From Paracoccaceae bacterium (GTDB lineage: Bacteria; Pseudomonadota; Alphaproteobacteria; Rhodobacterales; Rhodobacteraceae): a stretch of DNA of 64,000 nucleotides. Shown here in pieces: positions 1-64,000 of the stretch (its first letter is position 1; every line of letters starts with the position of its first letter). A model generated the notes under the pieces. It was not told where the DNA came from, ran no database searches, and saw nothing but the letters and a program-made list of their open reading frames with translations. The stretch spans positions 17,966 to 81,965 of the forward strand of contig WFQE01000227.1 in NCBI GenBank assembly GCA_015487165.1. The letters are read 5' to 3'. Both the position numbers and the translations under genes were made by a program.

Positions 1-111
1 ACGGCTGCGCCCGAGCCGGAGCCCGCCCAGCGGGAACCGGAAGGGCCGGAGCTGTTCAGTTCGGAACTCGGAAACGGGAAATCCCGGAAGCGGGGTTTAT
101 TCCAACTCTAG
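1..111 (+). CDS. 3' end of an ORF truncated by the window edge (ends ...GNGKSRKRGLFQL*), product unknown
   Basis: Frame 1 is open from base 1 to TAG at 109-111, directly followed by the AGGAG ribosome-binding site of the next gene. Too short to judge. Confidence 0.25.
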   Translation, partial: TAAPEPEPAQREPEGPELFSSELGNGKSRKRGLFQL

Positions 112-120
112 GAGTTGCCC

Positions 121-1980
121 ATGAACAAGGGAGGCTTCGGGCGCACGGCCTTGGCCGTCGCCATGGGCCTGTCCGGCCGCTACGGGATCCGGGTGCACTT
201 CGGTGCCCCGGGTGCCCGCACGGACGGCAGGAACATCTATCTCCCTGGGAATCCTTATTCGACCGATCCGGATTACATCCGCCTGGTCGAGGGGTTCTTG
301 GACCACGAGACGGCCCATATCGTTCATACGGACTTTCAAGCCGAGCAGAGCTGCAAGCTGCGCTATCCGCGGAAGGCAGTTCATTCGCTCGCCAATGCGC
401 TTGAGGATGTCCGAATCGAACATCGTATGGGCAAGGAGTGGCCCGGCTGCAAGATCAGCCTGAGTGCCTCGGCCGAGGCATTGCACGACCAGGGCAAGAT
501 CAGGGTGCCCGACGACCTTGTTTCGGCGGTCGGATTCATGTTGCTCGCGAGACTGGAACAGCGTGTTCTGGGTCGGGACTTCATGGCCGATGTCGAGGAG
601 GTTGCCGAGCTGAAACTGCTTGCCGGGGGTGTTGATCCTGCCCGGATCGAACGCGCGAAGTCCCTCGTGGACCAACGCTTCGATGCGGACCGCATGACCA
701 CGCGCGACGTGGTGATGCTGGCCCAGGACATCCTGGACGAGGTGGTGGACCCGAATGCGCCGCAATCTGACGGTGACGAGGGCAACCAGTCCGGCGATTC
801 CGGCCAGCAGCAGGATCAGGATAGCAATGGCGACAAGTCCGAGTCCAAGCCTGACGGCGACAAGGAAGACGCAAGCGGCGCGGCCGGCGACGGCGACGAC
901 GCGGCGGATTCCGAGAACCGTGACAAGGACGAGGACGACGGCCATGGCTCGGATGAGCAGGGCAATGACCGTGATGGCAGCGGCTCCGAAGCCGGCGACG
1001 GCGAGGAGGACGGCCAAAACGGCGACGAGAACCGGGGGGGCGATGGCGGCAATGCCAAGTCCGATTCCGGGAATCGGGGCCAGGACGAAAGCCAGGGTTC
1101 CGGCGGCATCTCCATGGAGGACCTGGAGAATGTTGCGGAGCAGGGCGAGTCCGCGCTGGCCGAAGCCCTGAACGAGGCTGCCGGGAAGACGACCGACAGC
1201 GAGTATGGCGACTGTACGGCCGCGAACAACGGCATGGGCTTGGGTGTCTGGGACGAGAATCTGATCATCATCAGTCCTGGAGATAGGGTCCAGCCGGTTC
1301 CCGGCGTGGCCCGCATCCTGGCGGGTCGTCTCCAGGCGTTGCTGGAGGCCAAGACGGAACGGCACTGGAACCGTCGGAAGTTCGTGGGCAAGGTGGACGA
1401 GCGCAATGTTCACCGGCTGCTCACGAAGGGAGAGCTGACCGTGTTCAGGCGACGCGAGCGGCAATCCACCGATGGCCGAACGGCCGTGCTCGTATTGGCC
1501 GATTGCAGCGGCTCGATGGAAGGTCGCATGGAAATCCAGAAGCAGAGCGTGATGGCCATGACCGACGCGCTTGCCACGATGCAGGATGTCGAGGTGGCGG
1601 TGTATGGCTATGACCATCGCATGTTCCGCTTCAAGGATTTTGGCACGCCCCTGATGGAGGCGCGAAGGACCATCGCCAGGATGCGCGCGCATGGTTACAC
1701 GCGTCTCGAAGAGGCGATGATTGCCTCTTGGGCAAAGCTGATGCAGCGCGAGGCCGACCGGAGGATCCTCTTGGTGACGACGGACGGACAGGTTGGTGGC
1801 GGCGCATGCCGCCTGGCCGAGAGCATGCACATCCCTGGCGAGTTCGAGGTGCTGGGGCTGGGCATGGGCGTTGACATCAGCCATGCGTTGCCCATTTCGC
1901 GTTCCATCATGGACATCGGGCAACTGCCCGGCGCGATGGTGTCGCTGTTGCAGGACCGTCTCGTGGGGATGGTCGCATAA
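121..1980 (+). CDS. VWA-domain protein, CobT-like (HExxH-like N-terminus, acidic linker, C-terminal von Willebrand A domain)
   Basis: ATG 121 lies 6 nt after AGGAG (track start 115 is TTG). MIDAS motif VLVLADCSGSMEG, N-terminal LDHETAHIVH, and a D/E/G/S/N-rich low-complexity linker (about nt 770-1110). The architecture matches CobT/VWA partners of MoxR/CobS AAA+ ATPases. Confidence 0.8.
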   Translation: MNKGGFGRTALAVAMGLSGRYGIRVHFGAPGARTDGRNIYLPGNPYSTDPDYIRLVEGFLDHETAHIVHTDFQAEQSCKLRYPRKAVHSLANALEDVRIEHRMGKEWPGCKISLSASAEALHDQGKIRVPDDLVSAVGFMLLARLEQRVLGRDFMADVEEVAELKLLAGGVDPARIERAKSLVDQRFDADRMTTRDVVMLAQDILDEVVDPNAPQSDGDEGNQSGDSGQQQDQDSNGDKSESKPDGDKEDASGAAGDGDDAADSENRDKDEDDGHGSDEQGNDRDGSGSEAGDGEEDGQNGDENRGGDGGNAKSDSGNRGQDESQGSGGISMEDLENVAEQGESALAEALNEAAGKTTDSEYGDCTAANNGMGLGVWDENLIIISPGDRVQPVPGVARILAGRLQALLEAKTERHWNRRKFVGKVDERNVHRLLTKGELTVFRRRERQSTDGRTAVLVLADCSGSMEGRMEIQKQSVMAMTDALATMQDVEVAVYGYDHRMFRFKDFGTPLMEARRTIARMRAHGYTRLEEAMIASWAKLMQREADRRILLVTTDGQVGGGACRLAESMHIPGEFEVLGLGMGVDISHALPISRSIMDIGQLPGAMVSLLQDRLVGMVA

Positions 1981-2029
1981 CCGTGGATGCCCGCGTTCTG
2001 CGGGCATATTCCCTCAACTGGAGGGACCA

Positions 2030-3106
2030 ATGGAGCAGAAGATCAAGATCACCGAGGGCATGGTCGTCACGGCGAACGTGCGGCTTCTGACATTCTTGCG
2101 GAAGCTCAAGCCGGAGGACCTGCCCGGCGCCGAGATCAAGGAGACGTACAATCTCGGCACCAAGACGCTCATTCCGCGCAAGCCGGACGAGCGTTTCCCG
2201 GTCTGCATGCGGGATTTCAACGCGGTCCGTGATCGCGTGGATTACATCCTCAAGCAGAACAGCTTCTACGACGGGCTGATCCGGTTCGTGCCGTATTCGC
2301 TGGTGGGGGAAACCCTGCTGGAGATGGCCCGGGCCGAGGAGCGCCTGGAGGAGCTGAAGGGGATACTCATCGCGCATTACGATGAGATTCAGGAGCAGTG
2401 GACGACGCTGCACCCGGAGATCAGCCGGGACCTCTATCCCAGCGTGGAGGAGATCAAGTCCCGTATCCGCATGGACTGGTCTGCCACCGAGTTCACCGTG
2501 CCCGAGGGCATGGAGGCGCGCATCATGGAGAGCGAGTCTCTCCAGAAGGTTCTGGCTTCGGCCAAGGATCGCGCCGAGCTGGTGGAGAAGGTGCGGCAGA
2601 AGACGCAGGAAACCATCGGCAGCTTTGCCGACACCTGCGCGGTCCAGCTTGCCGAGCGGTGTGCCGAGGCAGCCAAGAAGCTGTACGACGCCATCGTGAA
2701 GGCCGGCAACGGGCGCCTGAACGGACGCGCGCTGAAGGCGTTTGACGAGGCAGCCAAGCGCATGACCGCGCTCAACTGGATGAACGACGAGAGCATCCAG
2801 GCGGTCGTGGACGAGGCTGGCACGCTGGTCCGGGAAACCGGGCTGATCACCTTCGAGGTGTCCGACCGGCAGGATCACGTCATCAAGTTGCAGCGTTCGC
2901 TGCGGAAGATGATGTCGCTGGCCGGCAAGGCCTCGGAGGTGGCGGCGAGCGACCTCGAAAAGGCCGCGCGCGTGATCGAGCAGGCGGCCAAGGCTCCGCG
3001 TGAGTCCGAGGCCACGCCTGCGGTGGAGGATGCCCAGCAGCCTGCCGCGCCTTCGCGGCCGGCGAGCCGTCGCGGCATCCTGGCTGGAGTCGTGGGGAGC
3101 GCGTGA
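2030..3106 (+). CDS. hypothetical protein, possibly DUF3150-like; helical C-terminal half
   Basis: ATG 2030 follows GGAGGGA (the track ORF starts upstream at 1793 inside the previous gene). The N-terminal KLKPEDLPG...LGTKTLIP...RFVPYS pattern resembles DUF3150 proteins found next to CobS/CobT-like pairs (recalled, not searched). Confidence 0.6.
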   Translation: MEQKIKITEGMVVTANVRLLTFLRKLKPEDLPGAEIKETYNLGTKTLIPRKPDERFPVCMRDFNAVRDRVDYILKQNSFYDGLIRFVPYSLVGETLLEMARAEERLEELKGILIAHYDEIQEQWTTLHPEISRDLYPSVEEIKSRIRMDWSATEFTVPEGMEARIMESESLQKVLASAKDRAELVEKVRQKTQETIGSFADTCAVQLAERCAEAAKKLYDAIVKAGNGRLNGRALKAFDEAAKRMTALNWMNDESIQAVVDEAGTLVRETGLITFEVSDRQDHVIKLQRSLRKMMSLAGKASEVAASDLEKAARVIEQAAKAPRESEATPAVEDAQQPAAPSRPASRRGILAGVVGSA

Positions 3107-3140
3107 GCGCCTCCCGTCCAAATCAACTCAAGGAGGCTCT

Positions 3141-3692
3141 ATGAAGATCGCATTCGCCGGCGCCCAGGGCACCGGAAAGACGACGACGTTGGAGGCCCTG
3201 AACGGGGTCTTGGAACTGCCCGTGCTGAAGTCCCCCGGTCGCCGCGTGATGCGGCAACTGGGCCTGGAATCGGTTGCCGACGCCAGGGCCAAGGGCAAGG
3301 AGCCCGAGCTTCAGCGCATGGTCGCGCAAGCCATCGCCATCGAGCACGGTTCGAGCCGGGAGTTTATCTCGGATCGTTCGATTTTCGATTCGGCGGGTTA
3401 TGACGCGGCCTTGGGCCTGACCAGCCTGGACTATGACAGGCTGATCAAGCGATACCGTGTCCGCTACGACATGGTATTCATCCTGCCCATCGAGTTTGCG
3501 GCGCCGGACGACGGCGTTCGCAGCACCGATGAGGCGGAGCGCCGGAACGTGCAGGCGGAGATTGTCGAGTGCGTGATGCGCTCGGGAATGCCGCACGCGG
3601 TGTTGTCCGGCAGCGTGGACGAGAGGGTGCAGGAAGCCCTGTACGTCCTGTCCGCCATTGGCGGGAGGAAGGCCATCAAGGCCGCAGCATGA
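3141..3692 (+). CDS. P-loop NTPase, AAA_28 / NadR-kinase-like
   Basis: ATG 3141 follows AGGAGG. Walker A GAQGTGKTT lies near the N-terminus. ISDRS and DGVRSTDEAERR motifs resemble NadR-type small kinase domains. Confidence 0.75.
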   Translation: MKIAFAGAQGTGKTTTLEALNGVLELPVLKSPGRRVMRQLGLESVADARAKGKEPELQRMVAQAIAIEHGSSREFISDRSIFDSAGYDAALGLTSLDYDRLIKRYRVRYDMVFILPIEFAAPDDGVRSTDEAERRNVQAEIVECVMRSGMPHAVLSGSVDERVQEALYVLSAIGGRKAIKAAA

Positions 3693-3697
3693 CCAGA

Positions 3698-3732
3698 GGG
3701 GGAGCAGGGCATTGCCTTGCTCCCCTTTTTTT
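3698..3732 (+). terminator. rho-independent terminator
   Basis: GGGGAGCAGGG/CCTTGCTCCCC stem followed by T7, 6 nt after the stop at 3692. Confidence 0.7.
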
Positions 3733-3799
3733 GTCGTCGCGCCAGACGGCCGGAGAGCGGCTTTTGGGAAGGGCGGAAGGCCGTGGTAGCCCGGCCAAG

Positions 3800-3836
3800 A
3801 AAAAGGCGCTCAGAATCGCTCTGAGCGCCTTTCGTG
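3800..3836 (-). terminator. hairpin terminator of the convergent minus-strand gene (A-run/T-run flanks, could act in both directions)
   Basis: Perfect 10-bp stem AGGCGCTCAG/CTGAGCGCCT (3804-3813/3821-3830), flanked by AAAA and TTCGTGTTT. Confidence 0.65.
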
Positions 3837-3839
3837 TTT

Positions 3840-4790
3840 CTATCGGTAGATGCTCATGGGCAACCCGTCAATGAGGTGGGTGCTGCCGAGGTGGAGCGCG
3901 ACCAGGAAGGGCGTGTGCACCCGCGAGAAGTCGGCGTGGAAGATGCCGAGGCGGAGCCTTCCGTTGTCCTGTTCGCTGGCCCGCGCATAGGTTGGCAGGT
4001 CGAAGTCCATGTAGTCGGAGAAGGTGACTCGGTTGCGGAGCGTGCGGTACAGGTGTGCGGTGAGCGTGTGGGAAAGCATCGGCGCATGCGCCTGGGTGAT
4101 GCGGAACAGCTCGTTGTTGACCACCGCGTTGAGGATGATCATGTGCCGGCTCTTGAGCACGACGTTCACCGTTCGTTTTTCCAGCGGATACGCTTCCATG
4201 AGCGTTTCGGAGTCGAAATCGGGCGTCTCGCCGCGTTCGATGGCCGCATCGGCGTTGGCGAACTTGCCGCGCATCATAAACCGGAACCCGGCGAGCATGC
4301 CGAGGTACAGGTCGAGCACCCGGTGATCCTCCAGGTAGAAGCGGGTGGACTGTAGCTGTCCGTTGTCAATGTACTGGAGGCATACCGTTCGGTTTTCCTG
4401 GTCTGGGTACACGCGCAGCGCGCGCTCTTCGCTCCGGATGTCCAGGTATGCCTTGGGGTGCAACTGGTCGCAGAGGAAGTCCCAGAGGAAGTGCAGCAGG
4501 CGCGTGCCTTCGGCATAGCGCATGCGGAAGGCGCCGGCTGCCGGTTCCCAGGACTCGCCGATCTGGAGCGTGCGCTTGGGCGGGTTGGCGTAGTTGCCGC
4601 CGAAGAAGAACGACCAGCGACCTTTCTTGACGGACTGGAAGATCACGCCTGACGGCAGGTAGATCCGCGAGAACGATTCCCGGATGGCCCGGGACATCGC
4701 GGCCGCGGCGTCTTCTGGCGTGAGCATTTCTGGCGCTTCCAGTTCGGTGCGCTCGGTAATTTTTCTCACGGCATTCCCAGTCTGTTGCAT
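3840..4790 (-). CDS. hypothetical protein
   Basis: 316 aa from ATG 4790 (track start 4841 is TTG). GC3-rich coding-like codons, followed by a hairpin terminator. No domain recognised. Confidence 0.6.
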   Translation of the reverse strand: MQQTGNAVRKITERTELEAPEMLTPEDAAAAMSRAIRESFSRIYLPSGVIFQSVKKGRWSFFFGGNYANPPKRTLQIGESWEPAAGAFRMRYAEGTRLLHFLWDFLCDQLHPKAYLDIRSEERALRVYPDQENRTVCLQYIDNGQLQSTRFYLEDHRVLDLYLGMLAGFRFMMRGKFANADAAIERGETPDFDSETLMEAYPLEKRTVNVVLKSRHMIILNAVVNNELFRITQAHAPMLSHTLTAHLYRTLRNRVTFSDYMDFDLPTYARASEQDNGRLRLGIFHADFSRVHTPFLVALHLGSTHLIDGLPMSIYR

Positions 4791-4870
4791 AAACGCGTTC
4801 CCCTGTTCACAATGCCCGGTTGAAACACCGAGAACGTGCAAACAATGGCCGATTGGACTGGAGGCGTCAA

Positions 4871-7231
4871 GTGAAGAGGCTGATCAAGGGAGTGATTCGC
4901 AAGGCTGTCGAGCCGATTCTCGAGGACGACATGCCGGAGTTCGACCGCAAGGTGCACGCCATGTTTGCCACGCCGTCGCTGTTCCGTCCGTGGCGCGAGG
5001 AGCGCGACCGCATCCTGGCCGAGTGCAACTCCCTGATCGGCAAGTCCCAGCCATTGATGCCGCACCAGTACCGCCACCTGCTCACGGACATTGCAACAAC
5101 GGTTTGCCGCTATGCGTGGCCGTTCGCGGCATCGGAGGATCACCACCATCATCACATGGGCGGACTGGTCATCCACTCGTGCGAGACGATGCTGACCGCG
5201 CTGACCATCTTCAACCAGCGATACACGCCGGAGCTGGTCGCGCGCGAGCTGGCCGAGGACGGGGAGCAGGTGCGCTACATGCTCGCCAACAAGCAGTTCG
5301 AGCGCGTGGGCTTTGCCGTGGCTCTGGCGGCCCTGGCGCACGACCTTGGCAAGATGTTCGACCAGACCATTGCCATCGGCAGGCCCGGCATCTACTTCTA
5401 CGCATTGTCATCGCTTCCCGAGATCTGGCTTGCGAAGAACAACGTGGACCGTCGCAGGGCTCACATCGCCTGGCATGCGGAGCGAGAGGCGCAGCGGCAT
5501 GCCGTGTCATCGGTGGGGCTTCTTTTGCACCTCCTGACGCCTCACATGCACGACAAGAAGTATGCGCCGTTCATCGGCGCTTTCATGGCCGAGCGAGCGT
5601 TCCCCCTGGACCGCGAAAGCCGCACGATCCCGCTGAAGAACTTCCCGAAGATTGCCACCTACCTGCACCTGACGAACCTGGCGATCCTCCATCACAACGA
5701 CATGAACTACCACGATCCGCACAACTTCGTGCTGGGCATCCTGCGCCAGTCCGATTCGGACTCTACGGAGGAGTGGGAGAACAAGAACGCGATCAGTCTC
5801 GTGGACTTCATCCGCAAGTTCTTCACGGAGCAGTTCGGCGGCGTGGTGCGCGCCAATGCGGCGGCCGACCTGACGGTGTATGTCCGCAAGAGCGGTCGTT
5901 ACATCCTCGTGCCGAGGCAGCGGTTCTACAAGGTGTTCCTGCAATACCTTGAGACGTTCGGAAAGACGCTGAACGTGAAGGACGATATGTTCGCCCGTGA
6001 GCTGACCCGTCACCGCATTGCCGTGCCTCTTGATGAAGATGAGAATCGCTTCGAGCCGCTCCAGTTCACGGTGCGCGTTCCGTCCATCTCTCACGCGCAG
6101 TTCGACACGCTGGTGCTGGACACGGTGACGCTCGGTATCGGGTTTGACACCGACAATCCTGCGTTACCGATTTACTACCTTGGCTCAAACGACGAGAAGC
6201 GCGGAACGCGCAGCCTGTTTCAGTTCACGCAGATCAGCCGCGACAAGGAACCTCAAGAGGAAAGTGCGCCGGTCATCTTGTCCGAGAGTGGAGACAAAGC
6301 GCAGGACAAACAACGCACCATGTCACGGGATGATGCGCGCGATGATAAGCAGGCTGATACGCAACCGACAACGCAGGAACCTGCGCCTCAATCCGCACCA
6401 AGTCATGCAGTTGATAACAGGTCAGGCAACGCATCTTCCAAGCGCGCTGCAAGCAGGAAGCGCGCGGACAAGGTGCAGCCTGGAAACGACGACAAGCGCG
6501 GTGATGATGTGAGGGAGAAACAGGCGCAGGCAACGAAGTCTCCGCGCAAGCGCAAGCAGGGTGACGACGCGGCTGTTGCAACATCCAAATGCACCGAGGA
6601 CGACGGGGAAGCTGCACCGGTTCAGCAGGGCTTCGACGAGATCCTTGGCGCGGAGTTCGTGGAGGCAGACAAGGCGGCCGGCAACGCGAAGACCCGAGAC
6701 GAGATGCAGGACAAGCCCGACGATGGTGACAGCGATGATACGGCTGTTGATGCGACGGATGCCGCGCACCTTTTGGACTTGATGACGACGGGCAACTACG
6801 ACCCCAGCCGCAGGTCTGCAATGATCGAGTCTCTCGCGGAGTTGGTTGCCAGCGGTCGCCTCTCGATCAACGACAAGAGAATGACCTTTACCGTGCTCTT
6901 GCCTGCTGGAACGAACGAGGTTCATGTACGTCTCAAGGAGCTGGTTCAATCCGTGCCTGACTACGGCCCTCTGTTCAAGCAGGAGATCGAGCACATTGTG
7001 CGTTTGCAACGCGAAGGGATGCAGGATGCTTTCCACCGCAAGATACAGATATGCAAGGTCAACGCTGGGAAGAAGGGAAGGGTTGCGAGTGACTATCATC
7101 TCATCTGTCCCCGCTGGGCAACTTTGCCCACTGGCAAGGGTGGAGGTGCGTTCAAGATTGTGCGCGAAGCAGAGCCTCGCAATGCGGTTGAGGTGCTCAA
7201 CTACTGCGGGCTGGAGAAAGAGGAAAAATGA
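4871..7231 (+). CDS. traI: MobH-family conjugative relaxase (TraI_2-type, HD-domain)
   Basis: GTG 4871 lies 6 nt after GGAGG (first ATG 4931; track start 4820 is TTG). ASEDHHHHHMGGLVIHSCE and LAHDLGK match the His-cluster and HD motifs of SXT/ICEclc-type TraI. A charged low-complexity linker precedes the C-terminal domain. Confidence 0.8.
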   Translation: MKRLIKGVIRKAVEPILEDDMPEFDRKVHAMFATPSLFRPWREERDRILAECNSLIGKSQPLMPHQYRHLLTDIATTVCRYAWPFAASEDHHHHHMGGLVIHSCETMLTALTIFNQRYTPELVARELAEDGEQVRYMLANKQFERVGFAVALAALAHDLGKMFDQTIAIGRPGIYFYALSSLPEIWLAKNNVDRRRAHIAWHAEREAQRHAVSSVGLLLHLLTPHMHDKKYAPFIGAFMAERAFPLDRESRTIPLKNFPKIATYLHLTNLAILHHNDMNYHDPHNFVLGILRQSDSDSTEEWENKNAISLVDFIRKFFTEQFGGVVRANAAADLTVYVRKSGRYILVPRQRFYKVFLQYLETFGKTLNVKDDMFARELTRHRIAVPLDEDENRFEPLQFTVRVPSISHAQFDTLVLDTVTLGIGFDTDNPALPIYYLGSNDEKRGTRSLFQFTQISRDKEPQEESAPVILSESGDKAQDKQRTMSRDDARDDKQADTQPTTQEPAPQSAPSHAVDNRSGNASSKRAASRKRADKVQPGNDDKRGDDVREKQAQATKSPRKRKQGDDAAVATSKCTEDDGEAAPVQQGFDEILGAEFVEADKAAGNAKTRDEMQDKPDDGDSDDTAVDATDAAHLLDLMTTGNYDPSRRSAMIESLAELVASGRLSINDKRMTFTVLLPAGTNEVHVRLKELVQSVPDYGPLFKQEIEHIVRLQREGMQDAFHRKIQICKVNAGKKGRVASDYHLICPRWATLPTGKGGGAFKIVREAEPRNAVEVLNYCGLEKEEK

Positions 7232-7399
7232 GGCGCAAAACAAAAAACCTCACGTTTTTCTTATATACGTCTATAAAAACCGAGATGAGGCACATTTTTC
7301 GTAGAGTATTATTTACCACGGTGTTTTATAGTCGGGATGTGGTTTTTAGGGTTTTAGACGGAGCCCGAAATCGAGTTGGAGAAAGGGGGTGATCGGAGC
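7232..7399. promoter_or_regulatory. AT-rich intergenic island between relaxase and coupling-protein genes; candidate oriT/promoter region
   Basis: Much more A+T-rich than its flanks. Contains the imperfect hairpin GAAAAATGAGG...CCTCACGTTTTTC, the direct repeat ATGAGGC(G/A)CA at about 7228 and 7286, and tandem GGTTTTTAG-GGTTTTAG. Confidence 0.35.
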
Positions 7400-7909
7400 A
7401 TGGCGGACACCTATGTAACGAGTGACAAGCTGCCTGTTACGTTGTGGACGGAGCTGGTGAAAGCTGGTCTGGTCGGGCGGACAATCTATGTGAAGATGTC
7501 GCACCCAGATGCTGAGGGCTCGAACCGGGGAGCGACGCTCCGCGAGCGGATAGTTCGAGACATTGTTGAGCGCCACTTTGACAAGAAACCGATCCTGAAG
7601 AGCGAGCTCAAGGACACTTACATGGTGTCCGACTCGCTGATCGAAAAGGCCGTTGCCGAGGCCAAGAAGCGGCTCGGTCTTGGCTCCGAGTTTCGGTACT
7701 CGAAATTCCGTGGCGGGTTCGTGCGACGCACCCAGCTCAAGACGCATCTTGACCGTAAGGCCCGTGTTTCTCGGCCAGGCCGAATCGTGCGTCCGAAGAA
7801 GGAGCAGGACGCGCCTGCGAAGAAAGGCCGCAAGTCGTCGCTGCCGGGCTTTGAAAAGCCGTTCCGTCCCATTCGCCCGGAAGACCTGATCATTGACAAG
7901 GAGGATTGA
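7400..7909 (+). CDS. hypothetical protein with basic K/R/P-rich C-terminus (possible relaxosome accessory factor)
   Basis: ATG 7400 (track start 7376 is TTG). The functional guess rests only on its position between the relaxase and T4CP genes. Confidence 0.55.
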   Translation: MADTYVTSDKLPVTLWTELVKAGLVGRTIYVKMSHPDAEGSNRGATLRERIVRDIVERHFDKKPILKSELKDTYMVSDSLIEKAVAEAKKRLGLGSEFRYSKFRGGFVRRTQLKTHLDRKARVSRPGRIVRPKKEQDAPAKKGRKSSLPGFEKPFRPIRPEDLIIDKED

Positions 7910-7911
7910 CG

Positions 7912-9414
7912 ATGGCGATTCCGTTCAGGAAGAAGAGCGAGGAGCGTTTCGAGGAGCAGATTGAGGCGGCGCTTGAGCACCAGTCGAAGCAGAACTTCGC
8001 TCTGAAGAAGATGAAGAAGGGATACATCTACTACGGCGAGGGCATCCAGGTTGTCACGCCGAAGGGGGTTCCGGTTCCGAAATCCGAACAGAAGCTGGAG
8101 CCGATGTACCAGGAGATTGGCGAGCGTTTCTATCACGCGTTCACGTCTGGCGCGACGGGTCATGGCAAGACGGTGTTGCAGGAGCTTGAGGTGGTGAACT
8201 TCGTGGCGAACGGCTACACGCAGATCATCTTCGACTTCAAGCCGGACCTTGGCCTGATGGATCGCGCGAAGTGGGCGTCGGACATGGCGGGCAAATCGGA
8301 CAAGTTCCGCCTGATTGCGCCGAACTATCCGAACCACACCTACTACCTGAACCCGGTTGCGAACGTGGACACGCCGGACGAGTTGGTTGCGCGGGTGATT
8401 GGCGCGATCCAGGAGGACACGGACGAGCAGTTCTTCCTGGACACGGCGGAGATGGTGTTGATGGCGATTGCGCGCTGCGCGATGAGCAGTCGGACTCCGT
8501 ATGTCGAAACCAAGACGAAGGATCGGATCGTTCTTGGCAAGGACTTGACGCTGCGGACGCTGTGGCGTTTGCAGTCGGATCGCGTGGCGATGCAGAACCT
8601 GATGGACAATGCCCAGGACGAGGACGGGCGCATTCTGATGAACAAGTTCTTGCTGAAGCCGGAGGATTACGTCGAGAAGATCACCTCGACGCTGGACGTT
8701 CGCCTGGCGCGGCTGGCGATTGGCGATTTCGCGCAGACGTTCAATCCGACGGAGGAGCAGGTAAGCGAGGGTCGCGTGCTGGACCTGCGGCGCGAGATGA
8801 GCACGGGCTCGGTCATCTACTTCATGCTTCCGGTGGACCTGTTTGGCCCGATGGTTTATGGCATTGCGAAGATGGTGTTCCAGACCCTGCAATCGTTGTC
8901 GAACAAGCGGCAGATCAACCGCGACGTGGATCAGCCGGTTGCGGTTCTGGCGGACGAGGCTGACAAGGTTCTTTATCCCTCGATTGACTCGTTCTTCACG
9001 CGTGGTCGTTCGGCGCGCGTGGCGATGAACCTGATCATGCAATCGAAGTGGCAGTTGGTGAGGCGCCTGAAGGACGCCGGCGCGGGCGTGATCTTGTCGA
9101 ACGCGCTGACGACGGTGTGGGGCCGGTGCGGCGATTACGCGAGCGCCGACTATTTCAGCGAGCTTTGCGGCGAGTACGACAAGTACACCGAGTCGGCGAA
9201 CATCCGCGGCATTGGAACGGTGGGACGAAACAAGGAGGAGACGACGAGCATTGGCGTGTCGCAATCGCGAGAGCGGATCATCAAGCCGGAGGAGCTGATG
9301 AACCTGCATCCGGGCGAGATGCTGATTCGTTCTCCGCGGTTGGGTGTATGGCGAATGCGTGTGTGCATGATGCCGGACATTGAGCATCCGTTATCGAAGG
9401 ATCTGAACGAGTGA
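7912..9414 (+). CDS. type IV coupling protein-like ATPase (TraD/TraG/VirD4 family), no N-terminal TM helices
   Basis: ATG 7912 lies 6 nt after AAGGAGGA. Walker A SGATGHGKT, Walker B VAVLADEADK, and a C-terminal TraD/TraG-like region. Confidence 0.8.
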   Translation: MAIPFRKKSEERFEEQIEAALEHQSKQNFALKKMKKGYIYYGEGIQVVTPKGVPVPKSEQKLEPMYQEIGERFYHAFTSGATGHGKTVLQELEVVNFVANGYTQIIFDFKPDLGLMDRAKWASDMAGKSDKFRLIAPNYPNHTYYLNPVANVDTPDELVARVIGAIQEDTDEQFFLDTAEMVLMAIARCAMSSRTPYVETKTKDRIVLGKDLTLRTLWRLQSDRVAMQNLMDNAQDEDGRILMNKFLLKPEDYVEKITSTLDVRLARLAIGDFAQTFNPTEEQVSEGRVLDLRREMSTGSVIYFMLPVDLFGPMVYGIAKMVFQTLQSLSNKRQINRDVDQPVAVLADEADKVLYPSIDSFFTRGRSARVAMNLIMQSKWQLVRRLKDAGAGVILSNALTTVWGRCGDYASADYFSELCGEYDKYTESANIRGIGTVGRNKEETTSIGVSQSRERIIKPEELMNLHPGEMLIRSPRLGVWRMRVCMMPDIEHPLSKDLNE

Positions 9415-9512
9415 TTCGATTGCGCAAATCGGAATCATTGCCTATGGTTCGGCATTGGAACATTGGCAACGCTCGCACGATGTTCCGGGGAAACGCGGAA
9501 AGGGGGTAGCGC

Positions 9513-10250
9513 ATGTTTGTGATGAGCGGATCAGGCGAGTCGTTTTGGAAGACCGTCTGGATTCTGGTGTTCTTCGTGATGTTTGTGGTTCCGAACATGG
9601 AGTATGTTCGGGCCGCCTGGGGTTATGTGAACGGCACGATTGCGGATGGCCTGAAGCACGAGGGGCTGTCGGACAAGAAGCCGCTGGACATCATCTACCA
9701 GTTTGCGCGCAAGCAGGAGCGGGACGAGTACAACGCGCAATATGACGCCGTGGCTGACGATTACTCGGAGCTGGCGTTGAGCGCGCGGCGCCTGTCGAAG
9801 GTTCCGCAGTTCAGGGAGCGGATGTTGGAGAAGAACGTGCCCGGGATGTTCCAGGGCGCGGCGATGTACATCAAGCGATACCGCCGCGACCGTTCGGCGG
9901 AGAACATGACGAACGCGAAGTCGTACCTGGAGCAGGTGAGCAAGCTGCTGTTGAAGATGGTGAAGCCGTGGGCGATTGGGTGGATGGTGTTCGTTGCGAT
10001 GTTTGCGGCGGGGGTGGGCTTGCTGGTCAAGCGCAAGGAGAGCCAGAACCTTGATGGGCTGGCGCAGGACATGATGCAGCGCAGCCGTGTGGGTTTTGTC
10101 CGCAGCTATGCGTTGCCGACGGCGCTGTTGTCTGCGTGGTATTTCTGGCAGCTCGACCCGGAGTTCACGCTTTTCGGTTTCTACTTTCTGATTCCGCTGA
10201 CGTTCCTGTGGTTCATCGTTCCGTATGTGGCTGCGAAGTCGAGCGTCTGA
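9513..10250 (+). CDS. polytopic membrane protein
   Basis: ATG follows AAAGGGGG. About four hydrophobic helices (WILVFFVMFVV, IGWMVFVAMFAAGVGLLV, FYFLIPLTFLWFIV). Confidence 0.65.
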   Translation: MFVMSGSGESFWKTVWILVFFVMFVVPNMEYVRAAWGYVNGTIADGLKHEGLSDKKPLDIIYQFARKQERDEYNAQYDAVADDYSELALSARRLSKVPQFRERMLEKNVPGMFQGAAMYIKRYRRDRSAENMTNAKSYLEQVSKLLLKMVKPWAIGWMVFVAMFAAGVGLLVKRKESQNLDGLAQDMMQRSRVGFVRSYALPTALLSAWYFWQLDPEFTLFGFYFLIPLTFLWFIVPYVAAKSSV

Positions 10251-10260
10251 GGGGTTGCTG

Positions 10261-10905
10261 ATGCTGTTGCTGCTGGCGCCGGGCGTGGCGCTGGCGGGGC
10301 AGATGGTGACGTATGCGCCGGTGACGGTGGAATATCGCCGCGTGGACATCGGGCGCTGCGTGGATTCGGCGGCGCGCGAGTACGGGCTATCCAGCGCGCT
10401 GCTGTGGAAGCTGATCCGTGCGGAGTCGGGCGGCGATGTGACGGTGATGAAGCGTGGGGCGCATGTTTATCGTGGATTGCCGATGGGGGATGCGGCGAGC
10501 TTTCTCCGGCACCTGGTTTCGACGGGACGCGACGTGGACGTGGGCCTGATGCAGGTGAACACGGTTCACCTGCGCGAGCTTGGATTACGAAGGCCGGAAT
10601 TGTTGCTGGAGCCGTGTTTCAACGTGCGCGCCGGGGCATTCCTGCTGGCCGGACTGGTGAAGCATCTGGGCTATGGCTGGGAGGCGGTGGCGGCGTACAA
10701 CGCGGGCCTGGCTGGCTGGCTGGGCAAGTCCCGGCACGGGATCAGGCGTTCGTTGCGCGGAGCGGCGTATGCGAAGCGCGTATCCCGGATGAAGGGACGG
10801 CCGATGAAGGTATTGCTGGCCACGGAGGACACGGCTCCGGGCCGGAGGGTGAGCATGAAGGAGAAAGGAGGAATGGGCATTGCAGTTGATTACGCGTTCG
10901 ATTGA
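10261..10905 (+). CDS. lytic transglycosylase (SLT domain, VirB1-like)
   Basis: ATG 10261 lies 6 nt after GAGGGG. Signal-like LLLLAPGVALAG. SLT motifs RAESGG, GLMQVN, AAYNAG. Confidence 0.8.
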   Translation: MLLLLAPGVALAGQMVTYAPVTVEYRRVDIGRCVDSAAREYGLSSALLWKLIRAESGGDVTVMKRGAHVYRGLPMGDAASFLRHLVSTGRDVDVGLMQVNTVHLRELGLRRPELLLEPCFNVRAGAFLLAGLVKHLGYGWEAVAAYNAGLAGWLGKSRHGIRRSLRGAAYAKRVSRMKGRPMKVLLATEDTAPGRRVSMKEKGGMGIAVDYAFD

Positions 10906-11374
10906 CGAGTTTGCGGAGGCTTATGCGGACATGTGCATCCGGGTTTCGGTTCCGCGTCTTTACATGTGCATCGTATCGGAGCCGTTGCCGGTTGCCGGTC
11001 CCGAGAGCGGCGAATTTCGCGTGTACCAGGATGACAATGGGAGAGAGGTGGTGGTCAACGGTCAGTTCGTGAGCTGCTGGAGCTTTTCGGACACGAGGTT
11101 CGGAGCGGACGCGGTGATGTATCGGCACCTGGAGGCGCGTTCGTTCTCGGACGGGGAGCCGGCGACGTTTGACGTGCTGACGACGGCGAACGAGCTGATC
11201 TCGCGGATTCGGGGGCACCTGGAGCGCGAGGGGCGGCTGGATGTCCTGTCCGAGGCGGACGACCTGATTCGTATCTGGTACGGAGCTGTCCTGGACGGCT
11301 ACAGCGACGTGTTTGCGCGGCAGATTCAGGCGGTTTCGTTCGATTCGGCGAGCGAGCCGGTATTTGAAGGCTGA
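10880..11374 (+). CDS. hypothetical protein
   Basis: TTG 10880 lies 7 nt after AAAGGAGGA (next ATG at 10931) and overlaps the end of the SLT gene. Confidence 0.5.
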   Translation: MQLITRSIDEFAEAYADMCIRVSVPRLYMCIVSEPLPVAGPESGEFRVYQDDNGREVVVNGQFVSCWSFSDTRFGADAVMYRHLEARSFSDGEPATFDVLTTANELISRIRGHLEREGRLDVLSEADDLIRIWYGAVLDGYSDVFARQIQAVSFDSASEPVFEG

Positions 11375-11388
11375 GAAGGAGAAGAGAC

Positions 11389-11802
11389 ATGGGAGAGACG
11401 GCGGTGGCATTTGAATCCGGTATTCGGGAACAGGAGTCCGGCTTCGAGATTCTGGGCGTGAAGGAGGTTCCGAAGACGACGAAGTTCAAGCAGTTGGACA
11501 TGGATGGGTTGCGTCGGCAGTGCGAGATCGAGGCGGTGTGCCTTGGGCCTGGCGATGAGGAGGGCACGTCGGAATTCGGCGTGACGGTTCGTTTCCGTTC
11601 GGGTCGCCAGGCGCGCATCCTGTCGAAGTTCCAGGTATCGGTGTCCGGACAGGCTTCGGAGGACGCGATCCGGAACCACTTCCTGGGCCAGTTGGGGGAA
11701 GGCAAGTTCGATTCCGAGATCAGGGACATGGTGGAGTCGAAGGCGAAGCATTCGTCGCGGCGCGGTCGCGGCAAGGGCCGCCGCCGGTCGGAGGGCCAGT
11801 GA
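11389..11802 (+). CDS. hypothetical protein with Arg/Gly-rich basic tail
   Basis: ATG follows GAAGGAGAAG. Coding-like codon usage. Confidence 0.6.
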   Translation: MGETAVAFESGIREQESGFEILGVKEVPKTTKFKQLDMDGLRRQCEIEAVCLGPGDEEGTSEFGVTVRFRSGRQARILSKFQVSVSGQASEDAIRNHFLGQLGEGKFDSEIRDMVESKAKHSSRRGRGKGRRRSEGQ

Positions 11803-12275
11803 TGGGCGCGCGGTCGTGGCTGGTTGCAGTGGCGCTGCTGGGTATCTGCTGTAGTCCTGCGCTGGCGGCCGACGCGCCGGATCGGGGCTTGCACAACAAG
11901 CACCTGAAGCGGCCCGTGCCGGCGCATGCGAAGCGCAAGGCTCCGGATTCGACGGACGCCCTGACGAAGCGGCTGAACGTGAGCGGGCGTCTTGAACGGC
12001 ACTCGATCCGGGGCGTCTGGTTGAGTGACGACGGGCATGTGTGCATGCTGATGCTGGAGGATCGGGTTCGGCGTTCGTGCTTGATCACGGATGCCGCGGC
12101 GGTGCATGCGCGCGTGGTGTTCGTGACGGACGGGCGCGGATTGCTGTTCACGTTTTTCCGGAACGCGGAAATGAAGCGTGGCGGCACGAGCAACGGGTTC
12201 ACGTCCTACATGGACCGGCGTGGTTCGCGGGTCTGGGCGAGGGCGGCGGACATTGACAGCGCGGTGGGTGGTTGA
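11802..12275 (+). CDS. secreted hypothetical protein
   Basis: GTGATG junction with the previous stop. Signal peptide WLVAVALLGICCSPALA. Confidence 0.6.
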   Translation: MGARSWLVAVALLGICCSPALAADAPDRGLHNKHLKRPVPAHAKRKAPDSTDALTKRLNVSGRLERHSIRGVWLSDDGHVCMLMLEDRVRRSCLITDAAAVHARVVFVTDGRGLLFTFFRNAEMKRGGTSNGFTSYMDRRGSRVWARAADIDSAVGG

Positions 12276-12334
12276 CACGGCGGCCCGTCGAGAATATACT
12301 TATTTGCATAAAACAAAAAGCAAGGAGTAACGAC

Positions 12335-12964
12335 ATGAATCGAGTAGCTCGAATGGTGATGCACCACATCACGAACAAGATCATCTACCTGGCGATGGGC
12401 CTGCTGATCGCGGCTGCCGGCTCGCTGATGAGTGGTTGTGCGGCGGTGGACGTGGCCTCGACGGCCTACAGCGCGATTGACACGCACAAGAGCATGAAGG
12501 CGGCGGGGAAGGCGGTGAACGCTCTTGGCCAGCTTCAGGATTACGACAAGGTGTACGTCGTGGTGAAGATGTACGACGGGGCCAAGCGTGCCGAGGTCAA
12601 GTCGAAGCTGTCCGAGATGCTGGCCAAGGATGTCAATGACATTCGCGCCAAGGGCCTTCATGTGCCGGATGTGGTGATGTTGGACGATGCCAGCTCGCTG
12701 GGTGCAGAGAAGGGGGCGGCCCTGGTGGTGGTTGAGCCGCGCAACACGGGAATCACGGACACCGTGACGGAGCTGACCAGCGACCATGGCATGCTGACCG
12801 TGTATGATCTGGCGAATGGACGCATGAAGATTGCGTCCCGCGAGATCGAACTGGAAGACGGCATGTTTGTTGGCCTGGACGAGAAGATCAAAGGGTTGCA
12901 TGGCTTCATCGGCGAGATGCTGTTCGATCCGCGCCGGGCCAACCGCGAGCGGCAGTCTTCCTGA
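12335..12964 (+). CDS. lipoprotein
   Basis: ATG 12335 follows AAGGAG. Lipobox LMSGC after a hydrophobic stretch. Confidence 0.7.
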   Translation: MNRVARMVMHHITNKIIYLAMGLLIAAAGSLMSGCAAVDVASTAYSAIDTHKSMKAAGKAVNALGQLQDYDKVYVVVKMYDGAKRAEVKSKLSEMLAKDVNDIRAKGLHVPDVVMLDDASSLGAEKGAALVVVEPRNTGITDTVTELTSDHGMLTVYDLANGRMKIASREIELEDGMFVGLDEKIKGLHGFIGEMLFDPRRANRERQSS

Positions 12965-12991
12965 CAGGTTTCTGGCTCCCTCCTTGGATGG

Positions 12992-13025
12992 ACACCCCTG
13001 CCGTTTCGGCAGGGGTGTTTTCTTT
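12992..13025 (+). terminator. rho-independent terminator
   Basis: 11-bp stem ACACCCCTGCC/GGCAGGGGTGT followed by a T-rich tail. Confidence 0.75.
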
Positions 13026-13121
13026 GGGTTGTGCGGGTTGACTTGGAACGTATTGAACGGTAGAAACAGCGGCCAAGGCGTGGGAGAGACTGGCGCCTGA
13101 GAAATCAGGAGGTTTGAAAGC

Positions 13122-13334
13122 ATGAGTGAAAAAGAGCGCACGACCGCCACGGTCGAGGAAATCACCGAGCTGGCGGCAAAGCTGAACGACAACCAGCGTG
13201 GGCTGGCTTATGGCGTGATGGAGTTCATGCTGAACTACAAGGAGTTCGGCGACACGACGGAGAACTTCATTGATGGCGTGGTGGCCCGCGTGAAGGGCTG
13301 GTTTGGCAAGAAGGAGGCCGACGCCGACGCCTGA
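13122..13334 (+). CDS. small acidic hypothetical protein (70 aa)
   Basis: ATG follows AGGAGG. A TTGACT-N17-TAGAAA promoter-like site lies at 13038-13066. Confidence 0.6.
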   Translation: MSEKERTTATVEEITELAAKLNDNQRGLAYGVMEFMLNYKEFGDTTENFIDGVVARVKGWFGKKEADADA

Positions 13335-13367
13335 GTTGGCCGGCATGTTTGCGACCGTCGCTTGATC

Positions 13368-13856
13368 ATGGGTTTTCCTCCTCCCCTTGGGAATATCCCC
13401 TCCCCTCGATGGTCGCGCGGAGGCGTGGCATTCGTGCTGCGCCTCTTTTTCGTTCTGGGCCTGGCCATGCCGGCGCATGCGGGCGAGCCGGCGAACGCGG
13501 CTCCGACGCCTGCGGAGCTGTCGGGGCTGAGTGATGCGGATGCGATCCGACGGCTTGCGCTGGAACGGGAGCGCCAGATACGGGAGCAGATGGATCGCAA
13601 GCAGATTGGCCGTTGGGTGAAGCAGGCGAACCGTGAGACGGAGCGCGCGATGCGTCGTCTGGACGCGAACGGTGATGGCCGGATCACGGAAGACGAGCTG
13701 GCCGAGTACACCTGGCGCCAGAACCGCGAGCGGGAGAAGGAGCGGGTTCGGCGCCTGCGCGCCGAGGGTTGGCGCGTGCATGACCTGGGGGAATACGAGG
13801 ACTGCATAGACCACAACGGGGACCCGCTGCCGGGATGCAAGGTTAGCTGGCCGTAA
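13368..13856 (+). CDS. secreted EF-hand calcium-binding protein
   Basis: Signal-like FVLRLFFVLGLAMPAHA and a canonical EF-hand loop DANGDGRITEDEL. ATG 13368 (track start 13362 is TTG). Confidence 0.6.
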   Translation: MGFPPPLGNIPSPRWSRGGVAFVLRLFFVLGLAMPAHAGEPANAAPTPAELSGLSDADAIRRLALERERQIREQMDRKQIGRWVKQANRETERAMRRLDANGDGRITEDELAEYTWRQNREREKERVRRLRAEGWRVHDLGEYEDCIDHNGDPLPGCKVSWP

Positions 13857-13863
13857 TCGCCTG

Positions 13864-13888
13864 GGCCTGGCTGACGCCGGCCTTTTTT
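13864..13888 (+). terminator. hairpin terminator
   Basis: GGCC(T)GGC-TGAC-GCCGGCC followed by T6. Confidence 0.55.
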
Positions 13889-14130
13889 CAGTGAATGGAG
13901 ACGGGGATGCCGGGCTGTTCTTCGGCGACGATCTGGCGCAGAGCCTGGGTTGCGTGGTGTCCCAGGTTGAAGCGTTCGAGTTCGGCGACGAAGACCGATT
14001 CGACGACATCTTCGGGTGCGTGCGCGATGCGCGCGAGCGCCTGGGCGAGGCGCTGGTTCAGGCACGGGCGGCAGAGTCCGAGTCCGAAATCCGGAACGAC
14101 GCCGTTCGACTGGCAGCACCGACAGCGCAT
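13888..14130 (-). CDS. small Cys-rich (zinc-ribbon-like) protein, 80 aa
   Basis: Internal ATG of track ORF 13888..14358, sharing a TGATG junction with the upstream gene. MRCRCC...CRPC cysteine pairs. Confidence 0.5.
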   Translation of the reverse strand: MRCRCCQSNGVVPDFGLGLCRPCLNQRLAQALARIAHAPEDVVESVFVAELERFNLGHHATQALRQIVAEEQPGIPVSIH

Positions 14131-14549
14131 CAGGCTTTGTCTGCCTGGCGCTTGGTTGCGAGCATGACCAGGACGTAGGCCATGGCGATGCCGGACATGA
14201 GCATGGCCAGCGGCTTGCGCCAGGTCGTGATGGGTGCGACGTAGATGTGCACGGCGACGGCGACGGCGCCCCAGGCGGCGATCCAGGCGGCCTGCGCCAG
14301 CACGGGCCGTCCGTTCTTCAGGCGCATGTATCCGAGGGCCGCGACGGCGACGACGCACATGCCGATGACGTAGTGGATGTCCATGGACAGGGATGCCGCG
14401 ACGGCGATCAGGGCCATGGACACAAGCCCGTATTCGAGTTGCGTATTCAGTTTGGCGAGATTGAATTCAAACATTCGCGGCGCATCTTTGGCTGCGGCCC
14501 TGGCGCGCTTGCGCGCTTCCTCGATGGTGACGATCTTCGGCTCGTTCAT
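14130..14549 (-). CDS. membrane protein (3-4 TM)
   Basis: ATG 14549 lies 6 nt after GAGGT. Hydrophobic helices LVSMALIAVAASL, VIGMCVVAVAALG, AAWIAAWGAVAVAV. Confidence 0.6.
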   Translation of the reverse strand: MNEPKIVTIEEARKRARAAAKDAPRMFEFNLAKLNTQLEYGLVSMALIAVAASLSMDIHYVIGMCVVAVAALGYMRLKNGRPVLAQAAWIAAWGAVAVAVHIYVAPITTWRKPLAMLMSGIAMAYVLVMLATKRQADKA

Positions 14550-14769
14550 CAGCATACCTCATGGTATCACGGAGTCGGGCCTGCCTTCAAGTCCGATCCT
14601 CGGTATCCGGCATGCTCGCGCGATCCGTAAGCCGGAATCTGGGAGCTGGGTCACAAGACAGCCGCAAAAGATGGATGGTCAATCGCGCTCAAAGTTCCGG
14701 AGCCGAAAAGTTGCATAAATGATTTTTCATGCTAGGCTCGCCCCAGATGATTCGGTGGGAGAAGTTGAT

Positions 14770-15189
14770 ATGGGTGGCGTCAAGTCAAGACTGAACCATG
14801 TCTGGAGCGCCCTGATGGGCAAGGTCGAGATGGTGGTGCACATTCAGGGCGGCTTTGCCCTGCGCCGGGAATTGAGCGAGACGAGCGCGGACTACGTTCG
14901 CCGACTGACGCGCGACGTGGTGGGCGATCTGCGCGGCAAGGCCACCGCCGTCTATACCGTCGGGAGCACCTTTGTCGGGGTGACGGTGACGCTCTATTAC
15001 GGCACGCCTGAATTTTTCGACAGTTTCGAGGCCCATGTTGCTACTGCGCTCCAGGACGCGCCAGAGCAGTTGGAGGACATTCGCCGCGCGCTGCGGCGCG
15101 GGCGTTTCTTGGCGGCGGGCGACGGCATGCTCGACGGCCTGATTCTCAATTTCGGTCACATTGCTACGGCGCTGGTTCCGACGGCCTGA
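14770..15189 (+). CDS. hypothetical protein
   Basis: ATG 14770 follows GGGAGAAG and lies downstream of TTGCAT-N16-TAGGCT (14711-14738). The track start 14719 would sit upstream of that promoter's -10. Confidence 0.55.
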   Translation: MGGVKSRLNHVWSALMGKVEMVVHIQGGFALRRELSETSADYVRRLTRDVVGDLRGKATAVYTVGSTFVGVTVTLYYGTPEFFDSFEAHVATALQDAPEQLEDIRRALRRGRFLAAGDGMLDGLILNFGHIATALVPTA

Positions 15190-15317
15190 GTTTCGACGCA
15201 AAAGACTTGTCATAATTGACCGGGCCGGCTATGCTGTCGGCATATTGTGGCTGCTTGCTGCTAGGCGAGCGGTTTTCCGGTTTTTCCCACCCCTCAAACA
15301 ATCAGAGGAGGGCTATC

Positions 15318-15611
15318 ATGCAGCATATCTTTGCTGCGTGGGCGGCTCTCGGCGGCGTCATCTTTGACCTGGCCTACGTCCTTACGTTGGCGAGGCTTGT
15401 CATGGCGTATCGCCGAGGCGAGCGCGCGTCGTTTGATTTTGGCGCGTATGCTCTGTTCGCCTTCGCATCACTCGGGTACCTCGGGTATTTCGTCGAGGTA
15501 CATCACGATCCGGTCATGGCGGGCATCGCGGCGGCAGGCTTGTTCCTGCTGGCGCTGTGCATGCTCGTGGCCGGGCTTGGGAGGCTCCAATGCGCTCGGC
15601 AAGGGAGTTGA
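15318..15611 (+). CDS. small membrane protein (3 TM)
   Basis: ATG 15318 follows GAGGAGGG. A TTGTCA-N17-TATGCT promoter-like site lies at 15207-15235. Confidence 0.6.
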   Translation: MQHIFAAWAALGGVIFDLAYVLTLARLVMAYRRGERASFDFGAYALFAFASLGYLGYFVEVHHDPVMAGIAAAGLFLLALCMLVAGLGRLQCARQGS

Positions 15612-16747
15612 TCGAGCTGGCCAGCCAGGAGCCGATTGCCGACCTTCTGGCGCGGGAGTTCAACATCCCGCTGAAGAAGGTGGGCAGCAAGCTGCGCTCC
15701 CGCGAGTGCCCGCACTGCGGCGCGGGCGGCGCGGATTCGGTGCGGCTGAACGTGGACCCGGCCAAGAACCTGTACTTTTGTCACGTCTGCGAGACGGGCG
15801 GCGACCCGATCTTCCTGTTCCGGGAGGCGTATGATCTGAACGCCGTTGAGGCGGCCAAGCGCATCCTGGGCGAGGACGACGAATCGCCGGCCGACATGGA
15901 GCGGCGTCGCAAGAGGATCAGGGAGCTTGAGGAGCAGCGCAGGAAGATGCAGCAGGCCGAGGCGGAGAGCAATGCCGTCAAGGCCCGCATCTTCACGCGG
16001 CTCGTCGAGTGGGCCGGCACGCTGACCGGGGATGACTTCAAGCGTTCGATTTCGTATCTCGAAAACGAGCGTGCCATCTCCCGGAAGGTGTTGCGGGTGG
16101 CCTGGGCCAGGCGCCTGTTGGTCTTTCTTCCGGATGAACCGGGCCGGACGGATGCGTTCCTGCGGTCGGAGTTTTCGACCGAGGATTTGCTGAAGTCGGG
16201 CATTCTGAAGGAAGAGGGCCGAAAGATGGGCGTCTGCTACCGCCAGGTCGTCACGCCGTATCGCGGCGATGACGGACGGGTGTATTCGGCCGAATTCCGG
16301 TATCCGGAGCGGAACCCGGAGTTTGGCGCGAAGTCCATCCGTTATGGCCGGGCGCCGAATCCCTGGCTCTGGCCGGGCAAAGGGAACATGACGGTCATCT
16401 GCGAGGGCATCATTGATGCGCTGTCGCTGAGGACGCTGGCATTTGCCGGCACGATCATCTGCGTTCCGGGCATCAGCCAATGGCGTGATGACTGGAACGA
16501 GTTGGTGACGGGCCAGCATGTGCGGGTCATGTTCGACAACGACGAGGAGCCGCTGAAGGACCGGGACGGCAATCCCAGGCTCGACGAGCAGGGGAACCCG
16601 ATCTATCCGGGTCCGGCCGCGGCGAAACGTCTGGTCGAGCGGTTGAAGGACGGATCGCGATGTCTGACGGCCCAGGCGCTGATTCCGAAGCGCAAGGGCG
16701 AGGACATCAACGACATTCTTCGCCGCCGCGTGGTGGAAACCCCCTGA
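15590..16747 (+). CDS. DNA primase (CHC2 zinc finger + Toprim)
   Basis: ATG 15590 follows GGGAGG. CPHCG...CHVC zinc finger. Toprim motifs VICEGIIDALSL and VMFDNDEEP. Confidence 0.85.
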   Translation: MRSARELIELASQEPIADLLAREFNIPLKKVGSKLRSRECPHCGAGGADSVRLNVDPAKNLYFCHVCETGGDPIFLFREAYDLNAVEAAKRILGEDDESPADMERRRKRIRELEEQRRKMQQAEAESNAVKARIFTRLVEWAGTLTGDDFKRSISYLENERAISRKVLRVAWARRLLVFLPDEPGRTDAFLRSEFSTEDLLKSGILKEEGRKMGVCYRQVVTPYRGDDGRVYSAEFRYPERNPEFGAKSIRYGRAPNPWLWPGKGNMTVICEGIIDALSLRTLAFAGTIICVPGISQWRDDWNELVTGQHVRVMFDNDEEPLKDRDGNPRLDEQGNPIYPGPAAAKRLVERLKDGSRCLTAQALIPKRKGEDINDILRRRVVETP

Positions 16748-16778
16748 CCCCAGGGGGTTTATTCTCAACCACAAGGAG
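16728..16778 (+). repeat. copy 1 of a ~50-bp repeat: last 5 codons (VVETP), stop, hairpin, CAACCACAA, SD
   Basis: GCGTGGTGGAAACCCCCTGACCCCAGGGGGTTTATTCTCAACCACAAGGAG. Hairpin AAACCCCCTG/CAGGGGGTTT at 16737-16760. Confidence 0.9.
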
Positions 16779-16786
16779 AAGTCACC

Positions 16787-17104
16787 ATGACTGATTATGC
16801 GGTTTTCGAGGTGACAGAACCTGCCCAACTCAAGGAATACGAGTTTTGGCTTGGCGAACAACGTGTTCAGGAGATCGTGTCCAAAGCGGACGAACTTGTG
16901 AACCAAGGGTTTCGAGTGGCGGTACTGCTCCGGGAGGTCAATGTTTTGGGCATGGATTGCGATGGCCCGTTCATTGACACCCAATATCAACTGGAGGGTA
17001 TCCGCAGTATGACGCCCGAGGATATCGAGGCGATGATCGAACACGGTTTTGACGACGGGCGAGCCTACGGCTGGAAGGCCAAAGGCGTGGTGGAAACCCC
17101 CTGA
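16787..17104 (+). CDS. hypothetical protein (105 aa), ends VVETP like the primase
   Basis: ATG follows AAGGAGAA. Flanked by the two repeat copies. Confidence 0.6.
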   Translation: MTDYAVFEVTEPAQLKEYEFWLGEQRVQEIVSKADELVNQGFRVAVLLREVNVLGMDCDGPFIDTQYQLEGIRSMTPEDIEAMIEHGFDDGRAYGWKAKGVVETP

Positions 17105-17138
17105 CTCCAGGGGGTTTATTTTCAACCACAACAAGGAG
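17085..17138 (+). repeat. copy 2 of the ~50-bp stop-codon/hairpin repeat
   Basis: GCGTGGTGGAAACCCCCTGACTCCAGGGGGTTTATTTTCAACCACAACAAGGAG. Differs from copy 1 by 2 substitutions and a 2-nt insertion. Confidence 0.9.
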
Positions 17139-17144
17139 GTGCCC

Positions 17145-17768
17145 ATGCCGAATTGGGCAATGAACAAGGTCGAGATCGAGGGCGAGGACCAGCAGAAGGC
17201 GATGAGCCTGCTGGTGAACGACAAGGGCGAGGTGGATTTCAACATCCTGAAGCCGATGCCCGAGTCGCTCAACATCACGGCCGGCTCCCGGATGCTTGAC
17301 GCCTTCGGCCTGGCGTTGATTCAGGGCGACCTGACCGAGGAGGAACTCAAGCCGTTCCTGCTCGGAATCAACGCCGAGCAGGCGATGGAGAGGGTTCGGA
17401 AGAAGATCGCGGGGCTGGACTCGCCCTACGGGATCCTCGAATGCGACATCGAGGATGATTCCGGCGAGGAGTACTACCGCAAGGTGGTTTCCAACATCCG
17501 GAATTACGGATGCCCCACCTGGTACGAATGGGCGTACCGCGAGTGGGGCACGAAGTGGAACGCGTGCCACCAGCAGGAGGTGACGGACACCGGATGCTCG
17601 CTCATCCTGGAGTTCGACACGGCCTGGTCGGAGCCCACGGGCGTGATCGCGGCGCTCGAAGCCAAGGTCCAGGAGCTGGGCCTCGATGTCACGATCCACT
17701 GGGACGTGGCCTACGAGGAGGGCGGCACCGCGTACCACCGCATCGAGCCGATGAAGGCCGCGGCCTGA
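17145..17768 (+). CDS. DUF1281/Api92-like ferredoxin-fold protein (plasmid-associated family)
   Basis: ATG 17145 follows AAGGAGG. The CPTWYEWAYREWGTKWNA block is recalled as typical of this family. Confidence 0.6.
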   Translation: MPNWAMNKVEIEGEDQQKAMSLLVNDKGEVDFNILKPMPESLNITAGSRMLDAFGLALIQGDLTEEELKPFLLGINAEQAMERVRKKIAGLDSPYGILECDIEDDSGEEYYRKVVSNIRNYGCPTWYEWAYREWGTKWNACHQQEVTDTGCSLILEFDTAWSEPTGVIAALEAKVQELGLDVTIHWDVAYEEGGTAYHRIEPMKAAA

Positions 17769-17835
17769 TCCGGCTCGCCCCTGGATACCCGGCCTGCCCG
17801 GGTATGCAACTTCATCACGAACCAGGGGGAAACGA

Positions 17836-17997
17836 ATGGCAGATGTCCTGTCTGCACTGTCGCTGGTCACGCTCGTGGCCGGCATCATCACCAACCGCAG
17901 TTGCATGGCCTGGCGCGCGCGCCTGGTGCTTGCCGCCGGCATGTATGTGTCGTCGGCGATCTACGCCGTCGTGGCGGGCATGCTCGCGGTTGCATGA
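17836..17997 (+). CDS. small membrane protein (53 aa, 2 TM), absent from the ORF track
   Basis: ATG 17836 follows GGGGGA. Translates to MADVLSALSLVTLVAGIITNRSCMAWRARLVLAAGMYVSSAIYAVVAGMLAVA*. Confidence 0.5.
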   Translation: MADVLSALSLVTLVAGIITNRSCMAWRARLVLAAGMYVSSAIYAVVAGMLAVA

Positions 17998-18009
17998 AGG
18001 AGGATGGCC

Positions 18010-18342
18010 ATGAAGAAGGTCGTCAACAATCGGGTCGTCATGGTCGGCCCGGACTTCGACGCGGCGGCCAAGTCGCTCGGAGAAGCGGTCAAGGGCGTGG
18101 AGGTTGATTTCGATGTCCGACCTGCGGACATGGATCTCACGGAAGCGCGCTTCGTGACCGACGACATCCTGGTGGACGCCATTGACCACCTGTTCTGGGA
18201 TGTCATGGCGAACCGATGGGCCGTCTCGGTCTGTTGGGACGCCAAATGCGAGGGCACGCCCAAGACGGTCACATACCGCTTGGACATGCTGGAGTGGCAC
18301 AAGGCCAACCAGCGGTTGGAAGTGCAGCGATGCGCTATCTGA
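18010..18342 (+). CDS. hypothetical protein
   Basis: ATG 18010 lies 6 nt after GAAGGAGG (ATG 18004 abuts the SD). Confidence 0.55.
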   Translation: MKKVVNNRVVMVGPDFDAAAKSLGEAVKGVEVDFDVRPADMDLTEARFVTDDILVDAIDHLFWDVMANRWAVSVCWDAKCEGTPKTVTYRLDMLEWHKANQRLEVQRCAI

Positions 18343-18863
18343 CGGTGTTCTTCGCGCAAGGAGACGACGCGGACGCCTGGCTGTCCATGCTGGATGAGCG
18401 AGGCCCCGGTGTCGTCATGGACGCGCTCTGCGTCGAGCTTGGCCCATTCACGCCAAGCATCGAGGAGCGCGAGGCGGAGTATCTCGCCCGGGTGGAGGCG
18501 CAATCCGTTCCGGATGCGCCTTGGGGCGAGGAAGACCGGACCTACGAGGAGCCAGGGAGGGATCGGATCCTTTCGTGGAACAGCCGAGTGGGCTACGTCG
18601 GTCTTCACCTCCGCCTTTCGGAAATCGAGGGTATATTCGATAACGGTGGCAAGACGACCGACCGCTACCGGGTATCCCTCGATGACGGAGGCGGATACTA
18701 CGTCTCCGATGACGTATCGCCCCGTGGCGTGTTCATGTACGAGGACGACGCTCACGGACCGATACGGCCGGCGGAGGACGAGCAGGAGATCGGCTGGAAG
18801 GATCTGCCATGGCAGGTTCGGCGCCGGCTCCTGATGGACTACGCGATTCCGCCTGAAGAATGA
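18330..18863 (+). CDS. hypothetical acidic protein
   Basis: Internal ATG 18330 of track ORF 18216..18863, overlapping the previous gene by 13 nt. Confidence 0.55.
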   Translation: MRYLTVFFAQGDDADAWLSMLDERGPGVVMDALCVELGPFTPSIEEREAEYLARVEAQSVPDAPWGEEDRTYEEPGRDRILSWNSRVGYVGLHLRLSEIEGIFDNGGKTTDRYRVSLDDGGGYYVSDDVSPRGVFMYEDDAHGPIRPAEDEQEIGWKDLPWQVRRRLLMDYAIPPEE

Positions 18864-18908
18864 CGAGGAACCCCGCCCTGGCGCGGGGTTATCTATGCAA
18901 ACCGGCGC

Positions 18909-18975
18909 GGGCCGGAGGGATTGGTTTCCGATGGCCCGTGGCGGCCTTCGGTTTTCCCTCCGGCCCGTTTCCGTT
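18909..18975 (+). terminator. long imperfect hairpin plus T-run (terminator/attenuator) just upstream of the next SD
   Basis: 12-bp stem GGGCCGGAGGGA/TCCCTCCGGCCC (18909-18920/18955-18966) with an inner CCGATGGCC/GGCCTTCGG pairing, then GTTTCCGTTTTT. A second hairpin lies at 18869-18890. Confidence 0.45.
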
Positions 18976-18990
18976 TTTCGGAGGAAAAAC

Positions 18991-20397
18991 ATGAAATACA
19001 CGATTACGTTCGGCGGCATCTACGCCGAGGGTCGTTGGCACTTCGGCGACTTTCACCAGGTACTGCGTGATGCGATTCGTCGTTTCACGGCGCTGTCCTG
19101 GGACGACGTGAAGGAGGAAGTCTTCCGTGCGCGTCTGTGGTGGAACGTCGAGGGCGACAAGCCCATGGTGTCCTATGGCGTGATTCTGGGAGACGGCTCC
19201 GAGAAGCGCGTCAGGGGGCGTACCGGCAGGGTGTTGTCGCGCCATCTGCCGAATCTCTCGGACGAGGAGCTCCAGAAGATCGCCGAGGCGGTCAATGAGG
19301 CCAATCCGATATTCAAGGGTTGGGAAGAACCCGAGGTGCTGCCCTTCGCGAGGGGCGCGTTGAGCACCGAGGACGCCTTGGGCTCGTGCATGTATGTGCG
19401 GCCGGATTTCTGGCGGAATCTGGAGGACGAGGCGCTGCATCCAGCGCCCGATGCGCTTCCGGAGGATCCGGATGACTGGCCGGACGGCACGGGTCCTGCG
19501 GCCCTGGTATGGCGCAGGGTGCCGGCCACGATCTCGGAAGGCGCAGGCGAGCTGCGCGCCTTCCTGTGGCCGGTGATTCTGGGTTCCGAGGGTCGGAAGG
19601 CATGGTATCTGGACCGGATGTATCCGGCCTGTCCGGAATCGCGCGAGTTCGCGAAGGAATTCGCGGACAAGCACGGATTCCTGTGCCATGCCAATGACGA
19701 CCACGAGGACTTGTCGTTTGCTCACCCGCTTCGTGGAGTGACTTCGTTCGATGGCGACGGCTGGCCATACCTGGACAGCTTCCGCCATCCGAACAAGGCC
19801 GGCGATGCGCTGGTCACGGCCGATCACGAAGACAGGGACGAGCGATTCGACACCCAGGGCGACTACGAGCACGGCGACTGGTGCGTTGGCCCCATATGCT
19901 GCGCTTGCGGCAACTTGGAGACGGATGACACGCACCATGAGCACTGCTACACGGGAGAGGTGTTCTGCAACTCGTGCTACCACGAACGCTTCGACACCTG
20001 CGAGAAGTGCGGCACCGAATTCCTCACGGAACCCCTGTGTGTCGGGGGTTATGCCTACTGCGACGCGGGATGCGCCGAGGATGATGGCTGGGTGCGTTGC
20101 ATCGAGTGCGGCGAGTGGTCCGATGAGGACCAAACCAGCCACTCGGGGTACGAGGAAGGCCAGGTGTGCCATGAATGCCAGGAGTATCATGGCTACCACA
20201 AGTGCGCGTATTGCGGTGACGTGGAGAAGCGGGACATCAACCACATCCAGGACGAGGACGAATGGGTGTGTAAAGGCTGTCTTCCGAGCGACGCAAAACG
20301 CTGCGAGGAATGCGGAGACGTGTGGTTGCAACATCACGATCTCTGCGAGGCATGCGCGGAGAAGGCAGATGAAGCAACGGAGGAGGTGTCGGCATGA
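18991..20397 (+). CDS. Cys-rich protein with about five tandem zinc-ribbon (CxxC) pairs in the C-terminal third
   Basis: ATG 18991 follows GGAGGA. CCAC, CNSC, CEKC, CIEC, CHEC, CAYC, CKGC, CEEC and CEAC motifs between residues ~330 and 460. Confidence 0.7.
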   Translation: MKYTITFGGIYAEGRWHFGDFHQVLRDAIRRFTALSWDDVKEEVFRARLWWNVEGDKPMVSYGVILGDGSEKRVRGRTGRVLSRHLPNLSDEELQKIAEAVNEANPIFKGWEEPEVLPFARGALSTEDALGSCMYVRPDFWRNLEDEALHPAPDALPEDPDDWPDGTGPAALVWRRVPATISEGAGELRAFLWPVILGSEGRKAWYLDRMYPACPESREFAKEFADKHGFLCHANDDHEDLSFAHPLRGVTSFDGDGWPYLDSFRHPNKAGDALVTADHEDRDERFDTQGDYEHGDWCVGPICCACGNLETDDTHHEHCYTGEVFCNSCYHERFDTCEKCGTEFLTEPLCVGGYAYCDAGCAEDDGWVRCIECGEWSDEDQTSHSGYEEGQVCHECQEYHGYHKCAYCGDVEKRDINHIQDEDEWVCKGCLPSDAKRCEECGDVWLQHHDLCEACAEKADEATEEVSA

Positions 20398-21299
20398 ACC
20401 TGCTTCTGGAGCTTCTTCGGACGCCTTCTCCGGCGTGGAGCGAGTCGGCGACGCGGGCCATCATCCAGCGGGAGGTCGGCGGCGACGTGGATGCCGCCGG
20501 CAATCTCTGGGTGGAGGTTGGCGACAGCCGGACGCTGTTCTTGTCGCACATGGATGCCGTTCACAACGACCGCCCGGTTTCGGCGCTGGTTCGGGAGGAC
20601 GGCATGATTGCGCTGGATCCGTCATGCGGCCAGACGGCGCTGGGCGGCGACGACCGCTGCGGAATCCGGGTGATGGTGGAGATGATCCGAAACCGAATCC
20701 CGGGTTTGTACCTGTTCACGACGGCCGAGGAGATTGGCTGCCAGGGCATGCACAAGGCCGCGTCGAGCGTGCCGGACTGCATTGACCAGGCCATCTCGTT
20801 CGACCGCCGCGGGACGGGTTCCGTCATCACCTCGATGATGGAAGGTCCGTGCTGCTCGGATGCGTTTGCGACCGAGCTGTGCCGCAGGCTGGGAGAGGGC
20901 TTCATGCCCGATCCGACGGGCTCGGTGACGGATTCGGCTGTATTGCACGACCGGCTGGTGAACTACACGAACATTTCGGTCGGGTATGTTCACGAGCATT
21001 CGCCGGACGAGATGGTGGATTCGGCATTCCTGCTGAACACGCTGATTCCGGCGGTGCTGCGGGTGGACTGGGAATCGCTCCCGTCCGATCCGAAGCCGGA
21101 ATGCGATCCCGGCTACTGGGAACCCGCGGGTCTTGGCGTTCCGGTTTCCGGAATGGAAGACGACACGGTGTACCAGATCGGGATGTTCTTCGAGTCGCGG
21201 CCGCATCGCCGGTTCAGCGGCTCGGAGGTGTCGGAGATCGTCGAGATGTTCGCCGAGGGATGGAGCCTGAGCGATGTCTTGGAGATGTATCCGGCGTGA
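20394..21299 (+). CDS. M20/M28-type zinc metallopeptidase-like protein
   Basis: ATGA overlap with the previous gene. LFLSHMDAVH, GGDDRCG, TAEEIGCQG and VHEHS resemble the metal-ligand motifs of the ArgE/DapE/PepT clan. Confidence 0.65.
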   Translation: MNLLLELLRTPSPAWSESATRAIIQREVGGDVDAAGNLWVEVGDSRTLFLSHMDAVHNDRPVSALVREDGMIALDPSCGQTALGGDDRCGIRVMVEMIRNRIPGLYLFTTAEEIGCQGMHKAASSVPDCIDQAISFDRRGTGSVITSMMEGPCCSDAFATELCRRLGEGFMPDPTGSVTDSAVLHDRLVNYTNISVGYVHEHSPDEMVDSAFLLNTLIPAVLRVDWESLPSDPKPECDPGYWEPAGLGVPVSGMEDDTVYQIGMFFESRPHRRFSGSEVSEIVEMFAEGWSLSDVLEMYPA

Positions 21300-21308
21300 T
21301 GATGGAAA

Positions 21309-21342
21309 AGAGGGTTGGCGCAATGCCAGCCCTCTTTTTTTT
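21309..21342 (+). terminator. rho-independent terminator
   Basis: AGAGGGTTGGC/GCCAGCCCTCT stem followed by T8-T9. Confidence 0.8.
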
Positions 21343-21354
21343 GCCGTGGGGTTA

Positions 21355-21363
21355 TGGTATAAT
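21355..21363 (+). promoter_or_regulatory. extended -10 promoter TGgTATAAT
   Basis: TGGTATAAT lies in intergenic DNA about 160 nt upstream of the tnpB ATG. It shares the 11-mer GGTATAATGGA with the promoters at 46673 and 49102. Confidence 0.5.
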
Positions 21364-21522
21364 GGAACATCCGAAACGAGGAGCAGCGGAATGGAGCTTG
21401 ACCAAAACCGCCGCGCAAGCCCCTGCCTTCAGGCATGGGGTCGAGCGGCGGGATGTTTCCCGCGAGGACGCAATGCCGTACAATGAAGCCATGCCCGAAC
21501 CCACCGCACGGAGCATTGCCTG

Positions 21523-23046
21523 ATGCCCAGGCGCAACAAGCCGCCGGCCTTCGTGCTTGAGCTTCCGCTACGCGTGAGCCGCGCGGACGAGCGCGTGCTG
21601 CTTGTCCGTTTCGAGGCCGCGCGCCAGCTCTACAACGCCTGCCTGGGCGAGGCGCTGAGGCGGCTGGACCGGATGCGTGCCTCGGAGGAATGGCAGGCCG
21701 CGCGGCGGATACCCCGGGAGCAAAAGGACGAGCGCCGTCGGGCGTTCCGCGCCGCAACCAACAGATACGGCTTCACGGCCTTCGCCATTGAGGCGTTCGG
21801 CACCACCTGCAAGAACGCCTGCTGGATCGGCGAGCACCTCGACGCCCACACTTCCCAGAAGGTGGCGCGGCGCGCCTTCGAGGCAGTGCGGCAATACGGC
21901 TTTGGCAAGCGCGGACGCCCCCGCTTCAAGGGCCGCTTCAAGGCCGTCACCGCCGTCGAGGGCAAGAGCAACGCCGCCGGCATCCGCTGGCGCGGCGACC
22001 GCGTGGAGTGGAAGGGACTTGTCCTGTCCCCGCTGTTCGACCGGAAGGACCGGCACGGCGTCCAGGCGTTTGCCCTCCAGTGCCCGGTCCAGTACGTCCG
22101 TCTCGTATGGCGCTGGATGCACGGCCGGCGGCGCTGGTATGTCCAACTCGTCCTGCGCGGACGCCCGAAATGGAAGGACAGGAACCCCGTCGGCGACGGC
22201 ATCGTGGGCCTGGACATCGGCCCGTCCACCATCGCCGCTTCCGGCGAGGAGGCGGCGCTGCTGGAGCCGTTCTGCCCGTCCGTCGAGTTCCTGTCCCGGA
22301 AGATACGCCGTATCCAGCGGGCCATGGACCGATCCCGTCGCGCCACCAATCCGGACAACTACAACCCCGACGGGACGATCAGAAAAGGCCCGAAACGCTG
22401 GGTGTACTCCCATGGCTACCTGCGCCTCCGTGCGGAGCTGCGGGAATTGCAGCGCCGGCTCGCCGAGACGCGCAAGACCGAGCACGGCAACCTGGCTAAC
22501 CGCGTCATCGCCATGGGACGAAACATCCGCATGGAGAAGCTGTCCTACCGGTCGTTCCAGAAACAATACGGGCGCAGCGTCCGCGACCGCGCGCCCGCCG
22601 GTTTCGTCAACCGCCTCCGCCGCAAGGCTGAAAGCGCCGGCGGTGAGGTGGTTGAGTTTCCGACCCGCACGACATGCCTGAGCCAGGTGTGCCACGGCTG
22701 CGGGTCGCGGCAGAAGAAGCCGCTTTCCCGGCGCATCCACGCCTGCGGGTGTGGGATCGTCATGCAACGCGACCTCTACAGCGCGTTCCTGGCAAGCTGC
22801 GTCGAGGAGGGCGCCCTCCACGCGGGGCTGGCGCAATCGCGCTGGCCGGGTGCGGAACCGCTCCTCCGGGCGGCGTGGAGGGATGCAACCTGCGATTGGA
22901 AGGGCAGGCGTCCTTCCTCCTTCGGCGGCTACCGGAGTCAGAGCGGGTCGTCCGGACAAGGCGGGACAGCCAACGCTGAGGCTTCCGACCTTGCATGGGC
23001 CGGAAGAGAGGCGGCGGCGGTTCCCGCTAGAACCCCCCGGCTTTAG
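21523..23046 (+). CDS. tnpB: TnpB-family RNA-guided endonuclease (OrfB_IS605 + Zn ribbon)
   Basis: RuvC-like IVGLDIGPS (D231), NIRMEKLS (E338), Zn ribbon CHGCG...HACGCG, and MQRDLYSAFLA (D417). A 90-aa tail follows the last catalytic Asp. Confidence 0.85.
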   Translation: MPRRNKPPAFVLELPLRVSRADERVLLVRFEAARQLYNACLGEALRRLDRMRASEEWQAARRIPREQKDERRRAFRAATNRYGFTAFAIEAFGTTCKNACWIGEHLDAHTSQKVARRAFEAVRQYGFGKRGRPRFKGRFKAVTAVEGKSNAAGIRWRGDRVEWKGLVLSPLFDRKDRHGVQAFALQCPVQYVRLVWRWMHGRRRWYVQLVLRGRPKWKDRNPVGDGIVGLDIGPSTIAASGEEAALLEPFCPSVEFLSRKIRRIQRAMDRSRRATNPDNYNPDGTIRKGPKRWVYSHGYLRLRAELRELQRRLAETRKTEHGNLANRVIAMGRNIRMEKLSYRSFQKQYGRSVRDRAPAGFVNRLRRKAESAGGEVVEFPTRTTCLSQVCHGCGSRQKKPLSRRIHACGCGIVMQRDLYSAFLASCVEEGALHAGLAQSRWPGAEPLLRAAWRDATCDWKGRRPSSFGGYRSQSGSSGQGGTANAEASDLAWAGREAAAVPARTPRL

Positions 23047-23075
23047 CCGTGGGGAGGTTCAGCTGAACAAACTGG
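22880..23075 (+). ncRNA. candidate omega-RNA (reRNA) scaffold overlapping the tnpB 3' end
   Basis: Imperfect hairpins CTTCCGACC...GGCCGGAAG (about 22982-23007) and GAACCCCCCGGC-TTTA-GCCGTGGGGAGGTTC (23031-23060), the latter with the TAG stop in its loop. The call is positional, by analogy with known TnpB loci; its extent is not determined. Confidence 0.3.
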
Positions 23076-23167
23076 AGTTTCGCCGCTTTCCGCACCTGCG
23101 GGAGGCCATGGATGCCGTGATGAATCTGCGGTATGTCGCGCATGGGCGAGTGGGATGCCGTTTCCGT

Positions 23168-23629
23168 TCAGGCGGCCTGTTGTCCTGCGCGCCGGGGATC
23201 GTTGGCCATCTGCACCTTAGCGCGCAGCCAGGCCTCGATGAAGAAGGCGGGAATCTGGCGTCCGCCATCCGGGATCCGGTTCAGGAACTCGTCTGCGAAT
23301 GTCCGCGCGAACTCCATGGCCAGCGTATGCGCGATGCCGATGCGGCAGGGCAGCAGCGCGTCGGCGTGGCAGGGCACGCTTCGGGCGCAGATTCCGTTGA
23401 GGATGTTGATGGCGAGATCCAGCCGGCCCTCGCGGCTGGCGAAGTATCGGTCGAGCCGGGCGCACCGGGAGTAGTGGACGGCGGTGCGGGGCACGTTGCA
23501 TGCGATGAACCCGGATTGCGGGGCGGGAACGATCCGAACAACCGGCGGGCAGGGCTCAAGCTCGACGACGGCGCCGGGCCGGAGCATGGGGTATCGGCGC
23601 GTTCGCGCGGGATGGATCGGATCGGACAT
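23168..23629 (-). CDS. hypothetical protein (153 aa), possibly leaderless
   Basis: ATG 23629 lies 7 nt downstream of a CACAAT -10 with no SD. Convergent with tnpB. Confidence 0.5.
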   Translation of the reverse strand: MSDPIHPARTRRYPMLRPGAVVELEPCPPVVRIVPAPQSGFIACNVPRTAVHYSRCARLDRYFASREGRLDLAINILNGICARSVPCHADALLPCRIGIAHTLAMEFARTFADEFLNRIPDGGRQIPAFFIEAWLRAKVQMANDPRRAGQQAA

Positions 23630-23636
23630 GCCTTGG

Positions 23637-23666
23637 ATTGTGGCACAATGCGAAAGCAGGGTTCAA
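23637..23666 (-). promoter_or_regulatory. TTGAAC-N18-CACAAT promoter whose -10 lies in the palindrome ATTGTGgCACAAT
   Basis: Perfect 6+1+6 palindrome at 23637-23649. -35 TTGAAC (reverse complement) at 23661-23666. Confidence 0.4.
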
Positions 23667-23705
23667 GCGCCATCTCGATTCCGACAACCTGAAGCGAAGT
23701 CGCGC

Positions 23706-23734
23706 TTGGTGGCATGGCGATGATTCGGCACAAT
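23706..23734 (+). promoter_or_regulatory. TTGGTG-N17-CACAAT promoter
   Basis: Divergent partner of the previous promoter. GGCACAATG is shared by both. Confidence 0.4.
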
Positions 23735-23767
23735 GGGCATGAACGAAATGCTTCAAGGAGGATTCGC

Positions 23768-24538
23768 ATGAGCGACCACATGCCTGAAGGTCCGGGCGAG
23801 GAGATCACGCCGGAGGCCATCGGAGCGATCATGGACAAGATGCTGGGCAAGCCGGAGGGCGAGTCATTGGCCAGCATGAACGAGGAGATGGAGGAACTGG
23901 CCTATATTGGGGCGGCCATGTGCCTTGACCGAATCAACCACGGTCGGGATTTTGAGCGAGTGCTCGAACATCTGGCCAGCATGCGTGATTGGAGCGACCG
24001 CGTTGGCTGCGATGCCTTTGATGATCTTGTTGGCATGCTGGCGTCCGGCTTCTCGCGCGAGCGTTCCATTCTGATGATGGCGCGCATTCCGACACTGGGA
24101 ATGATGATGAGCCTGTCATTTCGGGAAAACCCGCTGGTGAACACGGACAGGACGTTTGCCGCCCTGCTGGCCCTCGTTGCCCGGAGGGCGCTGAACGAGG
24201 CGAAGACGTTGCAGGGAGAAATCGAGGTCCGAATGCAAGACATTGAACTGGACTGCCCGTTCTGCGGCGAGAGGCTTCCCAATCTTCGGTTCCTCGATCC
24301 CGTGGCCTGCGCCTGCGGCGCCACCGCAACGCTGGCGACCGAGAACGACCAGGAGACGGCTATCCGAGGAGGATTCGAGCTGCTCGAAAAAATGCTGGAA
24401 CCGGGCATGATGGTGGGAGGGAGGATGATCTCGTTGCAGGGGATAACCGAATCGCCGTTCGAGAACACCGAGCTGGCGGTGTATTGCGCTGGCCCGTCGC
24501 CCGAGGATGTCACCGAGGGAACGACTACGCGCCATTGA
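23768..24538 (+). CDS. zinc-ribbon protein, paralogue A (256 aa)
   Basis: ATG 23768 follows AAGGAGGA. Shares DR.xHGxxFERVL, IPTLG, DCPFCG, CACGAT, SPF..TEL and a terminal TRH with the next gene. Confidence 0.65.
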   Translation: MSDHMPEGPGEEITPEAIGAIMDKMLGKPEGESLASMNEEMEELAYIGAAMCLDRINHGRDFERVLEHLASMRDWSDRVGCDAFDDLVGMLASGFSRERSILMMARIPTLGMMMSLSFRENPLVNTDRTFAALLALVARRALNEAKTLQGEIEVRMQDIELDCPFCGERLPNLRFLDPVACACGATATLATENDQETAIRGGFELLEKMLEPGMMVGGRMISLQGITESPFENTELAVYCAGPSPEDVTEGTTTRH

Positions 24539-24556
24539 GCCGAAGGTGCTGGGAGG

Positions 24557-24585
24557 TTGCATCGGGATATGGCATAAGGTATAAT
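24557..24585 (+). promoter_or_regulatory. TTGCAT-N17-TATAAT promoter
   Basis: Near-consensus hexamers 36 nt upstream of ATG 24621. Contains the 12-mer ATAAGGTATAAT. Confidence 0.65.
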
Positions 24586-24620
24586 GAACCGGCGCGACAC
24601 CTCGCGCCAGGACGAGCCAG

Positions 24621-25394
24621 ATGACCGAGAACCAGCCACTCATTGCAAACAGGGACTTGGCATACGACCTTGACCGCATGCTTGGCCTTGAGCCCGGTAC
24701 CACATGGAACAAGGCGCTGGATGACACGGAGAACCTGATCCGCACGGCGTTCGTGCTGTGCGTGGACCGCCTGCATCACGGGGCGGAATTCGAGCGGGTT
24801 CTGGTCGAGCTTGCTGCTGTCGAGCATCCGGAGGAGCGGCTGGAATGCGAGCCGTTGGAGCGGCTGGAAGCCATGCTGGTCGGAAACAAGGCGCGCTACC
24901 CGTCGCTGGTCATGCTGTCCACGATTCCGACGCTCGGATTGCTGGCCGGCCTCCGCATGGGCGCGAATCCGCTGGCCGAGCCGAGCCCGGTCTTGGCAAC
25001 CCTGTGCGCGGGTGTTGCCGGCCAGGCGATTCGGGAGCTGGAAGCCGTCGCTGCCCGGATTCGCCAGGAGGTGTCAAACCTGCACATGGACTGCCCGTTC
25101 TGCGACGGGCCGATGCCGCCCCTGAGCTTCATGGAAATCGAACGCTGCTCGTGCGGCGCCACGTTCACGCTGGTAGCCATGGAAGACAAGGACGAGGCCA
25201 TCCGCGCCCATATCGAGACACATGCTCCCATGCTGTCACCCGGCCTGTCCCTGAAGACGGCGATCCTCTCGCTGGAAGGGGATGTGCGGTCGCCGTTCAC
25301 GCAAAGCGAGCTGGGCATCGTCGGGACTGTCCCGGCAACGATGCAGGAGACGATGGAGATGACGGCCGAAGTGGCGGGAGGGACGCGCCATTGA
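24621..25394 (+). CDS. zinc-ribbon protein, paralogue B (257 aa)
   Basis: Colinear similarity to 23768..24538 (DRLHHGAEFERVL, IPTLG, DCPFCD, CSCGAT, SPFTQSEL, ...TRH). Confidence 0.65.
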   Translation: MTENQPLIANRDLAYDLDRMLGLEPGTTWNKALDDTENLIRTAFVLCVDRLHHGAEFERVLVELAAVEHPEERLECEPLERLEAMLVGNKARYPSLVMLSTIPTLGLLAGLRMGANPLAEPSPVLATLCAGVAGQAIRELEAVAARIRQEVSNLHMDCPFCDGPMPPLSFMEIERCSCGATFTLVAMEDKDEAIRAHIETHAPMLSPGLSLKTAILSLEGDVRSPFTQSELGIVGTVPATMQETMEMTAEVAGGTRH

Positions 25395-25408
25395 GCAGGA
25401 CGCGTTGC

Positions 25409-25945
25409 ATGTCTTTTTCCGATGAGATGGTCCGGGCCATCCTCGATGGCCGCAAGACCGTGACGCGCCGCCCGGCAGGCGGTGCTTCGCGCAAGTCCGG
25501 CGAGTGCCCGATTGGCGGGCCGGGCGACAGGATCGCCGTGCGGGAGACTTGGGCCTCGACCGCCCAGATCATGCACCCGTCCGACGCATGGGTCGTCTAT
25601 CGGGCCACGGAGCCGGAGTGGGGCGAGAACTACGAGGGCTGGCGCTGGCGTCCGGCCATGCACATGCTCAAGATGTTCAGCCGCATCACGCTGGAGATCA
25701 CGGACGCGCGGCTGGAGCGTTTGCAGTCCATGAGCGACGATGACGCGCTGGCCGAGGGCATCCAGCCGTGCCACGAGGGCTGGGGCTGGCATCTGGAGGA
25801 CGGCCGGTTCTTCGACGCCGGCGGCCCCGTGGACGCCTTCCGGCAGTTGTGGGACTCCATCTACGACGGCCGTCCGGGCCTGTCGTGGCACGACAATCCC
25901 TTGGTGTGGGTGATTGAGTTCAAGGTTGTGGAGGTGAAGAAATGA
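25409..25945 (+). CDS. ASCH domain protein
   Basis: Internal ATG of track ORF 24758..25945. MSFSDEMVRAILDGRKTVTRR and C-terminal NPLVWVIEFKVV are typical of phage/plasmid ASCH proteins (recalled). Confidence 0.65.
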   Translation: MSFSDEMVRAILDGRKTVTRRPAGGASRKSGECPIGGPGDRIAVRETWASTAQIMHPSDAWVVYRATEPEWGENYEGWRWRPAMHMLKMFSRITLEITDARLERLQSMSDDDALAEGIQPCHEGWGWHLEDGRFFDAGGPVDAFRQLWDSIYDGRPGLSWHDNPLVWVIEFKVVEVKK

Positions 25946-26130
25946 AGCAGACCCGTGAAATGGAAGAAGTGTTCGAGCACTACAGGAACCAATGTAATTC
26001 TTCATGGTGTTTTGGATGCTCGCACCATGATATGTGGCGAGAGGACGGCACGCGCAAACCGGACGAATGCAAGGCATCCAAGCCAGAGGAATGCCGCTGG
26101 GTTGAGGAAGAATGCGGAAAGGAAGGGTAA
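25942..26130 (+). CDS. small Cys-rich protein (62 aa)
   Basis: ATGA overlap with the ASCH gene, GGAGGTG SD, CNSSWCFGC...C...C. Confidence 0.5.
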   Translation: MKQTREMEEVFEHYRNQCNSSWCFGCSHHDMWREDGTRKPDECKASKPEECRWVEEECGKEG

Positions 26131-26493
26131 ATGAAGCGAAACCGCGAACGTGAACTGCTGTTCTCCGTCACCCGCAAGGATTTCGTCATCCAGACGTTCC
26201 GATCCGGCGGGCCGGGCGGGCAGCACCAGAACAAGACCGACTCGGGCGTTCGTATCCGGCATCCGGAATCGGGCGCGGTTGGCGAGGCGCGGGACAACCG
26301 CAGCCAGCATGTCAACAGGCGCATGGCGTTCCGCCGTCTGGTGGACAGCCCCGAGTTCCGAACGTGGCTCCGGCGCAAGGCGGCGGAGGCCATGACAGAC
26401 AAGCGGGCGCTCATGCGCCGTGTCGAGGAACAGATGCGCCCGGAAAACGTGCGGGTCGAAGCAATGCAGAACGGGAGGTGGGTGAAGGAATGA
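26131..26493 (+). CDS. GGQ-motif peptidyl-tRNA hydrolase / release-factor-domain protein (ArfB-like)
   Basis: SGGPGGQHQNKTDSGVRIRH is the class I RF/ArfB GGQ domain signature. Basic helical C-terminal tail. Confidence 0.85.
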   Translation: MKRNRERELLFSVTRKDFVIQTFRSGGPGGQHQNKTDSGVRIRHPESGAVGEARDNRSQHVNRRMAFRRLVDSPEFRTWLRRKAAEAMTDKRALMRRVEEQMRPENVRVEAMQNGRWVKE

Positions 26494-26819
26494 GCACCCT
26501 GACGCAGAGCCAGCGCAAGGCGCTTGAGATCATCAGCCAACACGGCGACGAGATCCGCTGTCCCACCGACTTCGGGTATTTCATGTGGCCCGATGCGGAA
26601 GGCTGGCGAAAGGTCGGCAAGTGCGGCTATGGATCAACCTATGGCGTCGGCATGCGTCTGGCCTCGGGCGGATACCTCGGTCGTTTGCGTAAGGCCGGCC
26701 TGATTGACTGGCAGTATCGCGAACATGAAGGTCGGCAGTTCTTTCTCACGGACGAGGGCAGGAAAGCATTGGATGGCAAAGAGCCGGAGCCGGGAGGTCG
26801 GCAATGCGGGAAATCTTGA
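26490..26819 (+). CDS. hypothetical protein (possible winged-helix)
   Basis: ATGA overlap with the GGQ gene. Internal ATG of track ORF 26364..26819. Confidence 0.55.
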   Translation: MSTLTQSQRKALEIISQHGDEIRCPTDFGYFMWPDAEGWRKVGKCGYGSTYGVGMRLASGGYLGRLRKAGLIDWQYREHEGRQFFLTDEGRKALDGKEPEPGGRQCGKS

Positions 26820-27238
26820 GCAACAGGAGGGTGGCATCCTTGTTTCCGGATACGGCCATCTTCCTTGAAGGCGGAAAATTCCTGCATTCGGATTCCGAGA
26901 TGCTGGCGGACATTCTCGCGGGCCACGGGAAACAGGTCGTGAAATTGTGCGACCTCTACCGGCAGCCGGAGAAGGTGTCTGAGGTCACGCAATACTCCGA
27001 CGCGGCTATTGTCGTCCAGACGACATGGCTCCGGGCGGAGCGGGTGCGACCGATCATCGAGGCGTTCGTTGCAACACAATGGGTCCCGAAGATGGCTGTT
27101 TTCTGGCATGACTGGGAAGGCTTCATGGACTTGGTTCGTCGCTATCCGGATACGAAGGTGTACGAGTTCTGGTGCGTTGGGAAGGAAATCAATGTAGGAG
27201 ACGTGAATGACGAAGTTGATGAACATCGGAGGTGCTGA
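26804..27238 (+). CDS. hypothetical protein
   Basis: ATG lies 6 nt after GGGAGG. Confidence 0.55.
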   Translation: MREILSNRRVASLFPDTAIFLEGGKFLHSDSEMLADILAGHGKQVVKLCDLYRQPEKVSEVTQYSDAAIVVQTTWLRAERVRPIIEAFVATQWVPKMAVFWHDWEGFMDLVRRYPDTKVYEFWCVGKEINVGDVNDEVDEHRRC

Positions 27239-27839
27239 AATGGATGAAATACGTGCTGATCTGAAAAGGAATTGCGATTATACGGTGGCATTCGCCATCT
27301 TTTTCATGCTGCCTGTGATTATGATGATTGCCTATCGGTTTGCTGATTACCATGGATGGCTGCCAAGATATGATGCAATACGTGATTTTGTCAAAACCAG
27401 TTTTACCGAACAGCAACGGGCATCCATGAGCTTGGATGATATTGTCCGAGCCTCAAGGGCGTACCTGAAAAGATCGCCGGAAGCAGAGTTTTACAACAAG
27501 CTAGGGCGGCTGATCTCGCATAATGGAGAGATCAAGTCGAATGTTGATACGCAATATATCGCCCTGCTTACGAAAGCTGGAGCAAAGCTGGCCGTGCCGC
27601 CCCATGTAAGGCCAACTCCCGTGTGGAGACAAGAAAACACTGATGATGGCATTCGGTTTATCCCATATTGGGAACTGGATGCCGACGATGACTTCAATCA
27701 GGGGTTGATTGCCGCTTGGAGGCAGATAACAAAGGACCGCTTTTCGATCTGTGGCGATTGCCGTCTCTATCTGGTTGACGAAAAGCAAGCGATTTCAATC
27801 AAGTCGAGAGACGAATCATCGTCGGGAGATGGCAAGTGA
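27207..27839 (+). CDS. hypothetical membrane-anchored protein in a lower-GC segment
   Basis: ATG lies 6 nt after AGGAG. One TM (VAFAIFFMLPVIMMIAY). Visibly more A+T-rich than its neighbours. Confidence 0.55.
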   Translation: MTKLMNIGGAEMDEIRADLKRNCDYTVAFAIFFMLPVIMMIAYRFADYHGWLPRYDAIRDFVKTSFTEQQRASMSLDDIVRASRAYLKRSPEAEFYNKLGRLISHNGEIKSNVDTQYIALLTKAGAKLAVPPHVRPTPVWRQENTDDGIRFIPYWELDADDDFNQGLIAAWRQITKDRFSICGDCRLYLVDEKQAISIKSRDESSSGDGK

Positions 27840-27932
27840 CCACGCGCGGCGGACGGCAGTATGACCTGATGGCTGCACTGGAATCGCCGGCCTGCGCGTC
27901 GGCGTATGGCTTGTGTGAGTGAAGGCAAGGCA

Positions 27933-28307
27933 ATGGCAATGAATGGAGAAACAACCACCGTGGTCAACCGCCGGCGCGAGGCGTTCGACGTGTATATCGG
28001 GCGCGGCTCGCCGCTGGGCAATCCGTATCGCATCGGCCCGGACGGCGAACGCGACGAGGTGATCCGCAAGTATGCCTACGATTTCCCGTTGCGGTTCCGC
28101 ACCGAGCCGGACTTCCGTGAGGCGGTGCTGTCCTGCGAGGGCAAGCGTCTCGGCTGCTATTGCAAGCCGGAAGCCTGCCATGGCGACGTGATCGCCCGGT
28201 TCCTCGAACTGCGGCGCGAGACGGGCGAGGACGCGGCGTTGGCGGCCATCCGCATGTGGCCGGACTGCGTGGTGGCCATGAACAGTGACATGGAGATCAA
28301 ACGATGA
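27933..28307 (+). CDS. DUF4326 domain protein
   Basis: YIGRGSPLGNPY and LGCYCKPEACHGDVI match the recalled DUF4326 signature. Start ambiguous (27906/27933/27939). Confidence 0.6.
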   Translation: MAMNGETTTVVNRRREAFDVYIGRGSPLGNPYRIGPDGERDEVIRKYAYDFPLRFRTEPDFREAVLSCEGKRLGCYCKPEACHGDVIARFLELRRETGEDAALAAIRMWPDCVVAMNSDMEIKR

Positions 28308-28792
28308 AATCGAACGCCTATCTGGTCGGGAATGAGAATGGGCAATCCTGCCAGTGGGGTGTCGCTGCGATTTCGACAGTTGGAATCTTCGCGATATTTA
28401 TTGTCTGGACGACCCCTGCGGACGGCGGCGCTTCGCTCCTCAAGCAGAACTATTGGTTGTCTCATCTCTTGTTCGGCGGTGTGGGGCCGTTCCTGCTTGG
28501 CCTGGTTGGCCGTCCGACCGCAACCAGGTGTTTCACTGGCTGGTCGCTGCTTCCGTTCCGCCTCGTCTGGAAGCCAGGCTGGAGCATGGGAACGGGCCTG
28601 TTCCTGACGGCGCTCGTTTCGATCTGGAACGAGATCATCTGGGATCCCCGCACGAACCACATTCCCTTCGCCGATGCCTGGCAGGATTTCGCGGCGGACA
28701 TGGCCGGCATGGCGATGTTCCTGTCGTGTTTCGCGGTGGCCGCAGCCTGGCGCCGCACTTCGATTCCGGGCATGGGGGATGCAGCACCATGA
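28304..28792 (+). CDS. membrane protein
   Basis: ATGA overlap, GGAGA SD, four to five hydrophobic helices. Confidence 0.6.
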   Translation: MKSNAYLVGNENGQSCQWGVAAISTVGIFAIFIVWTTPADGGASLLKQNYWLSHLLFGGVGPFLLGLVGRPTATRCFTGWSLLPFRLVWKPGWSMGTGLFLTALVSIWNEIIWDPRTNHIPFADAWQDFAADMAGMAMFLSCFAVAAAWRRTSIPGMGDAAP

Positions 28793-28830
28793 TCCGCAGT
28801 GAAGAAGCGCGGGCAGTGAAGAAGCGAGGG

Positions 28831-28859
28831 TTGATCAGCCTTATTCCATAAGGTATAAT
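28831..28859 (+). promoter_or_regulatory. TTGATC-N17-TATAAT promoter
   Basis: Contains ATAAGGTATAAT, 25 nt upstream of ATG 28885. Confidence 0.65.
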
Positions 28860-28884
28860 CACCCAAACGAAGGAGGTTTGAACA

Positions 28885-29091
28885 ATGGCAGACTGGCGGG
28901 CAGACTTGGATTTCGAGCCCTGTCCCGAATGCAGGGACGAGTTCGAGAAGCTGAAGCAGGAGATCGCGCGACTGCGCCAAGGCATCCGCGACAGCATCGA
29001 AAACCTGGAGCGATCAGAGGCGCCCTTCTACGAGGCCTGCAAGACCATGAAGGCGCTGGCCGAAGGCGGCAGCGAGGAGGAAGGCGAATGA
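28885..29091 (+). CDS. small coiled-coil protein (68 aa) with CPEC motif
   Basis: ATG follows AAGGAGG. Confidence 0.55.
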   Translation: MADWRADLDFEPCPECRDEFEKLKQEIARLRQGIRDSIENLERSEAPFYEACKTMKALAEGGSEEEGE

Positions 29092-29113
29092 ATCTGGCGG
29101 GCGAGGGCAAGTG

Positions 29114-29458
29114 ATGCCTGATATGGGCTCTCGTGAGTCGCTCGGAGCATTGCATCCGATGGTGCGCGGCATGGCTCATGCCATGCAATACAAGCTGGAG
29201 GCAAACGCGAACAAAAAGGGCTGGCCGAAAGGCCCCGACGGGCAGCGTGGATGGCTGCACGGCGGCTGCACAGAAGAATTCTTGATCAAGAAAGCCGCCG
29301 AGGAGTTCCATGAGTTCATGGACGCCCTGCGTGAGATTGAGTTCGCGGCGAACGATAAACGCCGACGGGAGCTAATTGACAAGCTTCGGCTTGAGGGCGC
29401 CGACGTGGCAAATGTCCTCGGCATGATCGTTGACCGGATGGGCGGGTATCGTGCCTGA
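29114..29458 (+). CDS. MazG-like all-alpha NTP pyrophosphohydrolase (tentative)
   Basis: EEFHEFMDAL ... EGADVANVLGMI resembles the EExxE...DxxD metal-binding helices of MazG-type enzymes. ATG 29114 (track start 29111 is GTG). Confidence 0.5.
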   Translation: MPDMGSRESLGALHPMVRGMAHAMQYKLEANANKKGWPKGPDGQRGWLHGGCTEEFLIKKAAEEFHEFMDALREIEFAANDKRRRELIDKLRLEGADVANVLGMIVDRMGGYRA

Positions 29459-29573
29459 ATCGCCAAGGGGAGAATGCGTGATGTCGAACAAAGAACGCGC
29501 CTTCAAGGTTGGAGGTTGGAGATAGGGTGATCTGGGGCTCCAGGTCCGAGGGCGGCGGAAAAAGCCCGGCGCC

Positions 29574-29951
29574 ATGATCCGCAAGTTCGTGTTCAACTAT
29601 TTCGAGGCGTTCACGGCTGTTGTCCTGGCGGCCGCGATCTGGTTGCTCACGAGCCTGTTTTCGGGCGACCACGGATGGCGGGAGGGAGCGACAGGATTGG
29701 CATTGCTTCTCGTTGCGCTTGCGGGTTATGCCGTAGGCTCCAGGATGAAGCAGGGGAAGGGAGGCGTGCCGTCTGTCGTGTGGGACCTGTTAGTGCTCAG
29801 AAGCATGCTGCTGGACGTGGGCGACCGGGTGCTGATGGCCGATGAGGAAACCGAGGATATTGTCGTCGGCAGGGGCGATTCGGCCCCGGATGCCGTCATT
29901 CTTGAGAAGGCAGGAGAGATCCCGGGCATCATTATCAGTCGGATTCTCTAG
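29574..29951 (+). CDS. membrane protein (2 TM)
   Basis: Hydrophobic AVVLAAAIWLLTSLF and LALLLVALAGYAV. Confidence 0.55.
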   Translation: MIRKFVFNYFEAFTAVVLAAAIWLLTSLFSGDHGWREGATGLALLLVALAGYAVGSRMKQGKGGVPSVVWDLLVLRSMLLDVGDRVLMADEETEDIVVGRGDSAPDAVILEKAGEIPGIIISRIL

Positions 29952-29957
29952 CCGGAA

Positions 29958-29999
29958 ACGAAAAACCCGTCCGCACGGGTGCGGACGGGTTCGTTTTTC
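29958..29999. terminator. bidirectional terminator
   Basis: Perfect 12-bp stem AACCCGTCCGCA/TGCGGACGGGTT flanked by an A-run and a T-run, between convergent genes. Confidence 0.8.
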
Positions 30000-30036
30000 C
30001 TTCCCACGTCCACACCGGGCATTCGGGTTTTGGGAA

Positions 30037-30288
30037 TCAGGCGCGCAGGGCCGGCATCTCGGGGTGCCCCATGATGTGGTAGGCCTTGCGTTCCGTCACC
30101 TCGACCTTGTAGCGGTAGCACCGGTGTCCGCGGACCGTGACGAGTCCTTCCGGCACGATCTGCCAGTCCTGATCGGCGGCGACGATCTGGAGGAACTTCT
30201 CCCAGACCTTGAGCGCCTTGCGCCGCTCCGCTTCCGGTTTCTCTGCCCTGATGTGGATTTGGGAAATGACGATTTTCTTTCCTGCCAT
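30037..30288 (-). CDS. small hypothetical protein (83 aa), candidate regulator
   Basis: ATG 30288 follows AGGAGA (internal to track ORF 30037..30339). Confidence 0.55.
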   Translation of the reverse strand: MAGKKIVISQIHIRAEKPEAERRKALKVWEKFLQIVAADQDWQIVPEGLVTVRGHRCYRYKVEVTERKAYHIMGHPEMPALRA

Positions 30289-30295
30289 CGCTTTT

Positions 30296-30355
30296 CTCCT
30301 GTCGCTGGATTTATGGCGCCGGCCTGATGCCAGGGCCATAAGACAGCGACAGGAG
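30296..30355. promoter_or_regulatory. 60-nt nested inverted repeat covering the SD of the minus-strand gene
   Basis: Outer arms CTCCTGTCGCTG/CAGCGACAGGAG (perfect 12 bp) and inner arms TTATGGC/GCCATAA. The AGGAGA SD (30295-30300, reverse complement) lies in one arm. Confidence 0.5.
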
Positions 30356-30555
30356 TGATGACAGGAAGGCGCGGAGCATGGAAAGCCCGCGCGATAATCT
30401 TCAGCCGCTCAACCTGAATTGAAACGGCACAAGAATCAGGTGCGATTATGGTCCTGGGCGATTTTTCTGTCAAGGGCTGCTATGCTTTGCGGCATAATGG
30501 AAGGTGTTTTAGATTTCGTCATTCGGAAATAGAACAACGAGAACGAGGAGGCGTC

Positions 30556-31350
30556 GTGCCAGGAACAGGGGGAGGGCATTCGCCGTATGAGGTTCCGTCG
30601 GATCCGGCCGCACGGCTGTTGATGCCCCCGTCGCGGGAAGACATTCGCCAGTTGTCGGTGATGCTGGCCAGGGAGCAGGACAGGGATCGTGTGCGCCGGG
30701 GGCCTGGCCGGCCAGCAGAGGAGGCCTCGGCGTTGGCCAAGGCGGTGGGGTGTTCATGGAGCACGGCCAAGAGCTGGATTGAGGGCGAGTCGTTTCCGAA
30801 CAGGAAGTCCTACCAGGCGAAGCTGGAGGAGCTGATCGAGGAGCACTTTCCGTCGGCGGAGATTCGGGTGTCGCCGCAGGAGGCGCATTTGCTTCGATTC
30901 TGCGCCAAGCAGTTGCGGGAGAGCGCCGGAGCGGCCGGCGCCTGGGCGGCGGCGAAGCTGGAACACGAGATTCGGAACTGCAATGCGCCGGACATTGCCA
31001 GGCTGGCGGTGATGCTGGCCAAGCGCCGGAGCAAGGACGATGGCCGCATGGGGCCTGCCGCGGCGCTGGCCGAGGCGGTGGGCTGCTCGTGGAATGCGGC
31101 CCGGGCATGGATCGCCGGGCGCTCGGAGCCCAGGCGCGAGGAGTACAAGGCGAATATCGAGGCGTTGCGAAAGGAGTTTGCCGGCCGCATGTCGTTCACG
31201 ATGTCCAGGACGCTGGCCTCGATGCTGCTGGTGGTCTGCGCCGACCTCCGGATCCTGTTCGGTTCGACCGGAGAGGAACTGGCCGAGCGGATGGAGCGGA
31301 TGGTTCTGTCGGTGTATCCGGACATGGAGGGTCAGTTGTTGCGGGAATGA
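30556..31350 (+). CDS. protein with two tandem XRE-like HTH modules
   Basis: GTG 30556 follows GAGGAGG (alternative ATG 30622). Internal repeat LAKAVGCSWSTAKSWIEGESFPNRKSYQAKLEELIEEHF / LAEAVGCSWNAARAWIAGRSEPRREEYKANIEALRKEF. Confidence 0.55.
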   Translation: MPGTGGGHSPYEVPSDPAARLLMPPSREDIRQLSVMLAREQDRDRVRRGPGRPAEEASALAKAVGCSWSTAKSWIEGESFPNRKSYQAKLEELIEEHFPSAEIRVSPQEAHLLRFCAKQLRESAGAAGAWAAAKLEHEIRNCNAPDIARLAVMLAKRRSKDDGRMGPAAALAEAVGCSWNAARAWIAGRSEPRREEYKANIEALRKEFAGRMSFTMSRTLASMLLVVCADLRILFGSTGEELAERMERMVLSVYPDMEGQLLRE

Positions 31351-31405
31351 GGTGGCTGATGGTTGCACGGCCACGACCAGCACCGTCCTGCTTTCTTGGA
31401 ACAAC

Positions 31406-31435
31406 TTGAACGCTTACACCTAATCGTGGTATCAT
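31406..31435 (+). promoter_or_regulatory. TTGAAC-N18-TGgTATCAT promoter
   Basis: Extended -10, 26 nt upstream of ATG 31462. Confidence 0.45.
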
Positions 31436-31461
31436 CGAATATCCTTGCAAGGAGGTGTTCG

Positions 31462-32025
31462 ATGAGGCCGGTTGCCCCGACGAGAAGCCCGCTAGTCATC
31501 AAGCGCGATGGCCGCACGACGACGAGGATGGTTCCGAAACCGCGAATCGTGGTGGACACGCGCGAGCAGCGGCCATACGACTTTTCGCGTTTCGGCAACT
31601 GGCTGGATGGCACGGTGAGCAGGGCCTTGGATACGGGCGACTATGCCATCGAGGGCATGGAAGACGTGGCCCGCATCGAGCGCAAGACGCTCAACGATTT
31701 GGTGCGTTCGCTGATGACAGACCGGCCGCGGTTCCTGCGCGAGATGGAGCGCATGGCCAGCTTCCCTCACAAGATGCTGTGCATCGAGGCCTCGCTGTCC
31801 GAGGTCAAGAGCCCGTATGGTTTCGCGGACGGCGTGAAGGCGCACCCGAACGGGGTTGCCGGCAGCCTGGCGGCGATTTCCGCGCGGCATGGCATCCAGG
31901 TGGTGTTTGCGGACACGCGCGATCTGGCCGAGGAGCTGGTGGCGTCCTGGCTGTCGAAGCTGCACGCCTATGAGTGGTTGGAGCGCGAGGGGCTGGGGCG
32001 CGTGTTGCAGGAGGGCGATCTGTGA
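31462..32025 (+). CDS. ERCC4-type (XPF/Mus81-like) nuclease domain protein
   Basis: ATG follows AAGGAGG. IVVDTREQ, GDYAIEG and IERKTLNDLVRS fit the ERCC4 GDxn-ERKxxxD signature. Confidence 0.75.
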   Translation: MRPVAPTRSPLVIKRDGRTTTRMVPKPRIVVDTREQRPYDFSRFGNWLDGTVSRALDTGDYAIEGMEDVARIERKTLNDLVRSLMTDRPRFLREMERMASFPHKMLCIEASLSEVKSPYGFADGVKAHPNGVAGSLAAISARHGIQVVFADTRDLAEELVASWLSKLHAYEWLEREGLGRVLQEGDL

Positions 32026-32525
32026 GAGGGCGTACTCCGGCGCCGGTTCCATTGGGGCTCACATTGTCCTCGACCGCCATCTGCATCCTGGTGTTGCTGG
32101 TCGCCGCGCTGGCATCCGACATTTCTATCCCCGATTTTTCTGTCGGGCGCAATCTGCGCGTGTTCGAGGCGGTCAACCGCTGGTTTCCCGTGAGCGCCTG
32201 GCTGGCGTTGTCGGCGGCGTTCGGATGGGTGCGCGTTCGCTTGTCCCGTGCCGCCAGGGAACGGCACAAGTCGGCCTGGGAGATTGTCTGGAGCGGGACC
32301 GTCCGGAATGCGGATGCGACATGGATTCTTTGGACCGTGCTGGCCTTCCTGGGCAAGGTTGCCTATGCCTACGCGGTCCTGGACGTGGAAACCACCTGGT
32401 TGTTCAAGGCGTCGGTGGTTTGCTGGGGTGCGGCGTTGTACCTGACGAGCCACGTTGCGGCGTGGGTGTTCATTTTGAACGGCCGCATTCCCAAGGCCAA
32501 CAGGGCCATTGAGGTGAGAGCATGA
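32022..32525 (+). CDS. membrane protein (4 TM)
   Basis: GTG 32022 in a GTGA overlap with the previous stop, GGAGGG SD. Hydrophobic helices throughout. Confidence 0.55.
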   Translation: MRGRTPAPVPLGLTLSSTAICILVLLVAALASDISIPDFSVGRNLRVFEAVNRWFPVSAWLALSAAFGWVRVRLSRAARERHKSAWEIVWSGTVRNADATWILWTVLAFLGKVAYAYAVLDVETTWLFKASVVCWGAALYLTSHVAAWVFILNGRIPKANRAIEVRA

Positions 32526-33280
32526 GGATGAAGTTGTTCGTGATTGCCAGCGCGTTGCTGGCGCAGTTTCCCGCGGCCGCCATGGCCGTTCCGTCTTCCG
32601 TGATCGCGGGAGCGACCGCGGCGATTGTCGCCACAAGCCATCACGCGCCGAAGGGGCTGCGTGCGCGCTTCTTCAGCCGCCAGGCCTGCGACCAGGTGGT
32701 GGACAAGCGTTACTTCCACATCTGCTACGACTACCGCGCCAAGGGCGCCAGGTATGTCGGCTATGTGCTGGACGGCAGCAAGGTGGATGCGGTGAACATC
32801 AAGAAGCGTCCGCGGTTCTATCCCGAGATGGCCATTCCCGCGCGTTACCGCACCTATCCGTCGGACTACACGCACAACGAGTTCCATGCCGACCGCGGGC
32901 ACCTGGCCCCGGATGCGAGCTTCGACTGGTCGAGAGCCAGCCTGCGGGAAACCTACTCGATGGCGAATGTCATCCCTCAATACTTCCGCATCAACCGCAA
33001 GACATGGATCAAGGCCGAGAAGTATGAGCGCCTGGTGGCCCGGCGTCTGGGTCATGCCGTGGTGCTCAATGGCGTCGAGTACGGCGATTACAGCCACAGG
33101 CTTCGCAAGAGCGGCATTGCCATTCCGGTGGCCTTCTGGAAGGCCATCTGGAACCGGGAGCGGGGTTTCCGGCGCTGTTTCTATTACCGAAACCGGCCGA
33201 TTACTGCGCGCGAGGCGGAGCGCGACCGGCTTCGGGATCACGAGGTGGTTTGCGACAGGCTGCTCGGCAGGCTCCGATGA
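32522..33280 (+). CDS. secreted DNA/RNA non-specific endonuclease (NucA/Serratia nuclease family)
   Basis: ATGA overlap. Signal peptide MRMKLFVIASALLAQFPAAAMA. Catalytic ADRGHLAP and SMANVIPQ motifs. Confidence 0.8.
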   Translation: MRMKLFVIASALLAQFPAAAMAVPSSVIAGATAAIVATSHHAPKGLRARFFSRQACDQVVDKRYFHICYDYRAKGARYVGYVLDGSKVDAVNIKKRPRFYPEMAIPARYRTYPSDYTHNEFHADRGHLAPDASFDWSRASLRETYSMANVIPQYFRINRKTWIKAEKYERLVARRLGHAVVLNGVEYGDYSHRLRKSGIAIPVAFWKAIWNRERGFRRCFYYRNRPITAREAERDRLRDHEVVCDRLLGRLR

Positions 33281-34386
33281 GCGCCAACTGGCGCAAGACC
33301 AACATCCACCCCTTGAGGGCCTTGCGAACGACGGCGGAAATGTTCGGCGTCTCGGAGGACATCGTGTTCTGGCCGTATCCGGGAAGGGACGAGGCCTACA
33401 GGCGCATCAGGGAGCAGATGCCGACGCCGGAGTTCCTCGCCGAGCGGGAGATGCTTCCGAGACTCGGATTCCGGATGTCCCAGGACGACATGATCGTTCC
33501 GGCAATGCAGGCGATCTTCGATGCGTTCGGCCGCCGGATATTCTACGAAGACGCCGATTTGCACGAGCGCCTAGTTCAAACCGACCTGAAGGACGTGCCG
33601 ACCACGATGCTCGCGCTGCCGTACCCGGCGATCTATGTCGCGTTCGGGCAGCAGGGCAGGTGGAAATTGTTCGATGCCGAGACGGGGGAACACCCGGTGG
33701 ATGGCGCGTATCTCTATTTCCGGCCCGTGTCGGAGGGTGGTATCAAGACCCACCCCCTGTTCGTGCCGCTGTTCGAGGGGGCGGCGCACACGATTACCAT
33801 CAGCATCACGGCGTTGCCGAACGAGAACAGCTCGAATCTGCTGGACGATGCGAACCAGTGGGTATCATTGCCGATCCGCGAGGACGCGATGGTGGCCGAG
33901 GTGGTGGAGGAGAGCTATCGGATTGGCGAGGAGTTCCGCAAGCAGATCGGCGACCGGATCAGCCAGGTGCACATCCGCCAGAATGCCAGGACGGTGCGCG
34001 ATATAACGCTGCACCTGGCCAAGTTCATCCTGTACATGAACATCCCCGATGTTCGGAACAGGATGGTTCGTCTCGATGAGCGCGACCGCCATTTGGCCGA
34101 GGCGGAAAGGCGGAAGGGCAAGAAGGCCGAGAAGGCCAGACGCAAGGCGGCGCGCAGTTTCAACGTGGTTCGGATTATCGGCCCTGAGCCGGTTGGCGGT
34201 TCAGGGGTTGCGAGCGGCTCTGGCCGAACGGTCCGTCCGCACTGGCGGCGCGGGCATTTCCGGATGCAGCCCTATGGCCCGGGCCTGAACAAGCGCAAGT
34301 TGGTGTGGATCGAGCCGGTGCTGGTCAACCGGGACGATCTGGGCGCGGCTTCCGAGCCCGGCGGGGAGAGGTATCGAGTGCGCTGA
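33277..34386 (+). CDS. hypothetical protein (369 aa) with basic C-terminal RPHWRRGHFRMQPYGPG motif
   Basis: ATGA overlap with the nuclease gene. No domain recognised. Confidence 0.6.
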   Translation: MSANWRKTNIHPLRALRTTAEMFGVSEDIVFWPYPGRDEAYRRIREQMPTPEFLAEREMLPRLGFRMSQDDMIVPAMQAIFDAFGRRIFYEDADLHERLVQTDLKDVPTTMLALPYPAIYVAFGQQGRWKLFDAETGEHPVDGAYLYFRPVSEGGIKTHPLFVPLFEGAAHTITISITALPNENSSNLLDDANQWVSLPIREDAMVAEVVEESYRIGEEFRKQIGDRISQVHIRQNARTVRDITLHLAKFILYMNIPDVRNRMVRLDERDRHLAEAERRKGKKAEKARRKAARSFNVVRIIGPEPVGGSGVASGSGRTVRPHWRRGHFRMQPYGPGLNKRKLVWIEPVLVNRDDLGAASEPGGERYRVR

Positions 34387-34423
34387 ATACGGCAGGGATG
34401 AGGCGCGTGGCTGGATTCCGGCG

Positions 34424-35584
34424 CTAGGCGTCCAGCAACCGCATGAGCTCGCACATTCGCTTCCGGACATCGGATTCAGGGAACAGGATCTTCTCATCGT
34501 CGAACAACGAGCGCCCAAACCGGAAACCCTCCCAGGCTTCGTCGTGTTCGTGGTGAACCTGCGGCAGTGACGCGAAATCGGGAAGGAACCCATTCCCGAT
34601 GGGATAGGGGACATGGAACGAGAACGTGTCCTTGATGCCATCGGCGCGAACTTCCAAGAAATAGAGCGAATAATAGTGCTCGTTCACGTTCACCACGCAT
34701 CCGTGGCAGTCCATGATCTCGTCCATGTTGTCGAAGAAGAATTCGTTCGCCGTGCGGTAAAGGCCGCCCCGCCTTTCCTCGCGGAAGATGTCGAGATGCA
34801 ACGGGCATAGGTCGAACCGGAACCTGTGAGGGTTCTCCGGAACGTAGGCGGACAGGGTGGCGAAGCCCGAGCGGGCCAGGATGGCGACCGCCTGGTGCTT
34901 CAGCTTCCAGAGCTCCATTTCTGCGTGGATATGCTCATATCTCCGTTCCGGTTTCCTGGCGCGGTCGGCCAGAAGGCTCCGCTCCTTGGCCCAGCGGTTG
35001 GCCCACATGGTCCACATGGCCAACTCCATGGTTCTGGCCAGGCGGATGTCGCCCGTTGCGGCCCATGATGCGACCCGTTGCCTGATCGCTTCGCGCGTTT
35101 TCTCGCGCATGGCCCTGTTTCTCTGCCGGCTTTCGGCCGCCTTGGCTGCACTGCCGGCCCTGGCCTTTCGGGCTTCCCGTGCGTGCTCCTCCCGCCATTC
35201 GGCCACCTTGTCATGCGCCTTGAGCGCGCCCAGCGCGTCGTACTGCGGGACTTCGAGCGTCTTTCCGTACTTGCTGACCTCGATCAGGTGGGACACTGGC
35301 AAGCGGCCATCCTTGGTCCACCGCAGCCGCTCCGTCTTGGTGATGCCGAGCAGCGTCTCGATGTCCGGCCCGGACAGGGCGGTTTCCTTCCGGAAATCGG
35401 AAAAGAACCACCGTAGCGCGAGCTCGGATGAGGAGATGCGAGCGATGACATCCGAGACGAGCGTTGCCTTGCGGGTCGAGGCGGGGGCATTGAGCCACTC
35501 GGCGAGTTTCGCCTTGGGCACCTGCCCCACGACGCGGGTGAGGTTGAGGCGAGACAGGATGGGCTTGGGATGTTGTTCAGCCAT
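34424..35584 (-). CDS. hypothetical protein (386 aa)
   Basis: ATG 35584 follows GGAGG, 13 nt downstream of the ThyA-like stop. Confidence 0.6.
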   Translation of the reverse strand: MAEQHPKPILSRLNLTRVVGQVPKAKLAEWLNAPASTRKATLVSDVIARISSSELALRWFFSDFRKETALSGPDIETLLGITKTERLRWTKDGRLPVSHLIEVSKYGKTLEVPQYDALGALKAHDKVAEWREEHAREARKARAGSAAKAAESRQRNRAMREKTREAIRQRVASWAATGDIRLARTMELAMWTMWANRWAKERSLLADRARKPERRYEHIHAEMELWKLKHQAVAILARSGFATLSAYVPENPHRFRFDLCPLHLDIFREERRGGLYRTANEFFFDNMDEIMDCHGCVVNVNEHYYSLYFLEVRADGIKDTFSFHVPYPIGNGFLPDFASLPQVHHEHDEAWEGFRFGRSLFDDEKILFPESDVRKRMCELMRLLDA

Positions 35585-35597
35585 GCAGACCTCCGGC

Positions 35598-36512
35598 TCA
35601 CACCGCGAATGGGTACTTGATGGGCGGATGCGCCTGGTATTGATCCAGCTCAAAGCTGTCGGCCGTCACCCATGTGTCAATGTCGTTCAGGCTTCGGATG
35701 AACGGATCAATCCGCACGATGGGCTCGGGATAGAGATCGTCGGCCCGTTCGAGCTGCTGCCCGAACAGATCCACCTGGTCTTCATAGATGTGGGCGTTGA
35801 TGACCGTGTGGAACACGGTTTTCGGATTCTTGTTCGTGATCTGGGCCATCAACCTGAGCAGCAGCCAGCATTGCAAGGTGTTGACAGCCCCGCCGATAGG
35901 CAAGTCCATGGACCTCTGGGTACTGTGTAGATACAAATCGTCGCCCACGAGCGAGAAGACGTGCTCGTACATGCAGGGGCGCAGGCATCCAAGCTCGATT
36001 TCGCCGGGATTGTAGAACATGAGGATCTCGCCCCGGTCGTCAATGCCGCGCGAGAGGTGATCCACGATCTTGGCGAGCTGGTCGAACTCGGTGCCGTCGG
36101 GACGGCGATAGCGGCGGCCCTGGACGCCATAGATGCGGCCGCAGTCGTTCTCGCCCTTGCGGTTCGGGTTGGCGAGCCATGCGGGTGTCTGGTTCGCGTT
36201 GGCGTACCAGGACTTTGTTCCGAGCCGCTCGAACTCGGCGGCGTTGTCCACGCCGCGCAGGTATCCGACGATCTCGGCCGCGGCGGTGCGGATGCCCATC
36301 TTGCGCGATGTAAGCACGGGCGCGCGCTCGGTGGATGCGTCCACGACGAAGCGGTGGCCAATGACGGTCTTGCATCGCTTGCCGGTTCGCGCGTTCTCGA
36401 TCCAGGTTCCTTCCTCGATGATGCGCCGGCCCAGCTCCAGGTAGGCCGTCTCAAACCGTTCGCAGGCGTCCTGCGTTCCGGTTTCCGGATTTGGCATGGT
36501 CTTCACGTTCAT
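35598..36512 (-). CDS. thymidylate synthase (ThyA) family protein, divergent
   Basis: Internal ATG of track ORF 35598..37619. Colinear with ThyA: ARTGKR, IYGVQGRRY, LRPCMYEHVF (catalytic Cys), TQRSMD...AVN, NAHIYEDQ, ends IKYPFAV. Confidence 0.8.
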   Translation of the reverse strand: MNVKTMPNPETGTQDACERFETAYLELGRRIIEEGTWIENARTGKRCKTVIGHRFVVDASTERAPVLTSRKMGIRTAAAEIVGYLRGVDNAAEFERLGTKSWYANANQTPAWLANPNRKGENDCGRIYGVQGRRYRRPDGTEFDQLAKIVDHLSRGIDDRGEILMFYNPGEIELGCLRPCMYEHVFSLVGDDLYLHSTQRSMDLPIGGAVNTLQCWLLLRLMAQITNKNPKTVFHTVINAHIYEDQVDLFGQQLERADDLYPEPIVRIDPFIRSLNDIDTWVTADSFELDQYQAHPPIKYPFAV

Positions 36513-38659
36513 GCTGCTCTCCTTTCGGCGTATTGCCGCATGTCGAACGGGACGATGGTGAACGGGGGCCAGTTCATGGCGAGCAGGCGCCCGTAGGATT
36601 TCCCGTGGATTCGGTTGTCGAGGATGATGATGTGGCCCCGGTCCAAGAGATCCCGGATCAGGCGTCCGATCATCTGGGTCAGGCGCACGGACGCGGACGG
36701 CAGGGTGTGATCGTAGAACGGATTGCCGCCGCTTTGCTTGATCCATTCCATGCGCTTGTTTTCGATTGGGGTATCGGGCACGGCGAAGGGCACGCGCGGG
36801 ATGATGACCACGTTGCACAAGTTGCCAGGCAGGTCCACGCCTTCGGCGAACGAGGCCAGTCCGAAGATGATGCTTTTCTCGCCCTTGGCGATGCGCTTCC
36901 GGTGGCTTTCGATGATGCGCGATTTGCTGTGGTTGCCCTGGGCCAGCACGAGCCCCGCGATGTCGGGTCGCATCTCCTGGAGCAGTTCCAGTACCCTGTC
37001 CATGTAGCGGCGGCTGGTGAACAGGCCGAGGATGCCGCCGGAGTTCTTCTCGGCGGCACCGATGACGGCGCGCGCGGTGATGGCGGGATGGTCCTCGTGA
37101 TTGGGATTCACGCCGCCGGCGGCGATGTAGATGCGAGATTCGGAATAGGGGAAGTCGGACAGGAAGTGCCCGGTATCGTGCGCGCGGCCGAGGTTCAGGC
37201 CGACGTTGCGGATGAACATGTCGAAGTTGCCCAGCGAGCGCAGGGTTGCCGAGTATGCCGCGCCGGCCAGTGCCTTGTCCCAGAGCAGTTGATGGAGCAT
37301 GCGCGCGGCGGAGACGGGGTAGGCGTTGATGCGCCGCTTGGCGAGGTTGTCGCGTCCCGTCTCGCATTCGATCCAGCGCGCGGTCGGAAGGTCTGGAGCG
37401 TCGCCGTCGAGGAGCGCGTCGAGGCAGGCGGCGATCTTGCCGAAGCGTTCGGCGAAGAGTCCTGCGCGCGAGGTGGCCTTGGCGATGGCGTCCTTGTCGC
37501 CGTCGGAATCGCCGAGCGCATCGAGCAGCACCGACAGTTTCTTGATGGCGGCATCCGTGGCCGAGCGCAGTCGCTTGGCCGGCTCGGCGAGCGCCTCGGG
37601 CGGCACGTCGAACATCCACGGCTTGCCGTCCTCGAAGGCCTGCGTATTGGCGTCCAGCGCGGTCTGGATCTCCATCAGGGCATCGCGCATGGGCGTTCCG
37701 GCCTCGGCCGCTTCCTTGAGCAGTTCGATGACCGTTTCCTGGTTCGTGGCAAGGCCGCGGGCCAGCTTGTTCATGGTATTGGCGAAGTTGGCCACGAGGG
37801 CGATGGAGCCCTCGACCTGGAAGTTGGAGCCGAGCTGTTCGACGGCCACCTCGGGGATGCGGTGGGCCTCGTCAATGAGGTAGATGGTGTTTTCCGGCTT
37901 GGCCGGGATGACGCGCCCGCCGCCGGCGGCGAGGTCGGTGAGCAACAGGGCGTGGTTGACCACCAGCACGTCGGCCTGGTAGAGCGCCTTGCGCGCCTTG
38001 TAAAAGGGGCAATTGTCGTACATCGGGCAGCGGCTCTTGCTGCACGCCGCCGCTTCAATGGTGGCGCTGGCGCGCACTTCTGCGCTCAGGGCGCCGTCCC
38101 ATTCGTCCAGGTCGCCGTTCCAGCTACCGGAATCGAACTTCTGGAGCATGTCGGAGAGCTGGTCGGCCGCGGCGCCGGAGATCGCGGCGTCCGATGTGAA
38201 CTCGTCGTCCGCGAACATGTCGGGCGTGAGGCTTTCGCCGATGGCGCCCATGACCTTGTTGGGGCAGAGGTAGCGACCGCGACCCTTGACCAGCCGGAAG
38301 TCCAGGTTGATGTCCAGCATGCGTTGAAGGTTGGGCAGGTCGCGCTCGAAGATCTGGTGTTGCAGTGCGACGGTTCCCGTCGAATAGACGATGGTGATGC
38401 GGTCCGGCTCGTCGGCGCCGTTCTTCTCGGCCGCTTCCTTGAGCGCGGCTTCCAGCGCCGGCCTGGCGGCCAGCGCCCCGATCAGCGATGCGTAGCTCTT
38501 GCCGATGCCGGTTCCGGCCTCGCATACGGCAATGCGGCCGCGCGCGATGCTGTCGGCGATGCGCTCGCTCATGGCGATCTGGCCTTCCCGCCGCACCAGG
38601 CCGTGCTTGGCGAGTTGGCGAAAGAGTCGCTCGATGTTTTCCTGAATTTCGGCGTTCAT
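36509..38659 (-). CDS. DinG/XPD (Rad3)-family ATP-dependent helicase with Fe-S cluster cysteines
   Basis: Walker A CEAGTGIGKS, DEAH box LIDEAH, Cys cluster C..CSKSRCPMYDNC, C-terminal QMIGRLIR. ATGA overlap with the ThyA-like gene. Confidence 0.85.
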   Translation of the reverse strand: MNAEIQENIERLFRQLAKHGLVRREGQIAMSERIADSIARGRIAVCEAGTGIGKSYASLIGALAARPALEAALKEAAEKNGADEPDRITIVYSTGTVALQHQIFERDLPNLQRMLDINLDFRLVKGRGRYLCPNKVMGAIGESLTPDMFADDEFTSDAAISGAAADQLSDMLQKFDSGSWNGDLDEWDGALSAEVRASATIEAAACSKSRCPMYDNCPFYKARKALYQADVLVVNHALLLTDLAAGGGRVIPAKPENTIYLIDEAHRIPEVAVEQLGSNFQVEGSIALVANFANTMNKLARGLATNQETVIELLKEAAEAGTPMRDALMEIQTALDANTQAFEDGKPWMFDVPPEALAEPAKRLRSATDAAIKKLSVLLDALGDSDGDKDAIAKATSRAGLFAERFGKIAACLDALLDGDAPDLPTARWIECETGRDNLAKRRINAYPVSAARMLHQLLWDKALAGAAYSATLRSLGNFDMFIRNVGLNLGRAHDTGHFLSDFPYSESRIYIAAGGVNPNHEDHPAITARAVIGAAEKNSGGILGLFTSRRYMDRVLELLQEMRPDIAGLVLAQGNHSKSRIIESHRKRIAKGEKSIIFGLASFAEGVDLPGNLCNVVIIPRVPFAVPDTPIENKRMEWIKQSGGNPFYDHTLPSASVRLTQMIGRLIRDLLDRGHIIILDNRIHGKSYGRLLAMNWPPFTIVPFDMRQYAERRAA

Positions 38660-38741
38660 TTCACCTCCGCTGGGTTATGTATATTGCCATAAAACGGCCG
38701 GAAGGGCAAGCGGGGAATGGCCTGGCGGCGTGGGCGTTTTC

Positions 38742-38770
38742 TTGCATTTTGAGAGGAGAGTTCCTATGAT
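38742..38770 (+). promoter_or_regulatory. TTGCAT-N17-TATGAT promoter with ~120-nt leader
   Basis: Lies in the divergent intergenic region. The leader contains the hairpin AAACCGGG-ATACG-CCCGGTTT. Confidence 0.5.
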
Positions 38771-38895
38771 GGCTGCATCTGTTCGTGTTCGCGTTACGGC
38801 GCGGGCATTCCATGGGCGCCCATTTTCGGGCGCATCCGAGACGATCCGGGAAACCGGGATACGCCCGGTTTAGCACTTGAGAAGGGGGTCCGACC

Positions 38896-39725
38896 ATGGG
38901 TTGGACGACCACCTACAAGCCGAGTTACATCACGACTCGGGAGTTCCTCGTTGATCGGTTCACGGATGACGGGGAAAAGCATTCTTGGAAGGTGCTCGAC
39001 GTGGCCATCAAGAACCGCCGGACGGCCTACATGGCCATCGAGCGAACCAGCAAGCAGACGGGTCAGCGCATTGTGTTCGCGGTGGTCTGCCTGCTGCAAT
39101 ACTGGCCGAAGGCCTCATACGAGAACTTCGGTTTCAAGGACATGGACGAGAGCATGGGTCCGTGTGAGCGCGATTGTCCCGAGCGCATCCTGAAGCTGCT
39201 GACGCCGACGGACAGCAAGTTTGCCCAGCAATGGCGCGAGGCATGCTGGGAGAACATTCGTCGGCGCAAGGCCATCCGCGGCCTGAAGGTGGGAGATCTG
39301 GTGGAATTTGAGGAGCCAGTTCTGTTCACCGATGGAAGCCGGCGCTCGTGGGGCGTTGTCACGCGCTCGACGGCGAACTCGATAACCATCAATTCCTTCT
39401 ATCGGGTCAAGCGGATGGCCGCCATCGAGCATGGCATTCGCCGGATGGACCTGCCGACGGTGGATGTGTCGGCAGTCCAGAAGCTGCGGGTGCGCGAGCG
39501 GGGATGGAGTCACTGCTCGATCAAGGGGACCATCCTGATCGTGGATGGGAAAGACCATCCAAAGTATCGGGTGGTCTGGGACGATTGCGACCGATCATTC
39601 ACCTCGATCCGCATGTGGTTCGCCATGGCCCCTTCTATGACCAGGCCAAGGCATTCGATCTGGTCGAGAAGGAGCGCGATTCGGCGGCGGAAGTTCGCAT
39701 CTACCGTACCGAGATCGAAATGTGA
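38896..39725 (+). pseudogene. conserved-looking hypothetical gene interrupted by a -1 frameshift near 39590
   Basis: The 38896 frame reads well up to ...KYRVVWDDCD, then turns AGG/AGA/CGG-rich. The -1 frame continues as PIIHLDPHVVRHGPFYDQAKAFDLVEKERDSAAEVRIYRTEIEM* and stops 8 nt before a terminator. Confidence 0.55.
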
Positions 39726-39931
39726 GACGAGGAAACCGGGGCGCGACGCGCTCCGGTTTTTTGTTTGCCGATCCCGACCCGGGCATCCCGTGGCCGCTCG
39801 CGGCGCTTGTGGAACTGTGTCTCAACCGCGAACCACCGGACCCCGGACGGGTGCCCGGGATCGAGCTCGTATTCGATTGCTACGCCGTTGTCCAGGCGTA
39901 TCCAGCCACGGTTGCCGGCATTCGCACTCAA
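39701..39931 (-). CDS. possible small protein (76 aa)
   Basis: ATGA overlap with the upstream minus-strand gene. Its tail runs through the + strand terminator and the 3' end of the + gene, so it is doubtful. Confidence 0.3.
   Translation of the reverse strand: MSANAGNRGWIRLDNGVAIEYELDPGHPSGVRWFAVETQFHKRRERPRDARVGIGKQKTGARRAPVSSSHISISVR
39733..39765 (+). terminator. rho-independent terminator
   Basis: AAACCGGGGCGCG/CGCGCTCCGGTTT stem followed by T6. Confidence 0.7.
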
Positions 39932-40263
39932 GGGCGCACCCAGCCGTATCCGACGCCCATGACGCGGGAAATCTTGATGAGCGCGTCATAGACGCCCTGG
40001 CCGCGCTCCGAATCGGCCGCAACACCAAGGACGTTTTGAGCCAGTTCCGAGAACCGGGTGCGGGCGCGGCCGCCGTAGGTGATATACAGTAGGTAGGCCG
40101 ATTGGATGTGCTCCTCTTGGCACTGGGCAAGCTCGTCCAGGCGTTGTTCGAGCAGGCTTGCCTTTTCCTCGTCCAACCCTGCGTCGCCGTGGTGCTTGAG
40201 CGCCGACCTGGCTGCCTGGAGCATCGGCGGCAGGACTGCCTGTGTTGTCTGTTCATCCGTCAT
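39928..40263 (-). CDS. hypothetical protein (111 aa)
   Basis: ATG 40263 lies 7 nt after GGAGG. Confidence 0.55.
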   Translation of the reverse strand: MTDEQTTQAVLPPMLQAARSALKHHGDAGLDEEKASLLEQRLDELAQCQEEHIQSAYLLYITYGGRARTRFSELAQNVLGVAADSERGQGVYDALIKISRVMGVGYGWVRP

Positions 40264-40492
40264 TGCGTACCTCCTTCTTGGGATGCAGTTCGGTGACGTA
40301 ACACCCGCGGAACTCGTGAGTGTCCGAGTCGAAATCCGGCTCGTGCAGCAGGCGGTCGAGAATGATCACGTCGCCTGCGGCCGGCGGTTCGGGGTTCAGG
40401 ATGCGTCCGGTGAGGCGGACGGAGCCGTGCTCAAGCGTCACCTGTCCGTCGCCGACCTTGACGATTACCCGGGTTCGACGGTTTCTGCTCAT
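40253..40492 (-). CDS. hypothetical protein (79 aa), apparently leaderless
   Basis: ATG 40492 lies 6 nt downstream of the TATAAT -10 at 40499-40504, with no SD. Confidence 0.5.
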   Translation of the reverse strand: MSRNRRTRVIVKVGDGQVTLEHGSVRLTGRILNPEPPAAGDVIILDRLLHEPDFDSDTHEFRGCYVTELHPKKEVRNDG

Positions 40493-40498
40493 GCCCTG

Positions 40499-40527
40499 AT
40501 TATACCTTATTGCATAAATCAGGACAA
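40499..40527 (-). promoter_or_regulatory. TTGTCC-N17-TATAAT promoter
   Basis: The minus strand reads CAATAAGGTATAATCAGGGCATG and contains the 12-mer ATAAGGTATAAT. Confidence 0.55.
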
Positions 40528-40536
40528 GGCTGGAAC

Positions 40537-40860
40537 CTATTCCTCCAGCAGCCGTCGCAACCTGGCAGCCATGTTGCCGCAAACGATGGCAGCCTGTTCC
40601 GGCTCCTGCTCGACGGCTTCGAGGACGCTTGCCACGCTCTCGATTTCCGCTCTCGGAAACGGCCGGCGGGGAGCATTGTTCCAGGCCTGGTCGGCCAGCG
40701 ACTCCATCGCCGCTACGGTTATGCCTTGTTCGCTGTTGAAGGTGAACACCACATGCCACCGGCCGCAGCAGTCGCCGGCGGCGCGGGCGTTTCCGCCCGC
40801 GTCGGCCTCGATCAACAGGCTTTCCGGCACGGCGCCGCAGGGGCAGGGCTTGAGCTTCAT
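40537..40860 (-). CDS. Lar-family restriction-alleviation-like protein
   Basis: MKLKPCPCG..., a second Cys pair CCG, and AWNNAPRR resemble the Lar family (KPCPFCG ... WN.R). ATGA overlap with the upstream gene. Confidence 0.55.
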   Translation of the reverse strand: MKLKPCPCGAVPESLLIEADAGGNARAAGDCCGRWHVVFTFNSEQGITVAAMESLADQAWNNAPRRPFPRAEIESVASVLEAVEQEPEQAAIVCGNMAARLRRLLEE

Positions 40861-41633
40861 GCCGCCAGCCTCGCCGGATCCGCGAACTTCTTCAACCACG
40901 CCACGAAATCGCGCCCCATCTCGCCGGTGATGCGAAACTCGATCTTGCTCTTGAAGGTGATGATGTCCACGCGGCCGGAATCGTCGGCGGCGCGAAAGAG
41001 GGTGATGCGGTCCCGCGACCGAATCTTGTTGTTGAACAGCGCGACATCCACTTCGGTGTAACGGTTGAAGACCGAGCCCCCGCGCCACTTCAGGAAGCAG
41101 TTGATGGCATGCACCATCTCCCGGAAGGAGCCGTGGACATGGTAGCTGTAGTGACCGCTGTAATCGTCGGTGGTAGCCCAAACGGAGAAGCAAAGCTCGT
41201 CGCGCTTGAATTCAATGCCGTTGTTGAAGTAGCAGGCGAGCCGGTTGGCGGCCCGCGCCTGCTCGCGCCGGTGCGCCTCGTCGCCGTTGACCAGTTCGCG
41301 CAGGCCCTGGACGAAGGCGGCGAGATCCAGGGTTTCCCTGGCCTTGCTGACAAGCGCGGCAACGCCATCCTGTTCCTCGATCAAGCTCGAACCGACACCG
41401 ATTTCCTGCGCGAACACGCGCAGGGCCGCCTCGGTGAAATCGGCGCGGAACTCCCTGATGATCTTGTCCAGTTGCAGGCTGGCGCCGGTGCCATACAGGC
41501 GTCCGCTGACGCCGGCGCGTTCCAGCGCCTCGTTGGCCTCGGCCAACTTTCCCTCCATGCTCACCTTGACGGCCTGCAACGGCTCGATGATGGCGCGAGC
41601 CTGCTCCTCGATAACCTTGATTGTATTCATCAT
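40857..41633 (-). CDS. hypothetical protein (258 aa)
   Basis: Internal ATG of track ORF 40857..42146. ATGA overlap with the upstream small gene. Confidence 0.6.
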   Translation of the reverse strand: MMNTIKVIEEQARAIIEPLQAVKVSMEGKLAEANEALERAGVSGRLYGTGASLQLDKIIREFRADFTEAALRVFAQEIGVGSSLIEEQDGVAALVSKARETLDLAAFVQGLRELVNGDEAHRREQARAANRLACYFNNGIEFKRDELCFSVWATTDDYSGHYSYHVHGSFREMVHAINCFLKWRGGSVFNRYTEVDVALFNNKIRSRDRITLFRAADDSGRVDIITFKSKIEFRITGEMGRDFVAWLKKFADPARLAA

Positions 41634-41791
41634 TCGCTTTCTCCCGTCGGCAGTTGCCGAAACCGGCCCTTGCGCGCGATCTGGGCCGCTCGCTTCCGGT
41701 TTCTGTGGATGCGATTGGGCGGCAGAGGCATCCCCCGTTCCGGCCTGGCCGAAACGCGAACCGTGCCGATCTTTTCTTTTCGACTTCCCAT
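41630..41791 (-). CDS. small highly basic protein (53 aa)
   Basis: ATG 41791 follows AAAGGAGG. MGSRKEKIGTVRVSARPERG...RKRAAQIARKGRF. Confidence 0.5.
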   Translation of the reverse strand: MGSRKEKIGTVRVSARPERGMPLPPNRIHRNRKRAAQIARKGRFRQLPTGESE

Positions 41792-41813
41792 GCCTTGCCT
41801 CCTTTGTAGCTTC

Positions 41814-41843
41814 ATTATACCAGATACGGAAGTCACCGCGCAA
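41814..41843 (-). promoter_or_regulatory. TTGCGC-N18-TGgTATAAT promoter
   Basis: Extended -10 on the minus strand, 22 nt upstream of ATG 41791. Confidence 0.55.
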
Positions 41844-41846
41844 GGC

Positions 41847-41875
41847 TTGATGCGATATGCGAATGGGAATATAAT
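41847..41875 (+). promoter_or_regulatory. TTGATG-N17-TATAAT promoter
   Basis: Divergent partner, about 35 nt upstream of ATG 41911. Confidence 0.55.
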
Positions 41876-41910
41876 CAATCCGCCAGATTGAAGGCGACGA
41901 GGTGATGCAG

Positions 41911-42579
41911 ATGTTCAAGGCATGGCTCAACGACATGGAAATGGGCGTGGGAGAAACGCCGGAAGAAGCAATCCAGGATGCGCTGCGCGAGGCGCATGAG
42001 CAGGGCCTCATCGGCGGCGAATACCCGCGGTTCCCGACCGATGATGATTTCCTGGCCGAGCTTTCCGTCGAGGAATGCGCGGACGAGGACGAGAAGGATG
42101 GCGATGACAGCCAGGAGAGCTGGGCGGTAAGAACGAATCGCCCCATCTACCAGGAAGGAGCCCGCGTTCGGCACCCGGAACTTGGAGAGGGCGAGATCAT
42201 CAAGGTCGAGCACTTACCTCGTGCCGACAGGCTGACGGTTCGCTTTGGCGATCAGACGGAAGAACTGTATGGCCACGAACCGCTGAAGGGCAGCGACGAT
42301 CCGAAGATGTTCGTTGAGGCGGATCCTGCGCCATTCATGCTTCGGGCGGCATACCGGCTCCCCGAGCGCCTGCCGTATGCCGGCTGCGGGAACGGGTACA
42401 TCGTCGTGGACATGGAAAGCGGCGAGGTATGCAGCATGTCTTATGCTGACGATGGCTACTCGCTCGTGACCGAGCAGAACGTCCTCATGTCCGAAGATGC
42501 GGGGAAGGTGCTGAGAGTGGACGGCAAGCATGTTGTCGTCCGTGCCAATTTCTCCTGCTGGAGTGCGTGCCTGTTCTGA
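41911..42579 (+). CDS. hypothetical acidic protein
   Basis: ATG 41911 lies 6 nt after GAGGTG (track start 41902 is GTG). Confidence 0.55.
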   Translation: MFKAWLNDMEMGVGETPEEAIQDALREAHEQGLIGGEYPRFPTDDDFLAELSVEECADEDEKDGDDSQESWAVRTNRPIYQEGARVRHPELGEGEIIKVEHLPRADRLTVRFGDQTEELYGHEPLKGSDDPKMFVEADPAPFMLRAAYRLPERLPYAGCGNGYIVVDMESGEVCSMSYADDGYSLVTEQNVLMSEDAGKVLRVDGKHVVVRANFSCWSACLF

Positions 42580-45500
42580 TGAAAGACTGGGCGCGCGATC
42601 TTGCGGAACACCGCAGCAAGGGCAGCCGGGCAAAGCGTCCCGGCTCCCTTGCCGGTTTGGCCGCCGCCAGGCGCGAGCACGAGGGGCAGTTTTTCACGCC
42701 CGACTGGCTGGCGCGCTCGTTGTGGCGGGTTGTGGAGCATGTGCGGTCATCGGTGCGGGGCCAGCGTCCCGTGGCGGTATTTGACGGCAGCATCGGCTCC
42801 GGCCGCCTGGTCCAGTTTGCGCGCAAGCACGAGCATGTCGTGTTCGGTTGCGACGTGGACGAGCCGCTGGTGGAAAGGCTGGCGGTCGCGGCCGAGGCCG
42901 GCGGCGTGCTGGGCCGCATTGCGGCAATGGGCATGGAAGAAGCGCGCCCGCGGAATATGGACGTGGCGCTGATCAATCCGCCGTTCTCGGTTCACCTGGA
43001 GTCGCCGGCGATGGCCGAGTATCCCTGCACGCATTTTGGCCGTTTCGGGCCGCATACGTCGGCGCTGTCGCACGAATATGCGCTGCACCAGGCGCTGGAT
43101 GCGGCGCCGGTGGTGGCGGCGATTCTGCCGGCCACCTATGCGGCCGAGGTTGAGCGGGACGCGAGCCTGGCTCCGAGGCTGCGGGCGCTGGTGGACGTGC
43201 CGGGCAATGCCTTTGCCGAGGAAGGCGCGCAGGTGCGCGTGTCCGTGGCCGTGTTCGGCGCGGAGAGGGGCAAGAACGAGCATGTGCGCCGGATGCCCCT
43301 GGCCGATTTCGATTCCGATTCCCTGGATTGGCTGGCGTTCGAGCCCGCATGGGGGACGGCGGCGCTGGGGTCGGTCTATCACGATCCGGGCGAGCCGGTG
43401 GTGACGCGCCCGGTCACTGGAGACAGGCGGGTGCGTATCGTGCTGGCCGGCCGGCGCGTCCGGTTGATGTTCGCGTGCGGCTATGCCGAGGCGCGGGTGC
43501 TGAACGCGATCTACCGCGCGCGCATTGACCGCAGGCGCGGCCCGGATGCCGTGCGGTTGCCAAGCGGCGTGCGCTACGAGGGCGAGGGGTTGCTGGATGT
43601 CGAGGCATGGCTGGCGACCGGAAATCCGGCGGCCTGCCTTGAGCGCCTGGAGCGCGAGATTCGGGGTGTCGGTTTCGATCCGGTTGTGGACGAGGCCGTG
43701 GCGAACCGGCTGCGGAAGCTGGAGCGCAGGACGCGCATCGAGCGGGCGCCGTTTGGCCGCTGGATATTCCGGCCGGATGGGGAAGGGGACGGGCGCTTCG
43801 AGGCGGTTGCGCGCCGGACGTGGCTGTGCGAGCCGACGAACCTGGCCGCTCCGGCCGTGATGCGCGGCGAGCGCATTGAAGTGGAACGCCGCGGCGGTCG
43901 GTTCTGGATCGAGGATGGTGGCCGCAAGTGGGAGATTCCGGCGCACGAGTTCTACGAGTTCTTCGAGGCGGATACGGGAACGGGGCAGGGCGGCGCCGGC
44001 CAGTGGGTCGAGATCGTCGAGCCGTTGCCCCGGCGGTTTCCGGCGCAAGCCGCCGCCGTGCGTGCCCGGGCGCTGCGCGCCGGGGTGGACGGAATGCTGA
44101 CCTGGAGCGATTACCAGTTTGCCGATCTGGTCGAGGTTCTGATGAAGCGCGCGGCCATCGTGAGCTGGGACACCGGACTGGGCAAGGCGCGCCTGGCCGT
44201 GGCTCTCGTGCTGGCAAGCGAGTGCAGGCGCGGCCTGATCGTGGTCGAGGCGGGCCTAATAGACGAGATGAAGGCGGAGCTTGCCGGTCTGCCGATTCCG
44301 GCTTCCGAATGGCAGGTGATCGAAACGCCCGGGCAGGCGCGGGATTTGCGCCGCGTCAACGTGATCTCCTACACGCGGCTGCGGATGCAGGTCGAGCGGG
44401 GGAGCAGGCGCAACTATGCGAAGCTGATGCGGCGAAGGTTTGGCATCGTGGTGGCCGACGAGGCGGACATCCTGTGCAATCCGAACAGCCAGCAGTCGCG
44501 CGCGGTGGCGCAGCTTGCGCCGAAGCGCCGCTATGCGCTGTCGGCCACGCCGGCGCGCAACTATCCCCGCGACCTGCATCCTCTGTCGGTGTGGACGGCG
44601 GGCGACGGCACGGCCGCGCAGCCGTATGGCTGGCGCAGGGCTTACATGACGCCGGAGTTGGCGCGCTCGATGGCCGAGTCCCGGCGCGGCATTGACCGAT
44701 TCCGGGACGACTTCATCGTGACCGAGTGGGTGACGAACGAGTTTGCCGAGGAGAACCGCGAGGGCGCGAAGCGCGAGGTGCCGAAGATTGCGGACGTGGT
44801 TCGCTATCGCGAGTGGCTGGCGCCGCTGGTCAAGCGCCGCGTGGTCGGCGAGCCGGACGTGGCCCGCTACGTTTCGATCCCGGAAGGCGAAACCGAGGTT
44901 CGCGAGGTCGAATGGGACATGGAGCACCTGGCCTTCTACCTGCGCGTGGCTGACGATTTCGCGGAATACTGGCGGCGGGTGAAGGACGGCCGGGAATCGA
45001 ACAACCTGGCCCGGATTCTGGCCCGCATCAACGCGGTGTGCGTGGCCGCGAGCTGCCCGCAGATGGCTCCCCTGGGCCTGCGGTGGAGCGGAGGGCTCAC
45101 GAGCAAGCAGCGGCGCGTCGTGGACGATCTGGCGGAGCTGGCGGGGCAGGGGCGCAAGGTCGTGTTCTATGCCCGCAACGTGATGACGCTGGAGCTGGTG
45201 GGCGAGGGGTTGCGGCAGCGGGGGATCGAGGGCGTGCTGTATCACGGCGGCATGCCGCGCGAGAAGCGCACCGTCGAACTCAACCGGCGATTCCGCTATG
45301 GCGACGCGCCGGTGCTTCTGGCCTCGCTGGGCATCACCCAGAAGGGCCTGAACTTGTGGCAGGCCGACACCACCTATTTCTTCGACCGATCCTGGGAGGC
45401 GCGGACGGAATACCAGGCGCGCAACCGGATTGAGCGGCCGCAGCAGACGCGCAAGCCCCGGCACCTGTTCCTGCATCTGCCGGGCAGCATTGACGAATAC

Positions 45501-45689
45501 GAGCGGCAAATGGTGGAGATGAAGGCGGACGCGATACAGGCGGGTCTGGACTGGGGAGATCCGCGGCTGGCCGACCAGGAGTTTGTGCATCTGGACACGA
45601 TTCTCGGCCGTTTCGTCGAGGACCTGGCGAAGCTGCACGGGTATGCGAGCGGCCATGATTTCCGGGATGCGGTGAAGGTTGCGGCCTGA
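42579..45689 (+). CDS. fusion protein: N6-adenine DNA methyltransferase domain + SNF2/RAD54-family helicase domain
   Basis: TGATG junction. MTase motifs GQFFTPDWLA, FDGSIGSGRL, LINPPFS. Helicase motifs IVVADEADIL, LLASLGITQKGLNL, QARNRIERPQQ. Confidence 0.85.
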   Translation: MKDWARDLAEHRSKGSRAKRPGSLAGLAAARREHEGQFFTPDWLARSLWRVVEHVRSSVRGQRPVAVFDGSIGSGRLVQFARKHEHVVFGCDVDEPLVERLAVAAEAGGVLGRIAAMGMEEARPRNMDVALINPPFSVHLESPAMAEYPCTHFGRFGPHTSALSHEYALHQALDAAPVVAAILPATYAAEVERDASLAPRLRALVDVPGNAFAEEGAQVRVSVAVFGAERGKNEHVRRMPLADFDSDSLDWLAFEPAWGTAALGSVYHDPGEPVVTRPVTGDRRVRIVLAGRRVRLMFACGYAEARVLNAIYRARIDRRRGPDAVRLPSGVRYEGEGLLDVEAWLATGNPAACLERLEREIRGVGFDPVVDEAVANRLRKLERRTRIERAPFGRWIFRPDGEGDGRFEAVARRTWLCEPTNLAAPAVMRGERIEVERRGGRFWIEDGGRKWEIPAHEFYEFFEADTGTGQGGAGQWVEIVEPLPRRFPAQAAAVRARALRAGVDGMLTWSDYQFADLVEVLMKRAAIVSWDTGLGKARLAVALVLASECRRGLIVVEAGLIDEMKAELAGLPIPASEWQVIETPGQARDLRRVNVISYTRLRMQVERGSRRNYAKLMRRRFGIVVADEADILCNPNSQQSRAVAQLAPKRRYALSATPARNYPRDLHPLSVWTAGDGTAAQPYGWRRAYMTPELARSMAESRRGIDRFRDDFIVTEWVTNEFAEENREGAKREVPKIADVVRYREWLAPLVKRRVVGEPDVARYVSIPEGETEVREVEWDMEHLAFYLRVADDFAEYWRRVKDGRESNNLARILARINAVCVAASCPQMAPLGLRWSGGLTSKQRRVVDDLAELAGQGRKVVFYARNVMTLELVGEGLRQRGIEGVLYHGGMPREKRTVELNRRFRYGDAPVLLASLGITQKGLNLWQADTTYFFDRSWEARTEYQARNRIERPQQTRKPRHLFLHLPGSIDEYERQMVEMKADAIQAGLDWGDPRLADQEFVHLDTILGRFVEDLAKLHGYASGHDFRDAVKVAA

Positions 45690-45712
45690 CCGGCCGCGAT
45701 GCCGCAAGAAGA

Positions 45713-45740
45713 AGGCCCCGCAACGGTTGCTGCGGGGCCT
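45713..45740. terminator. hairpin between convergent genes
   Basis: Perfect 10-bp stem AGGCCCCGCA/TGCGGGGCCT. No clear T-run on the + strand. Confidence 0.55.
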
Positions 45741-45790
45741 CCGCCGTGGTGTCGTGCCTGCGTTCAGGCTCTTCCGGGCGATGTCCAGCG

Positions 45791-45970
45791 TCACTCCAAG
45801 CAGAGGATCACGAGGTCGGCCGTGCTGATAAGGAGGCTTGCCACCAGGAATACGGAGGCAGCCGAGAACCATCCATCGCTATTGCGTTTCCAGGCGATGG
45901 CGAACAATCCGGCCGAAACGCCTAAGCTCCAGATGGCCAGGGTTTGCAGGATCGTATCAATCACGGGCAT
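45791..45970 (-). CDS. small membrane protein (59 aa)
   Basis: ATG 45970 follows GGAGG. Two hydrophobic helices. Confidence 0.45.
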   Translation of the reverse strand: MPVIDTILQTLAIWSLGVSAGLFAIAWKRNSDGWFSAASVFLVASLLISTADLVILCLE

Positions 45971-46391
45971 CGCCTCCGCCAAGAATCGCGTCCCTGATTT
46001 CGCCGAACGTGCCGTGGTGATTCCAGTCGTTGCGCCAGAACATCTGCACGAACATGAGGATGGCATATTGTTCGGCCTGGCTCATGGCGTGGATGCGGCG
46101 CACGAGATCAGGCATGGGATGGTCGTTCACATCCAGCACGCCTTCGTGGTCCATGAGATCGCTGGCGACGCGATAGGGCGGAAATTTCATCGGCTCCCAT
46201 GACCCGGCGTAGGCGTTCAGGATGTATTCCCATTCCGCGTCGGACAAATCGGGAAGCGAGGAGCGGAACAGCCACATCGAGGCCTCGATCTGCTGGTTGA
46301 TGACGCGGGACCATTCGGGCCGCTTGCTGTCGAGCGAGAGCATCTGGATGGCTGCTACGGCCTGATCGGACAGGGACACGGACTTTTTCAT
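45957..46391 (-). CDS. hypothetical protein (144 aa)
   Basis: ATG 46391 follows AGGAG. Confidence 0.6.
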   Translation of the reverse strand: MKKSVSLSDQAVAAIQMLSLDSKRPEWSRVINQQIEASMWLFRSSLPDLSDAEWEYILNAYAGSWEPMKFPPYRVASDLMDHEGVLDVNDHPMPDLVRRIHAMSQAEQYAILMFVQMFWRNDWNHHGTFGEIRDAILGGGDARD

Positions 46392-46404
46392 GGAAATTCT
46401 CCTA

Positions 46405-46581
46405 TTACAGGATTGCGGAAAGCCCCAGGATGAAGCACACGCCGCTTGCCGCCAGGGAGATCCAGCCAAGAAGCCGCATTGCCCTGGAGCTCTCCTTGTC
46501 GGGGTAGTGCAGATAGAGCAGGACGACTGCCACGGCGGCGAGGAACAGGCCGATGATTATGAGCTGGTGGGTTGCAAGCAT
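46405..46581 (-). CDS. small membrane protein (58 aa)
   Basis: ATG 46581 follows GGAGGA. Two hydrophobic helices. Confidence 0.5.
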   Translation of the reverse strand: MLATHQLIIIGLFLAAVAVVLLYLHYPDKESSRAMRLLGWISLAASGVCFILGLSAIL

Positions 46582-46652
46582 TGTATCCTCCGATTGCCCG
46601 GGTCGGGTAGTGCGAAAATGGCGCACTAGGGTGCGAATGTCAAGAGCCAGGG

Positions 46653-46680
46653 TTGACCGGGGCCGCAATTTCGGTATAAT
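46653..46680 (+). promoter_or_regulatory. TTGACC-N16-TATAAT promoter
   Basis: 38 nt upstream of ATG 46719. Contains GGTATAATGGA. Confidence 0.65.
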
Positions 46681-46718
46681 GGACATAAGCGCAGCAACGG
46701 CCGCGCGAGAGAGGAGAC

Positions 46719-47195
46719 ATGAGCGCAACATTGAAGTTCAAGGCGAGCGAGGTTCGCAAGCTGCTGGATCACACGCTGGCGTGTGATGAGCACTCCCCGA
46801 CGTTCGGGGAGATGCTGGAAGGAGACGTGCTGAAGGACGGCGCGACCGTCAAGCCGGGTTCGTTTCCGAAACCCGAGGACGTGGATCACGCCAAGGTGAA
46901 GCCTGCCCTCCATCTGGTGAAGGACTCGGGCATTTACCTCATGTCGAATGGCATTCCGCGGATGCTGGCCGAGGACGGCGATGGCTCCTATGTGGTGTAC
47001 GCGGAGGGCTTCGAGTTTCGGAAGGGCGAGGACAACGACGGCCTCCACGAGCGGACGACGGCGGCCGTGGGCGGCGATGATTTCGTCGAGCGTTTCCCTG
47101 CCGAGGATATTCTCGGGGCGCTGAACGACAACCCGGATGCCAAGTTTGTGTGTTTCAGGGTATCCAAGACCCAGATCAGCGTCTGGCTGTCGTAG
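46719..47195 (+). CDS. hypothetical protein (possibly DUF3085-like)
   Basis: HLVKDSGIYLMSNG is recalled from a plasmid/ICE-associated family. Not verified. Confidence 0.55.
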   Translation: MSATLKFKASEVRKLLDHTLACDEHSPTFGEMLEGDVLKDGATVKPGSFPKPEDVDHAKVKPALHLVKDSGIYLMSNGIPRMLAEDGDGSYVVYAEGFEFRKGEDNDGLHERTTAAVGGDDFVERFPAEDILGALNDNPDAKFVCFRVSKTQISVWLS

Positions 47196-47219
47196 AACAC
47201 TATTCAACGGAGGCGAACG

Positions 47220-47978
47220 ATGATGTATGTGATCGAGATACCCCACACCGGCCGCCCGGAGTGCTGGTCGGCGCTGGACGGGGAAGATTTCATTGACCGG
47301 GTGGTTGCCGCGCACGAGCAGGGCAACGACGGAACCACGCTGTACGAGGCGCTGACGCCGGCCGAAATGCTGGAGGAGTATGGCGTCAGCATCGAGGAAG
47401 CGCGCGAGGATGAGTCCCTGGCCGATGTCGTGGCGCTCTACGACAAGTTTGGGCCGGACACGCGGCTGGTTTGCGCCTACCCCAGCGATGAATGGGTGCC
47501 GGTGTCTGACGAGGATGCGCCGAGCAGGATGGATGCCATCATGGCCTGGCTTGGGCGCGACCGGCAGAGGGTGATCTACCTGACCAGCACGGACGATGCG
47601 TTGGATGCCCTCGCGGGCAGGGGCAACTACAACCCCTGGGACGGGCACATGGGCGCGGAGGCGCGTGATGCGCTGGTCGAGCAGATGACGCGCGATGCGA
47701 GCTACAGCACGGAGCTCCAGCAAGCCATGATGGAGCGCCTGGCCGAACTGCCGGAACTGATCGGCGTGCTGGAAGCCGCGGGCGTGCGGATTCCGGCACG
47801 TTTCCGGCCGTTGTTCCTGATTCATTCAGAGCAGGAGGATGGCTACTGGAGCAACGAGCAGGGCTGGGTAGAGGACGTGGGCTCGGCCAGCGTGTATGAT
47901 CAACCTCTGGGTTCCCTCCCCGTGGAAGTGCTCGATGCCTGCTGGATCGCGTTCAAGCCCATTGGGGAGCAGACATGA
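47220..47978 (+). CDS. hypothetical acidic protein
   Basis: ATG lies 6 nt after CGGAGG. Confidence 0.6.
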   Translation: MMYVIEIPHTGRPECWSALDGEDFIDRVVAAHEQGNDGTTLYEALTPAEMLEEYGVSIEEAREDESLADVVALYDKFGPDTRLVCAYPSDEWVPVSDEDAPSRMDAIMAWLGRDRQRVIYLTSTDDALDALAGRGNYNPWDGHMGAEARDALVEQMTRDASYSTELQQAMMERLAELPELIGVLEAAGVRIPARFRPLFLIHSEQEDGYWSNEQGWVEDVGSASVYDQPLGSLPVEVLDACWIAFKPIGEQT

Positions 47979-48337
47979 GCAAGAAGCGGCGGAACTTCAT
48001 CATGCCCGATTTCCTGATGCCGGCGCTGAAGGAACTGGCGAAGGAACGCCAGGAGACGCTGGGCGACTGCAACATGGAGTCTGTCCGGATGCTGCTGGAC
48101 CGTTACGAGCGTGAATTCAGGGAGATGGGCAACAAGCCGCGCTCCACCGGCGGCAACGCCTGGGTTGCGTTCCGTGATTCGGAGCTGAATGCGCTGGCGC
48201 AAAAGGTAGGGGTGGACGCATCCGGCCTGCGCCTGCATTCGCTGGCGCGGATCGCGGCTATCTGGCGCCTGGGATTTGAGGACGGAAAGAAGGCGAGGGC
48301 GCGTCGGAAGCGGGCATCCGGCAAGCGCGATGCGTGA
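47975..48337 (+). CDS. hypothetical protein with basic termini
   Basis: ATGA overlap, GGGGAG SD. Confidence 0.55.
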   Translation: MSKKRRNFIMPDFLMPALKELAKERQETLGDCNMESVRMLLDRYEREFREMGNKPRSTGGNAWVAFRDSELNALAQKVGVDASGLRLHSLARIAAIWRLGFEDGKKARARRKRASGKRDA

Positions 48338-48360
48338 CGGCCGTTGCCGCCCGCATGGAC

Positions 48361-48389
48361 AAAGGCCCTGGACACCCAGGGCCTTTTTT
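48361..48389 (+). terminator. rho-independent terminator
   Basis: AAAGGCCCTGG-ACAC-CCAGGGCCTTT followed by a T-run. Confidence 0.8.
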
Positions 48390-48427
48390 ACGTCCGGAAA
48401 ATTGCGGGATTCCGGTTCCCGGAGAGC

Positions 48428-48607
48428 ATGGAGAGAACCAAACTCAGATGGAGGTTCCACATGCTCTTTTCGATTGTGATTCTCGATGCTGTTCTTTCCC
48501 TTGTCCTATGGCTTATGGGCAACCCCTACATGGATGGAAACCGGCTTGCCGGCATCCTCGTTGCGGATGCCGGGATGGCCTGGTTTGCCTGGGCCATTCG
48601 AGGGTGA
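48428..48607 (+). CDS. small membrane protein (59 aa)
   Basis: Internal ATG after GGAGAG. Two hydrophobic helices. Confidence 0.45.
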   Translation: MERTKLRWRFHMLFSIVILDAVLSLVLWLMGNPYMDGNRLAGILVADAGMAWFAWAIRG

Positions 48608-48613
48608 GGGTCG

Positions 48614-48660
48614 AGAAAAACAGTGTTTTTCGGCGACGGCTATGAGGCCGTCGCCGTTTC
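48614..48660. terminator. double hairpin between convergent genes
   Basis: GAAAAAC-AGT-GTTTTTC followed by the perfect 10-bp stem CGGCGACGGC/GCCGTCGCCG. Confidence 0.6.
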
Positions 48661-49005
48661 CTGCTTTGCCTTATCCAGCCATTCCCGAATCTCGGAGCCG
48701 TGGATCACCCACAAGGTGCCCGGCTCGAAGGGGCTGGGGCGCTCCAGCGGGGCAATGAACGCCCATTTGAAATCCTGGTGCAGCGCGACAGCCAGCTCGT
48801 CGTCGCCGGTGTAGTCTGCGAGGATGGCCAGCGCGAGCTGCGCCGGGCCGGAGCCGCCGTAGCCGAACTCCATGCCAGTTGGCGAGTGGTTCACCAGGTC
48901 GCGCCGGGGATTGAGGGGCTGGCCGTTGACCAGGAAATTGAGCTGGGCCATACCCTTCCCGTCTCGGGAAACGATCTCGCATTCGCACTGGTATATCTTG
49001 CCCAT
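48640..49005 (-). CDS. hypothetical protein (DUF6166-like, recalled)
   Basis: ATG 49005 follows AAAGGAGG. Conserved-looking NHSPTGMEFGYGGSGPAQLALAIL. Confidence 0.6.
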   Translation of the reverse strand: MGKIYQCECEIVSRDGKGMAQLNFLVNGQPLNPRRDLVNHSPTGMEFGYGGSGPAQLALAILADYTGDDELAVALHQDFKWAFIAPLERPSPFEPGTLWVIHGSEIREWLDKAKQETATAS

Positions 49006-49080
49006 TTGCACCTCCTTTGGCTTCCAGGCTACCACGTCTGGCACGGAAACCCAAGCGTTCCATGTGTTCCAAAAAACCTG

Positions 49081-49109
49081 TTGCAGGCCGGCATGCGCTC
49101 CGGTATAAT
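49081..49109 (+). promoter_or_regulatory. TTGCAG-N17-TATAAT promoter
   Basis: Contains GGTATAATGGA, 28 nt upstream of ATG 49138. Confidence 0.65.
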
Positions 49110-49137
49110 GGAATCATCCAAGAGATGGAGGTTCGTG

Positions 49138-49206
49138 ATGAACGAACAGCAGAAGCAGGACTACTACCGGCTGGTGGATGTGCAACCGCTGGAGGCTTGC
49201 GAATGA
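49138..49206 (+). CDS. 22-codon upstream ORF (MNEQQKQDYYRLVDVQPLEACE)
   Basis: ATG lies 6 nt after GGAGG. Ends in an ATGA overlap with the next gene. Confidence 0.35.
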   Translation: MNEQQKQDYYRLVDVQPLEACE

Positions 49207-49394
49207 GCGACGGCAAGCTGAAGGAGCTGCTGGAGTTCCTGGACGAGCGCGAGGAGGCCTCGTACCGGAACTGCGAGGGACGCGATGAATCCGATCCGGT
49301 GCTGGAGCAGGAGGCGGCGATCCGGGACACCCTGGAGCTTGTGCGCCGGAAGATCAGGGAGTTGCAGGATGAGCGAGACGGACAGGATGCTTGA
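49203..49394 (+). CDS. small acidic coiled-coil protein (63 aa)
   Basis: ATGA-coupled to the upstream short ORF. Confidence 0.5.
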   Translation: MSDGKLKELLEFLDEREEASYRNCEGRDESDPVLEQEAAIRDTLELVRRKIRELQDERDGQDA

Positions 49395-50301
49395 GCGCGC
49401 GCGGGAGCTGGCAGACATGGGTAAGAATTTACGGTTTTCGACACCTTCCCCTACCAGGCCAATGGTTCGTTGGCATGGCGGCAAGTGGAAGTTGGCCCCT
49501 TGGATAATCAGCCATTTTCCTCCTCATAAGATTTATGTGGAACCGTTTGGTGGCGGAGGTTCTGTGTTGCTGAGGAAACCGAGAAGTCCTGCCGAGGTGT
49601 ACAACGACGTGGACGGTGAGATCGTGAATCTCTTTCGCGTCGCTAGGGACAATGGCTCGCAGCTCATTGAATTGCTGCGGCTCACGCCATTTTCGAGAGA
49701 TGAGTTTGAATTATCGTATCAATCCACGACTGATCCAGTTGAACGGGCAAGAAGGACTGTTGTTCGGTCCTTCATGGGTGTTGGAAGTAATGCTCATGCC
49801 GCCCGAACAGGTTTTAGGACTGGGTTTCGGCATCAACGAAAAGGAATGACGGCCGCCAGTGACTGGGCCAATTATCCGGCAGCTCTGGTTGCGACAATCG
49901 AACGCTTGCAAGGCGTCATTATTGAAAATATGGATGCGTTTTCGTTGATCAAGAAAATGGATTCCGAAGAGACGTTATTCTACGTTGATCCTCCCTATCC
50001 ATTTGTGGTTAGGGACAAGGGGAGAGATTATCGGTATGAATTGAATGATGATGCCCACGTTCGGTTGGCAGAAATCCTCTCTGAACTGAAGGGGATGGTC
50101 ATTATATCGGGTTACGATTGTGAGCTATACCGTCAGTTGTATGGCGAATGGAAACGCCTGCAAAGAAAGACATACACTGCAACCGCCAAGTCCAGAACAG
50201 AAGTGTTGTGGATGAATAAGGCGTGTATGTCACGCTGCCGCCCTTCCTTGTTTGAGAATCACCCGATCCGCCAACCCATTGCTTCTGGAGGTGCAGAATG
50301 A
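49369..50301 (+). CDS. Dam-like (D12-class) N6-adenine DNA methyltransferase
   Basis: WHGGKWKLAPWI, YVEPFGGGGSV and FYVDPPY motifs. Start ambiguous (49369/49387/49417). The body is visibly lower in GC than its neighbours. Confidence 0.8.
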   Translation: MSETDRMLERARELADMGKNLRFSTPSPTRPMVRWHGGKWKLAPWIISHFPPHKIYVEPFGGGGSVLLRKPRSPAEVYNDVDGEIVNLFRVARDNGSQLIELLRLTPFSRDEFELSYQSTTDPVERARRTVVRSFMGVGSNAHAARTGFRTGFRHQRKGMTAASDWANYPAALVATIERLQGVIIENMDAFSLIKKMDSEETLFYVDPPYPFVVRDKGRDYRYELNDDAHVRLAEILSELKGMVIISGYDCELYRQLYGEWKRLQRKTYTATAKSRTEVLWMNKACMSRCRPSLFENHPIRQPIASGGAE

Positions 50302-51707
50302 GCTCTCGTCCTCCCCTGATCCGCATTTCGACCGACGAGCTGGTGGTGGACTCGTTCGCCGGCGGCGGAGGCGCGAGCATCGGCATCGAGCAGGCGATTG
50401 GCCGACATGTGGACATCGCCATCAACCACGATGCAGAGGCCCTGTCCATGCACGCGGCCAACCATCCGCACACCCGTCATTTGCGTTCCGACATCTGGGA
50501 GGTGGATCCAATGGAGGCCACCGGCGGCAAGCCCGTGGCCTTGGCCTGGTTCAGCCCGGACTGCAAGCATTTCTCGAAGTCGCGCGGTAGCAAGCCGGTG
50601 GAGAAGCGTATCCGGGGGCTGGCCTGGGTGGCGGTGCGTTGGGCCAAGGCGGTGCGGCCGCGCATCATCTTCCTGGAGAACGTGGAGGAGTTCCAGGAGT
50701 GGGGTCCGGTGATTCCGAAACTGGACGCGGACGGCAAGCCGGTCATCGGCAGGGACGGGCGGCCGGTCATGGTTCCATGTCCTGCGCGCCGCGGCGTGAC
50801 GTTCCGGCGTTTCGTCAATGCGCTGCGCGACCTTGGCTACAGGGTTGAATGGCGCGAGTTGCGCGCATGCGACTTCGGCGCGCCGACGATCCGCAAGCGG
50901 CTGTTCCTGGTGGCGCGCTGCGATGGCCTGCCGATTGTCTGGCCGGAGCCGACGCATGGCGATGGCCGGCTGCCATACCGGACAGCGGCCGAGTGCATGG
51001 ACTGGGACGTGCCTGCGCCGAGCATCTTCGGCCGCAAGCGGCCCTTGGCCGAGGCGACGATGAAGCGCATCGCGCGCGGGCTGGAGAAGTTCGTGCTGTC
51101 GGGAGAGCCGTTCATCGTGCGCGACAAGGCGGCCTGGGTTATCAAGCATTTTGGCGGCGTGACCGGGTGCCGGATGGACCAGCCGTTCCCCACGATTCTC
51201 TCCAAGGGGGCGCAGAACCAGTTGGCGACGGCGACGCTTGCGCCGGCGGTTGCGCCTTACATGGTGAAGCTGCGCGGTTCCTGCCGCCACGGCCAGCGCA
51301 TGGATTTGCCCGCGCCGACGGTCACGGCCGGGGGCAACCATCTTGGCCTGGTCAACGCGTTCCTGGTCAAGTATTACGGCACGGCCATCGGTCAGAGCTT
51401 GCATGAGCCTGTTCACACCATCACCTCGAAGGCTCGTTTCGGGCTGGTATGCGCGGCCGGGCGGCAGCACATGATCGCCGACATCGGCATGCGGATGCTG
51501 ACGCCGCGCGAGCTCTACCGATGCCAGGGATTCCCCGAGCACTACGAGATCGAGCACGGCGAGCGGGGTGAACGGTTCACCAAGACGGCCCAGATCAGGA
51601 TGGTGGGCAACTCCGTTTCGCCGCCGGTGGCCCGTGCCATCGTCCGCGCCAACGTGATTGCGGAGGTGCGACAGCACGCGGTCGAGTCGGAGGCAGTCAC
51701 GGCATGA
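50298..51707 (+). CDS. DNA (cytosine-5) methyltransferase
   Basis: VDSFAGGGGAS (motif I), SPDCKHFS (PC motif IV), FLENV (VI), CQGFP, GNSVSPPVA (X). ATGA overlap with the Dam-like gene. Confidence 0.9.
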   Translation: MSSRPPLIRISTDELVVDSFAGGGGASIGIEQAIGRHVDIAINHDAEALSMHAANHPHTRHLRSDIWEVDPMEATGGKPVALAWFSPDCKHFSKSRGSKPVEKRIRGLAWVAVRWAKAVRPRIIFLENVEEFQEWGPVIPKLDADGKPVIGRDGRPVMVPCPARRGVTFRRFVNALRDLGYRVEWRELRACDFGAPTIRKRLFLVARCDGLPIVWPEPTHGDGRLPYRTAAECMDWDVPAPSIFGRKRPLAEATMKRIARGLEKFVLSGEPFIVRDKAAWVIKHFGGVTGCRMDQPFPTILSKGAQNQLATATLAPAVAPYMVKLRGSCRHGQRMDLPAPTVTAGGNHLGLVNAFLVKYYGTAIGQSLHEPVHTITSKARFGLVCAAGRQHMIADIGMRMLTPRELYRCQGFPEHYEIEHGERGERFTKTAQIRMVGNSVSPPVARAIVRANVIAEVRQHAVESEAVTA

Positions 51708-52192
51708 AGCGCATCGGGGCAAGCAGACAGATTGCGGAGCGCATCTGGTATCACGGCGGCCGCTCGTTCGTATCCGAGATCCGGAACGAGAAAACGGACG
51801 GTGTATGCCTGTGCACATCGGCCTCCGCGAACGTGGCCAGGCGCTATGGAAACGCGGTGACGATGCTGTGCCTGAAGGAAGGGGAGGTGCCGTTGCTGGA
51901 GATGCACTGGCGGGAGTGGATGGACTGCAACGGTGCGCTGCATGGGGACGCATCCGGCTCTGTTGGGCTTTTGATCCGTGGTGATGGAGACTTCGACTGG
52001 CCGGTGGACTGCATGTTCGTGCTGGAACCGGCCGCGTTCGAGATCGTGGGTCACGTCTGGGGCCGCGCGCTGGAGGACGACGGATTGCCCCTGTCGCACG
52101 AGCCCGAACCGGGCGAGCGCGGGTGGGAGCAATATGTGCGCGACATCCTGGAGTGCGCGCCAGAGGAAGCCCTGGCGATGCTTGGGGCTTGA
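51704..52192 (+). CDS. hypothetical protein (162 aa) coupled to the C5-methylase gene
   Basis: ATGA overlap. IWYHGGRSF ... CTSAS ... VLEP pattern noted. No secure domain. Confidence 0.55.
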   Translation: MKRIGASRQIAERIWYHGGRSFVSEIRNEKTDGVCLCTSASANVARRYGNAVTMLCLKEGEVPLLEMHWREWMDCNGALHGDASGSVGLLIRGDGDFDWPVDCMFVLEPAAFEIVGHVWGRALEDDGLPLSHEPEPGERGWEQYVRDILECAPEEALAMLGA

Positions 52193-52218
52193 AAAACATC
52201 CAAGAAAGGAGAACGCAA

Positions 52219-52626
52219 ATGAAGATAATTACGAACCTTGAAATCGGGGCAATGTTGATCGGCGGGATCATTGCCGCAGCCCTTGTCATTCCGAAGTCCA
52301 GCCCGGTGTACATGGAACCGGCTTTGGCCAGCGCGGAGACGCTCATCACCTATCACGATGCGCGCGGCGGCACCTTGAAAGCAGTCAGGACACTGTGCGC
52401 GATGGGTGCCGGAATGGACGGCCAGATCGGCGCAGTCACCAGCGAGGGGGTCCTGTCCGGGGAGCGTTATTTTTCGGACACGGCAAGGGATTTCTACGCT
52501 GCATATCGCCGCATGCGCGCCTCAATGCCGCGTGACGGGTTCGACAGGCTGCCGCCGCTGGAGAAATGGCCGACCGAGGGCGCGGCCTATTGCGCGAGGT
52601 ACCATATCCCATTCGGGAAGGCATAG
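52219..52626 (+). CDS. membrane-anchored/secreted hypothetical protein
   Basis: ATG follows AAAGGAGAA. N-terminal hydrophobic IGAMLIGGIIAAALVI. Confidence 0.55.
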   Translation: MKIITNLEIGAMLIGGIIAAALVIPKSSPVYMEPALASAETLITYHDARGGTLKAVRTLCAMGAGMDGQIGAVTSEGVLSGERYFSDTARDFYAAYRRMRASMPRDGFDRLPPLEKWPTEGAAYCARYHIPFGKA

Positions 52627-52771
52627 TCCGGACACTTCCGGCAGGCGTGTTGTTCATGTCCGTTATTCTAATCTTCGCCAGATGGTGATATAAACCCGCC
52701 CGGCGGCCCCGAGTCGCCGGGCGTTTCAGTGCGCCACGTCACAACTTGAGGAAATTGTGGGGGGAAGAAAC

Positions 52772-52864
52772 ATGCGATATGGATGCCTTGTCACTTATGG
52801 AGTACAAGGGATAAAGATCATCTTGGCTCAGAAACTGGAATCTGCGACGACGCGGTTGCCATGA
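52772..52864 (+). CDS. 30-codon upstream ORF (MRYGCLVTYGVQGIKIILAQKLESATTRLP)
   Basis: ATG follows GGGGGGAAG. Ends in an ATGA overlap with ATG 52861. Confidence 0.3.
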   Translation: MRYGCLVTYGVQGIKIILAQKLESATTRLP

Positions 52865-53460
52865 AAACAGATGTGAGCAGCCGAAACTCAAGGAAGAGTG
52901 GCTCAAGGGCCAGCATAAGCCTCAAGCGTCAGGAGAGCCTGACCGAGAAGGTGGCGCGGCTCAAGCGCCAGCATGCAAATATCCTGGCCGCCATCGAGAC
53001 GGTGAACGACACGCGAACGGCGCCAGACCTGGTAGCGTCGGTCGCGCACTTGGAGCATCTCTGGCGGAGGCACTGCGAGGACGAGAAGCCGCTGATGGAT
53101 TTTGCGTGGCTGGCAGCGCCGTGGGATCCGGGCCTGGAGGCGACGCTGGAGATGTTCAGCAGCGACATCGAGCAGGCGGCCCGGATGATGGAGCGTTTCA
53201 TTTTCAGGTATCGGAAAGGAATCCGGCGGGGCAACTCGGTGACGATGCGCGCCCATTGCCTGGAGATGGAGACGATGATGACGGCCTCGATCTACATCGA
53301 GGAGCGGCACATCTTCCCGTATCTGGAGCATTTCGACAGCAAGAGCCGGTTCGATGTGCTGTCCACGGTCAGGACGAGCATTGCGCGCACGGTCAATGTG
53401 CTGGCCGGCAACAGGGAAACGCGGGAGCAGGACGACGAGGCGCGCCGGGCCGTGGGTTGA
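52861..53460 (+). CDS. hypothetical protein (199 aa; alternative start 52783)
   Basis: Same frame as track ORF 52783..53460. ATG 52861 is coupled to the upstream short ORF. Confidence 0.5.
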   Translation: MKTDVSSRNSRKSGSRASISLKRQESLTEKVARLKRQHANILAAIETVNDTRTAPDLVASVAHLEHLWRRHCEDEKPLMDFAWLAAPWDPGLEATLEMFSSDIEQAARMMERFIFRYRKGIRRGNSVTMRAHCLEMETMMTASIYIEERHIFPYLEHFDSKSRFDVLSTVRTSIARTVNVLAGNRETREQDDEARRAVG

Positions 53461-53524
53461 GCCGAGCCCGGCATTCGATGGTGGGAGAGGAGATGTCCGG
53501 CAAGTTTTTTGCCGGAGGTTGAAG

Positions 53525-53671
53525 GTGAGCGAGAACAGGAACGGGCGTCGCTGGCGCATGATGGCGATGGTTGCAGCCATTGCGGTCCTTGTGGGCGTGG
53601 CGCTGGGTCAGGCGTGGAACCATGCGGCCGCGGGCGTGACGCACAACGCCGTGGCGGGTTCGCGCGGCTGA
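53525..53671 (+). CDS. possible small membrane protein (48 aa)
   Basis: GTG 53525 lies 6 nt after GGAGG. One TM (MMAMVAAIAVLVGVALG). Confidence 0.3.
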   Translation: MSENRNGRRWRMMAMVAAIAVLVGVALGQAWNHAAAGVTHNAVAGSRG

Positions 53672-53779
53672 GAGGCGTGATGGCGCCTGCCCAAGATTTG
53701 GGCACGCCGATGCAGGGGAGATCGGAGCCATTCCGGGCTCCTTTTCAACAGGCGGCTGTGGATAAGCCGAGCCCTTGGC

Positions 53780-53808
53780 TTGCCTTGTATTTTCCGAGGG
53801 TTTAGAAT
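53780..53808 (+). promoter_or_regulatory. TTGCCT-N17-TAGAAT promoter
   Basis: Good hexamers about 140 nt upstream of ATG 53952. Confidence 0.55.
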
Positions 53809-53814
53809 GGGCCA

Positions 53815-53951
53815 ACTTGTGACCGTTTCATGTTAGCGAACGGTGTCTCTGGATGCCCGGTTCCGGGCATGTCAATCCGCCCGGCCATGTCGGCCGGCTT
53901 CATTGAGGACGCCTTGCCATCAAGGCGTATCCAAATCCCAAGGAGAGAATC
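53815..53951 (+). promoter_or_regulatory. structured 5' leader with four consecutive hairpins
   Basis: ACCGTT/AACGGT (53822-53844), ATGCCCGG/CCGGGCAT (53853-53870), CCGGCC/GGCCGG (53881-53897), ACGCCTT/AAGGCGT (53909-53928). Confidence 0.35.
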
Positions 53952-54524
53952 ATGGGATACCGGTCCGAGGTCGGCATCGCGTATGCCGGCAGCAAGGAAG
54001 CCATCGGCCGCCTGAAGGCGGCACTGGACTCCGGCTCGTTCTTCGAGCGGGAGTATGGCGAGCATTTCGAGGAGCTGCTCACGGCGGATGACCGCGAGTG
54101 GCTGGAGATCCTGCGGAATGCCGCCCGTGTGAAGGAAAACGGCGACAAGGCCGTTTTGACGATCTACCTCGACCACACAAAGTGGTACGAGGAAGCCGAC
54201 TCCGTTCGGATTACCCTGGATGAGGAGGCGGAGAGCCTCGGATGTTCAGGCCGCTTCGTCCGCTTGGGCGAGGATGATCAGGATGTGGAGGACAGCAGCT
54301 TCGGCGACTACCCGCCGTATGACGCCATCCGCCATATCAATTGCCTGATCCCGGCCGAAGACGGGTCGAGGATGATGCTCGACCACTTTGCCACCTGGGA
54401 TTTTCCCGGTGGCGACAATCTCACGCCGGAGCAGCGGGTAGAGGTGGCCACCAAGGCCGTCGAGGCCGCGCGGAAGGTCATGGCCGAGGAGATCGAGCGC
54501 CTGACGGCCAAGGATGCGGCCTGA
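53952..54524 (+). CDS. hypothetical acidic protein
   Basis: ATG follows AAGGAGAG. Confidence 0.6.
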   Translation: MGYRSEVGIAYAGSKEAIGRLKAALDSGSFFEREYGEHFEELLTADDREWLEILRNAARVKENGDKAVLTIYLDHTKWYEEADSVRITLDEEAESLGCSGRFVRLGEDDQDVEDSSFGDYPPYDAIRHINCLIPAEDGSRMMLDHFATWDFPGGDNLTPEQRVEVATKAVEAARKVMAEEIERLTAKDAA

Positions 54525-54583
54525 GCAGTTGTTCTGGGCACCCGCCGTTCGCGCGGGTGCATTCCATCCCAAAGGGGGAAAAG

Positions 54584-55114
54584 ATGAGCGATTGCCAAGT
54601 CGCATTCTATTTCGCGGCGGCCAACGACGAAGCCGCCGACCGGGTGGTGGACGCCATTCGTGAAGCGATCCCGGCGAGCCCTGAGGACAACTCCGAGTGG
54701 AGGGTCCGGACTTGCCTGGAGCGTCTGCTGGAACGGATGGAGCGCACCCAGGCCGAAGACGAGGTGCAGTGTCTTTACTACGACGACTGCATCACATGGC
54801 CGGATGATGCCGAGGATGCTCTGCACAAGGCCGTGTCCAAGTTCGACCGGGACGAGAACATCTACGTTCTCGATTTCAGCCGGATCCTCCTGGACAACGA
54901 CGGGACCGGCCCCGGCTTCGGCTTCGGCGAAGACGTTTCGCCGGTGGAGAAGATCCATGAGCTGATCCCGCCGCGCGGAGCACCGAAGCTGTGGCTCGAC
55001 CACCTCACATTGGCTCGTGAGGTGAGCTACGAGATAAGCCTCGGAGAGGCGGCAGAATTCTTCGACGAGATGCGCGAGCGCATCATCGAGGAGGCCCGCC
55101 GCAGGTTTGGCTGA
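54584..55114 (+). CDS. hypothetical acidic protein
   Basis: ATG follows AAAGGGGGAA. Internal to track ORF 54341..55114. Confidence 0.6.
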   Translation: MSDCQVAFYFAAANDEAADRVVDAIREAIPASPEDNSEWRVRTCLERLLERMERTQAEDEVQCLYYDDCITWPDDAEDALHKAVSKFDRDENIYVLDFSRILLDNDGTGPGFGFGEDVSPVEKIHELIPPRGAPKLWLDHLTLAREVSYEISLGEAAEFFDEMRERIIEEARRRFG

Positions 55115-55118
55115 GACT

Positions 55119-55158
55119 CGAAACCCGGAACCATTGTGTTCCGGGTTTTTTTGTGCCT
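55119..55158 (+). terminator. rho-independent terminator, copy 1 of a repeated terminator
   Basis: CGAAACCCGGAACC-ATTGT-GTTCCGGGTTTTTTTGTGCCT. 11-bp stem followed by T7. Confidence 0.85.
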
Positions 55159-55207
55159 GTTGGCAAGGCGCGTCCCATCCCATAGTATTCTTGGAATGGA
55201 AGGAACG

Positions 55208-56116
55208 ATGGAAAGACAGGCGGACATGGCGACCAGGGAGCCGTGTCCTGTGTGCCACGGCTACGGCGTGACGGGCCGCAATTACCTGATGGACGGCTAC
55301 CGGGTGGACGAGTGCGTATGCGGCCACTGGTATCTGAGCAACCGGCCGACCGAGGCGGAGATGTTCGCGCTGTATGCGTCGGACGAGTATTTCGCAGGCT
55401 GCGAGGAGGGCGGCTATTCGTCGTATGCGGCGCAGGAGGATGCGCTGCGCCGGACGTTCCGGCGCCTGCTGTCGGAGATGGACAAGCGTGGCATGAGAGG
55501 TGGCCGCTTGCTGGAGATCGGCTGCGGCTATGGCTATTTCCTGGACGAGGCGCGCAGGTACTTCGACGAGCTGGTAGGCACTGATTTCTCGCGTGATGCG
55601 GTTGAGCAGGCCGGACGGGTGGAGACGGCAACGGTGCATCTTGGCGGGATCGAGCAGGTACGCGAGGAACCGGTTCACGATGTGGCGGTGGCCATCGAGG
55701 TGCTGGAGCATGTCTATCGTCCGGTCTGGTTCCTGTCCGAGCTTCGGAAGCGTTTGAAGCCTGGCGGTTCGGTGGTGATCGTGGTTCCGAATGCGGGCAG
55801 CGTGCTGAGGCGGCTGATGGGCACGTCATGGCCGAGCTGGAAGCTGCCGGAGCATATCAGCCACTTCACTGCGTCCTCGTTGGCGCGAGCCCTGAAGCGT
55901 GCGGGCTTCGTGCGTCCGTCCCGGATTCCGCTGGCTCATGCTTATCCCGCCGGATTGGTGCTGGAGAAGCTGGGCGTGTCGCGGTGCCCGGCGTGGTTGG
56001 CCAGGCGTCCGGTCTGGCTGCCGGGGGTGGTGATGGCCATGGAGGCGACGAAGCCGGTGACGGGCGCCAAGGGCAAGATTTGGGGCCTGGCGGCGACGGC
56101 GACGGTTCATTACTGA
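55208..56116 (+). CDS. class I SAM-dependent methyltransferase with N-terminal Cys4 zinc ribbon
   Basis: CPVCHG...CVCGH, then the SAM-binding LLEIGCGYGYFLDE and LKPGGSVVIVVPN. Alternative ATG at 55196. Confidence 0.75.
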   Translation: MERQADMATREPCPVCHGYGVTGRNYLMDGYRVDECVCGHWYLSNRPTEAEMFALYASDEYFAGCEEGGYSSYAAQEDALRRTFRRLLSEMDKRGMRGGRLLEIGCGYGYFLDEARRYFDELVGTDFSRDAVEQAGRVETATVHLGGIEQVREEPVHDVAVAIEVLEHVYRPVWFLSELRKRLKPGGSVVIVVPNAGSVLRRLMGTSWPSWKLPEHISHFTASSLARALKRAGFVRPSRIPLAHAYPAGLVLEKLGVSRCPAWLARRPVWLPGVVMAMEATKPVTGAKGKIWGLAATATVHY

Positions 56117-56136
56117 TCCCGTTTTCCTCCGGGGGC

Positions 56137-56166
56137 AGGGCGCGCGAAAGCGCGCCCTTCTCTTTG
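56137..56166 (+). terminator. hairpin terminator
   Basis: AGGGCGCGC-GAAA-GCGCGCCCT followed by TCTCTTT. Confidence 0.7.
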
Positions 56167-56231
56167 GGGGCGGCTTGCCTTGCGGCATTGGAACGGGAAG
56201 AATGAGCGCACCAACGGCAAGGGAGACGCAG

Positions 56232-57263
56232 ATGGCGGACAGGCGGATATTCGTGGTGTTCCCGGCGCACAACGAGCAGTGCGCCATCCAGTTCACGGTT
56301 TCGGCGTTCATGGCGGAGGCGGAGCGAATCAACGATGAGCGTGACGACGGATTCCGGATTTCGGGATTCGTGGTGGTGGACGACGGTTCCAGGGACGCGA
56401 CCTGGCAGGTCTTGCGGGACATGGCTACGGCATGGCCGTCCGGCAGGGGCGGATTCGTGTTCGATGCGCTGCGTCTGAGCCGCAACTTCGGCAAGGAGGC
56501 GGCGATCCTGGCCGGAATCGAGCGTGCGCGGAGCCTTGGCGCGGATGCGGTGATCGTGGCGGACGCGGACATGCAGCATCCGCCGGAGGTGATGGCGCGC
56601 CTGATCGAGGAGCATGCGGCAACGGGCGCGGACGTGGTGGAGGGCGTCAAGCGTGACCGGGGCAGGGAGAGCAGGCTATACCGCTGGGCAGCCAATGCCT
56701 TCTATGGACTGATGACGCGCATGGCCGGCTTCGACATGCGCTCGGCCAGCGATTACCGGCTGCTGTCGCGCCGGGCGATGGACGCGCTGCTGGCGATGCC
56801 GGAGCGTGGCGTGTTTTTCCGGGGCATGTCGTCCTGGATCGGCTTTACGCGCAGGCAGGTGAAGTTTGACGTGCGCGAGCGCAATGCGGGTTCGAGCACC
56901 TGGACGCCGTGGCGTCTTCTGGGTCTGGCCGTGCGCGCGATGACGGCCTACTCGTCGGCGCCGTTGCGCCTGGTGACGGCCGCGGGGGGCGTGTTCCTGG
57001 TGTTCGCGGTGCTGATGGCGGCGCAGACGCTGTGGCGCTACTGGGCCGGCCAGGCGGTGACGGGGTTTGCGACGGTGATCCTGCTGATCCTGGTCACGTC
57101 GAGCTTGCTGATGCTCTCGCTTGGCATCATTGGCGAGTATTTGTCGCGCATCTATGACGAGGTGAAGGCGCGTCCCCGGTTCCTGGTCGCCGAGGAACTG
57201 GTGGCCAATGCCGTGGAGGCCTCGGACGCGGTGCACCTGTGCCGGGAGGCCGTGGGGCGTTGA
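56232..57263 (+). CDS. GT2-family polyprenyl-phosphate glycosyltransferase (GtrB/ArnC/DPM1-like)
   Basis: VVVDDGSRD, LSRNFGKEAAILAGI, ADADMQHPP, two C-terminal TM helices and GEYLSRIYDEVKARPRF. ATG 56232 follows AAGGGAG. Confidence 0.85.
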   Translation: MADRRIFVVFPAHNEQCAIQFTVSAFMAEAERINDERDDGFRISGFVVVDDGSRDATWQVLRDMATAWPSGRGGFVFDALRLSRNFGKEAAILAGIERARSLGADAVIVADADMQHPPEVMARLIEEHAATGADVVEGVKRDRGRESRLYRWAANAFYGLMTRMAGFDMRSASDYRLLSRRAMDALLAMPERGVFFRGMSSWIGFTRRQVKFDVRERNAGSSTWTPWRLLGLAVRAMTAYSSAPLRLVTAAGGVFLVFAVLMAAQTLWRYWAGQAVTGFATVILLILVTSSLLMLSLGIIGEYLSRIYDEVKARPRFLVAEELVANAVEASDAVHLCREAVGR

Positions 57264-58648
57264 TGTCGGTTTCCGCGCGCGCGCGGCTGGCGTGGCTGCT
57301 GGTCGCCGTGCTTGGCGTCCAGGTCGGATACGATTTCCTGTTCCTGCCGTACCGGGAGCTTCTGGTATCGGACATGGGCTACTTCTGGGAGCGCGCGCTC
57401 AACCACCTGGCCGGGCGAACGGACGCGCTGGAGCAGTGGGTCGTCTGGCCCGTGTTTCCGCACATCTTCATGGCATGGACGATAAAGCTGGCGGACGCGC
57501 TGGGGCTGTCGGGGCATCGCCTGGAGTTCTACCTGGTCACGGTGGCCATGCTCCATGTCTCTGCGGTCTATGCGGTGTTTCGCGCCGGCCTGGCGCTGCT
57601 GGCGAGCGAGGGCGCGGCGCTGATGGCGGCGCTGCTGTACGGGCTCTTTCCGCCGATGTTGCATCTGAACGGCCATGTATTGAGCGAGGGCTACGCGCAG
57701 CCGGCGCTGGTATGGGCGTTGTGCCTGCTGCTCTGGCGTCCACTGGGGATCCGCCTGGTGCTGCTTGCGGGCGCCCTGTTCGGACTGGCGGCGGCCATGC
57801 GGCCGGCCTATGGCCTGTTCGGCCTGGTTCTGGCCGGCGTGATTGCGGTCCGTGTTTCGGACTGGAAGCTCTGGCTTGGCCGAGCGTTGGCGCTGTTCGT
57901 GGGATTTCTCGGGCCGGTGCTGGCGGAGTCGGCGACGGTTTCGCACCTGTCCGCCGGCCGGATTCACGGACTGGGCGGCAACGGTGCGCTGGTATTCTTC
58001 ATGCACCAGTGCCGGCCGGGCGGCTGGGCCATCGTCAACCCGTTGCTGCTGAAGGGTGAGGATTTCAACGACTGCGCGCTCTATCGGCGCATCCATCCGC
58101 CGCTTGCGCGTTCGATGTGGGTGAAGACGAGCATGGACGAGCTGAAGGCGTGCAACGGCCGCATTTACGGGCAGCCGCCGGCGCTGATGGAGTTTGCCGA
58201 CCGGCCGTTCCTGGTGACGCCCTGGATGCCGTGGAACAAGCGTTTCTTCTTCGAACTGGGACTGTCCTGCATCCAGCACCGGGGCCTGTGGCGGCAGCTA
58301 CGGGAAGACGTATGGCAGACGCGCAAGCTGTTCGTGTATTTCTTCCCTGACCAGGTGTTTGATGACGGGCACGGTGGCATCCGATACGGCACATGGCTGG
58401 GCCTGATCCTGATGTCGAACCTGCTGTTTTTCGCGGCGGGGCTGCTGTTGCCATGGTGGTTCCGGTTGCGGGGCCGCTGGGTGCCGCCGGAGCTGCTGGT
58501 CTGCACGGCGCTGCCGCTGTTGGCCTACCTGACCTCGATGGTGTTCGCGATTGACGGTCGCTACCTGGCGCCGACGGCGGTAACGGCATGCTGGGCCATG
58601 GCCATGCTGCGGGCGCCCGAGCATTCGGCTTCGGAAGTTGGAATCTAG
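57263..58648 (+). CDS. polytopic membrane protein, probable GT-C-type glycosyltransferase (GtrC/ArnT-like role)
   Basis: TGATG junction with the GT2 gene. At least 10 hydrophobic helices. The function is inferred from its coupling to the GtrB-like gene. Confidence 0.55.
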   Translation: MSVSARARLAWLLVAVLGVQVGYDFLFLPYRELLVSDMGYFWERALNHLAGRTDALEQWVVWPVFPHIFMAWTIKLADALGLSGHRLEFYLVTVAMLHVSAVYAVFRAGLALLASEGAALMAALLYGLFPPMLHLNGHVLSEGYAQPALVWALCLLLWRPLGIRLVLLAGALFGLAAAMRPAYGLFGLVLAGVIAVRVSDWKLWLGRALALFVGFLGPVLAESATVSHLSAGRIHGLGGNGALVFFMHQCRPGGWAIVNPLLLKGEDFNDCALYRRIHPPLARSMWVKTSMDELKACNGRIYGQPPALMEFADRPFLVTPWMPWNKRFFFELGLSCIQHRGLWRQLREDVWQTRKLFVYFFPDQVFDDGHGGIRYGTWLGLILMSNLLFFAAGLLLPWWFRLRGRWVPPELLVCTALPLLAYLTSMVFAIDGRYLAPTAVTACWAMAMLRAPEHSASEVGI

Positions 58649-58682
58649 CCTCGGCATACCGGCGCTGTCTCCTGGCGGGGAG

Positions 58683-59027
58683 ATGCAGGATGTCGTGGTC
58701 GCTCACGCGGTCCTGGCCGGAGCTGTTGCGGGTCTGGCGCTGGCCCTCGTGTTCGGGCTGTTTCTGCTGGCTGGCAGGCGTCGCAGGCGACGGGAAGGAG
58801 ACACGGATGAGCGGATGCGCGCGCGGCGGCGTTGGCGCCGGTACCTGGTCGAGGAGGCCAGGCTGGAGGAGCTGGAGCGCATGGAGCGGCGCAAGGCGCG
58901 GCGGGATGCAATTGCATGGCTGGCGGCCACGGGTGCGTTCGCGGGCCGGGCGCACGGCATGGTTACGGACTTGATCGGCAGCATTCGGCTGACGCTGCGC
59001 GAGCGCATGCGCCGGCGCAATGATTGA
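58683..59027 (+). CDS. single-pass membrane protein with Arg-rich cytoplasmic domain
   Basis: ATG 58683 (track start 58638 is TTG). TM segment AVLAGAVAGLALALVFGLFLLAG, then RRRRRR. Confidence 0.5.
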   Translation: MQDVVVAHAVLAGAVAGLALALVFGLFLLAGRRRRRREGDTDERMRARRRWRRYLVEEARLEELERMERRKARRDAIAWLAATGAFAGRAHGMVTDLIGSIRLTLRERMRRRND

Positions 59028-59036
59028 AGTTCTGGT

Positions 59037-59064
59037 TTGATTTTCTTGGGCCTTGGTATAGAAT
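59037..59064 (+). promoter_or_regulatory. TTGATT-N16-TAGAAT promoter
   Basis: Intergenic, about 65 nt upstream of ATG 59131. Confidence 0.5.
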
Positions 59065-59130
59065 GGCGCTATTGATGGAGACACTGCTTGTTAGAGGGGT
59101 GTCTATTTCCCTTGGATCATGGAGGTCCAG

Positions 59131-59334
59131 ATGGGAGAGATCATCGCCGACGGCTACAATGATTATGTGGCCGTCGTTCAGTCGGGCGAGGTGATCTTCT
59201 TCACCGAAGGCGACAAGGCCCGCCCATTCCTGGAGGCCGCCCAGGCCGGAGCCCAGGCGCTCCGCCGCAAGCTGGCGGCTTTTCTTGGCCGGACGGTTCA
59301 CGGTCCGGTGACAATCCGGTTGGCCGCGCCATGA
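59131..59334 (+). CDS. small hypothetical protein (67 aa)
   Basis: ATG 59131 lies 5 nt after GGAGG (an in-frame ATG at 59119 is also possible). Confidence 0.55.
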   Translation: MGEIIADGYNDYVAVVQSGEVIFFTEGDKARPFLEAAQAGAQALRRKLAAFLGRTVHGPVTIRLAAP

Positions 59335-59624
59335 GCGGCGACAAGCCGGACAGCACCGAGAAGCGGACGATAGGGGAGGCGGAGCGCAAGGCGTTCAGCC
59401 GGTTCTTCTATCTGCTCAACAAGACCTTCGCTGGCCAGGCCAGCGATGAGGAGGTCGAGCAGTTCCGCGGCCCGGTGATGGAGGCCTTCGACAAGGCGTA
59501 TCTGAAGGCTTGCGAAGAGTTCGGAAGCGAGCGGGTGCAACGGTTCGCGCATGCGATGGACGCCCATTACGGCCAGGCGTTCAAGAGCAGGCAGGAACCG
59601 GAGCAGGAAGCCGTCAACTTCTGA
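59331..59624 (+). CDS. hypothetical protein (97 aa)
   Basis: ATGA overlap. Confidence 0.55.
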   Translation: MSGDKPDSTEKRTIGEAERKAFSRFFYLLNKTFAGQASDEEVEQFRGPVMEAFDKAYLKACEEFGSERVQRFAHAMDAHYGQAFKSRQEPEQEAVNF

Positions 59625-59680
59625 CTCATTCCTGGACGCTCCCCGTCGCGGGAGCGTAGTTCCATCCGAGGAGACAAGCG

Positions 59681-59968
59681 ATGGATATTGAGCAAAAGGT
59701 AGCGGAGGTCTGCCTTCGCACGGTGCGCCGTTTCTTCGAGTTGAAGCGTCGCATTGTCGAGGCGGCCTCCGAGAAGGAGCGCAAGGCGCTGTTGGCCGAG
59801 CGAGCCCTCATGCTACCGGACGTGGGCCTGGCGACGCTGAAGCTCAAGGTCATTCTGGGCGAGTTCAATGCCCGGTACCTGATCGGCGAGGCGGCGGAGC
59901 AGGCCATGATGGATGCCAGCGTGCCTGTTGGCATTACCTACAACCACGGGTACAGGAGGGTTGCATGA
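59681..59968 (+). CDS. hypothetical protein (95 aa)
   Basis: ATG follows GAGGAGA. Confidence 0.55.
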   Translation: MDIEQKVAEVCLRTVRRFFELKRRIVEAASEKERKALLAERALMLPDVGLATLKLKVILGEFNARYLIGEAAEQAMMDASVPVGITYNHGYRRVA

Positions 59969-60264
59969 CCGAGAAGACAGAGAACGAGAAGGCGTTCGCC
60001 GCTTCTGGCGACGTGGAGCTGGCACAGGCCCGCGAGCCGCTCATGCTCGTGGGTCTGAGCGACGGCGAAACCTGGAGCTGCGTGCCGGGGAGCAAGCTGG
60101 TCATTCTGCCGAAGAAGGCGGACTACCTGCTGCTGGAAGGCGACCTGGACGACATCGTTGACGCTGCCGTTGATGAGGGCGTCGAGGTTCGCGAGGTGCC
60201 GATGGAGGAGCTGGTCGCCGCCTGGCGCAAGCTCCAGTACATCGAGGCCACGGCCAAGGGCTGA
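59965..60264 (+). CDS. hypothetical acidic protein (99 aa)
   Basis: ATGA overlap, AGGAGGG SD. Confidence 0.55.
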   Translation: MTEKTENEKAFAASGDVELAQAREPLMLVGLSDGETWSCVPGSKLVILPKKADYLLLEGDLDDIVDAAVDEGVEVREVPMEELVAAWRKLQYIEATAKG

Positions 60265-60269
60265 AGGCG

Positions 60270-61199
60270 ATGGCGTTCAAGGGCTCCGTCGCCGACTACC
60301 CGGATCGCGGCAAGTGGGGCGATGCCCGCTACCGGGGCAACTGCTCGGGGCGTCTCATCAAGGACGTGATCGAGCAGTACGTCCCGAAGGGTGGCATCTT
60401 CGTGGATGTCACCCTTGGCGGGGGCACCAGCCGCGATGTGGTTCAGGACCTGTTTCCGGGCGTGAAGTTCCTGGGCCTGGACCTGAACCCGGAGGCCAAC
60501 CCGCAGGTTGGATCCTTCGATTTCACGAAGGATTCGGTGCGGCAGGCGGTGGAGCGCGTCTTCGGGCGCGCGGCCGATGTCTGTTTCTCGCACCCGCCCT
60601 ACGGCCCGATGATCCAGTATTCGGGCAACATGTGGGGCGCGCCGCATGAGTCGGACACCTCCCGGTGCTCGGAAGAGGAGTTCCTGGAGAAGAGCCGGTT
60701 CATGCTGCTCAACCAGCGGGACGCCGTGGATCCTGGCGGCCTGTACATGACCCTGATCGGCGACCGTCGCCACAAGGGCCAGTACACCAGCTACCAGGCC
60801 GACTTCATCTCGATGATGCCCAGGAACGAGCTTCGGGGCATCATCATCAAGACGCAGCACAACTGCGTTTCCGATGCTCGGAGCTATGCCCGCATGAAGC
60901 ATCCGCGGGTGCTGCACGAGTATCTGATCGTCTGGGAGCGTGTTGCCCAGACATTCGTGGCCCTATCGCTGGACAAGGCCTACGAGATGAAGCGGCGCAT
61001 CAACGGGACCTGGGCCACCGTGGTCCGGTTCTCGCTGATGAAGTTGGGCGGCCAGGCCACGCTGGACCTCATCTACCGCAAGGTGGAGGAGGTTGCGGGA
61101 GACAAGGCCCGCAGCAATCCGACGTGGCAGGCCACGGTGCGCCGCACGTTGCAGCAGCACTTCGTCAACGTGCAGCGTGGCGTTTGGGCCGTTGCATGA
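60270..61199 (+). CDS. DNA methyltransferase (N6A/N4C type, HPPY motif) with C-terminal winged-helix-like domain
   Basis: FVDVTLGGGTS (SAM motif I), CFSHPPY (motif IV), and a C-terminal TLDLIYRKV...WQATVRRTLQQH resembling Mrr-N-type wHTH. Confidence 0.7.
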   Translation: MAFKGSVADYPDRGKWGDARYRGNCSGRLIKDVIEQYVPKGGIFVDVTLGGGTSRDVVQDLFPGVKFLGLDLNPEANPQVGSFDFTKDSVRQAVERVFGRAADVCFSHPPYGPMIQYSGNMWGAPHESDTSRCSEEEFLEKSRFMLLNQRDAVDPGGLYMTLIGDRRHKGQYTSYQADFISMMPRNELRGIIIKTQHNCVSDARSYARMKHPRVLHEYLIVWERVAQTFVALSLDKAYEMKRRINGTWATVVRFSLMKLGGQATLDLIYRKVEEVAGDKARSNPTWQATVRRTLQQHFVNVQRGVWAVA

Positions 61200-61205
61200 C
61201 CGTGG

Positions 61206-61235
61206 AGCCCCCTGCATGCGAGGGGGCTATCTTTT
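61206..61235 (+). terminator. rho-independent terminator
   Basis: AGCCCCCT-GCATGCG-AGGGGGCT followed by ATCTTTT. Confidence 0.7.
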
Positions 61236-61247
61236 CGGAAGGGAGCG

Positions 61248-61730
61248 ATGATGAAGAACACGAAGGTGACGTACATCTATCGCGACGTGAACAACTTCAA
61301 GGCGATGAGCGAGGTCGTCTTCGAGGGGACGGTGCCCGAGGAGCGCATTCAGGAGATTTTCGGCCTGAACGAGCTCATCGAGTTCATCCCCGAGGAGGTC
61401 GGGCTCACGCGCCTGAAGCTGTCTTCGGCCAGCGGGTTGCTCACGGAGGATGACGTGGCCCTGCACGAGCTGTGGCTCAAGGACATTTGCGAGACGGACG
61501 ATGAGCCGACGGACACCCGTACCTTCGACGAGTTCCTGGACGCGATCAAGCAGGCGCCCAGGAACGAGGTGGAGGCCTTCCGCGCCATGTTCGCGGAGGG
61601 AATGCAGGTGTACCGGTCAACCGAGGACGACAAGGAGGCCTACTCGGTGCTGAACCGCGAGCAGGCCATCGCCTACCGGCTGACCGGCGAGATGCCCGAA
61701 GGGCTGGAAATCATTCCGATGGAGGTATGA
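61248..61730 (+). CDS. hypothetical acidic protein
   Basis: ATGATG start after GGGAG. Confidence 0.6.
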   Translation: MMKNTKVTYIYRDVNNFKAMSEVVFEGTVPEERIQEIFGLNELIEFIPEEVGLTRLKLSSASGLLTEDDVALHELWLKDICETDDEPTDTRTFDEFLDAIKQAPRNEVEAFRAMFAEGMQVYRSTEDDKEAYSVLNREQAIAYRLTGEMPEGLEIIPMEV

Positions 61731-61732
61731 CC

Positions 61733-61888
61733 ATGGCCAAGAAGAAGGAAGTGCGAGTCGTGGTGGAAGGCGGCGCGGTCGTTGACGTGACCGTGCCGGA
61801 CGACTCGATCAAGGTCATCGTGGAGGATCACGATCTTGGGAGCGAGGAAGAGTTTCCCTGCACCGTCGGCGATTCCGCGGAGGCCTAG
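61733..61888 (+). CDS. small acidic protein (51 aa), absent from the ORF track
   Basis: ATG 61733 lies 7 nt after GGAGG. Translates to MAKKKEVRVVVEGGAVVDVTVPDDSIKVIVEDHDLGSEEEFPCTVGDSAEA*. Confidence 0.5.
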   Translation: MAKKKEVRVVVEGGAVVDVTVPDDSIKVIVEDHDLGSEEEFPCTVGDSAEA

Positions 61889-61946
61889 CTATCGTGACCT
61901 GGATGCCCGCTTCGCGCGGGCATATCTACCCTTTGCGGGGGAAAAC

Positions 61947-62631
61947 ATGGGAACGAGACACATCATCGCCGTCGTCAAGGACGGCGAATATGCCCTGTCC
62001 AACTATGGACAGTGGGACGGATACCCGGAGGGGCAGGGCATTGCGATCCTGCATTACCTCCGGGATGAGTGGAACCGCGAGGCCTTCGAGAGGGGGCTTG
62101 GGTTCGTCCGAGAGGCGACGGAGGAGGACCTGAAGCAGTTCGAGCGGGACCACAAGCGCGCCCAGGAGAGGCTGGGTCCGGACTTCGAGGCCCAGCGTGC
62201 GTGGGTGCGGAAGAACTACGCGAACCTGAGCCGCGACACGGGAGCGAAGGTGCTCCCGCTCATCGAGCGCCTGAAGGATCCGACTCCGTTCAGGCCGGAC
62301 CTGACGTTCGTGGGCGAGCGGTTGTGCGAGTGGGTGTACGTCATTGACCTCGACAAGAACACCTTCGAGGTCTTCAACGGCCACCTGCGCGGGCGTCCGC
62401 TCAACAGCGAGGACAGGTTTTATTTCCCTGACCCTGCTGATGGCTGGCGACCCGAACTGGATGCCGCCCTATCATGTGGTCAGCTACGACCTGAACGCGC
62501 TTCCGACGGACGAGGAGTTCATCGCGGACAATCCGGACGTGTACGAGGAGAGCGATCTCCCATCCGCGATGCGGCAGGACCTGGCGGCGACCGACGGGAT
62601 GTTCGCGTCGGCTCCGCGATTCCTGATCTGA
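61947..62631 (+). pseudogene. hypothetical gene interrupted by a +1 frameshift near 62415-62450
   Basis: The 61947 frame (MGTRHIIAVVKDGEYALSNYGQWDGYPEG...) degenerates after about 62455 (CTA/CGA/GGA codons). The +1 frame reads ...DPNWMPPYHVVSYDLNALPTDEEFIADNPDVYEE...RFLI* and stops 6 nt before a strong terminator. Confidence 0.55.
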
Positions 62632-62635
62632 GAAA

Positions 62636-62675
62636 CGAAACCCGGAACCGAATGGTTCCGGGTTTTTTTGTGCCT
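62636..62675 (+). terminator. rho-independent terminator, copy 2 of the repeated terminator
   Basis: CGAAACCCGGAACC-GAAT-GGTTCCGGGTTTTTTTGTGCCT. Both arms, the T-run and the GTGCCT tail are identical to 55119-55158. Confidence 0.85.
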
Positions 62676-62850
62676 ATGCCGAACCGAGGGAGAGGAGGTA
62701 TCCCATGGCGGCGCAGACGGCGAACAGGAACAGCATGAGCAGGGGGCCGGCGCCGCCCTTCGGGTTGGAACCCATGCCGTCCTTCCACCGTCGCATGGCG
62801 ATGGATGGTATTGGAACGGGCGCAACGCGCAACCTCCGATTTTTCGACAC

Positions 62851-62879
62851 TTGCATCGCGTTCAACTTGGGTCTATAGT
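62851..62879 (+). promoter_or_regulatory. TTGCAT-N17-TATAGT promoter with ~185-nt leader
   Basis: Good hexamers upstream of the short ORF and nrdJ. Confidence 0.55.
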
Positions 62880-63068
62880 TGCGAGGATTCTTGGCGTTTC
62901 TCGCGCCAATCGGTCATCCCAGCTATGGGGTGGCTTTCAGATTCAGCCGCCGTTTCGGTGGCATTCAGACACTCTTGCGAGTGGGAGTGTTCAGCGGATG
63001 CAACCGGAACGGCAGGCGTCAATGCGCCTTCCTGGTTCATCCGCATATTCCAATACCAGGGAGGTAAC

Positions 63069-63140
63069 ATGAAACACATTGTCGAAAACATCCTCCTCCA
63101 GGCGCTGGCCGAGGCCAGGCGCAGGGGAGGCAAGCGATGA
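63069..63140 (+). CDS. 23-codon upstream ORF (MKHIVENILLQALAEARRRGGKR)
   Basis: ATG follows GGGAGG. Ends in an ATGA overlap with the nrdJ start. Confidence 0.35.
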   Translation: MKHIVENILLQALAEARRRGGKR

Positions 63141-64000
63141 CGGCCGAGGTCACGGCCATCCGGCCGTCATTCACGGGCGACGTTCCGTTCCAGGAAGCGT
63201 CGCTGGACATCTGGGACAAGAAGTACCGCCTGAAGGACAAGCACGGCAACCCGGTGGACGAGTCCATCGGCGACACTTACCGCCGTGTGGCGCGTGCGCT
63301 GGCGGATGTGGAGGTGCCGGAGAAGCGCGAGCATTGGTTCGAGCGTTTCCTGTGGGCGCTGGAGAACGGCGCTATTCCGGCCGGTCGCATCATGTCCAAC
63401 GCGGGGGCGCAGGAGCACAAGCCGGCGACCAGCACCATCAACTGCACGGTGTCTGCCCGCATCAAGGACTCGATGGACGGGATTCTGTCCGCGGTCCACG
63501 CGGCGGGTCTGACGCTGAAGGCGGGGTGCGGCATCGGCTACGAGTTCTCCACGCTCCGTCCGAAGGGCGCATTCGTGAGCGGCGCCGGGGCCTATACCTC
63601 GGGTCCGTTGCCGTTCATGGACATCTTCGACAAGGCCTGCTTCACGATCTCGTCGGCCGGCGGCCGGCGGGGGGCGCAGATGGGCACGTTCGACATCGGG
63701 CATCCCGACGTGATCGAGTTCATCCGCGCCAAGCGTGAGGACGGTCGCCTGCGGCAGTTCAACCTGTCGTGCTTGATCACGCGCGATTTCATGGAAGCGG
63801 TGAAGAACGACGATGACTGGGACCTGGTGTTCCCGGCGAGCCGTGCCGACATTGAGGCTGGCGAGTCCATCGTCTATCGCCGCATCCCGAACGCGCGCGA
63901 GGCGGGCTACGAGGTGAACGAGGACGGTTTGACGCCCTGCCGGGTGTACAAGACCGTCAAGGCGCGCAGGTTGTGGGATGTCATCATGTCCTCGACCTAC
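63137..64000 (+). CDS. nrdJ: class II (adenosylcobalamin-dependent) ribonucleotide reductase, 3'-truncated by the window end
   Basis: Not in the ORF track because no stop occurs before base 64000. My translation: MTAEVTAIRPSF...IWDKKYRLKD...TSTINCTV...GCGIGYEFSTLRPKG...GGRRGAQMGTFDIGHPDVIEFIRAKRE...LRQFNLS, which matches recalled NrdJ signatures. Confidence 0.8.
   Translation, partial: MTAEVTAIRPSFTGDVPFQEASLDIWDKKYRLKDKHGNPVDESIGDTYRRVARALADVEVPEKREHWFERFLWALENGAIPAGRIMSNAGAQEHKPATSTINCTVSARIKDSMDGILSAVHAAGLTLKAGCGIGYEFSTLRPKGAFVSGAGAYTSGPLPFMDIFDKACFTISSAGGRRGAQMGTFDIGHPDVIEFIRAKREDGRLRQFNLSCLITRDFMEAVKNDDDWDLVFPASRADIEAGESIVYRRIPNAREAGYEVNEDGLTPCRVYKTVKARRLWDVIMSSTY

Follow-up and report, generated by a model that had tools for sequence, protein, structure and literature searches.

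Cells tolerate non-specific nucleases of the NucA family only when the enzyme is inhibited or exported, as exemplified by Anabaena NucA/NuiA. There is precedent for mobile elements blocking transformation by means of an exported nuclease (review PMC12378983), and the nucleases of the elements CJIE2 and CJIE4 are reported to reduce natural transformation in Campylobacter (review PMC12378983). A different mode of action is represented by AcrVA2, an anti-CRISPR protein of Moraxella bovoculi that acts alone against the mRNA of one specific protein and for which the HxRxxH residues H286, R288 and H291 are required (mutants H286A, R288A and H291A; AcrVA2 paper). AcrVA2 belongs to the same family (PF26125) as FinQ, the fertility inhibitor of IncI-type plasmids, and most members of this family are carried by mobile elements. 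The third relevant group comprises the nucleases XPF, Mus81 and Hef, which share a nuclease-domain fold and a GDxnERKx3D signature.

Relatives of all three groups occur side by side in a block of four genes, G1 to G4, in the stretch of DNA analyzed here, 64,000 nucleotides from a Paracoccaceae bacterium (hereinafter, the window). A sequence-only reading of the block had proposed one coordinated two-compartment nuclease system. The analysis reported here favors another view, namely, that the block, carried by a MobH-type conjugative element, is probably a mosaic in which genes of conflict and of DNA processing are transcribed together but are otherwise independent.

The gene block and its carrier element

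Positions 31462-34386 of the window contain four plus-strand ORFs, and examination of the sequence and the ORF list confirms the successive overlaps, GTGA, ATGA and ATGA, by which the sequence-only reading had linked them. G1 (31462..32025, ATG start) encodes an ERCC4 nuclease domain protein of 187 amino acids (PF02732); G2 (32022..32525), with a GTG start that overlaps the G1 stop as GTGA, a small membrane protein of 167 amino acids with approximately four transmembrane segments; G3 (32522..33280, ATGA overlap with G2), a non-specific endonuclease of 252 amino acids (PF01223); and G4 (33277..34386, ATGA overlap with G3), an AcrVA2/FinQ-family protein of 369 amino acids (PF26125, HxRxxH). Codon usage favors the annotated frame over the other five for each of the four genes; the weakest score is that of G2 (0.135, compared with -0.006 or lower in the other frames). 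The GC3 of the four genes is 0.79-0.85.

The Shine-Dalgarno sequence AGGAGG (31450..31455, plus strand) lies 6 nt before the ATG of G1 and is itself preceded by a candidate sigma-70-like promoter on the same strand (31406..31435; TTGAAC, 18-nt spacer, TG-TATCAT), with 9 of the 12 consensus positions matched and a TG extension before the second hexamer. The promoter proposed at this position is recovered by a consensus scan, but the number of promoter-like sites in the region (2, compared with 0.8 +/- 1.1 in shuffled sequences) is not above expectation, and the site is not significant alone. No terminator-like site was found after G4, and the next gene (34424-35653) is in convergent orientation. 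The four genes are probably co-transcribed as one block. Compact packing of an operon accounts for the 4-nt overlaps, and the genes are accordingly expressed together; that the proteins act jointly does not follow.

The window is part of a MobH-type conjugative element, a plasmid or an ICE, with genes for a MobH/TraI_2 relaxase, a TraG/TraD coupling protein, a VirB1-like transglycosylase and a primase. The block sits in the accessory region of this element, and the accessory genes (DUF4326, DUF3085, DUF6927, an orphan C5 methylase, SNF2 and DinG helicases, ThyA and TnpB) form a set typical of such elements. Upstream of the block, on the same strand, lies a gene for a 300-aa protein with two internal helix-turn-helix (HTH) repeats (30448..31350; AALAxAVGCSW..W; weak HTH/YdaS-type Pfam matches at two positions), a candidate regulator judging by its sequence. 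Neither a CRISPR array nor a known RNA was found near the DinG-like helicase gene, and a blastn search of phage and plasmid collections with the locus yielded no match.

An AcrVA2/FinQ-family protein, two nucleases and a membrane protein

Judging by sequence features and a structural model, the 369-aa G4, previously described as an unknown protein, belongs to the AcrVA2/FinQ family. A precomputed match to PF26125 (AcrVA2-like) is present on G4 and on all of its 43 homologues; searches of NCBIfam and of a local copy of Pfam that lacks the PF26125 model produced no match. The C-terminal sequence RPHWRRGHFRMQPYGPG, to which the sequence-only reading had drawn attention, is indeed present and is the best-conserved part of the family. 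The motif HWRRGH, an instance of HxRxxH (H322-W-R324-R-G-H327), is conserved in the family alignment of 34 sequences, where H322, W323, R324 and G326 never vary and H327 almost never does. When the AlphaFold2 (AF2) model of G4 (pLDDT 78, pTM 0.81) was compared with the PDB using Foldseek, the only significant matches were the crystal structures of AcrVA2 (7CI2_A, 7CI1_A and 7CI1_B; E=7e-8 to 5e-7, probability 1.0, TM 0.44-0.53), the following match having E=0.14. The model also resembles phage proteins that share the AcrVA2 fold. Sequence searches of the PDB with phmmer and with the family profile missed AcrVA2, which was found by the fold search alone.

The predicted likeness of G4 to AcrVA2 encompasses the domain, the motif and the three-domain fold, whereas the two proteins are only 13-15% identical when aligned by structure. 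Divergence of the N-terminal region is seen both among AcrVA2 orthologues (AcrVA2 paper) and in the G4 family alignment. G4 resembles most of the family in being encoded on a mobile element and differs in the translational coupling of its gene to that of a nuclease, an arrangement absent from the other contexts examined; the AcrVA2-like homologues occupy unrelated contexts, T6SS loci among them. By this likeness, the divergent N-terminal part of G4 would recognize one particular protein of a host defense system or a rival element, and the C-terminal HxRxxH domain would then trigger the loss of the mRNA of the recognized protein. The precedents for such mRNA loss are AcrVA2, for which it has been shown with Cas12a, and FinQ, for which it has been suggested with the F transfer genes. 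Of Cas12a itself, the present host gives no evidence. The target of so divergent an AcrVA2-like protein could broaden polypeptide-specific mRNA silencing beyond Cas12a.

Identification of G3 as a DRGH nuclease of the NucA type holds up well: the protein matches PF01223 (Endonuclease_NS) with 116.9 bits (cut-off 23, E=1e-33) and PHROG 14168 with E=6e-44, and, in the alignment with EndoG structures, its ADRGHLAP segment corresponds to DRG(H) and its SMANVIPQ segment to SNVAPQ. The catalytic His of DRGH and the Mg-binding Asn of NxxPQ, shared by the Serratia nuclease, Anabaena NucA and EndoG, are thus conserved in G3, which differs from these enzymes in its smaller size, in its location on a conjugative element and in that no gene for a NuiA-type inhibitor was detected beside it. 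On the question of whether the second or fourth gene encodes such an inhibitor, neither G2 nor G4 matches this type in Pfam (E<=0.1) or NCBIfam. The N-terminus of G3 is signal-peptide-like by hydropathy (MRMKLFVIASALLAQFPAAAMA; R2/K4, hydrophobic residues 5-23, AMA before VP).

G3 shows 38% identity, over 83% of its length, to nucA of the Campylobacter prophage CJIE4 (E=1e-36); its identity to nucleases encoded on conjugative plasmids of Campylobacter is 37%. The GC content of the window is 62%, and that of the contigs bearing the nearest G3 relatives is 26-42%. G3 shares its Pfam family with CJIE4 nucA and, like the CJIE2/CJIE4 nucleases, is carried by a mobile element; it has a putative N-terminal export signal and differs from these nucleases in the host lineage. 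By description, it is also comparable to CJIE1 Dns, of the group of transformation-blocking nucleases in Campylobacter, and to IdeA/SxnA of Vibrio ICEs, which set a precedent for ICE-encoded DNases of the periplasm. G3 would be exported via Sec and would degrade naked DNA, whether periplasmic or extracellular; by analogy with CJIE2/CJIE4 and IdeA/SxnA, this activity would lower the natural transformation of the host, and lowered transformation would protect the element from curing or displacement by recombination. G3, encoded on a conjugative element, adds a candidate from beyond Campylobacter and Vibrio to the nucleases that block transformation.

G1 matches PF02732 (ERCC4) over residues 31-161 with 45.4 bits (cut-off 24, E=1e-11) and PHROG 3490 with E=1e-14, and the profile of its family matches the nuclease domain of Pyrococcus furiosus Hef (1J22, E=1.7e-12). 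The motifs already noted in its sequence, VVDTREQ (D32, R34, E35), GDY (D60/Y61) and ERKTLND (E73, R74, K75, D79), align to VVVDSRE, GDY and ERKSAND of Hef, and all the residues listed are invariant across 35 homologues. The catalytic motifs of both G1 and G3 are intact. The signature and the fold of the XPF/Mus81/Hef nuclease domain are kept in G1, but here the domain stands alone: neither a helicase nor an (HhH)2 domain was detected, the Pfam matches at E<=0.1 including no HhH family. The nuclease domain is followed by 26 residues that end in a tail, GRVLQEGDL, an invariant feature of the protein's own family. Relatives of this stand-alone, approximately 187-aa ERCC4 protein are encoded in 408 species genomes, where they were recovered from contigs by an alignment-based scan (a single-sequence scan gave nothing), and are spread over many bacterial phyla without a fixed partner gene. 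On the basis of fold and context, G1 would cut branched DNA (flaps, forks and junctions) during replication, recombination or establishment of the element. Follow-up of G1 could open up an uncharacterized but very widespread family of stand-alone bacterial ERCC4 proteins.

The description of G2 as a protein with four transmembrane segments holds for three of them, which are above the hydropathy threshold (residues 13-31, 102-120 and 133-151), whereas the fourth (around 54-70) is weaker; the distribution of Arg and Lys is consistent with an N-in/C-in topology. G2 has no match in Pfam, PHROG, PADLOC or NCBIfam, and a word-indexed search of 5.8 billion clustered proteins yielded no homologue. Exhaustive HMMER search of 1.84 billion representatives retrieved only a 62-aa fragment of G2 itself and four weak matches, three of which are short repeated stretches in very long proteins. 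The single-sequence AF2 model (pLDDT 54, helices only) was not taken into the fold search. To judge from its sequence, G2 is an inner-membrane protein unique to this element and occupies a slot that is variable among its relatives.

Linkage of the genes in other genomes

No NucA-type or AcrVA2-like gene was found near the ERCC4 gene in any of 80 loci, within the available flanks of up to 10 kb per side. These loci come from species genomes with relatives 42-64% identical to G1, drawn from the 408 genomes that encode a relative; the flanks extend to at least 2 kb on both sides in 46 of the 80 loci and to at least 5 kb in 38. The loci have almost no other gene of the window in common, and the immediate neighbors, assessed by Pfam scans (clustering of stop-to-stop ORFs was too noisy in high-GC loci), are heterogeneous, with no Pfam family present in more than 4 of approximately 72. 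In these other contexts, the ERCC4 gene lies beside an integrase, beside a ligase and an SNase, beside a 5'-3' exonuclease and an RNase T-like gene, or among small unknown genes, and some relatives occur in apparently chromosomal, non-mobile contexts. In the case of NucA, 39 metagenome loci, mostly short contigs, encode relatives 36-63% identical to G3; none has G1, G2 or G4 nearby, a weak result given that flanks of 2 kb or more on each side are available for only 5 of the 39. The G3 homologues of Campylobacter plasmids and prophage have unrelated neighbors.

The order ERCC4, NucA, AcrVA2-like is retained only in close relatives, with different genes interposed. In the closest of these, L047/L048, an HTH gene (48% identical) is directly upstream of ERCC4 (76%), as in the window, and is followed by a gene for an unrelated soluble protein of 127 amino acids and by NucA (81%); in L047, the 127-aa gene overlaps the nucA start by ATGA, as G2 does in the window, and the NucA homologue likewise begins with a signal-like segment. 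In L002, the C-terminus of NucA (79%) is followed by four other genes and an AcrVA2-like gene (53%), so that NucA and the AcrVA2-like gene lie within 2.5 kb of each other; no HTH gene is present in the 2.5-kb contig stretch upstream of the latter. On the MobH plasmid of Rhodoferax T118, which lacks NucA, an AcrVA2-like gene (25%) is directly upstream of ERCC4 (51%). A general association of these two genes, suggested by the Rhodoferax plasmid, was rejected, as none of the 80 other ERCC4 loci shows it within the flanks covered.

Competing readings of the block

In the loci covered, ERCC4, NucA and AcrVA2-like genes are not co-conserved beyond close relatives. The sequence-only reading, in which an ERCC4 nuclease in the cytoplasm and NucA in the periplasm are linked by the membrane protein and the fourth component into one coordinated two-compartment system, therefore appears very unlikely, and it is equally improbable that such a system would serve to exclude incoming DNA or act in defense or counter-defense. 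It draws on the translational coupling of four genes behind one promoter-like site, on the shared order of ERCC4 and NucA in L047/L048 and on the proximity of NucA to the AcrVA2-like gene in L002. These observations are set against the lack of partner genes in the 80 ERCC4 and 39 NucA loci, the absence of a G2 homologue, with an unrelated soluble protein in its place in L047, and the four extra genes in L002; moreover, AcrVA2, the characterized relative of G4, acts alone. No PADLOC model matches G1-G4 (E<=0.01), and no description of the four-gene combination, which the sequence-only reading had not recognized as a described system, was found in the literature. Two of the genes could plausibly take part in conflicts over incoming DNA or in counter-defense; the coordinated system fails the co-conservation test that the sequence-only reading itself had set.

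The ATGA overlap with the nucA start, common to G2 and the 127-aa gene of L047, could suggest that these non-homologous proteins are analogous partners of NucA, either an immunity protein or chaperone for the nuclease before export or a membrane factor for its export or retention, with ERCC4 and the AcrVA2-like protein as bystanders. The known need of NucA-family nucleases for an inhibitor or export is compatible with this scheme, but the two candidate partners are dissimilar, one membrane and the other soluble, and neither matches NuiA or any other Pfam family; the nuclease homologues in Campylobacter have no comparable neighbors, and the G2 model is uninformative. On balance, such a pairing is doubtful. 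It is also unlikely, if somewhat easier to entertain, that the block is an early-expressed operon for entry into new hosts, under Aca-like control by the double-HTH protein, in which the AcrVA2-like protein would silence a defense protein and ERCC4 would remove DNA structures that are generated by defense or block replication. The membership of G4 in an anti-CRISPR and fertility-inhibition family, the HTH-ERCC4 pairing kept in L047 and the abundance of genes typical of plasmid anti-defense regions (orphan C5 methylase, DUF4326) fit this possibility; an exported nuclease is, however, ill-suited to an intracellular anti-defense role, ERCC4 relatives are apparently not confined to mobile contexts, and L002 has no HTH gene in the stretch covered.

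The mosaic reading, under which the block combines three independently mobile genes of kinds known from mobile elements with one lineage-specific gene, is the likely one. As far as sequence comparison goes, the block does not appear to be a dedicated multi-protein system, given that its components do not co-occur across distant genomes; the tight 4-nt overlaps and the single promoter candidate would also be expected of a functional operon. This result removes a candidate 'new system' and names its parts, chiefly G4 as a member of the AcrVA2/FinQ family on a conjugative element; the value of G1, G3 and G4 as leads is independent of the four-gene arrangement.

There is only a slim chance that, in this lineage of MobH elements, ERCC4, the exported NucA and the AcrVA2/FinQ-like protein form a selected module for protection 'inside and outside' the cell, with the variable gene before nucA (here, G2) encoding a membrane or immunity partner. 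It is just as hard to credit that such a module would share a single promoter controlled by the double-HTH protein encoded upstream and that the AcrVA2-like protein might rely on a linked nuclease. Nevertheless, some selective linkage may exist within the element lineage, considering that the gene order is kept across three related elements and that ERCC4 and AcrVA2-like genes are adjacent on the Rhodoferax plasmid.

Layout and expression of the block

The block is a run of four overlapping ORFs on the + strand that encode an ERCC4-type nuclease (G1, 31462–32025, 187 aa, ATG start), a membrane protein (G2, 32022–32525, 167 aa, GTG start), a NucA-type nuclease (G3, 32522–33280, 252 aa) and an AcrVA2-like protein (G4, 33277–34386, 369 aa). 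The GTGA, ATGA and ATGA overlaps reported in the sequence-only reading are confirmed by the ORF list and by direct reading of the sequence. An AGGAGG motif lies 6 nt ahead of the G1 ATG and, for all four genes, the codon-usage score is highest in the annotated frame among the six frames; the weakest of the four scores is that of G2, as expected of a membrane protein. The promoter-like site proposed at 31406–31435 is recovered by the scan, but the number of sites (2 in 4.5 kb, with 0.8 ± 1.1 expected from shuffles) is not significant by itself; the terminator scan found no site between G4 and the convergent downstream gene. The four genes are probably co-transcribed.

The four proteins

The identification of G1 as an ERCC4-type nuclease holds (Pfam ERCC4, 45 bits; PHROG ‘ERCC4-type nuclease’), and its VDTRE, GDY and ERKxxxD motifs are invariant across the family. 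This family is compact (~187–230 aa), and a search with its profile hit the solved nuclease domain of Hef (1J22); the likeness to Hef lies in the nuclease domain, and no helicase or (HhH)2 domain was detected in G1. The family has a C-terminal tail of its own, GRVLQEGDL, with ...LQEGDL almost invariant in the family alignment A1. In the window (32009–32025) and in L047, one of two MAG contigs (L047/L048) from close relatives of the element, the QEG codons yield AGGAGG right before the stop; in the window, this is the Shine-Dalgarno sequence for the GTG start of G2, and in L047, the next gene begins 70 nt downstream.

In G2, three hydrophobic segments stand out clearly and a fourth is weaker; the charge distribution fits an N-in/C-in topology. 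It matches nothing in the family libraries, has no homologue among 5.8 billion clustered proteins, and an exhaustive HMMER search over 1.84 billion representatives yielded a 62-aa fragment of G2 itself and four weak, non-credible matches; its AF2 model is of low confidence.

The NucA-type assignment of G3 is borne out by Endonuclease_NS (117 bits) and by the DRGH histidine and Mg-site asparagine, which align to the EndoG and NucA structures. The N-terminus resembles a Sec signal peptide, as does that of the 81%-identical homologue in L047, and G3 is predicted to be exported. Among annotated proteins, G3 is closest to nucA of the Campylobacter prophage CJIE4 (38% identity, E=1e-36) and to nucleases that Campylobacter conjugative plasmids encode amid their tra genes. 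A review (PMC12378983) attributes lowered natural transformation, through degradation of incoming DNA, to the nucleases of CJIE2 and CJIE4, to CJIE1 Dns and to the periplasmic IdeA/SxnA DNases of Vibrio ICEs. Most likely, G3 limits the uptake of foreign DNA and would affect transformation. The G3 gene shares the 62% GC of its surroundings (GC3 0.82), and its closest metagenomic relatives (L008–L046, 50–63% identity) lie on contigs of 26–42% GC, a difference suggesting that the gene crossed between distant lineages long ago and has since ameliorated.

G4, initially taken for a 369-aa unknown, belongs to a named family: the precomputed Pfam assignment is PF26125, ‘AcrVA2-like’, for G4 and all 43 homologues. 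The RPHWRRGHFRMQPYGPG stretch noted at its C-terminus is the invariant core of this family and contains the HxRxxH residues, the counterparts of AcrVA2 H286, R288 and H291, which are required for activity (bioRxiv 10.1101/2022.11.29.518452). An AF2 model from the family alignment (pLDDT 78, pTM 0.81) matches, within the PDB, the AcrVA2 crystal structures alone (7CI2/7CI1, prob 1.0) and also matches uncharacterised phage proteins, some from large Erwinia and Dickeya vB_*M phages. AcrVA2 binds the nascent Cas12a N-terminus, causing loss of the Cas12a mRNA, and its homologues, which include the plasmid fertility inhibitor FinQ, are widespread on mobile elements, mostly in hosts lacking Cas12a (bioRxiv 10.1101/2022.11.29.518452). 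G4 would act on its target as a silencer of the AcrVA2/FinQ type. Less closely related AcrVA2-like genes are found in T6SS loci or amid hypothetical genes on plasmids. The T6SS-embedded PF26125 homologues (L003, 10001–11002; L004, 10001–11182; L133/L134, 6001–7179; ~25–28% identity) adjoin VgrG, PAAR, TssF/G/K and Imm71/72 in 3/3 contexts examined in the clade, a pattern suggesting that one branch of the AcrVA2/FinQ family is linked to T6SS.

Gene order inside and outside one element lineage

The four-gene order is not conserved across genomes, and the layout is shared only by close relatives of the element, which diverge at just those positions on which the proposed system depends. L047 and L048 are collinear with the window and carry an HTH gene (48% identity), ERCC4 (76%), a gene for an unrelated soluble 127-aa protein in the position of G2, and nucA (81%, truncated where the contig stops), in this order; on the Logan contig L002, the terminal part of a NucA homologue (79%) is followed by four other genes and then an AcrVA2-like gene (53%). 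The MobH plasmid of Rhodoferax ferrireducens T118 has an AcrVA2-like gene (25%) directly upstream of ERCC4 (51%) and lacks NucA. On this evidence, the ERCC4, NucA and AcrVA2-like genes are backbone or accessory genes with variable slots between them, and these three are kept in order within one element lineage.

Outside this lineage, they travel separately. G1 relatives occur in 408 species-level genomes; the 80 loci retained cover many phyla, including Acidobacteriota, Nitrospirota, Desulfobacterota, Verrucomicrobiota and Chloroflexota as well as bins labelled Methanospirillum and Saccharimonadales; 0/80 have a NucA-type or AcrVA2-like ORF in the flanks, almost none of the other window genes are common to them, and each Pfam family among the ~72 immediate neighbours occurs in at most 4. 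Among the closer relatives with annotated contexts (61–67% identity), one adjoins a tyrosine integrase at an island end, one follows DNA ligase and SNase genes, one lies upstream of a 5'-3' exonuclease gene and, farther off in the same direction, an RNase T-like gene, and others sit among small unknown genes. Given these varied contexts, the ERCC4 family has no fixed partner; its frequent DNA-processing neighbours fit a presumed action on branched DNA, the putative substrate of G1 itself. Genes reminiscent of defence (ARPP-1 with REase-ARP, ADP-ribosylglycohydrolase, McrBC, PLD, UDG) are occasional neighbours. G1, G2 and G4 were absent near all of the closest metagenomic G3 relatives (up to 63% identity), which is weak evidence, as most of these contigs are short.

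The most plausible reading of the block is, accordingly, a mosaic of independent conflict and DNA-processing genes expressed together, and not the coordinated two-compartment nuclease system first proposed: G1 would be a structure-specific nuclease, G2 a lineage-specific membrane protein, G3 an exported DNase and G4 a putative silencer. A functional link confined to this lineage may nevertheless exist, above all one between nucA and the variable gene to which it is translationally coupled, and would be the main residual novelty of the block. None of the four genes matches a PADLOC model, and a literature search found no paper describing the combination.

The conjugative element around the block

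The window is a conjugative element, with a MobH/TraI_2-type relaxase (4820–7231), a TraG/TraD coupling protein (7906–9414), a VirB1-like transglycosylase and a Toprim/zinc-finger primase. Near the block lie genes of the kinds usually present in accessory regions of conjugative elements (DUF4326, ThyA, DinG-like helicase, DUF6927, SNF2 helicase, DUF3085, orphan C5 methylase and TnpB), and the locus has no DNA-level match in the reference phage and plasmid collections.

Upstream of the block, a 300-aa protein with two HTH-like modules, AALAKAVGCSWSTAKSWIEG and AALAEAVGCSWNAARAWIAG (30448–31350, +), keeps its position directly before the ERCC4 gene in L047/L048 and may be a dedicated regulator. 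The convergent gene directly downstream of G4 (34424–35653, −) encodes a 409-aa protein for which Pfam, PHROGs, PADLOC and NCBIfam gave no match; a portion of this gene adjoins G4 on L001, a short Logan contig. The DinG-like helicase (36509–38659, −) matches PADLOC ‘type IV-A CRISPR-associated DinG’ (E=4e-110), its gene abuts that of thymidylate synthase (35598–36500, −), and neither a CRISPR-like tandem array nor an Rfam match was found in the window. A TnpB/Cas12f1-like protein (PF07282, 21523–23046, +) is inserted in the accessory region, and its absence from the compact relative L047 is consistent with expansion of the element by IS insertions. A 1040-aa SNF2-type helicase with C-terminal similarity to DpdE (42567–45689, +) is followed, a few kb downstream, by an apparently orphan C5 cytosine methyltransferase (50298–51707, +), both typical mobile-element conflict genes.
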